Below, piece after piece: positions 1 to 64,000 of a stretch of 64,000 nucleotides of DNA. How positions within the stretch are numbered: the stretch's first letter is position 1; the number at the start of each line of letters is the position of its first letter. This DNA is from Tubulanus polymorphus. Its lineage: Eukaryota > Animalia > Nemertea. The stretch covers positions 9,300,001-9,364,000 of the forward strand of contig NC_134031.1 of the NCBI RefSeq assembly GCF_964204645.1, given 5' to 3'. A program made the position numbers and the translations under genes. Under the pieces are notes generated by a model, which did no database searches, was not told where the DNA came from, and saw only the letters and a list, made by a program, of their open reading frames with translations.

Positions 1-805
1 CAAACTTTTATCAATCTGCATAATGATTACCAGCTCCGATAATGCCATTATGAAATTACCCTGTTCCCTAGATTGCACTTATGCATCGCAAATTGAAAGA
101 TGGTTGATACTAAAATTGTTGAATATTGCTATAACTTAACTTCTTGGATTTCAATGCTTTTTTGATTATCTTTGTAGAAGACTGAACCTCCTACTATTCG
201 TAAGAAAATTGTTCTCCATGCTGTAAAAGTTGAGGCAGACGACTATATTGCATTCCTTGCCCAGTGTGTCCGGGTCTGTTGGCGATCAAATCGGTCATTA
301 AATCGCCCACTGTGTCCTCAATTGTTAAGTTTTATGCAGTTTTATTTTTATACACAGATGTTTGAAAGATAACAATCTAAAAAATCTTATATATCTACAA
401 ATGATCACCTTTCTTTTCTTAAATTCCTTCTAGTCAAGCATTCTAAGAAGTGCCACTTTTTATCCTGTCATTCTGTTTTCTAAGAGGACTTTGTTCCCTA
501 TCAGGGGCAATTCATTAAATATGTGTGCATCTAGCAGCTGAAGGAGAGAAATTTGTTAATTGGAGGTTTCATAAAATAACCCAAATCTTCCTATGCACAT
601 GTATTAACCTAAAAACTTCAAAGATGGCGCTCAATGTTGCACTTTTATAATGTGAGAAACAAAATGAATTTGAATTTCGTAAATGTGGTAACAGTCTGCC
701 AGCAACAATTTGCCTCCATTTGTGTAACTTTCGAAGTCTAGCCAGTTTTGTCAAATTTATTACATAAGCTAAACACAATCGAACGTCCTGTTTTAAAGTT
801 TCTTT

Positions 806-2368
806 CTAGTTTGATATTGCTATAGTTAATGACAGCGGGCAATGATCTGAATGTACAGTGAAGTCTTCAACTTTCATACATACAATCTGTTCGATGATAC
901 CTTCACTACAGATAAAATAGTCTACTGTACTGCACCCATTATATTTGAAGCAAGTTGGTTTTCCAAATAAATCTCCCAATACCCGACCATTCAATATTCT
1001 GAGGTTCATTACATATCTCGACTACTAGTCGGTTTGAGCAGTGACTTATTCGGTAAGTCATTCCTGATGTCAGTCATAGCGGCCATGACATCATCACGTA
1101 GGTAACCGATCGATTGATCAATGGAGTTCGCAACGGTCACTATATCCTCGCCCACACTTAGACAGATATCCTGAATCTAAGCATTTCATTGGTTCTGCTT
1201 TACAGAGTTCGCGATAGTACCACTCTGTAGACTCTCAAAGCATTGTATGAGGGTACTCGCGGTATTCGCTAACCCATGTTGCTGGAGACATACGCCTTCC
1301 GTTCGCCTTTGAAGACTCTACATTCTCTAGTAATAGTTGTGACTCTGCAATTAGCGTGCGAATGTTCTCTTGGATGACAAGATTGTCATCAGAGATCTTG
1401 TCCACCGATTGAACCAGGTGGTCCAAAGGTGGAACCATACGTACGACAGAGTTCTCCATGTTCTTAACAATATCCACCAAGGAGCCGCACAGAGGGCATT
1501 CATTGTTGGGCTGTCGCCTCCCTGATTTGGATGTTTCTTTTCTGGCGGTTGGGTTGGTTTTCTGCCGATTACGGTTGTCGGATATACATTTGTTTCAATG
1601 CTTATTTCGACCTCTGTCATCGCTGTGATGGCATCGCTGCCAGTGGTGAGTTCATCTGACCCCATAAGGACGCTCGTCGAGTCTTGAGGTAGAAGCCGGA
1701 AGGAAATCTGCTTTTTCGGCATCGATCTCCTCAGTTGAAATCAGAGGGGTGTCTAATTTTTCTACATCGATCTCCCCGGAATGTGATGCTTGAACAGTTT
1801 CTATCTGCTGGAAATTAGTTATAGTTCCGTTGGGCGCAGCAGTTTTCTCGGCATAACATTCTATCTACTAAGTCGAGTAGAATCGGAAACTCGTTTTCGG
1901 CCCACATGTCAGTACAGTTCCCTTGAACGGTTATCGTGTGGGTTTTTGGATACACGCGTGTATAGTGAAAATGGAATTGTTACCATAACCGTTTGCTGAG
2001 ACATGCACAATCACATCATCGATCACATCATCAACGCTAACGGTGTCCGTTCAGTCACAGATGAACTCCTCGGAATCGCCCAAGTTAATGTAATACCTCT
2101 GGAGCAACGCAAGCAACCAAAGGTACATACGTTCACCGTTCGATTTTAACGCAATCATACGAGCCGCAGGTGTATATAGATCAGAGTTAATTTTCTCAAA
2201 TGGTGCTTTGCTAGCTTTACCTTTCGATTTGCATGGCTTGCTAGGAATAAGTTCCCTATATTTAAACATATCTTCCTTCTCGGCGTCAGAGAGTTCTTTC
2301 TGGTTGCAATCCAGTGTTTTAAGAAGCCGCAACATATTGTTTGGTTTCGACAAACCATTGTCCGCCAT
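806..2368 (-). pseudogene. Decayed non-LTR retrotransposon (ORF1 remnants plus C-terminal part of AP endonuclease), RTEX-like
   Basis: 806-1009 encodes LRILNGRVLGD...STVDYFIC...SDHCPL (AP-endonuclease C-terminal motifs). 1235-2368 are broken same-strand ORFs with a TITVQG..W..EFP.L stretch and coiled-coil character, consistent with ORF1. Confidence 0.6.
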
Positions 2369-2517
2369 GTTGGATTCCTCTGTTCCTCACCACGGACGTA
2401 ATACAGAAACGTTTTGAAAGGGAATGACTCGCTTATTCCGATGCAAAATACCGTATATCCACGCTGTCGTTAGTATTCCATTGATTAATACACTCAGCGT
2501 CTGGATATCTTCCCAGT

Positions 2518-4673
2518 CGGTTCCTGAACTTCGCTGAAAAAGCTGAAACGCTGAAAATAATTCGCTGAAATTTCAGCGTTTTTCGGGAATTCCCGAAAAA
2601 CGCTGAAATCGTGCTAGGAACCGACGATACACGTTTTGAAAATTTTTCCGGGCCCGATGTCTGCTGCTGGGACCTAAACCGTGCTTTAGTCGTTACCGAT
2701 TTTTTCGGGTTATAGAGATACGCCTACAAGGTCGTTGTCTTCGGCTCCCTTCAACATTTTCAACTGGCATCAGACCACAATTAATAGGTTAGTAGCTTGA
2801 AAATGCGTATGGCCGGACCATAGTAGCTAGAGTGAAGAAGAGGTCCCCATAAATGTTGCCATAATTTCGGCAAATGAGATAGTGGTCTGAACTCAACTTT
2901 TGATCGATTGATGGAGGACCTCATTTCCTTGACAAGAAGAGCCGGATTCTTCAGTTGAATCAGGAGGAACAATAATTGTTCAGGACAAACTGTATAACAT
3001 GATACTTGCTAGCCAAAAATTAGTTCAAACTGCAGTTCCAAAAACTACCATCGTGCTTCCCCAAAATGGAAAATAAATAAATAATATTTTACTTTCATTT
3101 GTCTGTGCATCATGATATAAATTGTTGTTATTGTTTTATGTGCATGTATGTACCCTTATGAGCTAACAATGAAGTTTTCACTTCATTTGAATAAATTCTT
3201 AACTACAGTAATTCTAATTCTCAATTGTTTTTATTATTGTTTGGTAATTCCTTGCAACTTCTCATTTCCACGTTTCATACTAAGGTCGTTTCAGGGTCGT
3301 CCCCGGGTAGAGGTCAAAACTTGGTTTACTTTCTCAAGTTGCTGGAGACTACCATCTGCATTCATACCTCGATTTGTCTGGCCTATGAGAGTCGAACAAC
3401 ATTTTCCCATACACAGGCTTGGCTTTAGTGTAGATGAAGGCTAGGCACTGCACATTGTTGATTAACTGGAACTCTAAACTCTCAAAATAAAACGAGTCAA
3501 CAAGAAAGATCCAATAATTGAACGTTTATCTAACTATATTAATTAACAGCTTAAGTTATACGTTATACATTATACACAAAAGAAATCAGTTCTACATTTT
3601 ATCCGAATCAAGCGTTAAAGCCACAGATTCGCTTAGCTTGGGCTTGAATTCTGGTTCCATTGCTTGGTATTCTATTGAAATCCCCTTTGTTACCTCGGAA
3701 TATCGCTTAGCTTTTAAAGACTACAAATTTGGTCCCAGGAAAAAACCAAGGCGGGGTACATCAGCTGTCGACTTATTTTTCTCTGGTTGAATCAAGTTAT
3801 AACTGAAATAGCGTTCGTTTTATTTTATTTTTTAAAATTGTGTCGTTTAGGTATCCCTGCTGCAAATTTCACAGTTGAAGTTCACTGGTGGCATCTGATT
3901 GCATGAAATATAATCACTGCTGCTACAAGAAGTCTTTTCTCGGTATCTGCATGTCCATCTTAGCAAATCAACTTGAATTGGTCCATGATTCCTCCTTTTA
4001 TAGATAGTCTAAAAATAATAATAATTGATGCATCTTTCTAACAGATGCTATGTCATTTCTTTAACAAAACCTGATGATTTTCTCATCACAGCAAATAAAT
4101 AATTTGCAATTGTTAAATCTATTATTCCATGCGCACTATGAATTAAAAAGAAATTAAGTAAGATCCCTTTTGTCCAAAAGCCGCATCATCATTATAACTA
4201 GCTATCAAATTTAACTTACCTCCAGTCTCCAACAGAGAACACCACAGTCGCCCATCGTCATGTGTGACGTGTTGACAAAAGAAAAGTGGTTCTCCTAATC
4301 ATATTTTATATACATTGAAATGTTCAAATACGATTTTTTCGTCTTGTAGAAGTAAACCACATTCTTGGAATATTGGACATAGTGTTTGAAGTTGGCTTGT
4401 GCGGTTGTGATAGGGTAATGATACATACTGTTTATGCATGTCTCTATAACCAAAAATTAGGTAGAGACAAAAGCAAAGGTTCAGGACTCGGCAGCGGTCC
4501 CGGACCGGAAAAAATTCAAAGCGTGTATTGTCGGTTCCTAGCACGATTTCAGCGTTTTTCGGGAATTCCCTGAAATTTCAGCGTTTTTCGAAAATTCCCT
4601 GAAATATCAGCGTTTTCTTTTCGGCATTTCAGCGTTTCAGTGTTTCAGCTTTTTCAGCAAAGTTCAGGAACCG
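2518..4673. mobile_element. Non-autonomous Mutator-like (MULE) DNA transposon
   Basis: TIRs CGGTTCCTGAACTT.. / ..AAGTTCAGGAACCG extending >100 bp with internal GCTGAAA repeats; perfect 9-bp TSD CTTCCCAGT at 2509-2517 and 4674-4682; no transposase ORF seen. Confidence 0.8.
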
Positions 4674-4998
4674 CTTCCCAGTATCGTATTTTATCGGTTA
4701 TTGTTCCACTTATTTACGATGCGATTCTAATACACCGTCAGTCGCCGGAAGTCCGCATGGATTTATATAAAACTTATGAAACGAAACGAAAATTTTTATT
4801 TTTGATGGATTTCCAATGTATTTTTGAAATCTTCGTGTTTTCTATAATAAATAATGAAATAATAAATTCTAGTTAAGAAAAATGTGAATTAGTGTTGATT
4901 TTTTTAATTTGTTTCAATTTCGTCGTTTCGTTTCGTTAGTTTGTGTTGTTGTCCTGGCCTCAGTCCACAGGTGCCAGCACCCTCCACAAATTTTCAAA

Positions 4999-5586
4999 AT
5001 GGCCGCCGTTGAATCGACAGAAATTAACTCTCACTTGACGACCAATTTGCACATGGATTAAGATCGTCAGGTGAGGTGTTATAGGTATCAAACGAACTAC
5101 GAATCTGTCGTGCATCGATTACAACAAAAATTAGACGGATACCTCAAAAGACCAGAAAATGCCAGGCAAATTACTCGTGAGCCAAATTGACTCACGAAGA
5201 TTGCTTACAAAAATGACCTTCCCATTCCTGACTGTGGTTTGTGAAAATATCCGATGGTGAAACTAAACCACAGACAGGTTAATACTGACTAGGGATGCCC
5301 CTGCGTAGATCTCAATTGTTGGTTAAATGCCAATCCTGTTTTTATCAAAATTGACTTCATTTTCCATATCGTTTCAGAATATATGAATCTTAACAGCGCA
5401 TTGGATGATCTGAATACCTGTTTGGACTCGTTAGAAGAGAAAAATGATACGCTATTTGCTGAATTAGAAAATCTTTTGCAGGACAGCCGCACTGCACGTG
5501 AACAACTGGAGAAAAGTCAATCTGCACAGGCTATCAAACAGAAAAATCCTAATATTGAGTACAATGTTGAAAGAAATCTGGAATAA
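4999..5586 (+). CDS. BBLN: Bublin coiled-coil protein (UPF0184/C9orf16) homolog; probable exon 1 at 4999-5070, exon 2 at 5378-5586
   Basis: Exon 2 reads EYMNLNSALDDLNTCLDSLEEKNDTLFAELENLLQDSR, matching recalled human [38 protein letters not shown]. Donor CAG|GTGAG at 5070/5071, acceptor TTTCAG at 5377. The frame from ATG 4999 hits TAA at 5059, so the start is uncertain. Confidence 0.8.
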
Positions 5587-5645
5587 TTAATTTAGATCAT
5601 AATTTTAGTTTAAGACGTGAATTGAATTTGAGGCATTTTGTAGAC

Positions 5646-6257
5646 ATGCCTGAATCATATATATCAAATCTGGGCTCAGTAGATGTACTAACTCAACTGA
5701 AGAAACATTTACTTCTTCTAAAAAAGCTGAATGTTCTTTGGAATGACTCTGTTGTTGGAACGTTGCAGAGTGTAGGTGTAATTGTGAACTTAGGTGAACA
5801 GCTTAATTGCGTCCGAACAATTGATTTTAATTCTTCTCCATTAAATAAGTTCCCGGAATCAAAGGAGGCTATTTTTGGTAAAATTATTGACGCTCTCAAT
5901 GAGCATCTTTCAAATATTTCACAGACTTTGAAGAAATTGGTTGTAGATTTTTGTGCATTTGAAAAACATCATTTGAAACTCATGACATCCATTTCACGGG
6001 CAGGAATCTGTTTGTCTACACTCATGCAGAGAACCGCAACATGGCCATCGATTGTAGACATGATTTCTTGGATTGATGAAGTTGTTGAATTTTATAGAGA
6101 TGATGTATGTAAAAAACAATTTGTTCTGGATAATGTAAATTTTGAAAATTGTACCACATTGACAAACATTGACCATGTTTGGAGGAACAATGTTCAATTT
6201 TTTAATTATGTCGATGAAATTTTGTTAAAATCCGCATTTTTTGTTGATGAATTGTAA
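5646..6257 (+). CDS. C1orf109: C1orf109/AIRIM homolog, intronless, 203 aa
   Basis: NLGEQL, FPESKEAI, PSIVDMISWIDEV..FYR, VDEILLKSAFFVDE align by eye with recalled human NLAEQL, FPDLKERL, PSVADMLEWLQDI..HYR, VQDILLNVSFFLEE. First ATG at 5646. Confidence 0.85.
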   Translation: MPESYISNLGSVDVLTQLKKHLLLLKKLNVLWNDSVVGTLQSVGVIVNLGEQLNCVRTIDFNSSPLNKFPESKEAIFGKIIDALNEHLSNISQTLKKLVVDFCAFEKHHLKLMTSISRAGICLSTLMQRTATWPSIVDMISWIDEVVEFYRDDVCKKQFVLDNVNFENCTTLTNIDHVWRNNVQFFNYVDEILLKSAFFVDEL

Positions 6258-6738
6258 TGAATAATTATGACTGATTGATTCATCGTCCATATACACGTCC
6301 ATTTTGTTTGACTTCTGTTTCAGTAAAGGTATTGATTTATGGCAATGAATTGAAATGTACATATTTTAGTACCCGGTACTAACAGGTTCAGCTAGTGTAT
6401 ACATACAAATACGTGTGAGTAAGTCGAATATGTGGAGTTAAAGGTACATGTGCTTTCCACAAAAAGGGCACTTACACTTGCTTGATGTCTCGTTTCCCTC
6501 ACAGATGACATATCAGAATCAGCATTTCTCAAAATCTGTTTCTTACCGAAGTCCTTGATTCGTGCTATCTTGAATACGTACATTGGATTTTACAAATGAA
6601 CACAGAAAGATATAACAAGAATTGAGGTCTTGGTTATTCGATGACATTAAATCATGTAGTATAGATTTGCTCGGACTAAACTTAATTAGTTAACATTCTA
6701 ACCGTGTGAATCCCTAGTTTTCGGAATTCTGACATTTT

Positions 6739-9333
6739 AGGAATTGTGCGCATATAAACGCCGCTTTTCAAATAAAATTTGGAAGTTAAAGATAATTGCA
6801 GTTTTCTAATACGTGAATTCGAGACTGTGGTAGGTTATCACTATAATTGCTATCACACAATTATCCTTCACGATTAAAAGCGTATATAAAGTATCGGGAA
6901 AGGAAACTAACTCCATCCTTTATATTTCAATTCATATTTCGATACAGAATAGCGAACAGTAGGACCTTCTCATTACGAAATAAAAAACAGATTCTCTCCG
7001 TCACCACATCATCAAAATACTGTTTATGGTAACATCCAATTGGCCAGTACTTTAAACACTGCAAAAACAACTCACTGGGGTTTGTTGGGCCAGTAATCGC
7101 AAGCAAAGATCATGCAGTGAACCGACCTAGGTTACAATATTGTAGCCTCGGTCAGTGCCAACAGCTGAATCACACGTTCTATGCAAACCCGCACTGCTAG
7201 GTAGCAATTCCTCTATCATTCCCTTGACCGAAGCATAACCGTTTTTCTTTTTTCAGCTTTACAATTGGTTCCATGAATTTAATAATTCCATTTCCGAATA
7301 ATAATGTGTTCTGTGTGCCTCAATAGATGGGGCCTGCAAGTATCTTGGCTACAATATCAACAGCAATATGGAAACAAATCATTCGAAGGGCCGCTTCGCG
7401 CAAAATATCGCCATATTTCGTATAGACAGTTCGTTCGATGGTGTTGGGGTTACTGTGGAAAAAATAATCGTGTCATCATTCCATCGTGTGTTGTATCTTG
7501 TATTCGCGCTCACTTTCAGATGAGGCAGATGAGGAGAACTCCAACTACAAAAAAAACTTTCGTCTCCCTATTTTGGACTAATTGAAACGATGTCATTATA
7601 TCAATAAAATACTATTCTACTCCCTATAACAATCGGAATTTGTTGTTCACTTTTGACTCTTTGTAACTCAACACTCTGTCAATGGAAAGGCTTAAAAAAT
7701 TGATACCTTGTTTATCATTTCTATTTCTATCAACCCTGAAAAATACTTCTTCAAATCATGATCAAGCTAACAATAAAAGACCTAGCAGTTTATACTGTAG
7801 AAAGGATTTGATCAAATAATATATCAACAATTACCAGGGCTCGGTTTCATAAAAAAGTTTATCTCAAATTTTTGGTGTAATTGCCATTGGTTACTTCATG
7901 TTTTCAATGAGGACAACAATTCAAAGTTAACCGTTTTAGGCTTAAAACTTTTTTGTGAAACTGGACCCAGGTTTATGAGAAACAAGGTATTATTTCATTT
8001 TAGCCTACAAGGTTTCTTAGGTTGTCCAAAGTAATAACAGTAGCGAGGCTCTGGTTGTAAAGGAGTTTCCTGTATTCGTGTCCATTTCCACCAAGGATGA
8101 AGATGACTAGGATTTAGAATGATATGTTAATAATTATAATTTAATTTCAACAATAAATTACAACGTCACAAAGAGATATACAAAATATGAAATATTCATT
8201 AAAATGAAGCCAACAAAGACTTATAAAGGTTTCTAATCCCCCAGCACACACTGATTCACACAAAAAAATCTCATATACAAATACAGTCATACGCCTTCAT
8301 CAAACATACTCACACGCACACTCATGCGGTCAATTACACTATCATGTACACACTCTTACACTCTGGTAATGGTAATAACACAGATGCAAAGGCTTCAGTG
8401 TCGGTGATACATTTAGTTTGATTTAAGTCACCTGAAAAACAAGAGAATAAGAGCCTGTTATAACTTGGCTTCTTACTAGACATAAAAGACATGTCGAAAG
8501 ATTTGACAGCCCTAGCAATAAACAATTGACAACAGATTTAATTAAGATCGATAGATGGCGCTAGTCGTAGCTCAGCTGTAATTCAAATGTCAAGCCGACA
8601 CACACGACACATCCCGATTATAATCCCTAAATTTCAAGACATAAACATTGCCATCGAAACTTCTAAAAGCAACCAAAATATTAAAAATTGATTTATAGAA
8701 CCTTTTATCGATGTGAGAACATTGAAAAAAATAAGAACGTTGAGAAATTCATGTAATGAAAATTTCCATGCGGCCTACCACGTGGCGCCGGTGTAGGTAA
8801 AATAGTATTATTTAAGCGAATTCCATAGCTGACGATTCTTTGATCAAAAATAACACATATTAGAAAGCGTAGCAATGAGTTGGACATAAAATCTTACCAC
8901 TTGTCTACATCGTCTAATTCTAAACGCCAAATGCGATCTGGACGATCCTCTGATCCTCGCTTTCATCACTTTCGTCATCGTCAGGTTCGTATAAATGCGG
9001 TGGCATTTGACCAGCAATAGCTCCAATCGGTATTTCTTCGTCTTCTCCGTCTTCTAGCTCGAAAGCACCGGTGAAATCCTTCCAGGAATCAGTATTTTCC
9101 GAGTCGGAGTGTGTACTACGGCGTTCTTCGTTATCCGCCATTGTTTTAAAAACAGTTCACCGCGTGGCTAATCAAAGCAAACTTCGTATTATTTTTAAAC
9201 TGCCCCAAATCACAACAATTTGTACAAAAAGTTATTTTTAGCATATGGATATGAAATATAGGTTTATGGTTTATATTGTAATGATAAAACATATAAAAAA
9301 ATCAAGTTTGAAAAAAAACCTGTCACAATTCCT
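6739..9333 (-). mobile_element. Probable decayed Kolobok-type DNA transposon
   Basis: 10-bp TIR AGGAATTGTG (6739) / CACAATTCCT (9324-9333); right end followed by TTAA, but the left flank is TTTT; contains a P2X7-ballast-like (KolX-type) gene remnant. Confidence 0.45.
7310..9141. pseudogene. P2X7 cytoplasmic-domain-like (KolX-type) protein, spliced, broken by an inversion
   Basis: Minus-strand exon 8898-9141 (acidic, PHLYEP...DKW|gtaag); minus-strand exon start 8378-8431 (KCITDTEAFASV); continuation SVCLNRW...YRHISYRQFVRWCWGYCGKNNRVIIPSCVVSCIRAHF on the plus strand from 7310. Confidence 0.7.
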
Positions 9334-9656
9334 TTAAAATAAGTAAATGTAAGTTGATGTAATTCTTTTTATGATATATCGGATAAAGGTCTTGATCATA
9401 ATGCTTTTATGATTCATGTTAGGAGTAGGAATAAACGGTATCATCTATTTATAAAACCAGGATTATAAAATATAGAAACATTAGCGCAAGAGATTAATAG
9501 AAAAGCTAGGACAAAAATGGGTGGATCTGCTGGATTCGGGATTAAATTTTTAAAAAGTGATATTAAAATAAAGTAAGAATAAAGTTAGCTAATGATGAAC
9601 AACATAAATTTATAGAAAGAAAACCATTACCTAAAATTTGAGGAATTATACCAAAT

Positions 9657-12600
9657 CATTGGCTCCTTCAGTCTTTCGACCATGGATAAACAGCGCCGCA
9701 GAGAGTTCAGTTTAAATCCTAGCGTGTCTCTGAGCTCGCCTCAGAGTGGCTTTAGCACAAAAGTCCTGTTCAAAGTTTTTAAGTCCCAGCGTGACTTGAC
9801 GTCTCCACTGTGACCTGTCCGCCGCTGAAGCCTCCCACGTTTCCTCCTTGAAGCGTAGATGTGGGCGGCCTTTTGACCTCTTTCCACTTGCGAGTTCCCC
9901 ATATAGAAGATCCTTGGGGATCCGCCCATGCTGCATTCTGTGTACGTGGCCAAGCCAGCGCAACCGCCTTTGCCGAAGCAGGGAGTACATAGTGCACATA
10001 CCAGTTCTGGACAGTATGTCACTGTTTGTTACTTTGTCTTGCCATTTGATACCTAGGATTCTACGCAGACAGCGCATGTGAAACACCTGTAGTTTGCGTT
10101 CATGGGCGGCATACGTTGTCCACGATTCACTGCCATACAGGAGGGAGCTTATCACGCAAGCTGAATAGACGTTTATTTTCGTTGCAACCGAGAGGTACTT
10201 GTTTGACCACACTCTTTTTGAGAGCATACCAAAGGTTGTGGCAGCTTTCCCGATACGCTTGTTTATTTCGACGTCAAGTTGCAGGGTATCAGAGATCGTT
10301 GATCCAAGATACTGGAAGTGATGAACTATTTCGAGCTCTCTGCCTTCAATCAAGATGCGAGGTGGGGCAACAGTGTGCTGACCCATGACCTGAGTTTTCT
10401 TTATGCTAATGGTGAGGCCAAATAGTGCGCACGCCTCGGAGAACCTGTCCATTAATCTCTGGAGGCCTTCTTGGCTAAGAGACGCCAGAGCAGCATCGTC
10501 AGCGAACAACAGGTCTCTGATGAGAACCCTCCTGACCTTGGACTTGGCACGTAATCGAGAGAGATTGAAAAGACGACCGTCGGATCTTGTATGCAAGTAA
10601 ACCCCATCATCAGAAGACTTGAAAGCATGGTTGAGGAGGACGGAGAAGTAAATCCCAAAAAGGGTTGGGGCAAGTACGCATCCTTGCTTGACTCCACTCT
10701 TGATCTCAAATTCTTTTGATGTGTCTCCACCGAATTGGACAGTACTCAACATGCCTTCGTGGAAGGAGCGCACAATTTCAAGGAGCTTTGGTGGACATCC
10801 AATGAGTGGAAGAATTTTGAAGAGGCCATCTCTGCTCACCAAATCAAATGCTTTGGTCAGGTCTATAAATGCGAGATAGAGCGGTTCGTTTTGCTCTCTG
10901 CATTTCTCTTGGAGCTGTCGCAGTGAGAATATCATATCTGTTGTGGACCTGTTTTTTCTAAACCCGCATTGGGACTCTGGATATATTCTGTTTGCCAGTT
11001 CTTGGAGCCTGGACAGCACAATACGAGCAAATAGTTTTCCAACGATACTCAGAAGTGAGATACCTCTATAGTTGTTGCAGTCCCTGCGGTCACCCTTGTT
11101 TTTGTACAGGGTGACAATATTAGCATCTTTCATATCCTGAGGCACTGCACCTGTCTCCCAGCATTGGAGGAGGAGTTTATGAAGAGGCAGCAACAAACTG
11201 GGTTTACCACTCTTGATCACTTCAGTAGGGATACAGTCTTTCCAAGCAGCTTTGCCAGATGGCAGGTTGTCAATGGCCTTTGAAAGTTCATCGAGAGTGG
11301 GTGGCACATCCAGTTCCGGCATCACCGGGAGTTGCTCTATGGCATCAATAGCAGATTGTTGGACAGTGTTCTTCGTAGAGTAGAGCTCAGAATAGTGTTC
11401 CACCCAACGGTCCATCTGCTTGTCCTTGTCATTGATGATTACGCCATCTCTTGACTTCAGAGGAGCTGTTTTACAGACTCTTGGTCCAATTGCCTTCTTG
11501 ATTCCATCATACATGGATTTGACATTTCCTGTGTCAGCAGCGTGTTGGATTGAAGTGCTGAGTTCAGACCAGTATTGGTTTGCACAGGTTCTAGCTGCAG
11601 TTTGGACTGAGCTTCTAGCCTTTTGGAGTGCACGGAGCGACCCAGGTGAGGGTTTTTCCTTGTATGACTTGAGTGCGGCTCTTTTAGCTTCAATGAGCGG
11701 TTCAAGTGTATCAGCAATTATGGCAAACCAGTCATTATCATTAGAGGCTTTCCTCTTCTTGCCGAATGCGGACAACGCACAGGAGTAGATTGAGCCTTTT
11801 AGATTTTCCCAGTTTGTGGACATGTTTGCGTTCTCCACGTAGCAATTTTTGAAGAGGTCTTGGAATTCCAATGAGCAAGCGGGATTGTTGGCGTTAGCTT
11901 TACATGCATCTATGCGTGATTTCCCTGCTTGCTTTGAGTGGCCAAAGTTTTTTGGCTGCAGTTTCATTTTGCAGCAAACAAGCGAGTGTTCGCTGTCACA
12001 ATCTGCACTGTGAAAAGTTCTTGTAATAAGGACTTTCTTTAACTGTGATCGTCTCGTTAAAATCAGGTCAAGTTGGTGCCACTGTTTACATCTAGGATGT
12101 CTCCAGGAGACTTGATGTTGTGGTTTGGTTCCAAAGAAGGTGTTGGTGATGCATAGGCGATGGTAAGAGCAAAGCTCCAGAAGCCGCTGTCCATTGTCGT
12201 TACACTTTCCGATACCAAAGTGGCCAAGACATGTGGGCCAGGCTAGGTTATCGGCGCCCACACGAGCGTTAAAATCACCCAGAATGACAAGATCTTGTTT
12301 ATCTGGAAATTGCTCAATGAAACCTTCGAGCTGGCTGTAGAAAGCATCTTTAACATCGTCGGTTGCCATGAGTGTTGGTGCGTAGATGCACACAAGATTC
12401 AACGGTCCAAAGTTGGTGTTGACTTATAGAGACATGAGACGTTCAGTGGATGCACTACCTAGCTGGACCTTGTTGAGGAGTGAGTTTCTTACGGCAAAAC
12501 CAACGACATATTCTCTTACTTCTTCCTCCTTTTTTCCTTGCCAGTAGAAGGTGTAGTCTGATTCTCTCAGGCTTCCCGAACCAGCAAGTCTTGTCTCCTG

Positions 12601-13644
12601 CAGAGCAGCGATGTCTACATGAAGACGAGATAGCTCCCTGTTGAGAACCGCAGTTTTCCGTACATCAGTTATATTGCGGATGTCATCGTTTAAGCCGGAT
12701 TGCATTGTCCTGACATTCCAGCATCCAAGCTTGAGAGCAAGGGATTTTTTGTGAAGTTTCTCTTTGTCTTTGTTGGTTGGTGCAGAATTTACTGACCACG
12801 TTTCAGAAAACTCCTATACCCCGTGCACCCAGTGGGGCAGGTGGCCAGCGGCGAGACAGCACCTAACTGGCTGAGGGCTGCTCAGCTTGAGGCGGGCGGT
12901 AGCTGTCCAATGAAGTTGAATAACCTCTCCCACCGTCGAAAAGGACCCCTAGCGCCTAGCTGCACGCCGAGTTAGCTTGGGCTTAAAACTGGTAACTGTC
13001 CTTCTCCGTGTTGGTCCTACACGTTCATGTAGCTGGAGTTTCCTCTCCAGGGCGCGTTTGCCTGGGCTGATTTGTTGAAGATACTGCGCAGCCCAAGCTA
13101 ACAGAATCCTCCTCTCGGTCTAGCTGAAGGGGTCCAGAGGAAAGGTAGAACCAGTACGTCTGGCATCAGGTCGACTGCAGCAGCTGCCGGGTAAGTGGTG
13201 GAGTTCAGCACTGACTCCGGATTTTTTATTAGGGGTTTACTCCCTTAGCCTTTCCCAAACCAATGGGACCGCAAGGCAGCGGTGCTAGTTACCCATAGCT
13301 GGGGACTGGATTGGTCAGTGCCAGGGCGTGTCCACACGCCGGTGGGCCATGCGCACTGCACCTCTGGGGCTCCAGTCTGCTCCGAGATCCCTCACAGACT
13401 CTGCCTGGGACCGCAAGGACCCAGTTTACCGTGATGTACCAACTTGGAGGTGCTATGAGAGTCTTGACTAGTAGAGCTGTAAAACCATCAGGAAAGGACT
13501 TACTAATACTGCCCTTCTTTTCGCTCCAAGGAGCTAGATGGTGGTTGAAGCTGGAAGCAAGAAAGACAGGCAAACTACACAACACTACACTACAACACTA
13601 CAGACTAAAAGCCCTGTGCCACCGACACCACACCACACCACACC
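9657..13644 (-). mobile_element. RTE-clade LINE, near full length
   Basis: 13-bp TSD AATTATACCAAAT (9644-9656, 13645-13657); ~850-bp GC-rich 5' UTR beginning with (GGTGT)n; single EN-RT ORF. Confidence 0.92.
9712..12740 (-). pseudogene. RTE AP endonuclease-reverse transcriptase (frameshift near 12420)
   Basis: WNVRTM, ALQETR, GDFNARVG, NYRGISLL, FIDLTKAFD, GVKQGCVLAP, LFADD, RLRWLGHV.RM motifs in ORFs 12424-12705 and 9712-12402. Confidence 0.92.
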
Positions 13645-13861
13645 AATTATACCAAATAAACTTTATGCAAATGTTGATTCTACACTAAATTTTACCTTTT
13701 ACGCATTTTTATATTTACTGCAATTCAATTGATCCTACAAAAACATTTGAAGGAAATAAAAGTAAAATTTTTAAATCTAGTATATTAGATATTTATTAGA
13801 TATATAACAAATTAGCAATTACAAATTTGGAACATTTTTCTTGTCTGTCATACGACATATT

Positions 13862-14410
13862 AGTAATAGGGAATATGGGGGTTCATACCAAAGGTTGAAG
13901 GGGCGAGCTCATAAAAAATAAAGAATAAATTCGTTCGTGCGAGAATTTATTTTTTATGAGCTTCCCTATTACTCTAAATATTCCATATATATGAATAACA
14001 TATAAATGAATAACATATATAAATGAATATTTTATATATGAATAACTTCAAAAATCAATTTTAATAAAAAATTTGATATTTAAATGGAAACTAAACGGGT
14101 GCAAACTATAAATATAACGCATAAGAAATGTTCAAAATGTGAAATAAGTAAGCCATTTACAGAATTTAATAAAGATAAATATTCTAAAGATAGTATTCAA
14201 AGGTATTGTAAAACATGTATTAAGCAATATAAAGCAAATAATTCAGAAAAATATAAAGAACTGAAAAAACAATGGTTAGAAAATCATCCAGGTTATATAA
14301 CAGAATATATGAGAGAATGGAGGTTTAATAATCGAGAACATGTTAAAGCGTATTTTAATAATTATCATAAAGAAAGGTGTCGAACAGATTTTAATTTTTA
14401 AATGAGAGTA
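13862..14410 (+). mobile_element. Truncated Polinton-like end: short terminal hairpin (13862-13973), promoter-like region and 5' part of HNH-type gene (14084-14401)
   Basis: Starts AGTAATAGGG, closes with CCCTATTACT; ORF KKCSKCEISK..EF.K.K.SKD..Q.YCKTC is homologous to 37083-37751 and 56852-57526. Confidence 0.75.
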
Positions 14411-15566
14411 ATTGGAACATCAGGGGTTCAGATCAGAGGTGGTGAGGTCAACACACCACTCATCACCACAAGTAATTTTTTTTATAATAAATGGGAGATA
14501 GAAAGGTATTCTTAGCAACAATAAATGACAGAATAAAACCAGCAAAAAAACAATTTGAAAATATAGCTGCAAAGCAGCGATAACGGGTTTTCTGCACAGT
14601 CTTAGAATCCTGTTCAACGGTGGATTTCGACGAAGCATTTGATAAGGCACAACATCAGCCATTACTAAACAGGCTATTAGGAAACAGTATCAATGATAGG
14701 TCGCCCAAATGGCTCAGCAGTTATCTCTGAACGAAAACTTGTAGCCGAAATCAACGGAACGCCTCATCTTGGAATAAGTCAGTCAAACTAGTGGAGTCAC
14801 GCAAGGTAGTATCCTAAGTTGTCTTCTGTTTAATGTCCTGACATATGACATATACAGTAATCCAACATATACCAGACCGAGTTAATTTCCAAATCGACAT
14901 TAACACGCTGTTCGACCAAAAAACTTAATGTTCCAACAAGAAAATCTTGTTCGAATGAAAACAATTCTGTTTGATCGAACAATACGCTTTTTGCTTGAAC
15001 CAAAAATTTTCTTCATTCTGACAAAAAATGTGTTCGAATAAAAAGCTATGTTATTGTTGAAATGAAAAAATTTTAAGTCCCGGCAAAAAAATTTGGTCGA
15101 GCGAAAACAATTTTTTCGAACGAATGTTTGAATGAAAACAATTCTGTTCGATTGAACGAAATACTTCATACTTTCTGTTCGGAGAAAAAACTTTTTTCAA
15201 TATACTTGTTCGAACGAAAAACTTAATGTTCTGACAAGAAAATTCTGTTCAAATTAAAAAGATTCTGTTCAATTGAACGATTGTTCGAACGAAAAAACCT
15301 TTCGTTTGGACAAAAAAAGTTTGTTCAACTTTGTTCTTACGATTTTTTCAAATTGGTTCAATCGTATAGAATATTATTGGTTCGAACGAAATAAATTTTG
15401 TTCCGACGTAAGAATTTTCAAGCGAAAGGTCTTTTGAACGGAAAAAAAAGATATTTCTGGTGCTCCGCAGTAACTTAAAGCCGGACTTAGGTTGGTCTTG
15501 TTGTGACAGTCGTGTCGCGTTGCAGAAAGTAGAACACGTACGACTCCATGTGACTGGCGTTGCTGA

Positions 15567-16052
15567 AAGATGAGGACGCCAGTGATATGACGACTGAGTT
15601 TCAAGTCGTCAAAACGTGACGATATGTCAACATATTTATGTTGACTTGATGCGATATATCGCGATATTTCGACATAAATATGGCGACTTGTCGAGTTGGA
15701 ACGCGACAACTCGAGGCCCTTTATCACTTCCGTAGATCTTTCATTAAGTAGGATCACTTGAATGATCGCTTTAATATCACCAAAAGCAAAAAGAATCTGC
15801 CAAAATGACCTTAATAAACGACACTATATCTACGGAAGCGATAAGGGGCCTCGAGATGTCGCATTCCAACTCGACAAGTCGCCATATTTATGTCGACATA
15901 CCGCGATATATCGCGTCAAGTCGACATGAATATGTCGATATATTGTGACGTTTTGACGACATATTTCGTTTACTCGACCATTTTCCTCGCGACAAGTCGA
16001 CATATTCATGACGACTTGAAACTCAGTCGTTATATTACTAGCATCCTCATCT
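15567..16052. repeat. Fold-back/MITE-like inverted repeat, ~170-bp arms
   Basis: 15567-15737 is the approximate reverse complement of 15827-16052 (e.g. ATGGCGACTTGTCGAGTTGGAA / TTCCAACTCGACAAGTCGCCAT). Confidence 0.75.
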
Positions 16053-16144
16053 TACATTTAGACATGTCTTCAAATGACGGCTTGTCCCTTGGAAAATGAG
16101 CAAAAAAGCGAAATTTGTTGTGAAAACGTCACGATATGTAAATA

Positions 16145-16745
16145 ATAAAACCAAAGTATTGAATTTTCGCGTGGGACAAAACCAAAATATTGAATTGTCG
16201 CGGGCGACAAAACCAAACTAATGAATTGTCGCGGGCGATAAAACCAAAATAATGAATTGTCGCGGGCGACAAAACCAAAAAAAGAATTTTCGGGGCGACA
16301 AAACAAAAATAATGAATTGTCGAGGGCGATAAAACCAAAATAATGAATTGTCGGGGGCGATAAAACCAAAATAATGAATTGTCGCTGGTGATAAAACCAA
16401 AATATTGAATTGTCGCAGGGGATAAAACCAAAATATTGAATTGTCGCAGGTGATAAAACCGCGACAAAAAAAAAAAATTGTCGCGGGCGACAAAACCAAA
16501 AAAAGAATTGTCGGGGCGACAAAACAAAAATAATGAATTGTCGAGGGCGATAAAACCAAAATAATGAATTGTCGGGGGCGATAAAACCAAAATAATGAAT
16601 TGTCGCTGGTGATAAAACCAAAATATTGAATTGTCGGATTGTCGCAGGGGATAAAACCAAAATATTGAATTGTCGCAGGTGATAAAACCGCGACAAAAAA
16701 AAAAATTGTCGCGGGCGATAAAACCAAAATAATGAATTGTCGCGT
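16145..16745. repeat. 31-bp minisatellite (AAAACCAAAATAATGAATTGTCGCGGGCGAT)n
   Basis: Tandem copies visible directly; same unit at 51750-51937, 52670-53320 and 54575-54805. Confidence 0.95.
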
Positions 16746-17238
16746 GTGGCCTTGAGCGAGACCGATTTTGATTGATTTGGCAGTAAACAAAAAGAAGTGA
16801 AGGTATGCCTCGGCGTTGATAGGTTTACGGTAGACTGAGAAAATCAAATGAGAAAATTTATTGTGAATTAGAACATCTAAAAACGGAATTTGGTCATTTC
16901 GTTCCCATTCAAAAGTGAATTTCAAAGATGGATATTGGGAGTTGATGAAGTCGATAAAAGAGGTAAGATCAAAATTATCAGAAACTAAGCTCAGAATGTC
17001 ATCAACATATCTAATCCAAAAGTTAGGTTTAGAGCCAGCGTACTTAGGGAGAACTTCGGATTCAAAGTGTTCAAGGAAAAGATTAGCCAAAATCGGGGAT
17101 AATGGGTTACCCATAGCGAAACCGAAAATTTGTTCATAGAATTTGTCTTGGAATTGGAAATATAAATCGGTAGTACAGAGTTCCAAAAGTTCAAGTAAAC
17201 ATTCTACAGGAATTGGGAGATCAAGATTGGAGTCCGGG
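16746..17238 (-). pseudogene. Penelope-like element RT, distal part (truncated)
   Basis: FYEQIFGFAMGNPLSPILANLF, WIRYVDDI, LKFTFEWE, IPFLDVLI, VYRKP; joins 49418+ across the Polinton TSD as FLRRKLP-DSNLDLPIPVECLLELLELC. Confidence 0.9.
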
Positions 17239-17650
17239 AGTAATAGGGGTAATGGGCTTTCATACCAAAGGTCGAACGGTCGAGCTCATTAAAAAACAAA
17301 ACATTAAAAGTAATTTAAAACTGTAATATATTTTCATAACCGTGTGTATTTTATATTATAACTAAATATTTATTCTAAGATATCAATAATTTTAATTTTA
17401 AAAGCATATTGTATTAAATCAATTGGTCGCTCCACTTCGCTACCGCTCCGCTCCGCGACCAATTGATTTATTTACAATACACAAATTCATATAATCAAAT
17501 ATATTTTAATAATAATTATTATTCTATTATTCAACTGTAATACACACGGTTATGAAAATATATTATAGTTTTAAATTACTTTTAATGTTTTGTTTTTTAA
17601 TGAGCTCGACCATTCGACCTTTGATATGAAAGCCCATTACCCCTATTACT
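17239..17650. repeat. Left terminal fold-back palindrome of element 1
   Basis: ~112-bp outer arms with 3 mismatches, AT-rich internal bubble, 16-bp inner stem TAAATCAATTGGTCGC/GCGACCAATTGATTTA (17415-17470) with a 24-nt GC-rich loop. Confidence 0.95.
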
Positions 17651-17740
17651 ATTGAAATATTCATGTAAATGAATAACATTTAAATTGACAGATTATTCAA
17701 TATAAAAGTGTAAGCTCTTATAGAATAGATATATAAATAG

Positions 17741-18345
17741 TTATTTTATAAATTTATATTCATATGGAAATTGTAGTCTCAGTAATAATTTTGAACCTTT
17801 ATTATTCTTTAATTTATTCATATATTCATCATGTAATTCAGTAGGTATAATTTGATTTTCTTCTAATGATTGTTGCATAGATTTTTTATCTTTGTTATAA
17901 AATATAACTAGAAATCTTATATTCTCCCTAAAGTCTTTAACAATTGAATTATATTTTTGATTTAAAACCCATGTTGTTATCCCAAAATGTCTCCCAGAGA
18001 AAGCTAGATAACATAACTCACTTTCTCTCACTTTTGAATCATGTAAATTTGCGCAATCATCTACAATGAATAATGTATTTGATCCTTTATAAGTATCAAT
18101 TGCTATTTTTATACAATTATCTAAATTTTCTTTTACTATTTTAGGATCTAATACTTTTTCATCTTAACTATATCTCTATTATATGTTTTATTCATTTCAT
18201 AAGTAGGGCAGAATAATATTATATTATCAAAATGATTCTTATAAATAGTTTCTAACAAATCTAATATGAAATGTGTTTTACCACAATTGGTTACTCCAGT
18301 AACTAACATATTATGCGGTTCAAATATAAATAAATCTTTATTCAT
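17741..18345 (-). pseudogene. A32/FtsK-like packaging ATPase (frameshifted)
   Basis: Walker A GVTNCGKT, Walker B FIVDDC, GRHFGI; two ORF pieces collinear with the intact 59890-60504. Confidence 0.9.
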
Positions 18346-19454
18346 TTATTCTTTTAATTTTACTAGATAAAATCCATTAATTAAATTTATCATCGTATCC
18401 TTTATATTTCACCAAAGAATACTTTTTTCCTTTAAGAGTTTTTGTTTTCAATACTTTTTCTATTTTGTATTCTATTTCATCTGGGTTTGGTACAAGTGAT
18501 AATTCTTGTTCATAGAAATAACCTAATATTTCTTCATCTTTTAAATCTTTTAATTTATAAACAAATGGTTTAGTTAATATTATATTTAATCTTAAATATT
18601 TCTTCTGTAAAATTTGGAGTATAACCTTTATAAAATGTTTTTCTATATTTAGATATTCTTACGTGTTGTCCTATTTTAAATTTAGTTATTCCAAAATCAT
18701 GTGTAACAAATGCTCCGTATAAATTATTCCAAACTATTTCCGAATTATCTTCTTTTCTAGCTTGTATAGGTTTCATATTTATAGAACTATGTTTAGAATT
18801 ATTATAACCTTTCACTAAATCATCTAACACATCGATATATTTATATGATTCATTAGCAGTGAAATATTTCCACATTCTAGTTTTCAATGTTTTATTAAAT
18901 CTTTCTATAATAGATGCTTTTTTATCTGAATGTGTTGGAAAATAATCTACATCGTTATCAGATAATAGTTCTTTAAAATGTTTGTTATAGAATTCCTTAC
19001 CTTCATCAAATTGTATCTTATCTGGAATAGCTTCTTTAAATATAGATTTAAAAGCATTTGTAACTTCTATTCCAGTTTTATTTTTGATTGGAATTGACCA
19101 TGCGTATCTACTGAATATATCTATAACATTTAATATCCAGAAATATCCTTTGTTGTATTCCTCTAAGTTCTTCATGTCAATTAAATCTGCTTGCCATTGT
19201 TGATCGATATATGAAACCATAACTTTTCTTGTTAAATAAGTTTTACCCATTTTCTTGTGGATTTGATATGTTGGTTGATTTTGTAACCATAATCTTAGTT
19301 CACTATATTTTATACCACCGCGTGGGTGCCGTACGGCACCATCACCATTTTCCATATCAGATTTAATTTTATTCCATAATTCTGTAACGTTAGAATATGA
19401 TACTTCACTTTCTGGGTTATAATATAACTCTCTTAAATATTCTTCTTTTTTCAT
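18338..19454 (-). pseudogene. Retroviral-like (rve) integrase with C-terminal chromodomain, frameshifted
   Basis: WQADLIDM, VIDIFSRYAW, FDEGKEF, IERFNKTLK; the tail matches 58809-59897 after a frameshift near 18575. Confidence 0.92.
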
Positions 19455-19460
19455 CTTATT

Positions 19461-19829
19461 TTAATCCATTAATAATAATTTAGATTTAGTTTCAATGACT
19501 TTATGATTTGTCTTATTTTCTGGTATAATAGGTTTATTGTCATTGGAATCATCTTTATCATCGGATTTGAATTTTGATTTATATATTACACCGGATGATA
19601 TAATAATTGTGATTAACCCAATTGTAATATATAAGTAATTATTTCTTCCAGCATTATAAGAATTAGATGGATTGTTATTTGAATCAATATCAGATAAAGT
19701 CTGTGATTCATTTATATCAGTTAATTTCTTTTTCTTAGTTTTTTTTAATTCTGAAGATCTTTTACCTAATTCTCTTGCCCATATAATTTGTTTTTCAGAT
19801 CTAGCCCTTTTCTTAACTCCATCACTCAT
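19461..19829 (-). CDS. Polinton-like basic protein with one predicted TM helix
   Basis: Homolog at 58425-58805; hydrophobic YLYITIGLITIIISSGVIY. Confidence 0.75.
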   Translation of the reverse strand: MSDGVKKRARSEKQIIWARELGKRSSELKKTKKKKLTDINESQTLSDIDSNNNPSNSYNAGRNNYLYITIGLITIIISSGVIYKSKFKSDDKDDSNDNKPIIPENKTNHKVIETKSKLLLMD

Positions 19830-20600
19830 TTATTTTAGTTAATTTTTGTTCTGATTCATTTTCTGTTTCGCTGTTTGGTTGTACAGCGTCATCTGTTTCG
19901 TTCTTACCTGATTTATATTCCATAGGCTTAATATTCGAAAATGTTATGACACCAGTAGAAATAAATGTCATAAACGATCCTAATTGAAAATATAGCTGCA
20001 AAGCAGCGATGACGGGTTTTCTGTAAAGCCATTCAGAATGATGGGAATTGTAGTAAATTGAAATATCGATACATAGAATAAAATGCATTGACAGATTCGA
20101 ACCTAATATGCAACCACTGTGTAAACGTCAAATATGATTCAGCTTTGAAACCGAACATACGTGGACGTACAATCACAAATATTAATATATTTTACCAGGC
20201 ACTTATTTTGGCATTCAAACATCATGATACTGTATTATCACCATCCTTAAAAATGGATCTGTCCTATTAAGAACTCATCTTAAGCACCTGCTGAGCCGAT
20301 AGATTGAGTGAATTCACAGATAAGAACGTATTATGATTTAGAATAGATTAGATTTAAGAAGTTAATGTTTTTATTGAAATATTTGAATAAATACATATAT
20401 TGTAGTGTAGATTCAATCAATAAATTATGAATTGATTTGGTCTGGGTTTCCGGCTGATGTTGATTTTGGCTTTTATGGATTACAAATTCTACTGTGATAA
20501 ACAATTGATACCTGCAACATGTGTGTAAATCAAACCTATTCAACTAGTTGCGTGTGTTTCCTAATAAACGGGAGAGTCACTCTTGATCTGAGTTATTAGA

Positions 20601-21157
20601 ACTAGGGGTCCAGGGACACCATGCCCACTTGGGAAGTGGTTCCAAATTCTCAACAATCTAACAATTCAGTTATCAAAGGTATAAAACATCCCTTTTCAAA
20701 GAATACCCATCACAAATTGCAATGAGAAATGGCAAACTCAGAATTCGGGCCAAAATTGACATTTTTGGGCACTAAAAAAGGTCATAGGGCGGCCATCTTG
20801 AGTCCGTATCCCAATTTTATGCTGCAAAGTTATGCTGATGGGCCCAGGGGCATTCACATATATCCGAAAGATCAAGGTAATTGATCAAAGCATCTTCAAA
20901 ATTTCCCTCAAAAAGTTAAAAAATGTGTAAAAAGTGTTGATTTTGGCGAACAACAATGGCTGCCAGTCGGCCATCTTGATTCTGACAGGGCCAGTTTTTG
21001 AGCTGAAGATTTGTCTAGGGTAGATACATGTGAAACCCAAATATCAAGACATTACATTGAAGCGTCTTCAAAACTTCCTAAAATAACTGATTTCCGTCTA
21101 CGGACGGACGACAAGTGAACGCAATAGCCCGCTGGGACTAAAGTCCCAAGTGGGCTA
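20601..21157 (-). mobile_element. Second HINE/DINE-1-like family, short copy
   Basis: Sub-TIRs CCCACTTGGGA / TCCCAAGTGGG, terminal palindrome GCCCGCTGGGACTAAAGTCCCAAGTGGGC, (GGAC)n microsatellite; longer copy at 53322-54573. Confidence 0.7.
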
Positions 21158-22434
21158 AAAATAATGTTCATTTAGTCATAGAAATTCATTGACTTTTTGG
21201 AGTTTCTGTAATAATATTTGTTCTGCCCTAATTTTTATTACTGTATGAACCAATGATATGCTTTGTAAATATGATGTAATAAAATAAATTTGAATTAAAT
21301 TTGAATATGAGAATCAAGCATAACTTGTGTTTTTTCAACTTGTCTTACTTGTCTTTTGTTAACAGTTCCAGAGTTTCAATAACAATCAAATCCAAATTGG
21401 CTAAAAAGTACATAGGACTAAATGAAATGAACCGTTAGTTACTGCAAACCTATTCCAGTGTTATGTCGATCGTGTTGAATCACTTTCCTTGAGTTGAAAG
21501 AATCAGATCTTCTATGGTACAACATCGGTCATCTTGGTGTTGACTGTCCTTGACCATCTAACTTCATGCGTTTGACATTGGAATTTAGCATCATACCCAT
21601 TTGAACTGCAAAATATTCATACAACATGAAAACCTACAGTACATGTATACAGTAATCAAACTTTCACCGATGTTGGATATTTGAATGAACATTAGGTTTA
21701 TTTCAGTACTCTAAAGCAGGAAATAATAAGCCCAATCAATAGGCCCTATTCCCATTGGAACAATCATATAATGCGTACAGCTGTACCGTACACTTATCAG
21801 TCAAGAATGCAGAAATCGGTATACCAAACCTACGAACAGCAAAATGTACAGGCCTACAATGATTTCTGGTAATACAAGCCGTGACCACATGAACGTTTTG
21901 GTTTGACTATTAATGTCAGCAGGTCAGAGAAGGCCTGGCCAAACTTAATCACATGGCTCAAATCAATTAGCCTTTCTGCGTGTGAATATTTCACTGTATT
22001 GTTTTAAAAATAGGCCTATCGAGTGAATTAGTACATAGACTGAATTAGACTTTAGGCTAGTCCTGACCAAATCCTATCCATATTATAATGGCACCAGTTA
22101 TAGTAACATCACTGTAGGGCCGACGAGAGGGAAAAAGTTGTGTTTGTAGTACATAGGCATGGTAGGCTTGTCGTACTCACTTAATACTTAAAACGCTGTT
22201 GTTACCTGTACGTGACTGTACGGTGATTTCTACAGGTTAGCCATATGTGAGTACGTTGACGCTCAGACTTGCAATATTGGGATTCGAAACCAAACGAAAA
22301 AAAAATCCAGTAGTAGTCCAGTGATTTACCCACTGTGCCACAGAACGTAACTGGTGGTGGATGAAATTTGATTTACAAATAGCCTAGCCTCACCTAGCCC
22401 AAATTCTATTCTTTTACGCATGCGCGTTTGCAGA

Positions 22435-22780
22435 TTATAGGAACTCACGTACAGCGTTTTTAGGGAACTCACGTACGGTTAACCTATGGATATCACCGTA
22501 CAGTCACGTACGCGTTACAATTTCGTACTTAAAATGGTATTGGCTACTAGGAACTCACGTACGGCGTAAGTAGGGAACTCACGTATGGTTTACCTGTGGA
22601 TATCACCTTACAGTCACGTACGCGTTACAGTTTCGTACTTAAAATGGTATTGGCTACTAGGAACTCACGTATGGCATTATAGACTTAGTAGGGACCTCAC
22701 GTACACGGTTAACCTGTGGAGATCACCGTACAGTCATGTGCGGTTAACAACTACGTACTTAAAATGGTATTGGCTTCTAT
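22435..22780. repeat. Three ~110-120-bp tandem repeats
   Basis: GGAACTCACGTA...TCACCGTACAGTCACGT...CGTACTTAAAATGGTATTGGCT repeated; partial inverted copy near 22190-22255. Confidence 0.8.
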
Positions 22781-23245
22781 ATAATAGGCCTATAGACAAA
22801 TAAATACCGGTAGGCTTTTTTATAATCTTAGCTTCCACACTTCACAACCGAACCAACTGACCAACCAGTATATTTAGTCCCAGTACGCACCAACCGGCAC
22901 AGGCCTAACACTGTTTGTCAACTGTGTGTACCGTTGTAGACTATCGATAATCACCTGATACTTTTCTGTCGTTTGTTTTCTCTCTGAGACGAAGACGAAC
23001 GTAATTCTGCAAAAGGTAGAAAGTTTCTAATGTCCGATTACGATTACGATTTATTTACACTCCAACCATTTCCATGGTATATGGAGGAAAACTATTACAC
23101 ATGTATATACAAATATTTACAAAACAACACTAAAGTGATTAAAATTTAGAGAATGAAAACGTAACGAAATATATATATATACATCAACTATTTACAATAC
23201 TATATATACTATTATATACATCAACTATTTACAATACTATATATA

Positions 23246-26200
23246 CTATTGGAGGGATCTATATACATCTAAGCCGGTCTTAATGAATTTAGCTAAGTTG
23301 ACCGTTGGGTTTTTCAGAATATCAAGGGTATTAAAGGTATTCAAATTCAAAAAGTTTTTGCGTTGTTCGTTAAGTAAGGTACAGTCAAACAGAAAATGGG
23401 ATTCGTCACCTAAAGTATTACAAGTGGGGCATATTCTATCGGCTCTGTCTAAATGAAGGTTTGAAAATTTGTTCACAGGTAAAATATAGGACCCGACCCT
23501 AAATTCAAATAAACTAGTTCCTAAGTCCTCACCAAGTTCTATTATATACTTCTCTAACCTAATATCATTTTTATATTGCCTAAAGTTAGTGTATATCGGA
23601 TTAGTATTTATGGCAGATACAGTTTCTTGAAGGTGCTGGTCACGGAGTATCTGTTTTATTCGTTTTAAAAAAGATTTACTGTTAGTCATGAATTGCTGCG
23701 TCCAAATGCAGGACAAACCACAGTCATCAAACGTTTTCTTTATATATGATAACCAAGGGCTCTTAAATTTATCCCTTAAAAATAAATTGAAAGATATTTT
23801 ATAGAGTATTGAATTAAGTTTGGTTTGCTTTCCAGATACTGTTTTCACCCAAAAGTTAATCATCCTGCGTCTAACATCTATATTCAAAGGGTAACGTCCT
23901 ACCTCTGATAAAACTTGTAAGTTGCGAGAATATTTCGTCACTTTCATTAAGATTTTACAGAAGAAGCGATGAATATTTTCTAATAAATCAAGATTTTCAT
24001 ATCCCCAGATCTCACACCCATACATGGCTATTGGAGCAACACACGTATCAAATAATTTAAACATAACATCTATGGGCAATTTCAAACGTCTGCCTTTTTG
24101 AACGATCGAAAACATAGCTCTGATAGCTTTATCGTAAAGATACTTTTTTGCCTTAGCAAAGTTACCATTCCAATTGAATTTTACTCCGAGATAAACATAA
24201 TCTTCAACTACCTCTAACTCTTGATCACCAATCATAAATTTCGAAATCGTTTTTATCCGGGATTTACTTCGCGCAAATACTAGTACTTTAGTTTTCTCTG
24301 GGTTAACAGTGAGACCATAAGCCGCGCAATATTCAAATAAGGTATCTAAGTGTAGCTGAAGAGATTTCTCATCCTCAGCAAGAATAACTGTATCATCTGC
24401 GTATAGTATTATGAATAAATTCAGTAAAGTATCAATATCCTGATCACGATTCAAATTTAGTTTTTCTATAAATGACAAAGTTGGTTTTCCACGATCAATG
24501 AAAAATTCTTCAATGTCGTTTAAGAATAACGAAAAGAGGATAGGTGAGAGATTTTCGCCTTGTCTTAAGCCTCTATCAGCTGCAAAGTATTGTGACGTGC
24601 AACCATTTAATTCAACACATGATTTTATGGAGTTATACATATTTTTGACCACATTGAAAAAGTTTCCATTAACATTGTTAGCAATTAATTTTCGCCATAA
24701 CTTTACCCTACAAATCGAGTCGAAAGCTTTCTTAAAATCAACAAAGGCGCAAAAAAGTCTTCTTCCCTGACAAAGATACAGCTCTACGATTGTTTTAAGC
24801 GTGTAAATATGATCAATGGTGGAATATTTCGATCTAAAGCCAGCCTGGGCTTCACTTATAATGTGATTCGTATCTAGAAATGTTGACAATCTTTGATTTA
24901 GGATACTTGTAAATAATTTACCAAGACAGCTAACTAAGGTAATACCTCTATAATTATCAGGATTAGAGGGATCGCCATTCTTTTTGAAAATGGGTTTGAT
25001 GACTCCTATAGACCACATCTCTGGAACATATCCTGTTTTATGAACTAAATTGAATAATTTTTGTAATATATCAACTAAAAACGGATACTGACTAACTCCC
25101 AGCAGCTCATTCGTGATTCCATCAATGCCTGGGGCCTTATTGTTTTTGAGTAAAGAGATAGCCTTAATTACCTCATCACTGGTTATATCACTGTTCAAAA
25201 TATAATTGTCATAGACAGGATGGTCACCCACGTCTGGGGGCTCATCACCGTCATCGGTTTCATTGTTAACATTATTCAAATCATTTAATCTCATAAAATG
25301 TTCAAGAAAAATATCAATATCTATATTAGCCTCATTATTTTTTGTTCCGCTCGCAGAGTTTAGCATCGACCAATACTTTTTTGGGTTATTAATTTCGCAT
25401 TCTCTCAATTCCTTAATAAATTCATCCTTTTGTTTCTTCTTATTTTCTCGGATGACCTTTTTATAGTTTTTAGACGAGTTCTTAAGGGATTCAAAATTGG
25501 AAAGGGTAGGGCAACCCCTATATCTTTTTTTCATATAATTATATTTCTTCTGTGCATCTCTACAGTCCCTGCCAAACCATCTGTTGCGGACCGGTTTTTT
25601 GCAGTTATTACTTTTCCTACTTTTTCTATGGTACATCAAATTACACTCATCAGCACTTGATAATAAAGAAGATACAAATCTATCGGTAAGTCCATTAATG
25701 TCATCTGGCGATTGATTTCCTAGATCTTGCAACCCGTCCAATAGTAACTTATCTAAATCATTATCTCGTAATCGTGATTCTACATTCAGGAAAAATTGAT
25801 TTGATCTAGTACTGACCCACCTAATTGAAGTTTTAAAGTTCGCGTGTTCATTACCCCTTTCATTATCGCTAGCAATGGTGTCCCTAGAATTCGTATACAC
25901 GCACAGATTAATAGGATTATGTCTTTCAGATAATAATGGGTCAAAAGGCATTATTTCAAAGTCCTCAACATAACCAAACAGTTCTAAATCACACACAAAA
26001 TAATCGATGACACTAGTGTTCCTAAAAGTATAATTACCTGTCTGATCATTGCCACATCTGCCATTGAGGATAATTAGTGAATGGTTCTTACACAAATCTA
26101 TTAGTTGATAGCCTGTATTATTCTTTCTTTTGTCCTGATTATTTCTAGTAGTGGGAACGCCTAAATTAATCAATGAGTCAACAATAGGGTCTAAGTTATC

Positions 26201-27049
26201 ATCTTGAATTATCTGATTATCAGGTTCCAAAAAGTCTGGCATACAAGCGGTGTGAGCATTAAAGTCACCAGAAATTAACACATTGAAATCATACTCAACT
26301 TTCAATTGCAATAACTCTATTTCAATTTCTCTGATAGCTATTTCTGAATAATAACGACTATTTTCTGGAGGAATATAAATTACACCTAAAAGTACATGTT
26401 TGTCGCGATTAAATAAATCTTTATCTAATAAATACCAAGATACAAACTGAGAGTCAGTCGAAATTGGTTTTATTTTATTTTTCATGAACTTCCTATATAT
26501 GATACCGACGCCACCTGATCCTTTTTTTGAAAACTTTTTCCTATTTTTAAAGTGCGCCATATGGGAGGCGGGCAAGCTACAACCTAAATTACCGTCTAAA
26601 TCATCTAAGTGAGTTTCAGTTAGACATGTGATGTCATTATTGCTAATAAATTCACAGAATTCTGGGATATCGAGTTTAGCTATAAGGCCACATACATTCA
26701 GCGTAGAAAACTTTAATGATGATTTGATACAAGGAATTTCACTTATGTTTGCTGCGTTTGCTGTACTAGTTACATTTTGCTTATTTAAATCAGAAGTGTT
26801 AATATTTCGCTTATTTACATCAGAAATGAAATTGTTAGGAGTTACATCAGGTACATGATTGTTACTATTTACATCAGGGTATGTATCTACCGTATGAGAA
26901 TTTACATGCGAGCCAACGATATCTCTATTTACATTTGGATAACTGTCACATAAATTTACACTATTTACAAATTCTATAACATAACAACAACTTCGAGATA
27001 CAAGGACAGTCCGGTCTACGAATTGTACGCAAAGTCCCTCCGCTGGTTC
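23246..27049 (-). CDS. LINE ORF2 (AP endonuclease, RT, C-terminal CCHC finger); frame is open up to the ORF1 stop
   Basis: LNVCGL, CLTETH, GDFNAHT, LNGR, NYRGITL, FVDFKKAFD, GLRQGENLSP, LYADD, CPTC..GDESHFLFDC. I translated 26576-27049 by hand and found no stop. Confidence 0.9.
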   Translation of the reverse strand, partial: EPAEGLCVQFVDRTVLVSRSCCYVIEFVNSVNLCDSYPNVNRDIVGSHVNSHTVDTYPDVNSNNHVPDVTPNNFISDVNKRNINTSDLNKQNVTSTANAANISEIPCIKSSLKFSTLNVCGLIAKLDIPEFCEFISNNDITCLTETHLDDLDGNLGCSLPASHMAHFKNRKKFSKKGSGGVGIIYRKFMKNKIKPISTDSQFVSWYLLDKDLFNRDKHVLLGVIYIPPENSRYYSEIAIREIEIELLQLKVEYDFNVLISGDFNAHTACMPDFLEPDNQIIQDDNLDPIVDSLINLGVPTTRNNQDKRKNNTGYQLIDLCKNHSLIILNGRCGNDQTGNYTFRNTSVIDYFVCDLELFGYVEDFEIMPFDPLLSERHNPINLCVYTNSRDTIASDNERGNEHANFKTSIRWVSTRSNQFFLNVESRLRDNDLDKLLLDGLQDLGNQSPDDINGLTDRFVSSLLSSADECNLMYHRKSRKSNNCKKPVRNRWFGRDCRDAQKKYNYMKKRYRGCPTLSNFESLKNSSKNYKKVIRENKKKQKDEFIKELRECEINNPKKYWSMLNSASGTKNNEANIDIDIFLEHFMRLNDLNNVNNETDDGDEPPDVGDHPVYDNYILNSDITSDEVIKAISLLKNNKAPGIDGITNELLGVSQYPFLVDILQKLFNLVHKTGYVPEMWSIGVIKPIFKKNGDPSNPDNYRGITLVSCLGKLFTSILNQRLSTFLDTNHIISEAQAGFRSKYSTIDHIYTLKTIVELYLCQGRRLFCAFVDFKKAFDSICRVKLWRKLIANNVNGNFFNVVKNMYNSIKSCVELNGCTSQYFAADRGLRQGENLSPILFSLFLNDIEEFFIDRGKPTLSFIEKLNLNRDQDIDTLLNLFIILYADDTVILAEDEKSLQLHLDTLFEYCAAYGLTVNPEKTKVLVFARSKSRIKTISKFMIGDQELEVVEDYVYLGVKFNWNGNFAKAKKYLYDKAIRAMFSIVQKGRRLKLPIDVMFKLFDTCVAPIAMYGCEIWGYENLDLLENIHRFFCKILMKVTKYSRNLQVLSEVGRYPLNIDVRRRMINFWVKTVSGKQTKLNSILYKISFNLFLRDKFKSPWLSYIKKTFDDCGLSCIWTQQFMTNSKSFLKRIKQILRDQHLQETVSAINTNPIYTNFRQYKNDIRLEKYIIELGEDLGTSLFEFRVGSYILPVNKFSNLHLDRADRICPTCNTLGDESHFLFDCTLLNEQRKNFLNLNTFNTLDILKNPTVNLAKFIKTGLDVYRSLQ

Positions 27050-27835
27050 CTAGTGGCTGTCCATCGGTACGCGGTCACGGTTTTCGCGGATAACGAGTTT
27101 GTCCCGTACAAAGAAAGCTTGTTTTCCGTTCGCTTTCGCGGCTCTCAGCTCGGGTAGCTTTTCACGTCGTCTCGCCGCCCATTCCTCAGGCACCTGTTCA
27201 TTCAGTCCTAAAGACGAGCCCGCGAGATTTTTCGCAACTGAACGTACCAGTTCACGATCTTTGAAGAACTCGAATTTTGCAACAATTGGGCGCGGTTTTT
27301 TCTGTTCGTTTTTCCTTCGTCCAAGGCGATGTGTTCGCGCGAATTTGAATGAGTTCACGGTCGTCTTCGGTAACTTAAGGTCTTTCTCGCAAAAGCCTTT
27401 AATTAAGTCCTCGGTATTCTCATTTTCGGATTCCTCGACGCCGTAAAAGATCAAATTATCGCGCATGCTACGCCATTGCTGATCTAGGAGTAGTTCATGG
27501 TCCGATTTGATAATTGCGTCCTGATCAGCGACGACTTTCTCTAAATCGCGAACTTTGCTTCTAAGTTGTTCGTTTTCACTCTTTAGTTGTAATACGTCCT
27601 GGTGGCAAAATTCAAGCGATTGTTTAACTTCGGTCATGTCCCTCTGCAAGTCGTCTAGAAGCTCTAATTTCGAAAGCTGGGAAAGAATCGCATCAAGTTT
27701 TGACGATATTCCATTGTCTGCTTCCACACGTGATGCCGTTTCCTCAGTCGATTTATGATTCTGGCGATTCGGACGATTTGATGCTGCAGTCTTCTGCTTC
27801 TTGTTAGGGGCTGAAACACTTTGTCTTCCCGCCAT
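27050..27835 (-). CDS. LINE ORF1 (coiled coil plus RRM-type nucleic-acid-binding domain)
   Basis: SMRDNLIFYGVEE, RTHRLG, PRPIVAKF, ARRREKLP motifs typical of L1-like ORF1 folds. Confidence 0.88.
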   Translation of the reverse strand: MAGRQSVSAPNKKQKTAASNRPNRQNHKSTEETASRVEADNGISSKLDAILSQLSKLELLDDLQRDMTEVKQSLEFCHQDVLQLKSENEQLRSKVRDLEKVVADQDAIIKSDHELLLDQQWRSMRDNLIFYGVEESENENTEDLIKGFCEKDLKLPKTTVNSFKFARTHRLGRRKNEQKKPRPIVAKFEFFKDRELVRSVAKNLAGSSLGLNEQVPEEWAARRREKLPELRAAKANGKQAFFVRDKLVIRENRDRVPMDSH

Positions 27836-28037
27836 TTTCTCCAGGTCTCACCGAATATCACACAGATTTTGTGGTTGAAAAAGAAAAACAAATCGGTTAA
27901 GTTTCAATTTATAGAAACGGGATTAACTGGACGCAAAGAATTAAACTAATCTAGGCCCTACGCACGTTAGTTCGTTTGTCATCAACCGGTGCGATTAGTC
28001 TTTGTCGACTATGCAATGTTAATTCGTTTGATATAAG

Positions 28038-30647
28038 CTAGTTTTTAGTGTCCATTGTCCATTTGTCCTTAGTAGATAATGATGGTCTTTTCTTCCACTG
28101 AACAGGATTATTAATATGAAAAGCATCATTTTTCCAAAATTGATATATGTGAAATTTTGACAAGTCATTATTGAAAAGTACTAATCTTAATTTCCAATTA
28201 CAGGTTATATGTTGATGATAAATGCGTTTGGAAATTGTTGCTGAACGTAAAAAAGCCGGACGACTTACTTTATGGTTCAGTTTATAGTTATAACAAGTTG
28301 CGCATAACTTATTACCCATTTCATCAGTTGACCATTTAGGACTAGAAACGCTTGCACAATGAAAACATGTATTACTCGATTCAAGAGACTTCCTACATGC
28401 AGGACATGACTTAGTATTTGCTGATAAATCTAAAGTATTTAGTAAAGCACCACAGTCTGATCTACATTTTTGCGAAGTAGATGAACATCTTATCAAAATC
28501 TCTACTGCCTTACCATGAGTCACTGGGAGATCGTTCAAGGTTTCTTTAAATTTGTACTTTTCATCAAATCTGTGTGTTGTTCCCCATCCCTTTTTCTCGG
28601 TTACTGAGACCTTCATGGCAGACATACTTTCAGGATACAAAACCTGTACATTTTTGTTTAAAATACTAACCTTTTTCGTAAAATCAAAAGAAAACTTATC
28701 AAAAAAAACTTTTGTATCGATTCCTGTTTGTACTTCCCCAATATGTATCCACTCTTCAGAAGTGCAGCTTTCAACCCATTTAATCAATTCATCACTTCGA
28801 AGAAATGCTTCCACTCTATCCATACTCTCTCTATCACTTCTTCCAGAAGAATTACAAGGAAATGTTTTATAAAAATGTCGAGTAGAACTTGTCAATTGCA
28901 TATCAACTTGAAGTACATGTTTTCCATTTCTAATTTTATGCCAAATTCGGGGTTCACCCTTCAAAATGCTTGATACATCAACTGGAGATTGGTTTAGCAA
29001 AATTAGATTTTGTGGAAGCTTTTTTTGAGGACTGTGGGTTTTAGTGACTGCTTTTTTTTCAGGAGAGTGGGTTTCAGTGACTGAGGTCTTTTTACACTTT
29101 TTAGCTGCGGGAAAAAAATCATCCTCATCACTACATATTATAACTGGTGAATTTTCACGCATAAAACCTTTCTTTAAAGGAGTTAAAAATTGAAAATTTT
29201 GTGATGTTTGAGAAGGATCATATAAATTTGAAATATCAATGGTTCCTGTTATCAACCAGTCTATCAAAATAAATCTGAGAAAATGTGAATTTTTACTGAT
29301 ATTTCTTAGGTATGAAAGTCTAGAATCGATGGCATTCGGACGTTTTGCAGCTAGTGTATAAAATTCATTGCTCTCAAATGCTGCCAAGCATCCACCAATA
29401 ATGGATGCAGGTCCGCAGACAGCACCACAACTTTGAATAGGATAAAGGGGAGAACATTGTGAGGAGCATTTATGTCTACCATCATGACCAAAATTCACCG
29501 AGTGACAGAGTATAATATTCGGCCGATGCCTTATATGTAGATGATCAGATAGTTGATGTATATGTGATTTGAACTCAGGTGGACATGGCCAACCTAAAGT
29601 GTCCATATAAAAAACACAATTCTTAGAAATATCAAAAACAGCACATGAATAATGATTTGCCATTTGATGATGAGAGCGATGTAAAAATGAATGTCCCCCA
29701 CCAAACCCAACATGCAAGAAAAATATGAGCTTTTCACATGAACTGAAAAAATCCCCATTAAATAGACGTTGCATTTTAATTGCAAAACGCTCAGAATCAA
29801 AATACATAGGGAACATTTCAGCATAAACAGAAGGCTTTGACATATTTATCAAATGGGAAAAAGCATTCATGAGTGAACCATCCAACCAGGTGTTCAATGC
29901 GAGGGTTTTAATTTCATCAACTTGTAAACTATATCCATTTACATTTATATGTTTACTGGGGATCTCATTCTCTAAATATGAAAGAAATATTTCTCTGTTA
30001 TTTTTCATGGCTGCATTTTGAGTAATAGGGAAAACAACAAGACTAGCTCTTAACCATTCAACAATTCGAATGAATACTTCTTTATTTTTTTTGGCAGTTA
30101 CTAACAAAAAGCGCAATTTTTTAAGTTCATCAATGCTAAAACAGCCATAATCAAGGTTTACATGGTTAGAATTTTTGCCGTGAAAACCCAAAATCAACTC
30201 ATCCAGTTGTTTTTGATGAGGAGTGAATTGGGCATTCTCAGCACTGGTACAAGTACCTGTGCACATGCGACACTTAATTTGCAAAGATGCCTTTGTTATA
30301 GGAATATGCATCTTTGCATAATAGCCAAGGGGTTGCTCATCTAATTGAACATTTTCATCAGATTCACCCTCTCCTTCACTAATAACAATTACATCACCCC
30401 CACCACGGATTCTCCTAGGCACATTTCCTACCTCTACATGTTCAAACTGTTTCTCCAACTCTTTCGTATTACCAGTATCTGACACACACCCACTTTTGCA
30501 AGCACACCGACAGCTCCCACTCTCGCACGCACACCGACAGCTCCCACTCTCGCACGCACACCGACAGCTCCCACTCTCGCAAGCACACCGACAGCTCCCA
30601 TTCTCGCACGCACGCCGACAGCTCCCACTCTCACCAGTTACTCTCAT
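28038..30647 (-). CDS. Ulp1/C48-like cysteine protease plus GATA-type zinc finger, probably a large exon
   Basis: TLALNTWLDGSLMNAF, NHYSCAVFD, YMDTLG, PIQSCGAVCG (H-D-Q-C order of C48 proteases); CFHC-x17-CATCYNYKLNHKVSRP resembles a GATA finger; N-terminal (ESGSCRCAC)x5. Confidence 0.75.
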   Translation of the reverse strand: MRVTGESGSCRRACENGSCRCACESGSCRCACESGSCRCACESGSCRCACKSGCVSDTGNTKELEKQFEHVEVGNVPRRIRGGGDVIVISEGEGESDENVQLDEQPLGYYAKMHIPITKASLQIKCRMCTGTCTSAENAQFTPHQKQLDELILGFHGKNSNHVNLDYGCFSIDELKKLRFLLVTAKKNKEVFIRIVEWLRASLVVFPITQNAAMKNNREIFLSYLENEIPSKHINVNGYSLQVDEIKTLALNTWLDGSLMNAFSHLINMSKPSVYAEMFPMYFDSERFAIKMQRLFNGDFFSSCEKLIFFLHVGFGGGHSFLHRSHHQMANHYSCAVFDISKNCVFYMDTLGWPCPPEFKSHIHQLSDHLHIRHRPNIILCHSVNFGHDGRHKCSSQCSPLYPIQSCGAVCGPASIIGGCLAAFESNEFYTLAAKRPNAIDSRLSYLRNISKNSHFLRFILIDWLITGTIDISNLYDPSQTSQNFQFLTPLKKGFMRENSPVIICSDEDDFFPAAKKCKKTSVTETHSPEKKAVTKTHSPQKKLPQNLILLNQSPVDVSSILKGEPRIWHKIRNGKHVLQVDMQLTSSTRHFYKTFPCNSSGRSDRESMDRVEAFLRSDELIKWVESCTSEEWIHIGEVQTGIDTKVFFDKFSFDFTKKVSILNKNVQVLYPESMSAMKVSVTEKKGWGTTHRFDEKYKFKETLNDLPVTHGKAVEILIRCSSTSQKCRSDCGALLNTLDLSANTKSCPACRKSLESSNTCFHCASVSSPKWSTDEMGNKLCATCYNYKLNHKVSRPAFLRSATISKRIYHQHITCNWKLRLVLFNNDLSKFHIYQFWKNDAFHINNPVQWKKRPSLSTKDKWTMDTKN

Positions 30648-32390
30648 ATCTGTCTTACCTTGGCCAAGTTTGGGACACCTGAAAAATTGATATTATTACT
30701 TAAGCATCTAAATGAAAAATTAGAATTCCAGCTTCCAATGATCCAATGGAAAAAAATCATCCTCATCACTACATATTATAACTGGTGAATTTTCACGCAT
30801 AAAACCTTTCTTTAAAGGAGTTAAAAATTGAAAATTTTGTGATGTTTGAGAAGGATCATATAAATTTGAAATATCAATGGTTCCTGTTATCAACCAGTCT
30901 ATCAAAATAAATCTGAGAAAATGTGAATTTTTACTGATATTTCTTAGGTATGAAAGTCTAGAATCGATGGCATTCGGACGTTTTGCAGCTAGTGTATAAA
31001 ATTCATTGCTCTCAAATGCTGCCAAGCATCCACCAATAATGGATGCAGGTCCGCAGACAGCACCACAACTTTGAATAGGATAAAGGGGAGAACATTGTGA
31101 GGAGCATTTATGTCTACCATCATGACCAAAATTCACCGAGTGACAGAGTATAATATTCGGCCGATGCCTTATATGTAGATGATCAGATAGTTGATGTATA
31201 TGTTATTTGAACTCAGGTGGACATGGCCAACCTAAAGTGTCCATATAAAAAACACAATTCTTAGAAATATCAAAAACAGCACATGAATAATGATTTGCCA
31301 TTTGATGATGAGAGCGATGTAAAAATGAATGTCCCCCACCAAACCCAACATGCAAGAAAAATATGAGCTTTTCACATGAACTGAAAAAATCCCCATTAAA
31401 TAGACGTTGCATTTTAATTGCAAAACGCTCAGAATCAAAATACATAGGGAACATTTCAGCATAAACAGAAGGCTTTGACATATTTATCAAATGGGAAAAA
31501 GCATTCATGAGTGAACCATCCAACCAGGTGTTCAATGCGAGGGTTTTAATTTCATCAACTTGTAAACTATATCCATTTACATTTATATGTTTACTGGGGA
31601 TCTCATTCTCTAAATATGAAAGAAATATTTCTCTGTTATTTTTCATGGCTGCATTTTGAGTAATAGGGAAAACAACAAGACTAGCTCTTAACCATTCAAC
31701 AATTCGAATGAATACTTCTTTATTTTTTTTGGCAGTTACTAACAAAAAGCGCAATTTTTTAAGTTCATCAATGCTAAAACAGCCATAATCAAGGTTTACA
31801 TGGTTAGAATTTTTGCCGTGAAAACCCAAAATCAACTCATCCAGTTGTTTTTGATGAGGAGTGAATTGGGCATTCTCAGCACTGGTACAAGTACCTGTGC
31901 ACATGCGACACTCAATTTGCAAAGATGCCTTTGTTATAGGAATATGCATCTTTGCATAATAGCCAAGGGGTTGCTCATCTAATTGAACATTTTCATCAGA
32001 TTCACCCTCTCCTTCACTAATAACAATTACATCACCCCCACCACGGATTCTCCTAGGCACATTTCCTACCTCTACATGTTCAAACTGTTTCTCCAACTCT
32101 TTCGTATTACCAGTATCTGACACACACCCACTTTTGCAAGCACACCGACAGCTCCCACTCTCGCACGCACACCGACAGCTCCCACTCTCGCACGCACACC
32201 GACAGCTCCCACTCTCGCAAGCACACCGACAGCTCCCATTCTCGCACGCACGCCGACAGCTCCCACTCTCACCAGTTACTCTCATATCTGTCTTACCTTG
32301 GCCAAGTTTGGGACACCTGAAAAATTGATATTATTACTTAAGCATCTAAATGAAAAATTAGAATTCCAGCTTCCAATGATCCAATGGAAA
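29110..32390. repeat. 1638-bp near-identical tandem duplication
   Basis: ORF starts 30647 and 32285 differ by 1638; junction near 30748 has GGAAAAA microhomology; the right copy carries a stop at 31203. Confidence 0.92.
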
Positions 32391-33619
32391 AATATCAACA
32401 ATGGTTAAGGTTCAATACTTACGTATCAAGATCATGAAAACTAACAACATGGTTAAGGAGATCTTCCCAATTCATTAAATCGGATCCACAAAAGCACACA
32501 TGGTCTGAAGGATCTACATAGTCAGAGACCTTTAACAAATAACATAATACAGCATAAAATGTGTACCGGGTATCTACAAGGCATAGTTCATAACCAGCTA
32601 AGAGATAGATTTTTAATCAAACGTACTTGTTTCACAGCAAATCTTTTCTTTTTCTGACATCTTTTAGAGTATTTACAAGGAATCTGTTGTACTTTAATCT
32701 GAAAAATTGATTTAGGCATCAATGAAATGCTGCTGCTGCTGCTTTAATCATATCTAAAACAATAATATGCACTTACATCAGAATGATATAATGAATGAAT
32801 TTTTTCGCTGCATAGAAGAATATCAACTCCAGCAACATTAATCCTAGACATACCCTAAAAACAAATGAAAAATTGTGTATCAGTGCTAAAACTGGAAGTA
32901 TGCAACAGCCTCTTCATGTGCAGCACAGGCTTGAATAAACATCAATGTGAATACACATGATAACATATAAGTACAATCAAAAATATTTTTGGTAAAATTG
33001 ATGACATTATTATGAGAATGATTAAATATACCTCGCTGTAATCACTCTTATCATTCTTCGTACATGTATAACTAGTATTATAAAAGATATTCTGTTGTCT
33101 TGAGCTTGTCTTGATCTGAAAACAGAATTGAATTGTAGAAGTTTTAAAATGCCTTGCCCTTTTGATTAACAAGTTAACAGTGCCACATTTAAAATTGGAA
33201 AATAAGGGCTTCTCTAATAACTAACCTTTATTCCCATTGATACACATTTATCTTTTACTAATCGCTCTCTGATCTTTGTTATCACCTATATAGTGAACAT
33301 AATGAATTGATCAAGAAACAATCAAATATAATCCATTTTTCTTTACTTCGAATCGAATCGATAGTCCAATTTACCTTTTGTCTGTGAATTTTCCGATTTT
33401 CTAACATTTTTGATACTTCGTACGGAAAATATACCGGACCCCTATATGATTCAAACATATTTTTCATTAAAATCTGATTCTAAAAATTAAGAGATTCAAT
33501 AATTTTCCGAGATGGACAGTGACTTTAACATAGTCATAGGGAACGTCTCCATATGCACAGTAAAACAAGCTTAATCATTATTTCGTAATTGATGTATATA
33601 TACATCTAAAAATGATCCT

Positions 33620-34492
33620 ACATCCTGATTTCACTGGTTAATAATGCAGATTAAAATGGGCTCTACTGTATTATCATTCTCATACCTGGTTTCCTGACTG
33701 CTTAAAAGATCGATTATTCTCCCTTCGATAACTATGTTCCCTTCTCTACTGGGATGCAAAAAATCCGTACTATAAAATAAAAATTGGTTAGGCATGGACA
33801 ATGTATTACCAATAGGTCAGGCTAAAGAGAAATATTTTACTTACGGGGAAAGTAACTCCTCAGAAAACTCAAGATCATAGAATCTAACCCCCAGTTTCAA
33901 ACATTCTCTGTGTAGCATTTCGTTATAGTACTTGACTTTTATGTTAGCATCATAACTGAAAAATAATTTCAGGGAAATTAGGTGAATCACCTTCAGATCA
34001 AAAATGAAATTATAAATATCATTTCCGTCATTCTCATGATAAAACAAACTCTTCAAACGATCAATGTAATCATTGAAATACTTACTTGTCAAGTCTAGTA
34101 AAAAGAGCTGGTACTATAATCGGGCAATAACATTTACTAATTACAAGACGAATCAAATAAACATGCTGTTCCAGTACTTTTTCTAGCGGTTGGTCCTCAG
34201 TCATGTTATTTGTTCCCACATGCAAAATAACCCGATTCGCATGGATAATATCAACTCTCCGTAATTCTGTAATGAAATAAACACAATCATATCTATACTA
34301 GCAAGAGACTATCTTTTCTAAAAATTTCATTCAGAGTGTTTGTGATTGTATTTTGCAACGACAAGTCGACAACTATAAATTACCTTTTATCAATGTTTGG
34401 ATTCTGCCTCCAGGGCACACTATCTTTTCCCAGTCAAAAATGTCATTTTGTCCCACATATTTGAGGATGCTGTCTGCCAAGAGACAGATACG
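33620..34492 (-). CDS. Spliced SGNH/GDSL hydrolase domain (exons 34384-34492, 34086-34266, 33845-33955, and from 33769 downward)
   Basis: GT-AG introns with compatible phases give CLLADSILKY..CPGGRI..RVILHVGTNN..TRLD..YNEML..TDFLHPSREG (SGNH blocks I, II, III, V). Not present in the ORF track. Confidence 0.78.
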
Positions 34493-35029
34493 CTAAAAAG
34501 ATACCGTACCTTGAATTAAACATAGTTTTTACTCATATCAGTATCAATGTTTTGTGACATGTATTAACAAACCTGCTTGTGTCTAAAATGCCTAACATGT
34601 AGGTCTAGGCATATGAAAAAATGTGCATAAGTATAAATGTGCTAGATTGTATAATAAAACTAAAACACCAAGTATTTACATTTTCTATCAACATATGAAA
34701 AACACAATAAAAAGCATATCACCACCATGCAAATAAAACTAAAACACCCAATTTTTACATTTTCCACCAACAATAACAAATGTTATATATGATAAATAAA
34801 TCATATGTGATGAATAAATAAAACAATCAATAATGTTACGAAGCAAGGATATCCGTACTGAATTAAATGGATACTGCAATGTAACATTACAGATTACAGA
34901 TAGATAGACTATAAAGATAGCTAGACTTAGAAAAAATAATACTTATCCCTAAAAACCACATGTTGAACTGTAAGAAACAACATATAATTAAAAAAATATT
35001 CATTTTTCAGGTACGAGTTAGGCCTAAAA

Positions 35030-35350
35030 GGAGCGGTGTGGGGCAGGGGCACTCAACTCTGGGAAGCCAGGTTGTGGGTTCGAATCCTGTATAGGCTACA
35101 TTAACGTAGTGTCCCTGGCCTGGGCAAGGCACTTATCCTCAGACATTGCCTCTCTCCACCAGGAGTAAGTAGGTAGGCGGCCTACAGGGTCTGAAAGATG
35201 ACTACTTTAGTAGCTGGTCAGATGTTACTTCTCCCACCCCAGGGCCAGGCCAGGGAGAGATGATTGATACGTGGCTGGCATTAGTTATAGCAATTTAATG
35301 GAATTAAGCGCCTTTGAACATTTTATCACAGTGAAACGTATCGCTATCAC
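35030..35350 (+). mobile_element. tRNA-derived SINE
   Basis: B-box GGTTCGAATCC, conserved GTGTCC..TGGGCAAGGCACTT central motif, LINE-like TAAGCGCCTTTGA tail. Confidence 0.7.
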
Positions 35351-37082
35351 TTATTAGTTAGTATCAATCTTTATTTTAGTCTTCTTAACTCAAGTATTAA
35401 GTAAGAGAACCGTTTGCAATTATAATAATGATAATTGTAGTATTGTTGGTTAATAATCACGCTAATAATACAAGTCAGAGTGCGTGTTAAGCAATAAGCA
35501 TTTACCTCTTTTCTACTAATCACATCTGATCTGTTGGATCCAGCAACAAGTTGAACTCTTTCCGAAAACATTTCTTTTTCGAACGCAAATCACGACTTCT
35601 GAAAACTGAATAGCGCGCTGTGAACTTCAACTTCAAAACAAATTTGTTGAACAGCAGTGTATCGAAAAACTGTACGTACAGTGTACTGCGAACTGAACGC
35701 GGCGTCTTCTCACTTAGAAAATTATCGACTTGACAGATTAGTTCGATTTTCGACCGCAGCGGCGCTATACGACATTGGACAAAAGAAACTTTCTACCTTT
35801 TGCCGTAATTCTAGTAGCCTTCAGCGACTCAACGACCTTGATTTAAACTTGATCAATTCAAAGTCTATTTATTGACGCTTTTGGTTACATGAACTGATCA
35901 GCAATATACTTAAATAAAATAACCGGAATAACAAGAAATCAAAAATATTAAAGAGGTAACAAACAAATGCCCGTAAACCTGTCAGACACGCGAACGCCGG
36001 ACTCGTAAACTCTTGGACTCGGACCAGCTGAGCAATAAATTCATAAAATTGACTTTGAAATTGATTGTGGAGAAGAGAGGGAATTATTCGATAGCGTTCC
36101 TCGAAAAGAAGAGAGAAATATCGGTAAGAAAACACAACATGGCTACTAATTGAATGGAGCCAAATTTCCGATGTTTACGGCTCGACAGTGCCTTTAAAAC
36201 GTGGATTTATCAAAATTCCCATGCAGTATCTGGAGATTGAAGTGAGCTGAAGGACATCATACGGATTGTATCGGCGACAGCGGTAAGGTAAGGAAGCCTT
36301 TACACTTTTAACAAAAACTATGTGGAAAAGGGAAAAAAAAATAATAATAATCACGCGAATTTCAATAGGGTTTTCTGTGAAGAAACAGAAAACCCTAATG
36401 AAGCATATCCAACCCATTTTTGTAATTCAGTCATAACTAAATAGTCATTTTTCAAATCACTATATAGTTTATTTTCATCATCAATTGGTATTAACTGGTT
36501 ACATAACTTAGAATAACATTTGACAATACCATCTGAAATAGAATCATTTATTCGGGCTAATCTTGCTTCTTCATAAATCTTAAAATATTTTATTACTTTA
36601 TCTGGTTTCATAGCATCTAATTCTTGAAAAGTTATTATTTTTCCCAAGAAATCCTTAGTTTTTCCACCGGCAATCAATAGTTCTAGATGATGCTTACAAT
36701 ATAAATAGTATTCATAATCTATATTACAATAACTTGAGCACAATTAGTTACAACTGTATCTTTATTATCACTTATACCCAAATCATCTAATGTCTTTTCA
36801 ATATCAATACTATTCTTATTAGATTTCTTTGACATTTATATTAGAGAAAAAAAGCCAAACAAATATTATAAGTATTATAAAATGATACCAGTATCTCTTT
36901 AGATTAATCCTAGCTTAGTTAAAGGTAAAGAATTTTAGTATTAGTTATTGTTTTTTTAGTATTTTTTATTTGTGGTATAAAGTATTCTTTTTTGAAAAGA
37001 AAATATTAAAAATGTAATAGAATTCACTAGCTAGTGGAAGTTATTGTTTTTTTAATATTTTTTATTTAAAATCTTTTATTCT

Positions 37083-37751
37083 TTAACCACTCATTAAAGA
37101 CTCAACGTATTGTTCATTATTTGGATCATTGTTCCATTGATCAATAAATTTCTTTGCCTTTGTTAACTGTTCTAAATATAACTGTAAATCTAGTTTATTA
37201 GATTTAATTATGTTTTCCTTCTTTTCTAAAGGTCTTAGATTCTTCCAATTCCAAATAAGTTTTTTATTGTATTCATCATTCATGTCAAATTTAGAAATCG
37301 GCAACACGTGATCAATATGAAAGTATTTACCATAATTATCTATATTCATTTTATCATCGAATTGATATATTATCCATGATTTGAGAAATTCATCTGAACA
37401 ACCCAACAAATTAGATAGTGTTTCTGAATGTGTTTCTTTGTTGAATAATTGTGTTAATCTAGATCTTAAGCATTGTTTCAATCTAAAATTAAGATCTGTT
37501 TTATATCTTTCTCTCATATATTCTGCCATATAATAATTATAATGTTCTATATTATCTTCTCGATATTGTTTGGTATATAGTTTAGTACAAGTTTTACAGC
37601 AATATTGAAAACCATCTTTGCTAATCTTACGCTTACTAAATTCTGTTAAAGCTAATTTATCTATTTCACATTTAGAACACTTCTTGTGGTATATGTTTAT
37701 GACACCAGTGTTATTTGTAATATTTATAGTTTGTGGTTGTTCTGGTTCCAT
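37083..37751 (-). CDS. HNH/endonuclease VII-like protein with N-terminal CxxC pairs
   Basis: CSKC..CKTC; HIDHVLPIS...WKNLRPLEKKENIIKSNK; homolog at 56852-57526. Confidence 0.8.
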   Translation of the reverse strand: MEPEQPQTINITNNTGVINIYHKKCSKCEIDKLALTEFSKRKISKDGFQYCCKTCTKLYTKQYREDNIEHYNYYMAEYMRERYKTDLNFRLKQCLRSRLTQLFNKETHSETLSNLLGCSDEFLKSWIIYQFDDKMNIDNYGKYFHIDHVLPISKFDMNDEYNKKLIWNWKNLRPLEKKENIIKSNKLDLQLYLEQLTKAKKFIDQWNNDPNNEQYVESLMSG

Positions 37752-38256
37752 TTATTATACATATTTTTTTACTAAATTGATTTTAGAAGTTATTCTTTTA
37801 TATGTTATTCATGAATATATATGAATTATTTCAATAAAACTTTACTAACACTTTTAATGTTTAAAAATCTAACTCATACAAATATAAATATTGAAATATG
37901 TTTAAAATATACCTATGTATTAGATACCCTATTAGATACCATATTAGATACCCTAATACCTGATACCCTATTAGATACCTTAATTACTTAAAACCCCCTT
38001 TTTAAAAACAAATATTATTTATACAATTTTCAACCAATTTATTTTTATTTTTTCAACTAATATATGAATAAGTTTGAAAATCATAAAGGTTATGTATTAT
38101 TACTGAGGTTTCAATATAAATTTACAAAAGAAATATAATTTAAGGTATTTTCAAATAATACGTATTAGATATGTATTAGATATGTATTAAATACCTATTA
38201 GATACCTTAATACCCCTTTTTTATTTACTATTATTTTATACAATTTTCAACCTTTA

Positions 38257-39066
38257 TTACTTTTTGAGTGTTAGATAATTACTTTCTGAATCACTTTCAT
38301 CATCACTCTCCAATTCATTATCAGACCCTAACAATTTATTCAAATTCTCTACCGAATTTTCTTCTTCAAATTCTCTATTATTTTTATACTTATTTTTCAC
38401 CTTTTTTACCGAATCATCAATAGTTTTTTCATTGTTATGCTTATTCATCCAATCAAATTTATCATTATTTTCTACTTTATGTTTCATAGAATCTTTATTA
38501 GTGTTTGCTCCTAATATTTCATTTACAGTGTTTGATCCTAATATTTCATTAGCATCGGTTAGATCTAATTCATCTTTATTAGGTGTTGCTAATAAAAAAT
38601 CTTCATATAATTCTTTACCATTTACTTTTTTATTTGAAACAAATTTTGTAACATATCTAAATGGGTGTTCTATAAATTCTTTTAAACCAACACGTTCTAT
38701 AACATTATTTATATGTACCCTTGTATTCATATGTTTATTCCATTTTGATGGAGCGTTTGAAAATTCACCTTTACAATAATCACAATTATTTCTATTTTCA
38801 CTAACATTTAATATTATTGCATTATTTGATGTAGAAGGTATTACATTATTAGATGTAGAAGGTATTACATTATTATCAATTACATTACTTAAATTATCAA
38901 CAACACCACTTTTATTATTATCGATTTCTATTAGTTTAGTTTTATAAATTTTGAAAATAGGATCAAATTTCAAAGCTATATTACAAGGTATTACATAATA
39001 TAAACCATCATTATTTTCATGTGTATCGATGTATGGAATATGTTTATATACTTTACCTCCTTCCAT
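38257..39066 (-). CDS. Variable protein with one C2H2/matrin-like zinc finger
   Basis: CDYC..KWNKHMNTRVH; 269-aa ORF with TAAATG start. Confidence 0.65.
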   Translation of the reverse strand: MEGGKVYKHIPYIDTHENNDGLYYVIPCNIALKFDPIFKIYKTKLIEIDNNKSGVVDNLSNVIDNNVIPSTSNNVIPSTSNNAIILNVSENRNNCDYCKGEFSNAPSKWNKHMNTRVHINNVIERVGLKEFIEHPFRYVTKFVSNKKVNGKELYEDFLLATPNKDELDLTDANEILGSNTVNEILGANTNKDSMKHKVENNDKFDWMNKHNNEKTIDDSVKKVKNKYKNNREFEEENSVENLNKLLGSDNELESDDESDSESNYLTLKK

Positions 39067-39098
39067 TTATATAATAAATTTTTATTAAAGTTAAAATT

Positions 39099-40346
39099 TT
39101 AATACATAACATTATTCAATTGAGAATTTACAATATTTAATTGCGCGTCAGATATAATATAAATGTGCATTTTGAAATTTAGACTTCCTTTTTTCTTTGT
39201 CATGAATAATTGTATTCCATCTTTAGTGTTTTGTAATTTTTTTCCATAACCATGTAATGAATTATCCTCTGTTGTTCTAAAATCTAACCATAATGCATAT
39301 TTATTACCGGTATAATAATCAATTTGATTAATATTACAATTTTCAGATGATTTCACTTTTTCATTCATAAAATGTTTTCTAATTTCTGACCATTGATCAA
39401 TCATTCTCATTCCTTGACAAAATATTTTATTTGCTATTCCTTCGATAGTTATTTCTACTTTTGTTATTTCAGGATTATAATACTTATCAACCTGTATTGC
39501 ACCATTAGAATATGTTGCAATGGTAAAAAATATTAATATGCCTTTAATAGATCTCCTTGGGAAGTTAATATTCTCATTAATAATTTCATCATTGGCATTA
39601 ATAGTTACGGTTTTAAATTTATCAATATAATCATATAATAATGAAAATCCTTGATTGTATTTAGTTTGAATTATACTTGAAATATTTTCATCAGTTACTG
39701 TGTCATATTCTAAACATATATTCGATAATTTATAACTCATATCTTTAACAACGCTAGATATTACAATTTCATTAACAGGAGCAAATGTTATTTCGAATAT
39801 AACGTCTTCTTGAATTGCATATTTATATAAAGGCGCATTATTATTTATCAATTCAAAGTCTAATGGGATTTTATATTTGCTTCCATAAATCTTTTTTATC
39901 AAATTATCTGCAGTACGAGTTACTATTGCGTCATTAGCTCCCGATCTTAATTTATTTTGGTTTTCTGATTGGATTCCTTGAAATATCATATTATTTCTAT
40001 TTTCTTTAGTTAACCATAAATCTTTATAATGCATAAATAAATTATAATCATCTAATGAGAAAACTGTTTCTGGACCAATCTTTATAGTTAATTTTTTAAT
40101 CAAATATCTTCCAACATTATCAACAATATAATTATTATTATTACCGATTACTTTTATATCGGCTGATAAATAAATACTATTTGGAACGTAAAAAGTATTT
40201 TGTGTTAATCGAGGAATTCTAACATATAAAGTTTCATCAGGATTAATATTTGAAGGATTATGAGTAATTATATGATGTGATCTTTCTGCTTTAATAGCAT
40301 TAGATATTCTATGATTATTAGAAGGATTGATATAACTCCCACTCAT
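39099..40346 (-). CDS. Putative major capsid protein (double jelly-roll)
   Basis: 415 aa, beta-rich; HNPS.INPDETLYVRIP, VDNVGRYLIKKLTIKIG, Y.LSNICLEYD, PRRSIKGILIFF resemble adintovirus-type MCPs; highly conserved with 62372-63619. Fold is inferred. Confidence 0.75.
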   Translation of the reverse strand: MSGSYINPSNNHRISNAIKAERSHHIITHNPSNINPDETLYVRIPRLTQNTFYVPNSIYLSADIKVIGNNNNYIVDNVGRYLIKKLTIKIGPETVFSLDDYNLFMHYKDLWLTKENRNNMIFQGIQSENQNKLRSGANDAIVTRTADNLIKKIYGSKYKIPLDFELINNNAPLYKYAIQEDVIFEITFAPVNEIVISSVVKDMSYKLSNICLEYDTVTDENISSIIQTKYNQGFSLLYDYIDKFKTVTINANDEIINENINFPRRSIKGILIFFTIATYSNGAIQVDKYYNPEITKVEITIEGIANKIFCQGMRMIDQWSEIRKHFMNEKVKSSENCNINQIDYYTGNKYALWLDFRTTEDNSLHGYGKKLQNTKDGIQLFMTKKKGSLNFKMHIYIISDAQLNIVNSQLNNVMY

Positions 40347-40386
40347 TTATTTAACAAAAAAATTAATTATTTATTTTGAATCATGT

Positions 40387-42105
40387 TTACTTGATATTTT
40401 TTGATATCATATTTACTAACCCAAAAATAATAGCACTTACAGCTGTAATTAAAAATAAAATAATATGTTCAGCAGCAAAGTTAATAATGTTCCCTGCAGA
40501 TTTCAATATAAAACCAACAATTGATGCAATAACTCCTGGTAATGCTGCAGCAGATTTTTTAGATAGTTCCCATAATTATTTTGCTAATTTCTTTAAACCA
40601 TCCTTAACTTTATCTTGTATAGAATTATTATCTGGAGGTTTATCTGGTTTATTGGGAGTAGGAGTAGATTTCAGTGAATTTGATATAGCTAAACCTATTG
40701 TTGTAAATAACATAGTTACAGCTGTTAGAATTGAAAGAATTGTGATTCCTTCAAACTTAAATAATAATTTTATTCTATCTTTCAATGATATTTTAGAATC
40801 TGGTTTAATCAACAAATCTTTAAAAATAACTTTTAATCTATTAATATTATAATCATATGATTTTAATAATAATTTAATTTCTTCTTTTTGTAATTCTGTG
40901 TTATATTCTAAATCATCTTTTTCTAAATACGCATTTCTTTTTTTAAATTCGATTTCTTCAATAACTTTATTATCTCTATCTAATTTTAGTTGTTCTATTT
41001 CTTTATTTTTATCAGTTAATTCTTTTTCTAAAGTTCTAATTTTAATATCTCTTTTACTTTTTTCATGCGCAATTTTATCAGCTGATTCTTGCATACCTTT
41101 AATTTCTCTACGTGTTTGTTCAGGAAATGCTTCTAATTCATCATCAGTTAAATCAAATAATCCTTTTTCTAGTAAAGATTGTATTCGATTTATTCCAGTT
41201 TCAGCACCGGGTGTATCTAAAATACTATTCATCTCTTCGTCAAATGATTGAACTGTATCTAACATGTTACCAAAATGTTTTACTAATTGTAATTGACTTG
41301 AATCATTATCAATTTGTTGAATATCTCTTCTCGATGTTTCGGGCGTTGAAGATCTTAATTTATCTAATCGATCTCCATACTCTTCCATTTCTGGATCAAC
41401 ATCAGGAGGATTTAAATTCGGATTTTTAAATGGTGAATATTTGTTTATATCAATATTAGGAATTGGTTCTTCTTCATTTATTCTATCGATTGCATTCCAT
41501 ATAATTCTGAGAAATTCTCTACCACCTTTTGAACGTTCAATTGAAGATCCTGCACGCATTTCAGGATGGTACAGATCTTCTTGTCCCATTTTAGATAATT
41601 GAATTGATACAGTTTCGTTATTTAATTCAACTTTATAAAACCATGAATCTTTTTTAAATTCTAAATTATTCATGAAAAATGGATCATCTTCTACAATTTG
41701 TATTGCAATATCTTCTGGTTCAATGTTATATGTTACATTTTTTGGTAATAATTCTTCAATAACTGGATTTGTTACACTATGTTTTATGTATAATAATTCT
41801 TTTTTCAATACAGGGTTTTCTGTTCTTTCTAATCTATTAATTAAATCTTTTCTTTCTGGTCTAGTTTTAATTATTATCTCATCGCGGGTTCTTAAATAAT
41901 CTATTAATTTTTCACTTGTTTCAGTATCATCTTTAAATTCATCATAATCATATAATATAGGCCCACTAGAATCATCTTCACCTAAATTAGTATTATATGC
42001 TGCTCCACCATCATTATCAATATTAGTTTCATTAAAATCAGGTTGTGGTTCATCACTTATACCGGGGGCGTCACCAAAAGTATCCATTGGAATATCTTCT
42101 TCCAT
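40387..42105 (-). pseudogene. Acidic coiled-coil protein with C-terminal TM helices (frameshift near 40576)
   Basis: 509-aa ORF; the tail in another frame matches the intact 63665-63991. Confidence 0.75.
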
Positions 42106-42117
42106 TTATATAAAAAA

Positions 42118-43466
42118 TTAAAATTTAAAATATAATATTCCTCCGATTACAATTCCTATACAAGTTAAAGCTAATTTAGTATTTTCATGGGATTTATTAT
42201 CATCATTTAGTTTAATTATATCATGTTGAATATTATCAGTTTTTATATTTTCTGATGTATTGAAATCTTTTATTTTAGAATCATTATTTAATTTGATATT
42301 TTTAGTTTTAGTTTCAGTTGATTGAATATGTTTTTTATTTTTTTCACCTTCCATTAATTTTGGAGCAGTAATAATCTTTTTATTTATATCATTTAACCCA
42401 AATGAATTATTTATTGTTGCAGTTTTAATTAGATTATCGTAACCAATTATGTTTCCCATCTTTAATACTAAATCATTAGAAATGATTAATAGATTAGGGC
42501 CTATACAATAATTTAGTCTTACATGTGATTTATCTAAATAATTTTGATATCTTACAATGTTTTCTGGAATCGATCTATTTTTATCATTATGAATTGAATC
42601 TTCAAATAATACTTTGAATTGTCTCTGCGCATCGAATGAAGTGTTATCATTTCCAATTATTGGGGATCTTGTTTCAACTTGAGCACCTAAAATACATATC
42701 AAATAAGTTCTAATAGATTGATTTATTCTTTGTATACCAGCTTTAGTAAAACCTTCACCATTTTCTAAAATGAAATTAACCCAACCATTATTGTTTTGTT
42801 GTTGTATATTATTATAATATTTTGGTAATTCATTCCAATTTAGTGTTCTTATATCTGAATTTGTCATTATTTTTCCAAATTCTTTAGTATACAATATTCC
42901 TAATCCACCCATTGTTCCAATTTTTGCTCTAAAATCTTTATTTGAATTAATATAAAATTCATTACATATTTTATAAAACTTAGAGAAAAAATTAATATTA
43001 TTATTCAATTCTTTAAAATATTTTGAACCTGGTGAAGGACATTCTAATTCATCTAATATTAATTTCATTTGAAAATATGTTTGAAATCTAAACAGTGATA
43101 ACATCAATGGTAAACTTGGTTTGTTTAAATGATCATTCCAACTAATTCCACATCCTGTTGTTGCACAATAAACAGCAAAATTTAATTGGTTCTGCCAATA
43201 CTTCATATTAGATTTTAATAACCATTGTTTTGCCTCATTTAAATTTTTGAAATTAATTGTATACACATGAAATATATTTTCCATCTTTACATGAAAATTA
43301 TTACTTTCAGTAACATAAATATATAAATTAATTAATTAATTAATTAATCAATTAATGAATTTAAAACTTCATTTCTATATGTAATATCTTTATTAAAATC
43401 TATTGCAGGAATATTGTATTTGATTGATTTATTATATTGGAAAGCTTTTGGAAAACTATCTACCAT
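42118..43466 (-). pseudogene. Conserved Polinton-like protein with C-terminal TM anchor (5' part disrupted)
   Basis: YWQNQLNFAVYCATTGCGIS, GFTKAGIQRINQSIRTY; TAAATG start at 43466 upstream of the 388-aa ORF. Confidence 0.65.
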
Positions 43467-43482
43467 TTATATAATTAAAAAA

Positions 43483-43917
43483 TTAATAATTTATTAATTC
43501 TTTTAATAATTTATCTTGTTCTTCAACTGTTATATGGCCATTTAAACTTATTATATAATCTAGTGTATTCTTTAATTTATTAATCTCTTTTATATTAGTT
43601 TTAATTTTTTCTTTATTACTTTTTATATTTATTTTTGAACTTATACCAGTTAAAACACTTGAACTTAATCCTAATACGCCAATTGATATAGCTAAAGGTG
43701 TTAATGGACTGAATATTGCTAGAAATGTTATTACAGAACTAATTGTAACCGAACCACTTATAATCAAATAATATATAATTTTAGATTTTAAATATTTTTT
43801 CTTTTTTATCTTTAAGTCACTTTCAAATTCTAATATTTGTTTTTCTAAATATGTTTTTAATTTAGTTTTATTTATATCATGAGGAATAATATCAATATTA
43901 TCAACTTTATCTTCCAT
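43483..43917 (-). CDS. Coiled-coil / hydrophobic hairpin protein
   Basis: Two adjacent hydrophobic segments flanked by Lys-rich helices. Confidence 0.65.
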   Translation of the reverse strand: MEDKVDNIDIIPHDINKTKLKTYLEKQILEFESDLKIKKKKYLKSKIIYYLIISGSVTISSVITFLAIFSPLTPLAISIGVLGLSSSVLTGISSKINIKSNKEKIKTNIKEINKLKNTLDYIISLNGHITVEEQDKLLKELINY

Positions 43918-43932
43918 TTATTTAGAAAAAAA

Positions 43933-44357
43933 TTACTTATTAGTAAATTTATATGCTACAAATATAACAATAACAGTTCCACCTAAAATCCAAATTTTTT
44001 CATATTTCTGTTGTTCTTTACTTGGGGTATAATAATCTGATAATTTAGGTTTGTATAGATGTAATTTTTCTTTATTGGGTACCGCGTTATATAAACTCAT
44101 TGCATCATCAACTGATTGAAAATCTCTATGTGAAATCTTCTGATCATATAATTCCTTGTTAATATAATCCATATAGTTTTGTTGTTTTTCTCTATATTCT
44201 TCCGCTGCTTTATTATATTTCTCTAATTCTAAGTTATGTCTTTTTGTTCTGTTAATGATCCATTTTTATCAATATGTTTAAATAAATATCCACCACCAGT
44301 AAATGCTAAAGCGTTAACAATTGCCGATCCTATAATAGTTATAACTGCAGAAGCCAT
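43933..44357 (-). pseudogene. Small membrane protein (MASAVITIIGSAIVNALAFTGGGYLF...), frameshifted
   Basis: TAAATG start at 44357, hydrophobic N-terminus; 79-aa ORF supplies PKLSDYYTPS..Q plus a TM tail. Confidence 0.65.
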
Positions 44358-44381
44358 TTATTTAGTAAAATAATTATGCAT

Positions 44382-44603
44382 TTATATGGGAGGAATATAT
44401 TTTTGTTTTTCCAAATAATCAATAGTTAAATTAGATAAAGTAACTGTTAACGTTAATTTTAAGATATCATTTATATCAAATCTATCAACATTAACACTTC
44501 CCATTTTGAATACTTTTTTTAATACCATTGAATAACCAACGGTTCCAACTGATAGTAATGCTCCATTATATAATCCAGTTATTATCCACTTATTATCACT
44601 CAT
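44382..44603 (-). CDS. Small hydrophobic protein
   Basis: 73-aa ORF in the tightly packed same-strand array, TAAATG start. Confidence 0.6.
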   Translation of the reverse strand: MSDNKWIITGLYNGALLSVGTVGYSMVLKKVFKMGSVNVDRFDINDILKLTLTVTLSNLTIDYLEKQKYIPPI

Positions 44604-44960
44604 TTATTTATCAAAAAAATTACTATCATCAAAATATCTAGTTAACTTATTTACGATTAATTCAACATTTATTTCATTACTAGTTTCATTTGTATATATT
44701 TCAATTATTATTTTTTTAATATCATCGATGATAAAATCTACATCTAATTCATAAAATCTTAAAGATTCTCTAATTAAATTAGTAATCTTTTCTACATTAA
44801 AAGTTTCTTTATCTATTGTTGTTTCATACTCAAATGTTGTTTCATTAGAAAATGCAATATTTTTAATATGTGTAATTACATCATTAACGTTGAATTTCAT
44901 TTCTTTCTCATGTTTAAAATCAAACCCAAAACATATACCCGGTCCAACAGTTATATTCAT
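44604..44960 (-). CDS. Hypothetical protein
   Basis: 118-aa ORF whose stop abuts the next ATG. Confidence 0.55.
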   Translation of the reverse strand: MNITVGPGICFGFDFKHEKEMKFNVNDVITHIKNIAFSNETTFEYETTIDKETFNVEKITNLIRESLRFYELDVDFIIDDIKKIIIEIYTNETSNEINVELIVNKLTRYFDDSNFFDK

Positions 44961-44976
44961 TTATATAGGTGAAAAA

Positions 44977-45390
44977 TTACTCTTTACATCTTACAACTAA
45001 TTCATAAATTACAGGAAAGTTATTCAAATCAATTAAATAACCATTGTGATTTCTTATTTCTAATTTAAAATTATTAAATTTAGGAACGCAAGGTATAAAA
45101 TCACATTCTGTTAAATTATAATTTATTTGCGTTCCAAATTGTTTAACATTTTTCAGCGGTAAAATATTTAGTATACTAGAATTACAAATTGTTTCTTTAG
45201 TTGCTTCGAATGTTTTTGTAGGCTCGATTAAATTGCAATAAATATAAAAGTGTGTAAAAGGTATTATATTTAAATTACCATCTATGTTTCCTGTAACAGT
45301 ATCTGGTGCAATTCCTAGCAATTTAGCTAATGGTTTTTTTTACCATAAATGCATGTTGACTTTCATCATATACCTTTATTGAACTGAAAA
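44977..45390 (-). pseudogene. Putative minor capsid (penton) protein, C-terminal part
   Basis: FYIYCNLIE..SSILNILP..FKLEIRNHNGYLIDLNNFPVIYEL, typical of the Polinton penton C-terminus; 5' end lost in a deletion fusing it to pPolB. Confidence 0.65.
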
Positions 45391-48300
45391 CTGAAGCGCC
45401 AACATAGATTGGTTTATTAAATTTCATTGATGTTCTTCTCATCTTATCTGCGGCTAGATTTTCAAATATTCTGTTACCAATGAACTTAGGATATGTTTGT
45501 TAATGTCTAATTCTTTTACCACTACTAACTAACTCAATATCATTTCTATTTCTAATATTTTCACAAGTCTTACCATAGAATGCATTATTCATTAGTTTGA
45601 AGAAATCTTTTTCGAAATCAGTTTTAGCTTCAGTTCTCTGTTTGGTGTTAAAATCTATATATTTTTCTAACCATTTAGATTGACTAAATGAAATATATCT
45701 ATGTACTTTTCTTAGGATCATTCCTTGTTTTAGATAAAACTGTAACATTCTATAATGTACTACATAATTATATTTATCTTCTTGAGTTACCATTAACTTT
45801 TCTGTATGAATATGATTTTCGGGTTTAATTCTTTTTTCGTAATTTGATAATTCTTCATGAGTTACAGTTTTATGTTCTGGACAGTAAGCTAGATTTCTAG
45901 ATTTAAATTTAATATGTTCAGGATATTCTAAATCTACAACAAAGAAGTAACCAGTATCTGAATCATCTGCAATATCTAGAATTCTTTTCTTCCAATCAAA
46001 TTTATCATTATTTTCATTCTGTAAAACTTCAGTTAATTCAAATACTCCATAAGGTTGTGGTTCCATCATTGCCCAACCATACAAATTATTTGCATCTATA
46101 TATAATAACTTATAACCAGGGTTATCATTTACATTGAAATATCTATCCCCTAATACACCTGAAACTCCTCCTCTTATAGATTTTTCAAATAATAATAATT
46201 GATCTATATTTGTTAACAAATCCATTTTTATATCTGTAAATTTTAATCCACAATCCCATGTTAAACCTGGTGATGAATAACAATGTCAAGGATCAATATT
46301 GAAATATTTTAGGTTTACATCTCTAAACCTTTCGAATATATCGGTTAATAATAATACATCTGATTTTAGATATAAATCTACTAATTGTCCATGATTTGTT
46401 ATTTTAAAATGATTCCAAATATTCAATGTTCTATTATATACTTCATCTTTAACATATTCATTTTTTAATTCATCATAGAATTGTTCTTTCAATAATTCAG
46501 TTATATTGAAATCATTATGTGATTTATAAAATGAATATGGAATTGCTCCTTTATCTCTCATTATTTTTAAAATCATCATTATTTGGGTAATATTCTTTCA
46601 ATATCTTTAATTCATCATCAACTAATGATTTTGATAAGTTATCTAATGAACTATTTAAAAATCTATATGAATCTATAAATCTTAGGCAACCAAATTGGAA
46701 TGATATATAATTCTCAGATGATTTAGCTAACATTCTAAATTTATAAGTTGGTATTTTATCTTTTGATCTATTTGAATTTAATCTTTCTATTTCATTATTA
46801 ATTTCTTCTATTTTATGACATAACTGTTTGATAAATAAATGTGCATCATATCCTGATAGATTATGAAATATAACTGGTACAAAATTAATTTTCTTAGCTT
46901 GTAAATTACAATTCTCATGTGCAGCGCCTCTAAACTTTCCATTCAAATGATCATGGTCTCTTACTTTTTTATCTTTATAATTAAATATCTTTTCACAATA
47001 ATAACATTTATCTGCAAACGCAAATGCTTCTTTATCTTCTTCTGTCATTATAATTTCTATATTTGTATTCAATAATTTACTAAATCTTATTTCATATTCA
47101 ATTAATAAGTCACAAAAATGATTGATAACATTTTCATTTCTATAATCATAATATTCACTTTCAATTAGTTCTGGATAATCAGATTTAATATATGACCCGA
47201 AAGCGGCAGCTGATTGATGAATCTTTTTAATAGTATTTGTTTTTGGTGGTTCATCTGAAAAATCATTTTCATTAGAATTTAATTTCTTTCTTTTATAATA
47301 TATTTCTTTTCTATCTTGATCAGTTAATTCTTTATTTAATGATTCAAAATCTCCTTATATAACAAATGGAACTTTATTTTTGTAATCATATTTTTTGAAT
47401 TCTAATATTTTATCTTTTTCATTTGGTAAAACTAATTTACAATAATCATGATTTTCACATAATTGTTTATGATTTAATAATGTACTTTCATTACTGAATC
47501 TTTGTAAACATTTTCTACAAAGATATATTTTATGGTGATCATTTTCTGATTTAAAAAATAAATCGATTTGTTTAATCCACATATAATGATTCTCATAATA
47601 TAGTATATCTATAACATCATTTGAATCATAATCTTTTGATAGATATAAAGGTTCTAATGTATAATGTTTTATATTGTTACCTTTTGTATTTGGTATTTTG
47701 ATTAGATCAAATACATTTATTCTTAAATTATTATCTCTTTCTATCTTTGGGACGTTTTTAATTCTAACAGGATACTTATCTATCTTATAATTATTTTCAA
47801 ATGGTTTATAATGAGTTAATCTAAAACTATGTGTAATATCTTCTGTTGGGTGTAAACAACCTATTATAGCCCATAGAAAACATTCATCATCTTCATTTTG
47901 TACAATTATTACAGCATTAGTTTTAAATGGTAGTTTGATATAACTCGATGCTTCAATATCTGGTTCTTTATAATATGATACATTATTTTCATCTATTGGT
48001 TTTGATTTAGTTAACTTATTATATTTTGTGTTATAAACATGTTAAGTCATAAATATTATTTCATCAAATATTAAACCAGATCCTTCAAAATATTTCTCTT
48101 CTATTTTAGTTTTTACTTCAGTATAACATTTATCTAATTTATCATCTATATGTTGTTTTGAAATAATATGTTGTGAATGAGATTTTATATTATATATTGG
48201 TTTATCTTCAGATTTTATAAACTTTACTTTTGATGAAATACTTATTTTAGGATATTCAACATCAGTTATTATTTTTATTATTTCTTTCATATTTTCGAAA

Positions 48301-48800
48301 TGTTTTTTTATTTTCTTCTAATGTTTTACCTTTATGAAATTTGAACTCAATAGCTGCAGGACCAATATCACTTTTAAATGCTTCGGTTATCTCTATATCT
48401 TTTTTATTATCTAATGAATTAATATATTTCTTACATCTTCCATGTATGGTCTTTTATTGTTTAATTTATTTTTTATGCTTTTAATTGTCTTCTGTTTCTT
48501 ATCATTATCTTTATCAAAATAATCTTCACCTAAAATATCATTATTCATATTTCTTAGATGACTTTTAGATTTTAAATGTTCATTATAATATCTTTTATCA
48601 CTGAATGATTGATTACATGTATCACATTTGTATGTTTCTTTTTCATTCTTTAATTCATCTAATTTAGTTTCTAATATATCATCTTTATATTCTAGTTTCA
48701 ATTTATTCTCTAAATGTGTTTTAGTTTTATTGTGTCTTGCTTTTTGGGATTTATCTATATTGATATTACATGTTGGACAGTAGTACTTATTTGCTTCCAT
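45391..48800 (-). pseudogene. Protein-primed family B DNA polymerase, fragmented, C-terminus deleted
   Basis: DHDHLNGKFRGAAH..CNL, FHNLSGYD.H, FIDSYRF, YLKSDVLLL, IRGGVS, YIDANNLYGWAM, KLMNNAFYGK, NKPIYVG; no YxDTDS motif; N-terminal zinc fingers at 48411-48800. Confidence 0.92.
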
Positions 48801-49006
48801 TTTAATACTAAATTTTTTATTAAAATTGATTTTAGAAGTTCAATGATTTATATCATGCATTATTTCAATCACACTTTACTAACACTTTTAATGTTTAAAA
48901 ATCTAACTCACACAAATATGAATATTGAAATAATGTTGTAAATATATACTTTTATATTGAATAATCTGTCAATTTAAATGTTATTCATTTACATGAATAT
49001 TTTAAG

Positions 49007-49417
49007 AGTAATAGGGGTAATGGGCTTTCATATCAAAGGTTGAATGGTCGAGCTCATTAAAAAAGGAATATTAAAAGTAATTTAAAACTATAATATATTT
49101 TCATAACCGTGTGTATTTCAGTTGAATAATAGAATAATTATTATTATTAAAATATATTTGATTATATGAATTTGTGTACTGTAAATAAATCAATTGGTCG
49201 CGGAGCGGAGCGGCAGCGAAGTGGAGCGACCAATTGATTTAATACAATATGCTTTTAAAATTAAAATTATTGATATCTTAGAATAAATATTTAGTTATAA
49301 TATAAAATACACACGGTTATGAAAATACATTATAGTTTTAAATTACTTTTAATGTTTTGTTTTTTAATGAGCTCGACCGTTCGACCTTTGGTATGAAAGC
49401 CCATTACCCCTATTACT
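49007..49417. repeat. Right terminal fold-back palindrome of element 1
   Basis: Reverse complement of 17239-17650 with a few substitutions. Confidence 0.95.
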
Positions 49418-50625
49418 TCCGGGAGTTTTCTTCTTAAGAAATTGAGAGTTGGTTCCAATGGTATATTAGTGAACAAGGAAACAGCGTCGAAAGATATAAA
49501 TTTTTGTCCATTAGGTTTGAGATTTTTGAGTTTGTCTAAAAGATCCATATTGTGACGAATGTGAGAATCAGAAAAAGTACCCGGGGAGAGTACTTTAGCC
49601 AGATATTTGGAGAGCCGATATGATGGAGAATTGATATTAGAAATGATCGGTCTTAACGGTGAATTGGGTTTATGAATTTTTGGAAGACCATAAGCATAAG
49701 GAAGATTTGGAAGTCGAGAGTTAGATTTGGAGATGAAGTCCGAATGGTCAGGAAATTTCTTAGAGATGTTTTTTAAACCTAAATTAAAAGCTGATTGCAT
49801 CTTTTTCAAAGGGTTGTTTTTGATGGATTTGTAGAAATTGGAATCACCGAGAATAGCAATCATTTTAGAATTGTAATTGATCAAATCTTGAATAACAATT
49901 TTGCCGCCTTTATCAGCCTTGGAGATGCGGATGGTTTTGATGGATTTAAGTTCCTGGAGAGCAATCGAAAATCTCCGTGGAAAGAACTGACTAGATTGAC
50001 CTTGAAGGGTATTCCAAATGGTGTCCAAATTCATAAATATATAATTGTATTGAAAACTAGCCGTAGGAGATCTTTCCATACGTTCAACGAAATCCAAAAT
50101 GTGTTGTTTTCTATGCGGGAGAGAGAAATTTAATCCTAAACCGAGAACTTGAATTTGTGTTTTGGTTAATTTAGCCGAAGATAGATTGACAACATTATCA
50201 GTAGCGCAAAATTTGGTCCAAGGGCTGTTGTCGATTAATTTATTCAGAATGGAAGAGAAATGCGAATTTTTCTTTAGACGATGTACCGCGCAAAGATTCT
50301 TGATGCCCGAATGAAGGGAGTGCCAAAGGAAACCATCAGGTATATGGTGTCTGAGAAAACGTTCTGCTTGTCGCATTTTATAGAAATTAGAGTTGGTAGT
50401 TTCTTTTGCTTCCATAATGCAATGTCTTAGATGAGATCCTGCTTCATTGGAAAATGGTTGATCTGATTTGAATTTATTCAACCAATTCAGAGATTTAGGA
50501 GTAACCTGTTCTTGGAGACATTTTTGAAGAAATATGACGTTTTCTTTGGATTTGTGAGCTTTATAAGCAGCAGATTCGTATTTTCGAAAAGCAAAGATCA
50601 AATGAGGATATAATAAATCAAAAAC
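49418..50625 (-). pseudogene. Penelope-like element ORF, N-terminus and start of RT
   Basis: VVNLSS, LGLGLNF, KADKGGKIVI, YGLPKIHKPNSPLRPIIS, SFDAVSLFTNIP. Confidence 0.92.
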
Positions 50626-51100
50626 CGGCTAGTGGCGTAGCCAATCACGTTTGGAACACTGGTCATCGTTTTAATTTTGATAAAGCCGAAATTATTTATA
50701 CTTCCAGCAATTACACTAAACGCCACATAGTTGAGTCTGCCCTAATTACTCGTCACTCAGATATTAGTACCAATTTAAATAATGGCTTTTCTCCGCATAA
50801 TTCCCTTCTTTCTAAGTATATTTCTTCATGCCTTGCCAGACACTAATTATTTACTCACTCACCAATTTACTCAATTAACCTGTCCTCCTCTGTATATATA
50901 CCCCTGTTTTAAGTCTATTTCTCACACCTGACGATGATCTCTAGGGTGAGATCGTAACGTCGTGTCTTTTAAATATTTTAGATTTAATAAATAAATTCTT
51001 GTTTTTAAATTCTTTTAATCTGTAAATAGTGGGATTTTATCTTATTATCCGTTCACCACGTTTGAGTGTGGTTATCGTTCTATTTTGTTAATTTATGCTT
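50626..51100 (+). mobile_element. Inverted Penelope pseudo-LTR (GIY-YIG C-terminal tail plus 3' region)
   Basis: Plus strand encodes SGVANHVWNTGHRFNFDKAEII..KRHIVESALI..NLNNG, followed by a hammerhead motif; opposite orientation to the RT ORF. Confidence 0.75.
50924..50965 (+). ncRNA. Minimal type I hammerhead ribozyme motif (GAAA box reads GTAA)
   Basis: ACAC-CTGACGA-T-GATCTC(tagggt)GAGATC-GTAAC-GTC-GTGT, at the position expected in a Penelope pLTR. Confidence 0.7.
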
Positions 51101-51367
51101 GAATTGATAATTGATGTGACAAGAAACGTGCGGTAGATTTCGGAAAGAGGACTTAGAAAAACATGTCGGCTCTTTGAATGGGGCTCAATTTTCGATGTTT
51201 ACGGCCCGACAGTGCTTTTGTAACGATGATTCTTCGAAATACGCACAGGGTATTTGTAGATCGAATTGAGCTGAATGATATCAGATGGATTGTATCGACA
51301 ACAGCGTCAAGGTAACAAAGCCTTTGTTCTTTTAGTAAAAATAGTGTGGAAGAAAATAATAATAATA

Positions 51368-54300
51368 AATATAGCTGCAAAGCAGCGATAACGGGTTTTC
51401 TGCACAGTCTTAGAATCCTGTTCAACGGTGGATTTCAACAAAGCATTTGATAAGGCTCAACATCAGCCATTACTGAACAGGCTATTAGGAAACAGTATCA
51501 ATGATAGGTCGCCCAAATGGCTCAGCAGTTATCTCTGAACGGAAACTTGTAACCGAAATCAACGGAACGCCTCATCTTGGAATGAGACGGTCTAACTAGT
51601 GGAGTCACGCAAGGTAGTATCCTAAGTCGTCTTCTGTTTAATGTCCTGACAAATGACATACACAGTAATCCAAAATATACCAGACCGAGTAAATTTCCAA
51701 AACAACCTTAACACACTGTTCGACCAAAAACGTAATGTTCCGACAAAACCACAGGCGACAAAACCAAAATTATGAATTGTCGCGGGCGATAAAACCACAA
51801 TAATGAATTGTCGCGGGCGTTAAAACCAAAATATTGAATTGTTGCGGGCGATAAAACCAAAATAATGAATTGTCACGGACGACAAAAACAAACTATTGAA
51901 TTGTTGCGTGCGACAAAACCAAAATAATGAATTGTCAAAACTCACCACAATCATAGACGATGTCATGAACTACAACTTTGCAATGGATCATGGTAACAAA
52001 CTATGTCTAGGTACCAATCTAATAAGGAAAAACTAAGCTTTTCTACTATTCAACGCCCCCTGGTGACTATTTGTAATAACTAATGTCCTTAAAAACTCAC
52101 CACAATCATAGACGATGTCATGAACTACAACTTTGCCATTGATCATGGTAACAAAATATGCCTTGGTACAAATATAATATAGCGATACTAAGTTATTGTA
52201 TTATTCAACGCCCCCTGATGGCCACATACAAAAACCAATGACCTTGAAACTCACCAAAATCATAGAACACGTTATGGGCTACAACTTTCCAATTGAATAT
52301 AGTAACACAATATGCTTAGGTATCAATTAATTGTGGAAAAACATTTTCCCACCTACGAATGAGTACTGATGACACCAAGATGGCCGCCAATTGCGTCATA
52401 ATTGGCTGATCAAAAATACCTGTCCCAGGTATAAAACATCCCTCTCTAAAGAATATCCATCAGCAATTGCAATGAGAAATGGCAAACCAGTAGGAAGCTA
52501 CAGGACCTAGAATTCTGGCCAAAATTGACATTTTTGGGCACTAAAAAGGTCATAGGACGGCCTTCTTGAGTCAGATCGACCCAATTTTCTTATGCTGATG
52601 GGCCTTTGGTAGATTCAAATATAAACGAAATATCAAGGTAATTGATCAAAGCGTCTTAAAAATTTTCTTCGGGCGACGAAACCAAAATAATGAATTGTCG
52701 CGGGCGCCCAAAAACAAAATATAAAACCAAAATAATGAATTGTCGCGGGCGAAAAAACCAAAATAATGAATTGTCGCTGGAGATAAAACCAAAGTAATGA
52801 ATTGTCGTGGGCGATAAAACCAAAATATTGAATTGTCGCGGGCGACAAAACCAAACTAATGAATTGTCGCGGGCGACAAAACCAAAAAAAGAATTGTGGG
52901 GGCAACAAAACCAAAATAATGAATTGTCGTGGGCGACAAAACCAAAATGGTGAATTGTCCAGGCGACAAAACCAAAATAATGAATTGTCGAGGGCGATAA
53001 AACCAAAATGATGAATTGTCTCGGGCGACAAAACCAAAATAATGAATTGTCGCGGGCGATAAAACCAAAATAATGAAGTATCGCGGCGATAAAACCAAAA
53101 TATTGAATTGTCGCGGGCGATTAAACCAAAATATTGAATTGTCGCGGGCGACAAAACCAAAAAAAAATTGTCGCGGGCGACTAAAACAAAATATAAAACC
53201 AATTGAATTGTCGCAGCGATAAAACCAAAATAATGAATTGTCGCGGACGACAAAAACAAAATATTGAATTGTTGCGTGCGACAAAACCAGAATAATGAAT
53301 TGTCGCGGGAGACAAAACCAAACTAGGGGTCCAGGGACACCATGCTCACTTGGGAAGTGGTTTCAAATGCTCAACAATCTAACAATTTCAATACATAACG
53401 CCCTCTAGTGACCATATACAAAAACCAATGACCTTGAAACCAACTACAATCATAGAACATGTGAGCAGCTTTGAATTGGTAATTGATTGTGATAACAAAA
53501 TATGCCTCGTTACCAATTTAATATGGAAATACTAAGCCATTCTACTATTCAACGCCCCCTGGTGACTATATGGAATAACTAATGTCCTTAAAAACCCACA
53601 ACAATCATAGACGATGTCATGAACTACAACTTTGCAATGGATCATGGTAACAAACTATGCCTAGGTACCAATCTAATAAGGAAAAACTAAGCTTTTCTAC
53701 TATTCAACGCCCCCTGGTGACTATATGGATTAACTAATGTCCTTAAAAACTCACCACAATCATAGGCGATGTCATGAACTACAACTTTGCAATTGATCAT
53801 GCCAACAAAATATGCCTTGGTACAAATATAATTTAGCAATACTAAGTTATTGTATTATTCAACGCCCCCTGATGGCCACATACAAAAACCAATGGCCTTG
53901 AAACTCACCAAAATCATAGAACACGTTATGGGCTACAACTTTCCAATTGAATATAGTAACACAATATGCTTAGGTATCAATTTAATGTGGAAAAACCTTT
54001 TCCCACCTACGAATGAGTACTGATGACACCAAGATGGCCGCCAATTGCGTCATAATTGGCTGATCAAAAATACCTGTCCCAGGTATAAAACATCCCTCTC
54101 TAAAGAATACCCATCAGCAATTGCAATGAGAAATGGCAAACCAGTAGGAAGCTACAGGACCTAGAATTCTGGCCAAAATTGACATTTTTGGGCACTAAAA
54201 AGGTCATCTTGAGTCAGATCGACCAAATTTGCTTATGCTGATGGGCCTTTGGTAGATTCAAATATAAACGAAAGATCAAGGTAATTGATCAAAGCGTCTT

Positions 54301-54912
54301 CAAAATTTCCCACGAAAACTTCGAAAATGTTCAAAAAGTGCTGATTATGGCAAACAACAATGGCTGCCAGTCGACCATCTTGAATCTGACAGGGCCAGTT
54401 TTTGGGCTGACGATGTGTCTAGGGTAGATACATGTATAAACCAAATATCAAGACATTACCTTGAAGCGTCTTCAAAACTTCCCGAAATAACTGGATTCCG
54501 TCTATGGACGGACGGACGGATGGACGAAATGTGAACGCAATAGCCCGCTGGGACTAAAGTCCCAAGTGGACTGAAAAAGAATTGTCGCGGGTGATAAACC
54601 CAAATATTGGATTGTCGCGGGCGACAAAACCAACCTAATGAATTGTTGCGGGCGATAAAACCAAACTAATGAATTGTCGCGGGCGATAAAACAAAAATAT
54701 TGAATTGTCACGGGCGATAAAACCAAATAATGAATTGTCTCGGGCGACAAATACAAAATATTGAATTGTCACGTGCGACAAAACCAAAATAACGAATTGT
54801 CGCACAGTACACAGTAATCCAAGATATACCAGACCGAGTAAATTTCCAAAACGACCTTAACACGCTGTTCGACCACAAAACTTAATGATCCGACAAGAAA
54901 ATCTTGTACGCT
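51368..54912 (-). mobile_element. HINE-type copy B with minisatellite arrays and nested second-family HINEs (51938-52665 partial, 53322-54573)
   Basis: Same end motif and first ~380 bp as 14559; 31-bp arrays; nested copies share sequence with 20601-21157 and contain tandem internal repeats. Confidence 0.65.
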
Positions 54913-56375
54913 AGTAATAGGGGTTTAGTTGTTTCATACCAAAGGTCGAAAGGTCGAGCCCATTAAAAAACAAAATATTAAAAGTAATTAAAAAACTATA
55001 ATATATTTTCATAACCGCGTGCATTTTATATCAAAACTAAATATTTATTCTAAGATATCAATAATATAAAAAGCATATTGTATTAAATCAATTGGTCGCT
55101 CCACTTCGCTACCGCTCCGCTCCGCGACCAATTGATTTAATTACGATACACAAATTCAAATAATCAAATATATTCAAATGATAATAATTATTCTATTATT
55201 CTATTATTCAACTGAAATGCACGCGGTTATGAAAATATATTATAGTTTTTTAATTACTTTTAATATATGTTATTAATGAACTCGATCATTAAACCTTTGA
55301 TATGAAACAACTAAACCCCTATTACTCTTAAAATATTCATATATATATGAATAACATTTAAATCATTGAACTTCTAAAATCAATTTTAATAAAAAATATA
55401 GTATTAAAATGGAAGCAAATAAGTACTACTGCCCAACATGTAATATCGATATAGATAAATCCCAAAAAGCAAGACACAATAAAACTAGAACACATTTGTT
55501 TTTAGTCCAGTTGGTTAAAGCAAAGACATTTATCGAATTAAGGAACTCAACATATAGTGAAAAATATGTTGAATCGTTATAAACGCCTGATAATACTCAG
55601 CTATATAGTTGGTTGTATTAGCTCTAGTAAACATATGTTACCAGCTTATATTTCAATTGTAAAGAGTTAATTAATTTCATTAATCTAAATGCCTTTATTA
55701 TTGATTTTTTTTTCAACTTCAACGCGTTGTGTATACGGCGAACGTTAGCGAATCACAAATCTCATAATTTACAAGTCTCAACACACTTGTTCTAGATGTT
55801 TATACTAGAAAATGATTCTATTTTAACCTATATACATTCAATGTATAGAGCCATAGAATAAATCTATAAATTCACAGCTGTTACAGTTGTTACTATGACG
55901 ACGAGACATTATGACACATCATAATCAGAAACGTGTAGAATATTCTAGAAAGACGCACCGGAACTAGATGACGTGGCAAGAAATGAACATACGCTGTAAC
56001 ATAATGCTCAGGATATTCTATCTCTCGAAACGAAATTAGGAGTTTATAGTTTACAATTCTAAATCTAAATGTAAGTACTGTTTGTTGTAGTTATTAGGGC
56101 TATTAAATATGAAACCTTTAGATATATTTAAGTGTATTTAGTATATCTTTTAGATGGCTAGAGTTGCCGCTAATATCTTTTAGATTAATAAAACGCCATA
56201 CGCATCAAGAAGTGATAGAGAAACTCAAGATACTCTTTCTGACTGAGGAATCAACAGCAATGGATATCAAACCAATAGAATCACCAAAAGATCGACGAAG
56301 AAACTATATAAGAATTTCAAAAACATTAAGACTCCAATGATTAAGTTTAACATTTGTTGATGTAGTTAAATATTT

Positions 56376-56718
56376 ACCAGCAATTGAAAAAATGTTTGTA
56401 ATTATAAATTGTATTTATAGAAATCAAATGATGTATTGGAAGAAACGGCCGAACAACTTGTATAATGTATTGTGTAAATCTGATTGGTGAATTTTTATGT
56501 TCGGTCGTTTCTATTTTACAGTATGAATATATAATTATGATTAACGCATGCGCATTAAGCAAAAACGCTCCTATAAGAGCGGTTTGCCTAATGCGAACAC
56601 GTTTTGATATTTTATATCGGTCGTTTCTATTTTACAGAATTTACAGTATGAATATATAATTATGATTCACGCATGCACATTAAGCAAAAACGCTCCTATA
56701 AGAGCGGTTTGCCCAGTG
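56376..56718 (+). mobile_element. Possible short Helitron-like element with duplicated 3' end
   Basis: Two ~125-bp tandem units, each ending in hairpin GCAAAAACGCTC-CTATAA-GAGCGGTTTGC followed by CTAAT or CCAGT. Confidence 0.4.
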
Positions 56719-56851
56719 GTATTATTTAGATATCAAGGAATCGAAACAACTTATCAAAAGCAGCGAGGAATGAAAAAGTATGACGTTGATCGAAGAAATG
56801 GAAGAGGATTCTAAAATATTAACCAATTTAGTAAAAAAATATGTATAATAA

Positions 56852-57526
56852 ATGGAACCAGAACAACCACAAATTATCAATATTACAAATAACACTGGCG
56901 TTATAAACATATATTACAAAAAGTGTTCTAAATGTGAATTAAATAAATCATTAACAGAATTTAGTAAGCGTAAGATTAGCAAAGATGGTTTTCAATATTA
57001 CTGTAAAACTTGCATTAAACTATATACCAAACAATATCGAGAAGATAATAGAGAATCTTATAATGATTATATGACAGAATATATGAGAGAAAGATATCAA
57101 ACAGATCTTAATTTTAGATTGAAACAATGCTTAAGGACTAGATTAACACAATTATTCAACAAAGAAACATATTCAGAAACACTATCTAATTTATTGGGTT
57201 GTTCAGATGAATTTCTCAAATCATGGATTATATATCAATTCGATGATAAAATGAATATAGATAATTATGGTGAATACTTTCATATTGATCATGTGTTGCC
57301 GATTTCTAAATTTAACATGAATGATGAATACAATAAAAAACTTATTTGGAATTGGAAAAATTTAAGACCTTTAGAAAAGAAAGAAAATCAAACCAAATCT
57401 AATAAACTAGATTTACAGTTATATTCAGAACAGTTAACAAAGGCAAAGAAATTTATTGATCAATGGAACAATAATCCAAATAATGAACAATACGTTGAGG
57501 AATTTGATATCAAGGATCCGAAATGA
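56852..57526 (+). CDS. HNH/endonuclease VII-like protein
   Basis: HIDHVLP..NLRPL..EN..KSNK; near-identical to 37083-37751. Confidence 0.8.
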   Translation: MEPEQPQIINITNNTGVINIYYKKCSKCELNKSLTEFSKRKISKDGFQYYCKTCIKLYTKQYREDNRESYNDYMTEYMRERYQTDLNFRLKQCLRTRLTQLFNKETYSETLSNLLGCSDEFLKSWIIYQFDDKMNIDNYGEYFHIDHVLPISKFNMNDEYNKKLIWNWKNLRPLEKKENQTKSNKLDLQLYSEQLTKAKKFIDQWNNNPNNEQYVEEFDIKDPK

Positions 57527-57829
57527 CTTATCTGGACAGTTATAACTACTGCTCCTAATAGATAAACAAAAGTAGTGAGATATCAAATCCTAATTTAAAT
57601 AAAAAGTATTTAAAAAACAATAACTTCAACTAGCTTGTGAATTCTATTATATTTTTAATATTTTCTTTTCAAAAAGAGAATACTTTATATTTTGAATAGA
57701 TCCGAATAGAAATTCTTTAAATTCAAATAGCTAGTATCAGTAGTCAATACTAGAATTCTTTAACTTTAACTAGCTAGTATCATTTTATAATACTTATAAT
57801 ACTATTCTTATTAAATTTCTCTAATATAA

Positions 57830-58432
57830 ATGTCAAAGAAATCTAATAAGAATAGTATTGATATTGAAAAAACATTAGATGATTTAGGTATTAGTGATAA
57901 TAAGGATACAGTTGTTTCTAATTCTATTCAAGTTAATAACAATATAGATTATGAATACTATTTATATTGTAAGCATCATCTAGAACTATTGATTGCTGGC
58001 GGGAAATCTAAGGACTTCTTAGGAAAAATAATAACTTTTCAAGAACTAGACTCTATGAAACCCGATAAAGTAATAAAATATTTTAAGATTTATGAAGAGG
58101 CAAGATTATCTAAAATAAATGATTCTATTTCGAATGGTATTGTCAAATGTTATTCTAAGTTATGTAACCAGTTAATACCAATTGATGATGAAAATAAATT
58201 ATATAATGATTTGAAAAATGACTATTTAGTTATGACTGAATTACAAAAATGGGTCGGTTATGCTTCATTTCAATTAGGATCGGTTATGACATTGATTTCT
58301 ACTGGAGTTATAACATTTTCGAATATCAAGCCTATGGAATATAAATCAGGTAAGAACGAAACAGATGTACTACAACCAAACATCGAAACAGAAAATGAAT
58401 CAGAACAAAAATTAACTAAAATAAATGAGTGA
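57830..58432 (+). CDS. Conserved Polinton-like 200-aa protein
   Basis: Intact homolog of the gene split at 19988/36398. Confidence 0.8.
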   Translation: MSKKSNKNSIDIEKTLDDLGISDNKDTVVSNSIQVNNNIDYEYYLYCKHHLELLIAGGKSKDFLGKIITFQELDSMKPDKVIKYFKIYEEARLSKINDSISNGIVKCYSKLCNQLIPIDDENKLYNDLKNDYLVMTELQKWVGYASFQLGSVMTLISTGVITFSNIKPMEYKSGKNETDVLQPNIETENESEQKLTKINE

Positions 58433-58805
58433 TAGCGTTAAGAAAAAGGCTAGATCCGAGAAACAAATTAAATGGGCAAGAGAATTAGGTAAGAGATCAT
58501 CAGAATTAAAAAAAGCTAAGAAAAAGAAATTAACTGATATAAATGAATCACAGAAATTATCTGATGGTGCCGTACAGCACCCACACGGTGGTATTGATTC
58601 AAATAATAATCCATCTAATTCTTCTAATAGTGGAAGAAATAATTACTTATATATTACAATTGGGTTAATCACAATTATTATATTCTCCGGTGTAATATAT
58701 AAATCAAAATTCAATTCTGATGATAAAGATGATTCCGATGATAAACCTATCATACCAGAAAATAAATCAAATGAAAATAAATCTAAAATATTATTAATGG
58801 ATTAA
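58425..58805 (+). CDS. Basic protein with TM helix; carries a 27-bp in-frame insert
   Basis: Homolog of 19461-19829 with extra GAVQHPHGG. Confidence 0.8.
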   Translation: MSDSVKKKARSEKQIKWARELGKRSSELKKAKKKKLTDINESQKLSDGAVQHPHGGIDSNNNPSNSSNSGRNNYLYITIGLITIIIFSGVIYKSKFNSDDKDDSDDKPIIPENKSNENKSKILLMD

Positions 58806-58808
58806 AAT

Positions 58809-59897
58809 ATGATGAAAAAAGAACAATATTTGAGAGATTTATATTATAACCCAGAAAGTGAAGTTTCATATTCAAGTGTTTCAGAATTATGGAATAAAAT
58901 TAAATCTAATAAAGAAAAAATAAAATATAGTGAATTAAAATCATGGTTACAAAATCAACCCACATATCAAATTCATAAAAAGATGGATAAAAAATATTTA
59001 ACAAGAAAAGTAATGGTTTCATATATTGACCAACAATGGCAAGCTGATTTAATTGACATGAAAAACTTAGAAGAATATAACAAAGGATATTTTTGGATAC
59101 TAAATGTTATAGATATATTCAGTAGATACGCATGGAGTATCCCGATTAAAAATAAAACTGGTATAGAAGTTACAAATTCTTTCAAATTAATATTTAAAGA
59201 AGCTATTCCAGATAAAATACAATTTGATGAAGGTAAGGAATTTTATAAGAAACATTTCAAAAAACTATTATCTGATAACGATGTAGAATATTTTTCAACA
59301 CATTCAGATAAAAAAGCATCCGTTATAGAAAGATTTAATAAAACATTGAAAACTAGAATGTGGAAATATTTCACCGCTAATGAAACATATAAATATATCG
59401 ATGTGTTAGATGATTTAGTTAAAGGTTATAATAATTCTAAACATAGTTCTATAAATATGAAACCTATACAAGCTAGAAAAGAAGAAAATTCAGAAATTGT
59501 TTGGAATAATTTATATGGTGCGTTTGTTACACATGATTTTGGAGAACCTAAATTTAAAATAGGACAACATGTTAGAATTTCTAAATATCGAAAAACATTT
59601 TATAAAGGTTATACCCCTAATTTTACTGAAGAAATATTTAAAATTAAAAAGATAATATTAACTAAACCATTTGTTTATAAACTAGAAGATCTAAAAGATG
59701 AAGAAATATTAGGTTATTTCTATGAACAAGAATTATCACTTGTACCAAATCCAGATGAAATAGAATACAAAATAGAAAAAGTATTGAAAACTAAAACTCT
59801 TAAAGGAAAAAAGTATTCTTTGGTGAAATATAAAGGATATGATGATAAATTCAAGGAATGGATTTTATCTAGTAAAATTAAAAGAATAAATGAATAA
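58809..59897 (+). CDS. rve integrase with chromodomain, intact
   Basis: QAD, FDEGKEF, IERFNKT (D-D-E); YKIEKVL..YSLVKYKGY....EWI chromodomain. Confidence 0.95.
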   Translation: MMKKEQYLRDLYYNPESEVSYSSVSELWNKIKSNKEKIKYSELKSWLQNQPTYQIHKKMDKKYLTRKVMVSYIDQQWQADLIDMKNLEEYNKGYFWILNVIDIFSRYAWSIPIKNKTGIEVTNSFKLIFKEAIPDKIQFDEGKEFYKKHFKKLLSDNDVEYFSTHSDKKASVIERFNKTLKTRMWKYFTANETYKYIDVLDDLVKGYNNSKHSSINMKPIQARKEENSEIVWNNLYGAFVTHDFGEPKFKIGQHVRISKYRKTFYKGYTPNFTEEIFKIKKIILTKPFVYKLEDLKDEEILGYFYEQELSLVPNPDEIEYKIEKVLKTKTLKGKKYSLVKYKGYDDKFKEWILSSKIKRINE

Positions 59898-60504
59898 AGA
59901 TTTATTTATATTTGAACCACATAATATGTTAGTTACTGGAGTTACAAATTGTGGTAAAACACACTTCATATTATATTTATTAGAAACTATTTATAAAAAT
60001 CATTTTGATAATATAATATTATTCTGCCCAACTTATGAAATGAATGAAACGTATAATAGAGATATAGTTTTTAAAGATAAAAAGTTTATTATATTAAATT
60101 CTAAAACAGTGAAAGATAATTTAGATAATTGTATAAAAATTGCAATAGATATTTATAAAGGATCTAATACATTATTTATTATTGATGATTGCGCAAATTT
60201 ACATGATTCAAAAGTTAGAGAAAGTGAGTTATGTTATTTAGCTTTCTCTGGTAGACATTTTGGGATAACAACATGGGTTTTAAATCAGAAATATAATTCA
60301 ATTGTGAAAGACTTTAGGGAGAATATAAGATTTCTAGTTTTATTCTACAACAAAGATAGAAAATCTATGCAACAATCATTAGAAGAAAATCAAATTATAC
60401 CTCCTGAATTACATGATGAATATATGAATAAATTAAAGAATAATAAAGGTTCCAAATTACTTATGAGATTACAATTTCCATATGAATATAAATTTATAAA
60501 ATAA
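59890..60504 (+). CDS. A32/FtsK-like packaging ATPase, intact
   Basis: GVTNCGKT, FIIDDC, GRHFGITTWVLNQ. Confidence 0.92.
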   Translation: MNKDLFIFEPHNMLVTGVTNCGKTHFILYLLETIYKNHFDNIILFCPTYEMNETYNRDIVFKDKKFIILNSKTVKDNLDNCIKIAIDIYKGSNTLFIIDDCANLHDSKVRESELCYLAFSGRHFGITTWVLNQKYNSIVKDFRENIRFLVLFYNKDRKSMQQSLEENQIIPPELHDEYMNKLKNNKGSKLLMRLQFPYEYKFIK

Positions 60505-60559
60505 CTATTTGTATACCTATGTATTAGATATGTATTAGATATATATTATATACCTCCCC

Positions 60560-61125
60560 CTAATGTCTTTATTGTCTTTAGTACTTTAGTACTTTTAGTA
60601 CATAAAGAATAAATCTTTATTTTATTAATACTTTAGAAAATAAAATAGAACTACTAAACTACTAAAGATAATAAAGACATAACAAACACCATAGATTTAT
60701 CATTACTGAATCAAATATATATAATAAATATGTGAGATAAATAAATCTATGATATTTATTACATCTATATGTGTTTGTTATGTCTTTATTATCTTTAGTA
60801 GGTTTAGTACTTTTAGTACATAAAGAATAAATCTTTATTTAAATAGTATTTAGAAAAATAAATATATAAATAATTTTTATAAATTATAAATCTATGATAT
60901 ATATAATAAATATGTGTGATAAATAGATTTAATTATTGAAATAGTAATATATAAAATCCATCAGATGAATAAATATAATTATTGAAACAGTGCTATATAT
61001 ATTTATGTCTTTATTGTCTTTAGTAGTTTAGTAGTTTTAAAAATAATTTTATTCACTACTAATAAAATAAAGATTTATTCTTTATGTACTAAAAGTACTA
61101 AGCCTACTAAAGACAATAAAGACAC
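60560..61125. repeat. AT-rich nested inverted/direct repeats between convergent genes
   Basis: 60563-60625 is the approximate reverse complement of 61062-61125; further copies of TGTCTTTATT.TCTTTAGTA near 60781 and 61006. Confidence 0.8.
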
Positions 61126-61151
61126 AAAGGGTATTATATTCATATTTTAAA

Positions 61152-62339
61152 TTACTTTTCTGATTCTAATTCTGAAAACAATTTGCTCCATGCATCTCTT
61201 AATTCTTGCGATCTTCTTTCACCTAACAGTTTAAAATGATAACTATTACCATTCAAACCCTTAACCCAGAATTCATAAGTTAAATAAATATATTGGTTTA
61301 ATTTGTCTTCACTTATATTTTTATATTTATTTTTTGCTTCATTTCTTATTTTATTTATAATATCCTGTGAAAAATCTTCATAACTGTAGTATTGAATTAT
61401 TTCATCAAAGTTATCACTTATATTATCATTAGCAGCAACTTTTTTCAATTCTGTTAAAAAATCTATATTTTTAAATTTGATGAAATAATATATACCTGGA
61501 ATACAATTATTTAGATCAATTTTTATAATCATCCGACGAGTTTTTAGATCTGATAATACTTGTTTTGGATTATTTCTTACATAATCGATAAAAATTGATC
61601 TATATAATTTCCTATGATCATTATTTTCGATATCAAAAAATACACTTGGTACTCTATAAAGGATATTTAAATCAGCAGCTTTTATTGTATGTTCAAAAGA
61701 ATTATCATGTTTAATTCTATCTTTAGGTAATACAACAACATTACACTTTTCACATATATTTCTTTCTATATTATCCAAATGTATCTGTGTTAATTTATGC
61801 TTTGAAAAATTACTACGACTTATATATTTATCACATTCTTCACAATATTTATCTTCTTTAACATTATCATTATCAATTTCACTATCATTATTCAATTCAT
61901 TTAAAATCTTATTCTTATTTTTCTTATGCTTGAGTGAATTAAGATGAGTTGCCCAATTCTTATAACTTTTATACTGTTTACATACGTCACAATATTTTTC
62001 ATTTGTCTTTTTTGATTCAATATCATATGTTGTAGAGGGTATATTATAAGATACATATCCTGTTACATCTTCTATTTTATATTCAATATCATTCTTATCT
62101 TCTATTTTATATTCAATATCATTCTTATCTTCTATTTTAGGTTCAATATTATCTTCTATTTTAGGTTCAATATTATCTTCTATTTTTGTTTCAATATTCT
62201 GAACTATTTTACTTATTCTATATTTGAATTGATTAAAGTAATCTCCAAAATACTTACTGTATTCATCATAAGGTAATATATAATATATATCTGATATCAT
62301 TTCACTTGGAGATTGTATTTCATATATTCCACCTTCCAT
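61152..62339 (-). CDS. Variable protein with three matrin/C2H2-like zinc fingers and IEDNIEPK repeats
   Basis: YCDVC..HLNSLKH, YCEEC..HKLTQIH, ICEKC..HDNSFEH. Confidence 0.7.
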   Translation of the reverse strand: MEGGIYEIQSPSEMISDIYYILPYDEYSKYFGDYFNQFKYRISKIVQNIETKIEDNIEPKIEDNIEPKIEDKNDIEYKIEDKNDIEYKIEDVTGYVSYNIPSTTYDIESKKTNEKYCDVCKQYKSYKNWATHLNSLKHKKNKNKILNELNNDSEIDNDNVKEDKYCEECDKYISRSNFSKHKLTQIHLDNIERNICEKCNVVVLPKDRIKHDNSFEHTIKAADLNILYRVPSVFFDIENNDHRKLYRSIFIDYVRNNPKQVLSDLKTRRMIIKIDLNNCIPGIYYFIKFKNIDFLTELKKVAANDNISDNFDEIIQYYSYEDFSQDIINKIRNEAKNKYKNISEDKLNQYIYLTYEFWVKGLNGNSYHFKLLGERRSQELRDAWSKLFSELESEK

Positions 62340-62371
62340 TTAATATAAGATTTTTTATTAAAGTTAAAATT

Positions 62372-63619
62372 TTAATACATAACACTATCTAATTGTGAAT
62401 TTACAATATTTAATTGCGCGTCAGATATAATATAAATGTGCATTTTAAAATTTTTGATTCCCTTTTTCTTTGTCATTAATAATTGTATTCCATCTTTTGT
62501 ATTTTGTAATTTTTTCCCAGAACCATGTAATAAGTTATCTTCAGTTGTTCTAAAATCTAACCATAATGCATATTTATTACCGGTATAATAATCAATTTGA
62601 TTAATATTACAATTTTCAAATGATTTTATTTTTTCATTCATAAAATGTTTTTTAATTTCTACCCATTGATCAATCATTCTCATTCCTTGACAAAATATTT
62701 TATTCGCTATTCCTTCGATAGTTATTTCTACTTTTGTTATTTCAGGATTATAATAATTATCAACATTTATTGCGCCATTAGTATACGTTCCAATGGTAAA
62801 AAATATTAATATACCTTTAATAGATCTTCTAGGGAAGTTAATATTCTCATTAATTATTTCATCATTTGCATTAATAGTTACAGTTTTAAATTTATCAATA
62901 TAATCATATAATAACGAAAACCCTTGATTGTATTGAGTTTGAATTGTTCTAGCAATATTTTCATCAGTTACTGTATCATATTCTAAACATATATTCGATA
63001 ATTTATAACTCATATCTTTATTAACGCTAGATAATACAATTTCATTTACAGGAGCAAATGTTATCTCAAATATAATATCTTCTTGAATTGCGTATTTATA
63101 TAAAGGTGCATTATTATTTATCAATTCAAAGTCTAATGGAATTTTATATTTGCTTCCATATATACTTTTTATCAATTTATCTACATCATTAGTTAATATT
63201 GCGCTATTAGCTTCTGATCTTAATTTATTTTGGTTTTCTGATTGAATTCCTTGAAATATCATATTATTTCTATTTTCTTTAGTTAACCATAAATCTTTAT
63301 AATGCATAAATAAATTATAATCATCTAATGAGAAAACTGTTTCTGGACCAATCTTTATTGTTAACTTTTTAATCAAATACCTTCCAACATTATCAACGAC
63401 ATAATTATTATTATTACCGATTACTTTTATATCAGCTGATAAATAAATACTATTTGGAACATAAAAAGTATTTTGTGTTAATCTAGGAATTCTAACGTAT
63501 AAAGTTTCATCGGGATTAATATTTGAAGGGTTATGAGTAACTATATGATGTGATCTTTCTGCTTTAATAGCATTAGCTATTCTAGAAATCTTAGAAGTAC
63601 TTATATAACTCCCACTCAT
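62372..63619 (-). CDS. Putative major capsid protein, intact
   Basis: 415 aa, collinear and highly similar to 39099-40346. Confidence 0.75.
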   Translation of the reverse strand: MSGSYISTSKISRIANAIKAERSHHIVTHNPSNINPDETLYVRIPRLTQNTFYVPNSIYLSADIKVIGNNNNYVVDNVGRYLIKKLTIKIGPETVFSLDDYNLFMHYKDLWLTKENRNNMIFQGIQSENQNKLRSEANSAILTNDVDKLIKSIYGSKYKIPLDFELINNNAPLYKYAIQEDIIFEITFAPVNEIVLSSVNKDMSYKLSNICLEYDTVTDENIARTIQTQYNQGFSLLYDYIDKFKTVTINANDEIINENINFPRRSIKGILIFFTIGTYTNGAINVDNYYNPEITKVEITIEGIANKIFCQGMRMIDQWVEIKKHFMNEKIKSFENCNINQIDYYTGNKYALWLDFRTTEDNLLHGSGKKLQNTKDGIQLLMTKKKGIKNFKMHIYIISDAQLNIVNSQLDSVMY

Positions 63620-63664
63620 TTATTTAACAAAAAAAATTAATTATTTATTTTTTGATATCATGGT

Positions 63665-64000
63665 TTACTTGATATTTTTTGATATCATATTTACTAAACC
63701 AAAAATAATAGCACTTACAACTGTAATTAAAAATAAAATAATATGTTCAGCAGCAAAGTTAATAATGTTTCCTGCAGATTTCAATATAAAACCAACAATT
63801 GATGCAATAACTCCTGGCAATGCTGCAGCAGATTTTTTAGATAGTTCCCATAAATATTTTGCTAATTTCTTTAAACCATCTTTAACTTTATCTTGTATAG
63901 AATTATTGCCTGGAGGTTTATCTGGTTTATTTGGAGTAGGAGTAGATTTCAAAGCATTTGATATTGCTAAACCAATTGTTGTAAATAACATAGTTACAGC
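63665..64000 (-). CDS. C-terminus of the coiled-coil/TM protein (5' part outside the window)
   Basis: Matches 40387-40720. Confidence 0.75.
   Translation of the reverse strand, partial: AVTMLFTTIGLAISNALKSTPTPNKPDKPPGNNSIQDKVKDGLKKLAKYLWELSKKSAAALPGVIASIVGFILKSAGNIINFAAEHIILFLITVVSAIIFGLVNMISKNIK

Follow-up and report, generated by a model that had tools for sequence, protein, structure and literature searches.

What an integrated DNA element gains from ends that are each paired with an inverted copy of their own tip is the question raised by a 64,000-nucleotide stretch of the Tubulanus polymorphus genome (contig NC_134031.1, positions 9,300,001 to 9,364,000; referred to here as the window). 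The first-pass annotation had described every terminus in the window as a hairpin of about 410 bp and had listed three of them, with shared end motifs, an AT-rich bubble, and a 16-bp stem carrying a 24-nt loop. The coordinates and parts of these three units were reproduced, but a further terminus, X3, folds back within only 112 nt, so that the length does not hold for every end. The units are as follows:

17239..17650, plus strand: left fold-back unit of element E1 (412 nt; arms at ~17239-17349 and ~17540-17650)
17415..17470, plus strand: apex of the left E1 unit (16-bp stem and 24-nt GC-rich loop)
49007..49417, minus strand: right fold-back unit of E1 (411 nt; apex at 49186-49241)
54913..55326, plus strand: fold-back unit of E2 (414 nt; apex at 55084-55139; polymerase-end type)
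13862..13973, plus strand: X3 terminus, representing a third subfamily (short fold-back, 112 nt)

The three long units start with AGTAATAGGGG and end with CCCCTATTACT, and each consists of arms of ~111 bp, AT-rich bubbles of 59 to 77 nt a side, a 16-bp stem, and a 24-nt loop; the spacer between the arms of an E1-type unit is 190 nt. The arm length agrees with the ~112 bp proposed earlier, though the arms are imperfect, with 3 differences between outer and inner arm in the left E1 unit, 7 differences and 1 gap in the right E1 unit, and 10 differences and 1 gap in E2. All three have a terminal stem of 26 bp that is free of mismatches. For positions 17239-17650, the predicted fold has an energy of -136.3 kcal/mol (z -28), and none of 100 shuffled sequences was as good; z ranged from -21 to -31 on both strands of all three long units (25 shuffles each). 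In the predicted geometry, the 3' end lies flush on the inner copy and the template runs on into the body of the element, in agreement with the flush folding that had been proposed. The 56-nt apex of the left E1 unit is identical to that of E2 (56/56) and nearly so to that of the right E1 unit (55/56), and in the three long units the loop faces the same way with respect to the element end. X3 is built from a 12-bp terminal stem, a one-sided bulge of ~31 nt, a second stem, and a small GC-rich loop (z -6 to -7, computed on 13862-13972), and its tip type and subterminal motif are those of the other ends. The tips of all four units read AGTAAT...ATTACT, element sequence continues after each of them, and the inner end of the unit abuts, at each end, a conserved subterminal motif that lies ahead of the first gene. 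Searches of Rfam and of plasmid sequences gave no match.

The boundaries of E1 place the left unit at the very edge of an inserted element:

17233..17238: left copy of the E1 target-site duplication (TSD), TCCGGG
17239..49417: element E1, between the two TCCGGG copies
49418..49423: right copy of the E1 TSD, TCCGGG
17239..17712, plus strand: full left TIR of E1 (~474 bp; 96.9% identity to 48945-49417; contains the fold-back unit)
19990..36396: nested insertions in E1 (LINE-type RT open reading frame [ORF] at 23246-27049 and others)

The TIR extends 62 bp beyond the unit, and the fold-back is thus nested inside the TIR. The insertion of E1 split an RT frame (16218-17238 and 49418-50628) whose halves are open and in register across the duplication. 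These halves match positions 1-93 and 108-176 of Pfam RVT_1, and the retrotransposon that was hit is, judging from its motifs, presumably Penelope-like. Within the insertions, a 1638-bp tandem duplication of 99.8% identity (29110-32397) is either very recent or an assembly duplicate.

The genes recognized in E1, in the second copy, and behind X3 are listed below:

17741..18163, minus strand: A32-type packaging ATPase, E1 fragment (Pox_A32, E 1.5e-6)
18377..19454, minus strand: rve integrase with chromodomain, E1, split over two frames (rve, E 1e-9; Chromo, E 0.0015)
39099..40346, minus strand: major capsid protein, E1 (1155/1248 nt identical to the E2 copy)
45500..48800, minus strand: protein-primed family B polymerase (pPolB), E1, broken by stops and frame changes
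55409..55497, plus strand: 5' start of the polymerase/zinc-finger ORF, cut by unrelated sequence (96% identity to 48712-48853)
58809..59897, plus strand: rve integrase with chromodomain, open frame (E 1.6e-8)
59890..60504, plus strand: A32-type packaging ATPase, open frame (E 5.2e-12)
62372..63619, minus strand: capsid protein, second copy (model pLDDT 87.5; PBCV-1 capsid, E 4.7e-17)
14084..14401, plus strand: ORF after X3, kin of the 222/224-aa ORFs; the X3 element is cut off shortly after it

E1 thus combines a TIR of ~474 bp, a 6-bp TSD, and 5'-AG...CT-3' tips with an rve integrase, a pPolB with TP and vOTU domains, a packaging ATPase, and a double jelly-roll capsid protein (415 aa), all of which are Maverick/Polinton characters; its TIR lies within the 100-1500 bp that the available text of PMC10748475 gives for this group. 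For these reasons, Maverick/Polinton is a better name than the Polinton-like virus of the first-pass annotation, and the ends of E1 and E2 are assigned to a multi-copy Maverick/Polinton family. Since the polymerase start of the unit at 54913 is cut at 55497, it is uncertain whether this unit and the genes at 56852-64000 form one copy. No Pfam match to an adenain/Ulp1 protease, a typical but non-core feature of the group, was obtained in the scanned ORFs, and a motif scan was also empty; a loss of the protease is not proven by this, given that E1 is decayed and E2 incomplete. Among the scanned ORFs of the window, no Pfam family of HUH/Rep (NS1) nickases was detected. The 222/224-aa ORFs are weakly HNH-like (HNH_4, E 0.074, in the 224-aa copy only), and the minor capsid candidates (44977-45339; 565-1329 in the related element L001) had no Pfam match. 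The module formed by the 222-aa ORF, the integrase, and the ATPase is inverted in E1 (17725-37782) with respect to the second copy (56821-60520); the left breakpoint of this inversion coincides with the inner boundary of the TIR, and a remnant resembling the subterminal sequence is found at 37743-37921. Gene order is variable among the relatives L001 to L007 as well.

The E1 polymerase, which matches DNA_pol_B_2 weakly (E 1e-4), comprises a zinc finger, a TP-like domain (D1), a vOTU domain, an exonuclease with an endonuclease VII insert, and the palm. In the alignment of E1 with nine homologs, an invariant Ser in a Gly-Ser-Gly loop of the TP-like domain and the Cys and His of the vOTU were kept in all 10 rows. 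The natural homolog P0122, which is 46% identical to the E1 polymerase over the N-terminal region, was modeled at modest quality (pLDDT 68.8, 9 sequences) with four strands and two helices, the Ser being placed between helix 2 and strand 4. This model matches PolBs of the adintovirus/MELD type, and its layout agrees with the TP-vOTU arrangement of PolB, including a predicted linking Ser, described in the available text of 10.1101/2024.03.18.585575. Its matches to Y-family polymerases and a viral OTU were weak (E 0.01-0.07), with no fold match in PDB under E 0.001, and an atlas look-up of the TP-like region returned unnamed clusters only. The alignment shows that the TP-like domain and the vOTU are kept in the family, and the aligned residues indicate the same for the broken E1 copy; the persistence of this TP-like domain, including the Ser predicted to form the linkage, favors protein priming over pure self-priming. 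The insert in the exonuclease region (46551-47354) matches Endonuclease_7 (PF02945) above the Pfam cut-off (E 6e-6), and precomputed Pfam data place an endonuclease VII domain in 4 of the 9 polymerase homologs.

Both arms of the fold-back evolve in concert. Between E1 and E2, 10 arm columns (13-15, 17-19, 77-78, 105, and 109) changed in both arms together, among them the two paired changes that had been quoted before. The column-wise chance of such co-change is ~1e-6, a figure that overstates the covariation, because the columns cluster in three tracts (13-19, 77-78, and 105/109), are not independent within a tract, and may reflect one event per tract. In X3, the inner copy tracks its own tip where that tip departs from E1. 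E1 and E2 diverge by 12-16% in the arms, by 7.5% in the capsid gene, and at 0/56 positions in the apex, an invariance with a P of 0.013 at the capsid-gene rate. Two arm positions are unpaired in all three long units, namely, position 27, a C/T mismatch that had been reported as CATACC against CATATC and as kept, and position 39. On the 3'-ended strand, the transitions common to at least two ends (27, 35, and 39) form G.T wobbles, and this strand has the better fold of the two in each of the three long units, a small number; the private mismatches at 41, 85, and 90 run opposite to this bias. The inner arm is the more decayed one, with the 10 mismatches and 1 gap of E2 and the ~31 nt lost in X3. 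A short cluster of inner-arm differences distinguishes the left unit of E1 from the right one; at these sites, the left unit agrees with its own outer arm, and the cluster looks like a conversion tract. Such patchy differences argue that the arms are homogenized episodically rather than recopied in every cycle. While homogenization of the arms is shown by these comparisons at the sequence level, gene conversion of a neutral duplicate would yield the same pattern, so that covariation establishes homogenization only; selection for arm pairing is what we infer in addition.

The abundance and flanks of the unit were assessed in one raw whole-genome shotgun (WGS) run with the same species label, ~12% of which was read; 18,121 reads were placed at 88% likeness, and three contig sets inspected beside this run added little. 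Depth was 1100-2000x over the unit and averaged 559x in the ATPase/integrase region, and the ratio of terminus to interior was 2.3 (four unit bins over 22 interior bins), near the two ends expected per element. Among the best 24 of 676 rows, the outer tip had 1604 plus 385 loose ends with mixed flanks, and the inner end accounted for no more than 337 of the 2326 arm-flank reads (14.5%); these 337 may stem from solo units, from a small class of flipped ends, or from ties, and 629 reads fitted two places. A free MITE or a 1:1 flip predicts about equal inner and outer counts, and both are therefore unlikely. The first-pass annotation had taken the single loop orientation as an argument against terminal resolution of the AAV type. 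The shared orientation was confirmed in the three long units, yet it is weak evidence by itself, as chance would produce it in 1 case in 4 under 50:50 flipping; it is the read counts, in which the inner end has no more than 337 of 2326 among the best 24 of 676 rows, that argue against a 50:50 flip/flop. No strand-change joint was present among the best 15 of 63 joints, in data where reads are short and integrated copies dominate. An assembly artefact was rejected, since reads cover the unit from one end to the other at 1100-2000x and share a single tip position across many flanks. Further loose ends at 17258 (379 reads) and 17295 (666 reads), also among the best 24 of 676 rows, belong to another abundant subfamily that has only arm positions ~20-57 in common with E1.

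Our leading reading, held tentatively and at somewhat less than an even chance, is that the maintained fold-back acts as a local duplex origin or end-repair template for TP-primed replication. The tip pairs with its inner copy over ~111 bp, the two co-vary from one subfamily to another, and the TIR that contains them belongs to an element inserted by an integrase. After excision or displacement, a single strand would bring its 3' end back to the inner copy, 300 nt away, and this local folding would replace the search for the other end ~15-20 kb away. The TP-polymerase could start at the resulting duplex end and copy first one arm, then the spacer, and then the other arm without changing their order, in which case no flip/flop would arise and asymmetries between the arms would persist. 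Short tracts would now and then be transferred between the arms, either when a trimmed end is refilled or when mismatches are repaired in the fold, and the invariant apex may be a protein-binding signal. A local duplex origin accounts for the flush geometry, the kept asymmetry, the missing flip/flop, the conversion anchored at the tip, and the retention of the TP domain.

A 3'-OH that lies flush and has template ahead of it is, however, ready to act as a primer, and this makes hairpin self-priming a real rival and the main one, although we consider it unlikely. The folded 3' end would be extended into the second strand in a parvovirus-like manner and resolved asymmetrically with one orientation kept, possibly by the endonuclease VII-like insert, the HNH-like ORF, or the integrase, while protein priming would serve the other step. 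At the left-end bubble of MVM, asymmetry is provided by a mismatch, and hairpin priming with asymmetric resolution is possible without flip/flop; the absence of flip/flop is thus compatible with hairpin priming. The Endonuclease_7 domain inside the polymerase suits such a scheme, but the insert occurs in distant homologs as well. The mismatches kept in the arms could mark asymmetry, as in the vaccinia hairpins of PMC8956199 (available text), and the same model was proposed for Halocafeteria elements in the accessible part of 10.64898/2026.07.28.741278. Self-priming is at odds with the conservation of the TP-like domain, its linking Ser, and the vOTU residues, with the lack of HUH/Rep among the Pfam-scanned ORFs of the window, and with the lack of a 50:50 flip and of a strand-change joint among the best 15 of 63. 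Protein priming and self-priming could also act at different steps. In a hybrid cycle of this kind, which strikes us as rather improbable, the excised single strand would prime itself from its 111-bp fold-back, a nuclease within the polymerase would resolve the hairpin asymmetrically with the help of the kept mismatches, and TP priming would afterwards amplify the linear form; if true, parvovirus-like and adenovirus-like end replication would be joined in one animal Maverick element.

A role of the unit as double-stranded DNA, with paired sites or a cruciform used in excision, integrase loading, packaging, or early transcription and arm homogenization as a by-product of cruciform repair, would fit the position of the inner end, which adjoins the conserved subterminal motif ahead of the first gene, the invariant apex, and the junction-resolving type of domain in the polymerase. 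Long spacers make cruciform extrusion unfavorable, and the 190-nt spacer speaks against extrusion from these arms; moreover, the slight wobble bias of the 3' strand suits single-strand folding better, and X3 retains the pairing but not the spacing. We rate this role as quite unlikely. A similarly low probability is given to a neutral accident, in which a template switch duplicated the tip, TIR copying spread the duplicate, and sporadic conversion followed without function. The accessible part of 10.64898/2026.07.28.741278 offers this alternative, and both the patchy, conversion-like inner-arm differences between the E1 ends and the decayed inner arms of E2 and X3 agree with it. It is less easily reconciled with two architectures (112 and ~412 nt) that are both flush at the tip, or with the perfect 26-bp terminal stem of the three long units and their invariant apex. 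Long palindromes are, in addition, normally lost fast, and their persistence here is a further point against an accident. The least probable reading by far is that the 412-bp unit is a MITE in its own right, with E1 as a composite between two copies of it. Each unit has transposon-like inverted ends, and some solo units may exist among the 337 mixed-flank reads at the inner end (best 24 of 676 rows), but none of the four units has a TSD of its own, whereas E1 as a whole has one; 62 bp of the TIR lie beyond the unit, element sequence follows in 4/4 cases, and the depth ratio of 2.3 is near the expected 2. A free MITE as the main class was rejected on these grounds, and the solo units with their own TSD that the first-pass annotation had proposed to look for did not occur among the four, the unit being mainly an element end.

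In adenovirus, replication is protein primed and a panhandle pairs the two genome ends, and in Streptomyces, TP-capped telomeres contain several short palindromes and rely on a separate telomere protein. Both resemble the scheme proposed for E1 in that protein priming is combined with a single strand that folds to rebuild or patch an end; to our knowledge, a 111-bp inner copy of the tip is absent from adenovirus and Streptomyces ends. E1-type ends most likely work like an adenovirus-type duplex origin that is formed locally. Parvoviruses and AAV have terminal hairpins and an HUH Rep, and the flip and flop isomers of AAV occur at ~1:1. In contrast (compare the available text of PMC4061559), E1 is an integrated double-stranded DNA element with its own polymerase and integrase, with no HUH Rep among the scanned ORFs and with read counts that speak against 50:50 flip/flop; predicted flush folding of the 3' end, short GC-rich apex repeats, and kept mismatches are common to both. 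According to the accessible text of PMC8956199, poxvirus telomeres resemble the E1 ends as AT-rich imperfect hairpins, and their mismatches matter, but they are covalently closed, exist as flip and flop forms, and involve neither integrase nor protein priming.

In the standard model of Polinton excision and copying, as given in the available part of the July 2026 preprint 10.64898/2026.07.28.741278, a single strand has its two TIRs paired. The same part reports TIR palindromes beside the TSDs of virophage subtypes and PLV subtype 4 in Halocafeteria seosinensis (52 nt in the example, gap limit 10, preferentially in elements without pPolB) and proposes hairpin priming after excision, with accident as the alternative. 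The idea of terminal palindromes and hairpin priming is thus already in print for protist virophages and PLVs. As in E1, these palindromes lie inside the TIR next to the TSD; as far as that text goes, E1 differs in its ~111-bp arms around a 190-nt spacer, which is beyond a gap-10 search, in its covariation, and in its pPolB of the TP-vOTU type. Animal Maverick/Polinton elements share with E1 the TIR range, the 6-bp TSD, the AGT...ACT tips, the rve integrase, the pPolB, the packaging ATPase, and the double jelly-roll capsid protein, and nuclease inserts in pPolB are known from nematode and oomycete elements (available parts of PMC8097293, PMC10748475, and PMC8502044). The AGTAAT tip of E1 is one base off the (AGT)2 in the accessible text of PMC8097293, and adenain/Ulp1 was not found in E1/E2. 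An inner inverted copy of the tip is not described for animal Mavericks in the available parts of PMC8097293, PMC10748475, PMC8502044, and PMC4061559, nor are such ends in those of PMC6431247, PMC11296320, and 10.64898/2026.10.13.758929. Searches of the literature by title and abstract returned no pPolB Maverick whose fold-back ends are long and spaced, although early descriptions, Repbase, or supplements may contain them. New here are the long spaced arms, their concerted evolution, and the TP-type polymerase, by which terminal palindromes are extended from protist elements that mostly lack pPolB to an element with a TP-type polymerase. Because of the long spacer, palindrome screens with short gaps would miss such ends. 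Exit from the chromosome and copying of Polintons are still a model, and a maintained self-pairing end is sequence evidence for a single-stranded stage; the 412-nt unit is also a defined substrate for which protein priming, self-priming, and end repair predict different outcomes.

A scan with the terminus pattern gave no match in viral contigs or in metagenome contigs, and the single match in prokaryote genomes was attributed to chance, as it had no fold-back likeness. The integrase search of viral contigs produced 14 candidates, none of which was confirmed, and the terminus was present in 0 of 7 metagenome loci with capsid relatives (51-76%). Since no terminus was recovered from relatives in other species, conservation rests on one species label. 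A host-gene search confirmed none of 77 candidates; an animal host is suggested by a C1orf109-like gene in the window, by the LINE-type insertions, and by a relative of the capsid protein in a mollusc. The related element L001 carries a deoxynucleoside kinase gene (10340-10981; Pfam dNK, E 1.7e-31). AT-rich intergenic inverted repeats were observed at 60564-61127, after the ATPase gene of the second copy, and at 36990-37071 and 57594-57675, as well as in the relatives L001 (9082-9359), L002 (3743-3825), and L004 (3183-3255). By analogy with the hairpin-ended transcripts of mimiviruses, these repeats may be candidate terminators. The window also harbors an unrelated 356-bp element with 133-bp inverted arms (15605-15960), probably a non-autonomous foldback transposon, which is adjoined by 31-bp tandem arrays (16100-16850 and 51700-54860).

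Follow-up and report, generated by a model that had tools for sequence, protein, structure and literature searches.

Nearly all the genes of a Polinton-like virus (PLV) integrated in an animal genome start at TAAATG with a T fixed at position −12, and the two parts together resemble a poxvirus late promoter. We conclude that the signal is probably a promoter for the cytoplasmic RNA polymerase of a helper virus. We lean slightly towards a poxvirus-like helper, in which case a poxvirus-like giant virus infecting the same cell would use the signal as a late-type promoter for its RNA polymerase. The likeness to a late promoter was the core of the original prediction. It survived all the sequence tests and gained the position-fixed T at −12; the alternatives that could refute it (AT background, Kozak context and stop-start coupling) all fail.

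A decayed Polinton-like virus and its relatives

The window, i.e. the whole stretch of 64,000 nucleotides that was analysed, contains a decayed Polinton-like virus of ~100 copies, integrated in a genome that is judged to be that of an animal from the flanking genes. Searching with the host gene brought up no relatives of it. Element 1 is ~15.8 kb without its host insertion and ~77% AT, and several of its genes are broken. It is flanked by a 6 bp target duplication, TCCGGG, at 17233-17238 and 49418-49423. The features are as follows.

13862..14560, plus strand: fragment of a third copy, with a TIR-like end and an HNH-like ORF with a TAAATG start at 14084
17239..49417, minus strand: element 1, the integrated PLV, with every gene on this strand
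17239..17712: left TIR of element 1, ~475 bp, holding an inverted internal copy of its own first 112 nt
17744..18345, minus strand: A32-like packaging ATPase, frameshift-broken, TAAATG start within the end of the integrase gene
18347..19454, minus strand: rve integrase with chromodomain, broken, non-TAAATG start
19461..19829, minus strand: small basic/membrane ORF, 122 aa, TAAATG start overlapping the end of the upstream gene
20000..36350: host repeats (LINE and other ORFs), ~16 kb, inserted in a conserved viral gene starting at 36835
37083..37751, minus strand: HNH-like/zinc-finger ORF, 222 aa, TAAATG start 505 nt from the closest upstream gene
38257..39066, minus strand: variable-slot ORF following the capsid gene, 269 aa, TAAATG start
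39099..40346, minus strand: major capsid protein, double jelly-roll, 415 aa, T7 run then TAAATG
40344..40364, minus strand: the two-part signal as seen at the capsid gene, with an A-to-T core at −18..−12, an 8-nt spacer and TAAATG
40399..42105, minus strand: conserved coiled-coil/membrane ORF, premature stop, TAAATG start
42118..43466, minus strand: conserved ORF, ~440 aa in relatives and split in element 1, TAAATG start
43483..43917, minus strand: SLATT-like two-TM ORF, 144 aa, weak Pfam match, TAAATG start
43933..44960, minus strand: three small conserved ORFs with starts at 44357 (split), 44603 and 44960, each TAAATG
44980..45267, minus strand: remaining 3′ part of the penton (minor capsid) gene, which has lost its 5′ part; matched by tblastn to the orthologue in the relative L003 (44983-45267)
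45400..48800, minus strand: pPolB with N-terminal zinc fingers and an endonuclease VII-like insert, fragmented, start TAAAATG
48945..49417: right TIR of element 1
54913..64000: element 2, a second copy, ~90-95% identical, running past the end of the window

The integrase has an rve match (E = 2e-8), and Pfam Pox_A32 matches the element 2 copy of the ATPase (E = 5e-12). The pPolB fragments match weakly (E = 1e-4), and a full-length pPolB is found in the distant relative L028 (E = 6e-19). The capsid gene is 91% identical to 62372-63619, for which the AlphaFold model has pLDDT 87 and Foldseek matches to PBCV-1 and iridovirus capsids (E ~1e-17); Pfam gives no match for the element capsid, whose best 50 viral structure hits include no adintovirus hexon. 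The predicted fold of the L003 penton orthologue matches the mavirus penton (E = 2e-11). We found no RNA polymerase gene between the target duplications of element 1, and none in close relatives. Nor did Pfam reveal an adenovirus-type cysteine protease in 28 ORFs of the window and 27 ORFs of relatives; element 1 carries a deletion, and the penton side of that interval in L003 shows no protease.

In element 2 the integrase-ATPase module is inverted relative to element 1. One distant relative comes from the bivalve Mactra, and searches of the viral contig collection by capsid or ATPase returned no relatives. The element encodes zinc-finger proteins, and a sister element encodes a VLTF3-like protein. 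The sister element L027 has an asfarvirus-like TATA signal (a T-core plus TATA) instead of TAAATG. In the same contig collection the nucleoside kinase of L003 has a sole match, of 37%, in an unrelated large virus.

TAAATG and a fixed T at the gene starts

Twelve of the 14 starts in element 1 read TAAATG (18345, 19829, 36835, 37751, 39066, 40346, 42105, 43466, 43917, 44357, 44603 and 44960), as do seven further starts at 14084, 56852, 57830, 58425, 59890, 62339 and 63619, all as originally predicted. The two exceptions are also those that had been named, i.e. the integrase at 19454 (TAAG-ATG, with TAAAA a few bases upstream) and pPolB at 48800 (TAAAATG). Six of the eight starts in element 2 are TAAATG. 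At 43466 and 44357 the ORFs are short or broken, but each lines up from its first residue with an intact L003 orthologue, and the gene at 36835 opens with the same residues as the element 2 gene at 57830. These three starts were therefore not chosen for the motif.

The enrichment is positional, at gene starts. Over the whole window TAAATG is not enriched (107 found, 103.6 expected), and none of the eight non-element ORFs (host or transposon) of at least 100 aa has a TAAATG start. In shuffled element DNA, the comparison that had been proposed, TAA precedes the ATG in 87 of 1257 first-ATG ORFs (6.9%). Against this null, 12/14 has p ~1e-12, and 7/9 for element 2 plus the fragment at 14084 has p ~2e-7. 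The motif is common in close relatives, at 52 of 60 ORF starts (in 16 loci at 20-44% GC whose capsids share at least 50% identity). It is rare in distant relatives (14 of 324 starts in 66 loci, ten of the 14 in the single locus L039), and the 20 AT-rich loci among these have it at 12/63. T is found at −3 in 53 of the 60 close-relative starts, a position at which distant relatives prefer A (169/324). On the capsid tree the motif needs two changes, and a single clade is not rejected (p-AU = 0.19).

Runs of six to seven T had been reported upstream of several starts. Runs of five to seven are indeed present at seven of the 14, but what stays constant is one T, at −12, found at 13 of the 14. Aligning 66 dereplicated starts, G/C drops to 0-3% at −15..−13 and T climbs to 88% at −12. 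Within the relatives T occupies −12 at 56 of 64 true starts vs 31 of 102 other TAAATG sequences, and in the window at 17 of 18 starts vs 26 of 50 others. The T at −12, newly described here, therefore tells real starts apart. The signal is retained even within upstream coding sequence, at the ATPase start and those at 19829 and 58425. Seven of 11 head-to-head gene pairs (five independent) carry TAAATG on both strands, 19-30 nt apart.

Intergenic gaps of 10-40 bp had also been described as frequent. Seven of the nine measured gaps in element 1 are 0-32 nt, and the other two are 247 and 505 nt. We reject compactness as evidence, since the median head-to-head gap is 33 nt in 80 pairs from relatives that lack the motif vs 28 nt in the 11 pairs. 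A division into intermediate-like and late-like promoter classes was also considered. T runs of at least four are more frequent before capsid-module genes (30/47 vs 8/27, p = 0.007), but A runs are alike in the two groups (p = 0.25), so that two classes are only a hint.

Candidate readers of the signal

In vaccinia, late promoters have TAAAT(G) across the start codon and a T conserved at the tenth nucleotide upstream, as worded in a review (PMC11980589), and +1 is the first A of the TAAAT initiator (PMC12917281). The first feature is present here (12/14, 7/9 and 52/60 starts). The T at −12 lies 10 nt before the first A of TAAATG, the vaccinia +1, and the two-part signal thus appears to fit the vaccinia late promoter, in that wording, to within one base. 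Very short bidirectional promoters are described for poxviruses (PMC3185747). On scanning viral contigs for the motif, a poxvirus-like contig was top of 63 matches (8/12 starts), although this contig, itself picked by motif, has T at −12 in just four of nine TAAATG starts. A search of the viral contigs for additional poxviruses returned only the same contig, and no element gene could be traced to a poxvirus within that collection. The poxvirus early terminator TTTTTNT was examined and rejected. It is depleted on coding strands (21 vs 48.5 expected), but so is its A-rich mirror (194 vs 269.5), and the depletion therefore reflects general homopolymer avoidance and is not evidence of a terminator.

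If a helper polymerase reads the signal, every gene would be its own transcription unit. Transcription would start within the AAA of TAAATG, and polymerase slippage would add a 5′ poly(A) leader in place of the T at −3, which is unfavourable. Expression of the active virus would require the polymerase and late factors of the helper, as with Mavirus and CroV, and without infection the integrated copies would stay silent. No helper virus was identified among the viral contigs searched. One sequencing run, presumed to be RNA, had coverage of neither the element nor the host gene and so tells nothing about expression.

The original prediction had favoured a pox-like helper. The late-promoter likeness stands, but TAAATG starts are not specific to poxviruses, being found at 20-30% of the genes of iridoviruses and other large viruses (47/158 in invertebrate iridovirus loci and 82/404 in more distant large-virus loci). 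The helper might thus be a large DNA virus of another kind that encodes an RNA polymerase, whether iridovirus-like, from elsewhere in the Pimascovirales or of an unsampled lineage. An iridovirus locus came third in the motif scan (7/14 starts). Iridoviruses infect aquatic invertebrates. Their late phase takes place in the cytoplasm and involves polymerase subunits of the virus (PMC5294985). Yet iridoviruses have AATAAATG as their signal, in which −5 and −4 are A in 98% of cases each, compared to 47% and 66% for the element clade. Moreover T at −12 reaches only 36% in iridoviruses, with no peak, and 45% in the more distant large-virus set, against 87% for the element. We consider such a helper unlikely. 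We regard as rather improbable a compact promoter or translation-start context that is read by the host nuclear machinery (RNA polymerase II plus a host or element factor), with an autonomous virus and a convergent likeness to poxviruses. Integration requires access to the nucleus, and the PLV TSV is described as replicating autonomously there (10.64898/2026.06.19.733378). TAAAT is short and AT-rich, and the zinc-finger and VLTF3-like proteins noted above might provide a factor. However, T at −3 runs against the preference of distant relatives for A, and the host and transposon ORFs of the window lack the motif (0/8). In addition, AATAAA is not enriched at the gene ends of GC-rich relatives (5/174 vs 3.7%) and is not avoided within coding regions (157 seen against 164.6 expected). 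Trans-spliced operons were rejected, a splice acceptor (YAG) lying within 20 nt of only two of the 14 starts.

The motif could in principle be a by-product of compaction in an AT-rich background, where upstream TAA stops or AATAAA poly(A) signals abut the next ATG. Gaps are short, element 1 is AT-rich, and many starts read AATAAATG, which includes AATAAA. But TAA stop-start coupling in element 1 is confined to 44604/44603, as predicted, so that the upstream stop is used at one of 14 starts. Even where the nearest upstream gene is 247 or 505 nt away the start has TAAATG. Loci of 36-44% GC retain it, and few starts have it in the AT-rich distant relatives other than L039. The T at −12 is tied to the start and not to an upstream stop. 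Finally, both strands of back-to-back pairs carry TAAATG, so that neither stop-start coupling nor poly(A) signals can account for it. This explanation is already largely refuted, and we regard it as highly improbable.

Returning to a helper-read promoter, a broader and doubtful possibility is that the elements are a virophage-like family integrated in animal germlines, each clade of which has copied its late promoter from a cytoplasmic helper of its own (TAAATG of poxvirus type in the present clade, and in L027 the T-core plus TATA of asfarvirus type). Virophages are described as copying helper promoters (10.1101/2022.07.28.501842, 10.1101/2025.10.09.676808). We found no earlier report of a TAAATG motif in Polintons in the literature, where bioRxiv supplements might mention motifs. 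If this broader reading is correct, the copies would preserve, like fossils, the traces of pox-like viruses of non-insect invertebrates that are yet to be discovered, and they might also give animals a heritable defence against viruses, as Mavirus does. The virophage lifestyle would extend to integrated viruses of animals. A helper-specific promoter would be a handle at the sequence level. It predicts that the genes are silent when tissue is healthy, that their 5′ ends have a particular chemistry, and that a pox-like virus exists in a host group for which we found none. Start motifs could then provide a cheap sorting of thousands of endogenous elements by likely helper.

Comparison with known viruses and elements

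The signal shares with the vaccinia late promoter TAAAT at the start codon, usually followed by G, a T-rich element in which a T about 10 nt upstream is conserved, and very short promoters set back to back (PMC11980589, PMC5294985, PMC3185747). It differs in being carried by a 16-kb integrating virus without a polymerase, in fronting nearly all genes including those for replication, and in having an A tract before the T core.

The PLVs associated with entomopoxviruses (AHEV_PLV1/2, CBEV_PLV1 and Ca_PLV1; Barth et al. 2024, PMC11296320) are likewise small animal Polinton-like viruses proposed to be poxvirus parasites. They occur in occlusion bodies, and the link rests on co-sequencing with these (PMC11296320). 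All four encode a protease of adenovirus type, those with pPolB are without an integrase, and the group is characterised by having no integrase or a tyrosine recombinase (PMC11296320), whereas the present family has an rve integrase and no protease. The words promoter, motif and transcription have no match in the available text of PMC11296320.

Maverick-Polintons and adintoviruses (Polintoviricetes groups 1 and 2) share pPolB, rve integrase, A32 ATPase, double jelly-roll capsid, penton, TIRs, 6-bp duplication and an animal host with the element, but their maturation protease was not found in the element family. The element may belong with animal PLVs outside these groups, which are known from octocorals, hydrozoans and bivalves (10.64898/2026.06.19.733378).

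The linear yeast elements pGKL1/2 (PMC6211774) also have pPolB, and a TAAAN initiator that leads to 5′ poly(A) leaders by slippage. Unlike the element they encode an RNA polymerase and a capping enzyme of their own, and lack both capsid and integrase.

Mavirus/EMALE, Sputnik and Gezel-14T (PgVV) are integrating or satellite capsid-encoding viruses with the promoter motif of their helper, and the predicted penton fold is closest to that of mavirus. Their hosts are protists, their helpers Imitervirales and their motifs different. Dependence on a helper has been demonstrated experimentally for virophages, whereas for the element we infer it from sequence.

Gene content and copies of the element

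Element 1 is a decayed integrated virus, scored as decayed because several of its genes are broken. The copies in the window are:

17239-49417, minus strand: element 1, with a terminal inverted repeat at each end and a 6-bp duplication of the target (TCCGGG)
From 54913: element 2, a second copy
13862-14560: fragment of a further copy

Host repeats of about 16 kb split element 1 at 20000-36350, leaving a viral remainder of about 15.8 kb. It encodes an rve integrase with a chromodomain and an A32-like ATPase (Pfam, via the element-2 copies), fragments of pPolB, a capsid protein of the double jelly-roll type (modelled with pLDDT 87; top matches PBCV-1 and iridovirus capsids) and a partial penton whose orthologue has a mavirus-penton-like fold. 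Neither an RNA polymerase nor a protease turned up in 28 ORFs of the window and 27 of relatives. In one DNA run the read depth over core genes is 85-122-fold that over a host gene. By test the element is a Polinton-like virus (PLV), and we infer that it works like a virophage. Since the protease is absent and the capsid unplaced, it is kept apart from Maverick-Polinton groups 1 and 2.

Element 1, with its 6-bp target duplication, sits within a reverse transcriptase frame (16900-17238, 49418-50415) that has no Pfam hit and that its motifs mark as probably Penelope-like. The first 112 nt of each terminal repeat recur inside it as an inverted copy (17239-17350, 17539-17650), so the ends could fold back. 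The slot after the capsid gene (38257-39066 vs 61152-62339) encodes different proteins behind the same upstream signal; to judge from read depth, the element-2 version exists in roughly 3 copies and core genes in 85-120. The HNH-integrase-ATPase module has opposite orientations in element 2 (56852-60504) and element 1 (17744-37751). Gene order is shuffled among relatives too, every gene keeping its own start signal. A convergent gap of 647 nt (60505-61151) has inverted arms of 93 nt as well as short repeats and is a possible terminator or origin; loci L001 and L005 have similar repeat-rich gaps. In the close relative L003 there is a deoxynucleoside kinase gene (10340-10981) whose start reads TAAATG. 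Capsid proteins of this clade (cluster P0046) are filed in public databases as 'Bartonella sp.', probably reflecting co-sequenced animal DNA.

The flanking sequences (UPF0184, C1orf109-like, LINE) point to an animal host. The UPF0184 and C1orf109-like genes (5380-6257) are separated by 59 nt, with TTTTGTAG right before the second ATG, and may form a trans-spliced operon, hence a non-insect host. Satellite arrays of 31-bp tandem units also flank the elements (16099-16750, 51712-54800).

A two-part signal at gene starts

The original observation was that nearly all viral genes start at TAAATG. Every coordinate was verified, giving 12 of 14 starts in element 1 and 7 of 9 others. Enrichment holds at the starts, for which first-ATG ORFs in shuffled DNA give 6.9%, but not window-wide, where the hexamer occurs 107 times against 103.6 expected. 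Short, broken ORFs start at the positions of their intact orthologues, and the count is therefore not circular.

We retrieved 82 loci of relatives, some of them near-copies, with an alignment of 44 capsid proteins and defined their ORFs mechanically. In 16 loci where capsid identity is 50% or higher (20-44% GC), TAAATG is present at 52/60 starts, compared with 37/896 internal out-of-frame ATGs. The remaining 66 loci have it at 14/324 starts, ten of these in L039, a divergent element in which all ten starts conform. Dereplication, with L039 included, leaves 53/61. A 23-row tree supports the main TAAATG group at 100/99; L039 is placed weakly beside three non-TAAATG loci, and a single TAAATG clade is not rejected (p-AU 0.19).

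In the 66 starts left after dereplication, positions −18 to −16 (counted from the ATG) form an A tract and are followed by T at −14 to −12; G or C make up only 0-3% at −15 to −13, and T is found in 88% at −12. A looser spacer of 8 nt separates the −12 T from TAAATG. This T is present at 17/18 true starts in the window vs 26/50 other TAAATG, and in relatives at 56/64 vs 31/102. It is retained even where the signal is located in the preceding gene's coding sequence. In seven of 11 head-to-head pairs each strand bears a TAAATG, the two lying 19-30 nt apart around a common central core (five independent). Such pairs rule out that upstream stop codons, including the stop/start coupling considered originally, or poly(A) signals are responsible. 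An artefact of compaction is extremely improbable. The two-part signal points instead to per-gene transcription. We regard the signal as real and clade-wide, and the mechanism below as good but unproven.

The source of the polymerase

The element has a virus gene set, is integrated, shows no RNA polymerase and carries the two-part signal at nearly every gene. In the model built on this, a co-infecting large DNA virus would provide the polymerase and late factors, and every gene would be transcribed from its own start. The genome would be replicated by pPolB and packaged in capsids; the integrase would put copies into the host genome, to stay silent until the helper returns. Overall dependence on a helper is likely. 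Host RNA polymerase II reading the signal is improbable: coding regions show no avoidance of AATAAA (157 vs 164.6), and its frequency at gene ends is near background, both in the clade (15/64 vs 17%) and in GC-rich relatives (5/174 vs 3.7%), and splice acceptors lie near only 2/14 starts, although these tests are indirect.

That the helper is pox-like, as originally proposed, is the reading we lean toward slightly. The resemblance of the two-part signal to the vaccinia late promoter favours it, but TAAATG itself is shared with iridoviruses and other large viruses. Scanning viral contigs with the back-to-back pattern gave 63 loci, the best of them poxvirus-like (8/12 starts) and iridovirus loci next. 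TAAATG is found at 47/158 starts in 28 invertebrate iridovirus loci and at 82/404 in 51 more distant large-virus loci. The iridovirus signal differs from that of the element, being AATAAATG without the −12 T (36%), and a large virus of another kind as helper seems rather unlikely. The poxvirus-like contig, itself a small, motif-selected sample, does not help the pox case: 9/14 starts have TAAATG, but only 4 of these 9 have T at −12.

The AATAAATG signal is sharp in these iridovirus genes (L147-L173 and L179), and the iridovirus section of a promoter review (PMC5294985) does not mention it. The poxvirus-like contig (L090/L227), environmental and 17.6 kb long, encodes a pox kinase, L3 and NAD ligase; its L3 protein has just four relatives, at about 50% identity.

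Comparison with known systems

Promoter copying is established in protist virophages and PLVs (10.1101/2022.07.28.501842, 10.1101/2025.10.09.676808), and PLVs are known with entomopoxviruses from occlusion bodies (PMC11296320). The gene set of the latter is unlike that of the element, and term searches of the available text and supplement gave no mention of promoters. The word 'promoter' was likewise absent by term search from the available text of PMC8502044, PMC11131425, 10.64898/2026.06.19.733378 and 10.64898/2026.10.13.758929. The signal is apparently unreported in Polintons; no report of TAAATG was found in listings of open-access articles and preprints.

TAAATG is absent from the sister lineage (L027, L015 and L016). 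The sister element L027 has nine starts with TATA 7-19 nt ahead of the ATG, and in 7/9 the TATA is itself preceded, at a distance of about 10 nt, by an ATT(T/C) core, compared with 13/46 of all TATA in the locus. At this one locus the arrangement resembles the late promoter of ASFV, TATTT...TATATA (PMC5294985; termination in ASFV is treated in PMC7163114), and suggests that helpers may have been switched within the family. L027 also has a VLTF3-like gene.

TAAATG has been conserved in a poxvirus of fish (PMC4542343), and poxviruses are known to have bidirectional promoters (PMC3185747). In vaccinia, as in yeast virus-like elements, slippage on TAAA-type initiators gives transcripts a 5' poly(A) leader (PMC6211774). 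The element has T at −3, where distant relatives prefer A; leaders made by slippage would allow this T to be tolerated. The TAAAT of vaccinia late promoters, with G as the usual next base, overlaps the start codon, and a conserved T stands at the tenth nucleotide upstream amid other T residues (PMC11980589). In the vaccinia intermediate complex the polymerase reads TAAA, at positions −1 to +3, directly (PMC12917281), and in that numbering the T of the element lies at −10. Compared with the wording of the review (PMC11980589), it matches the vaccinia late promoter within one base.
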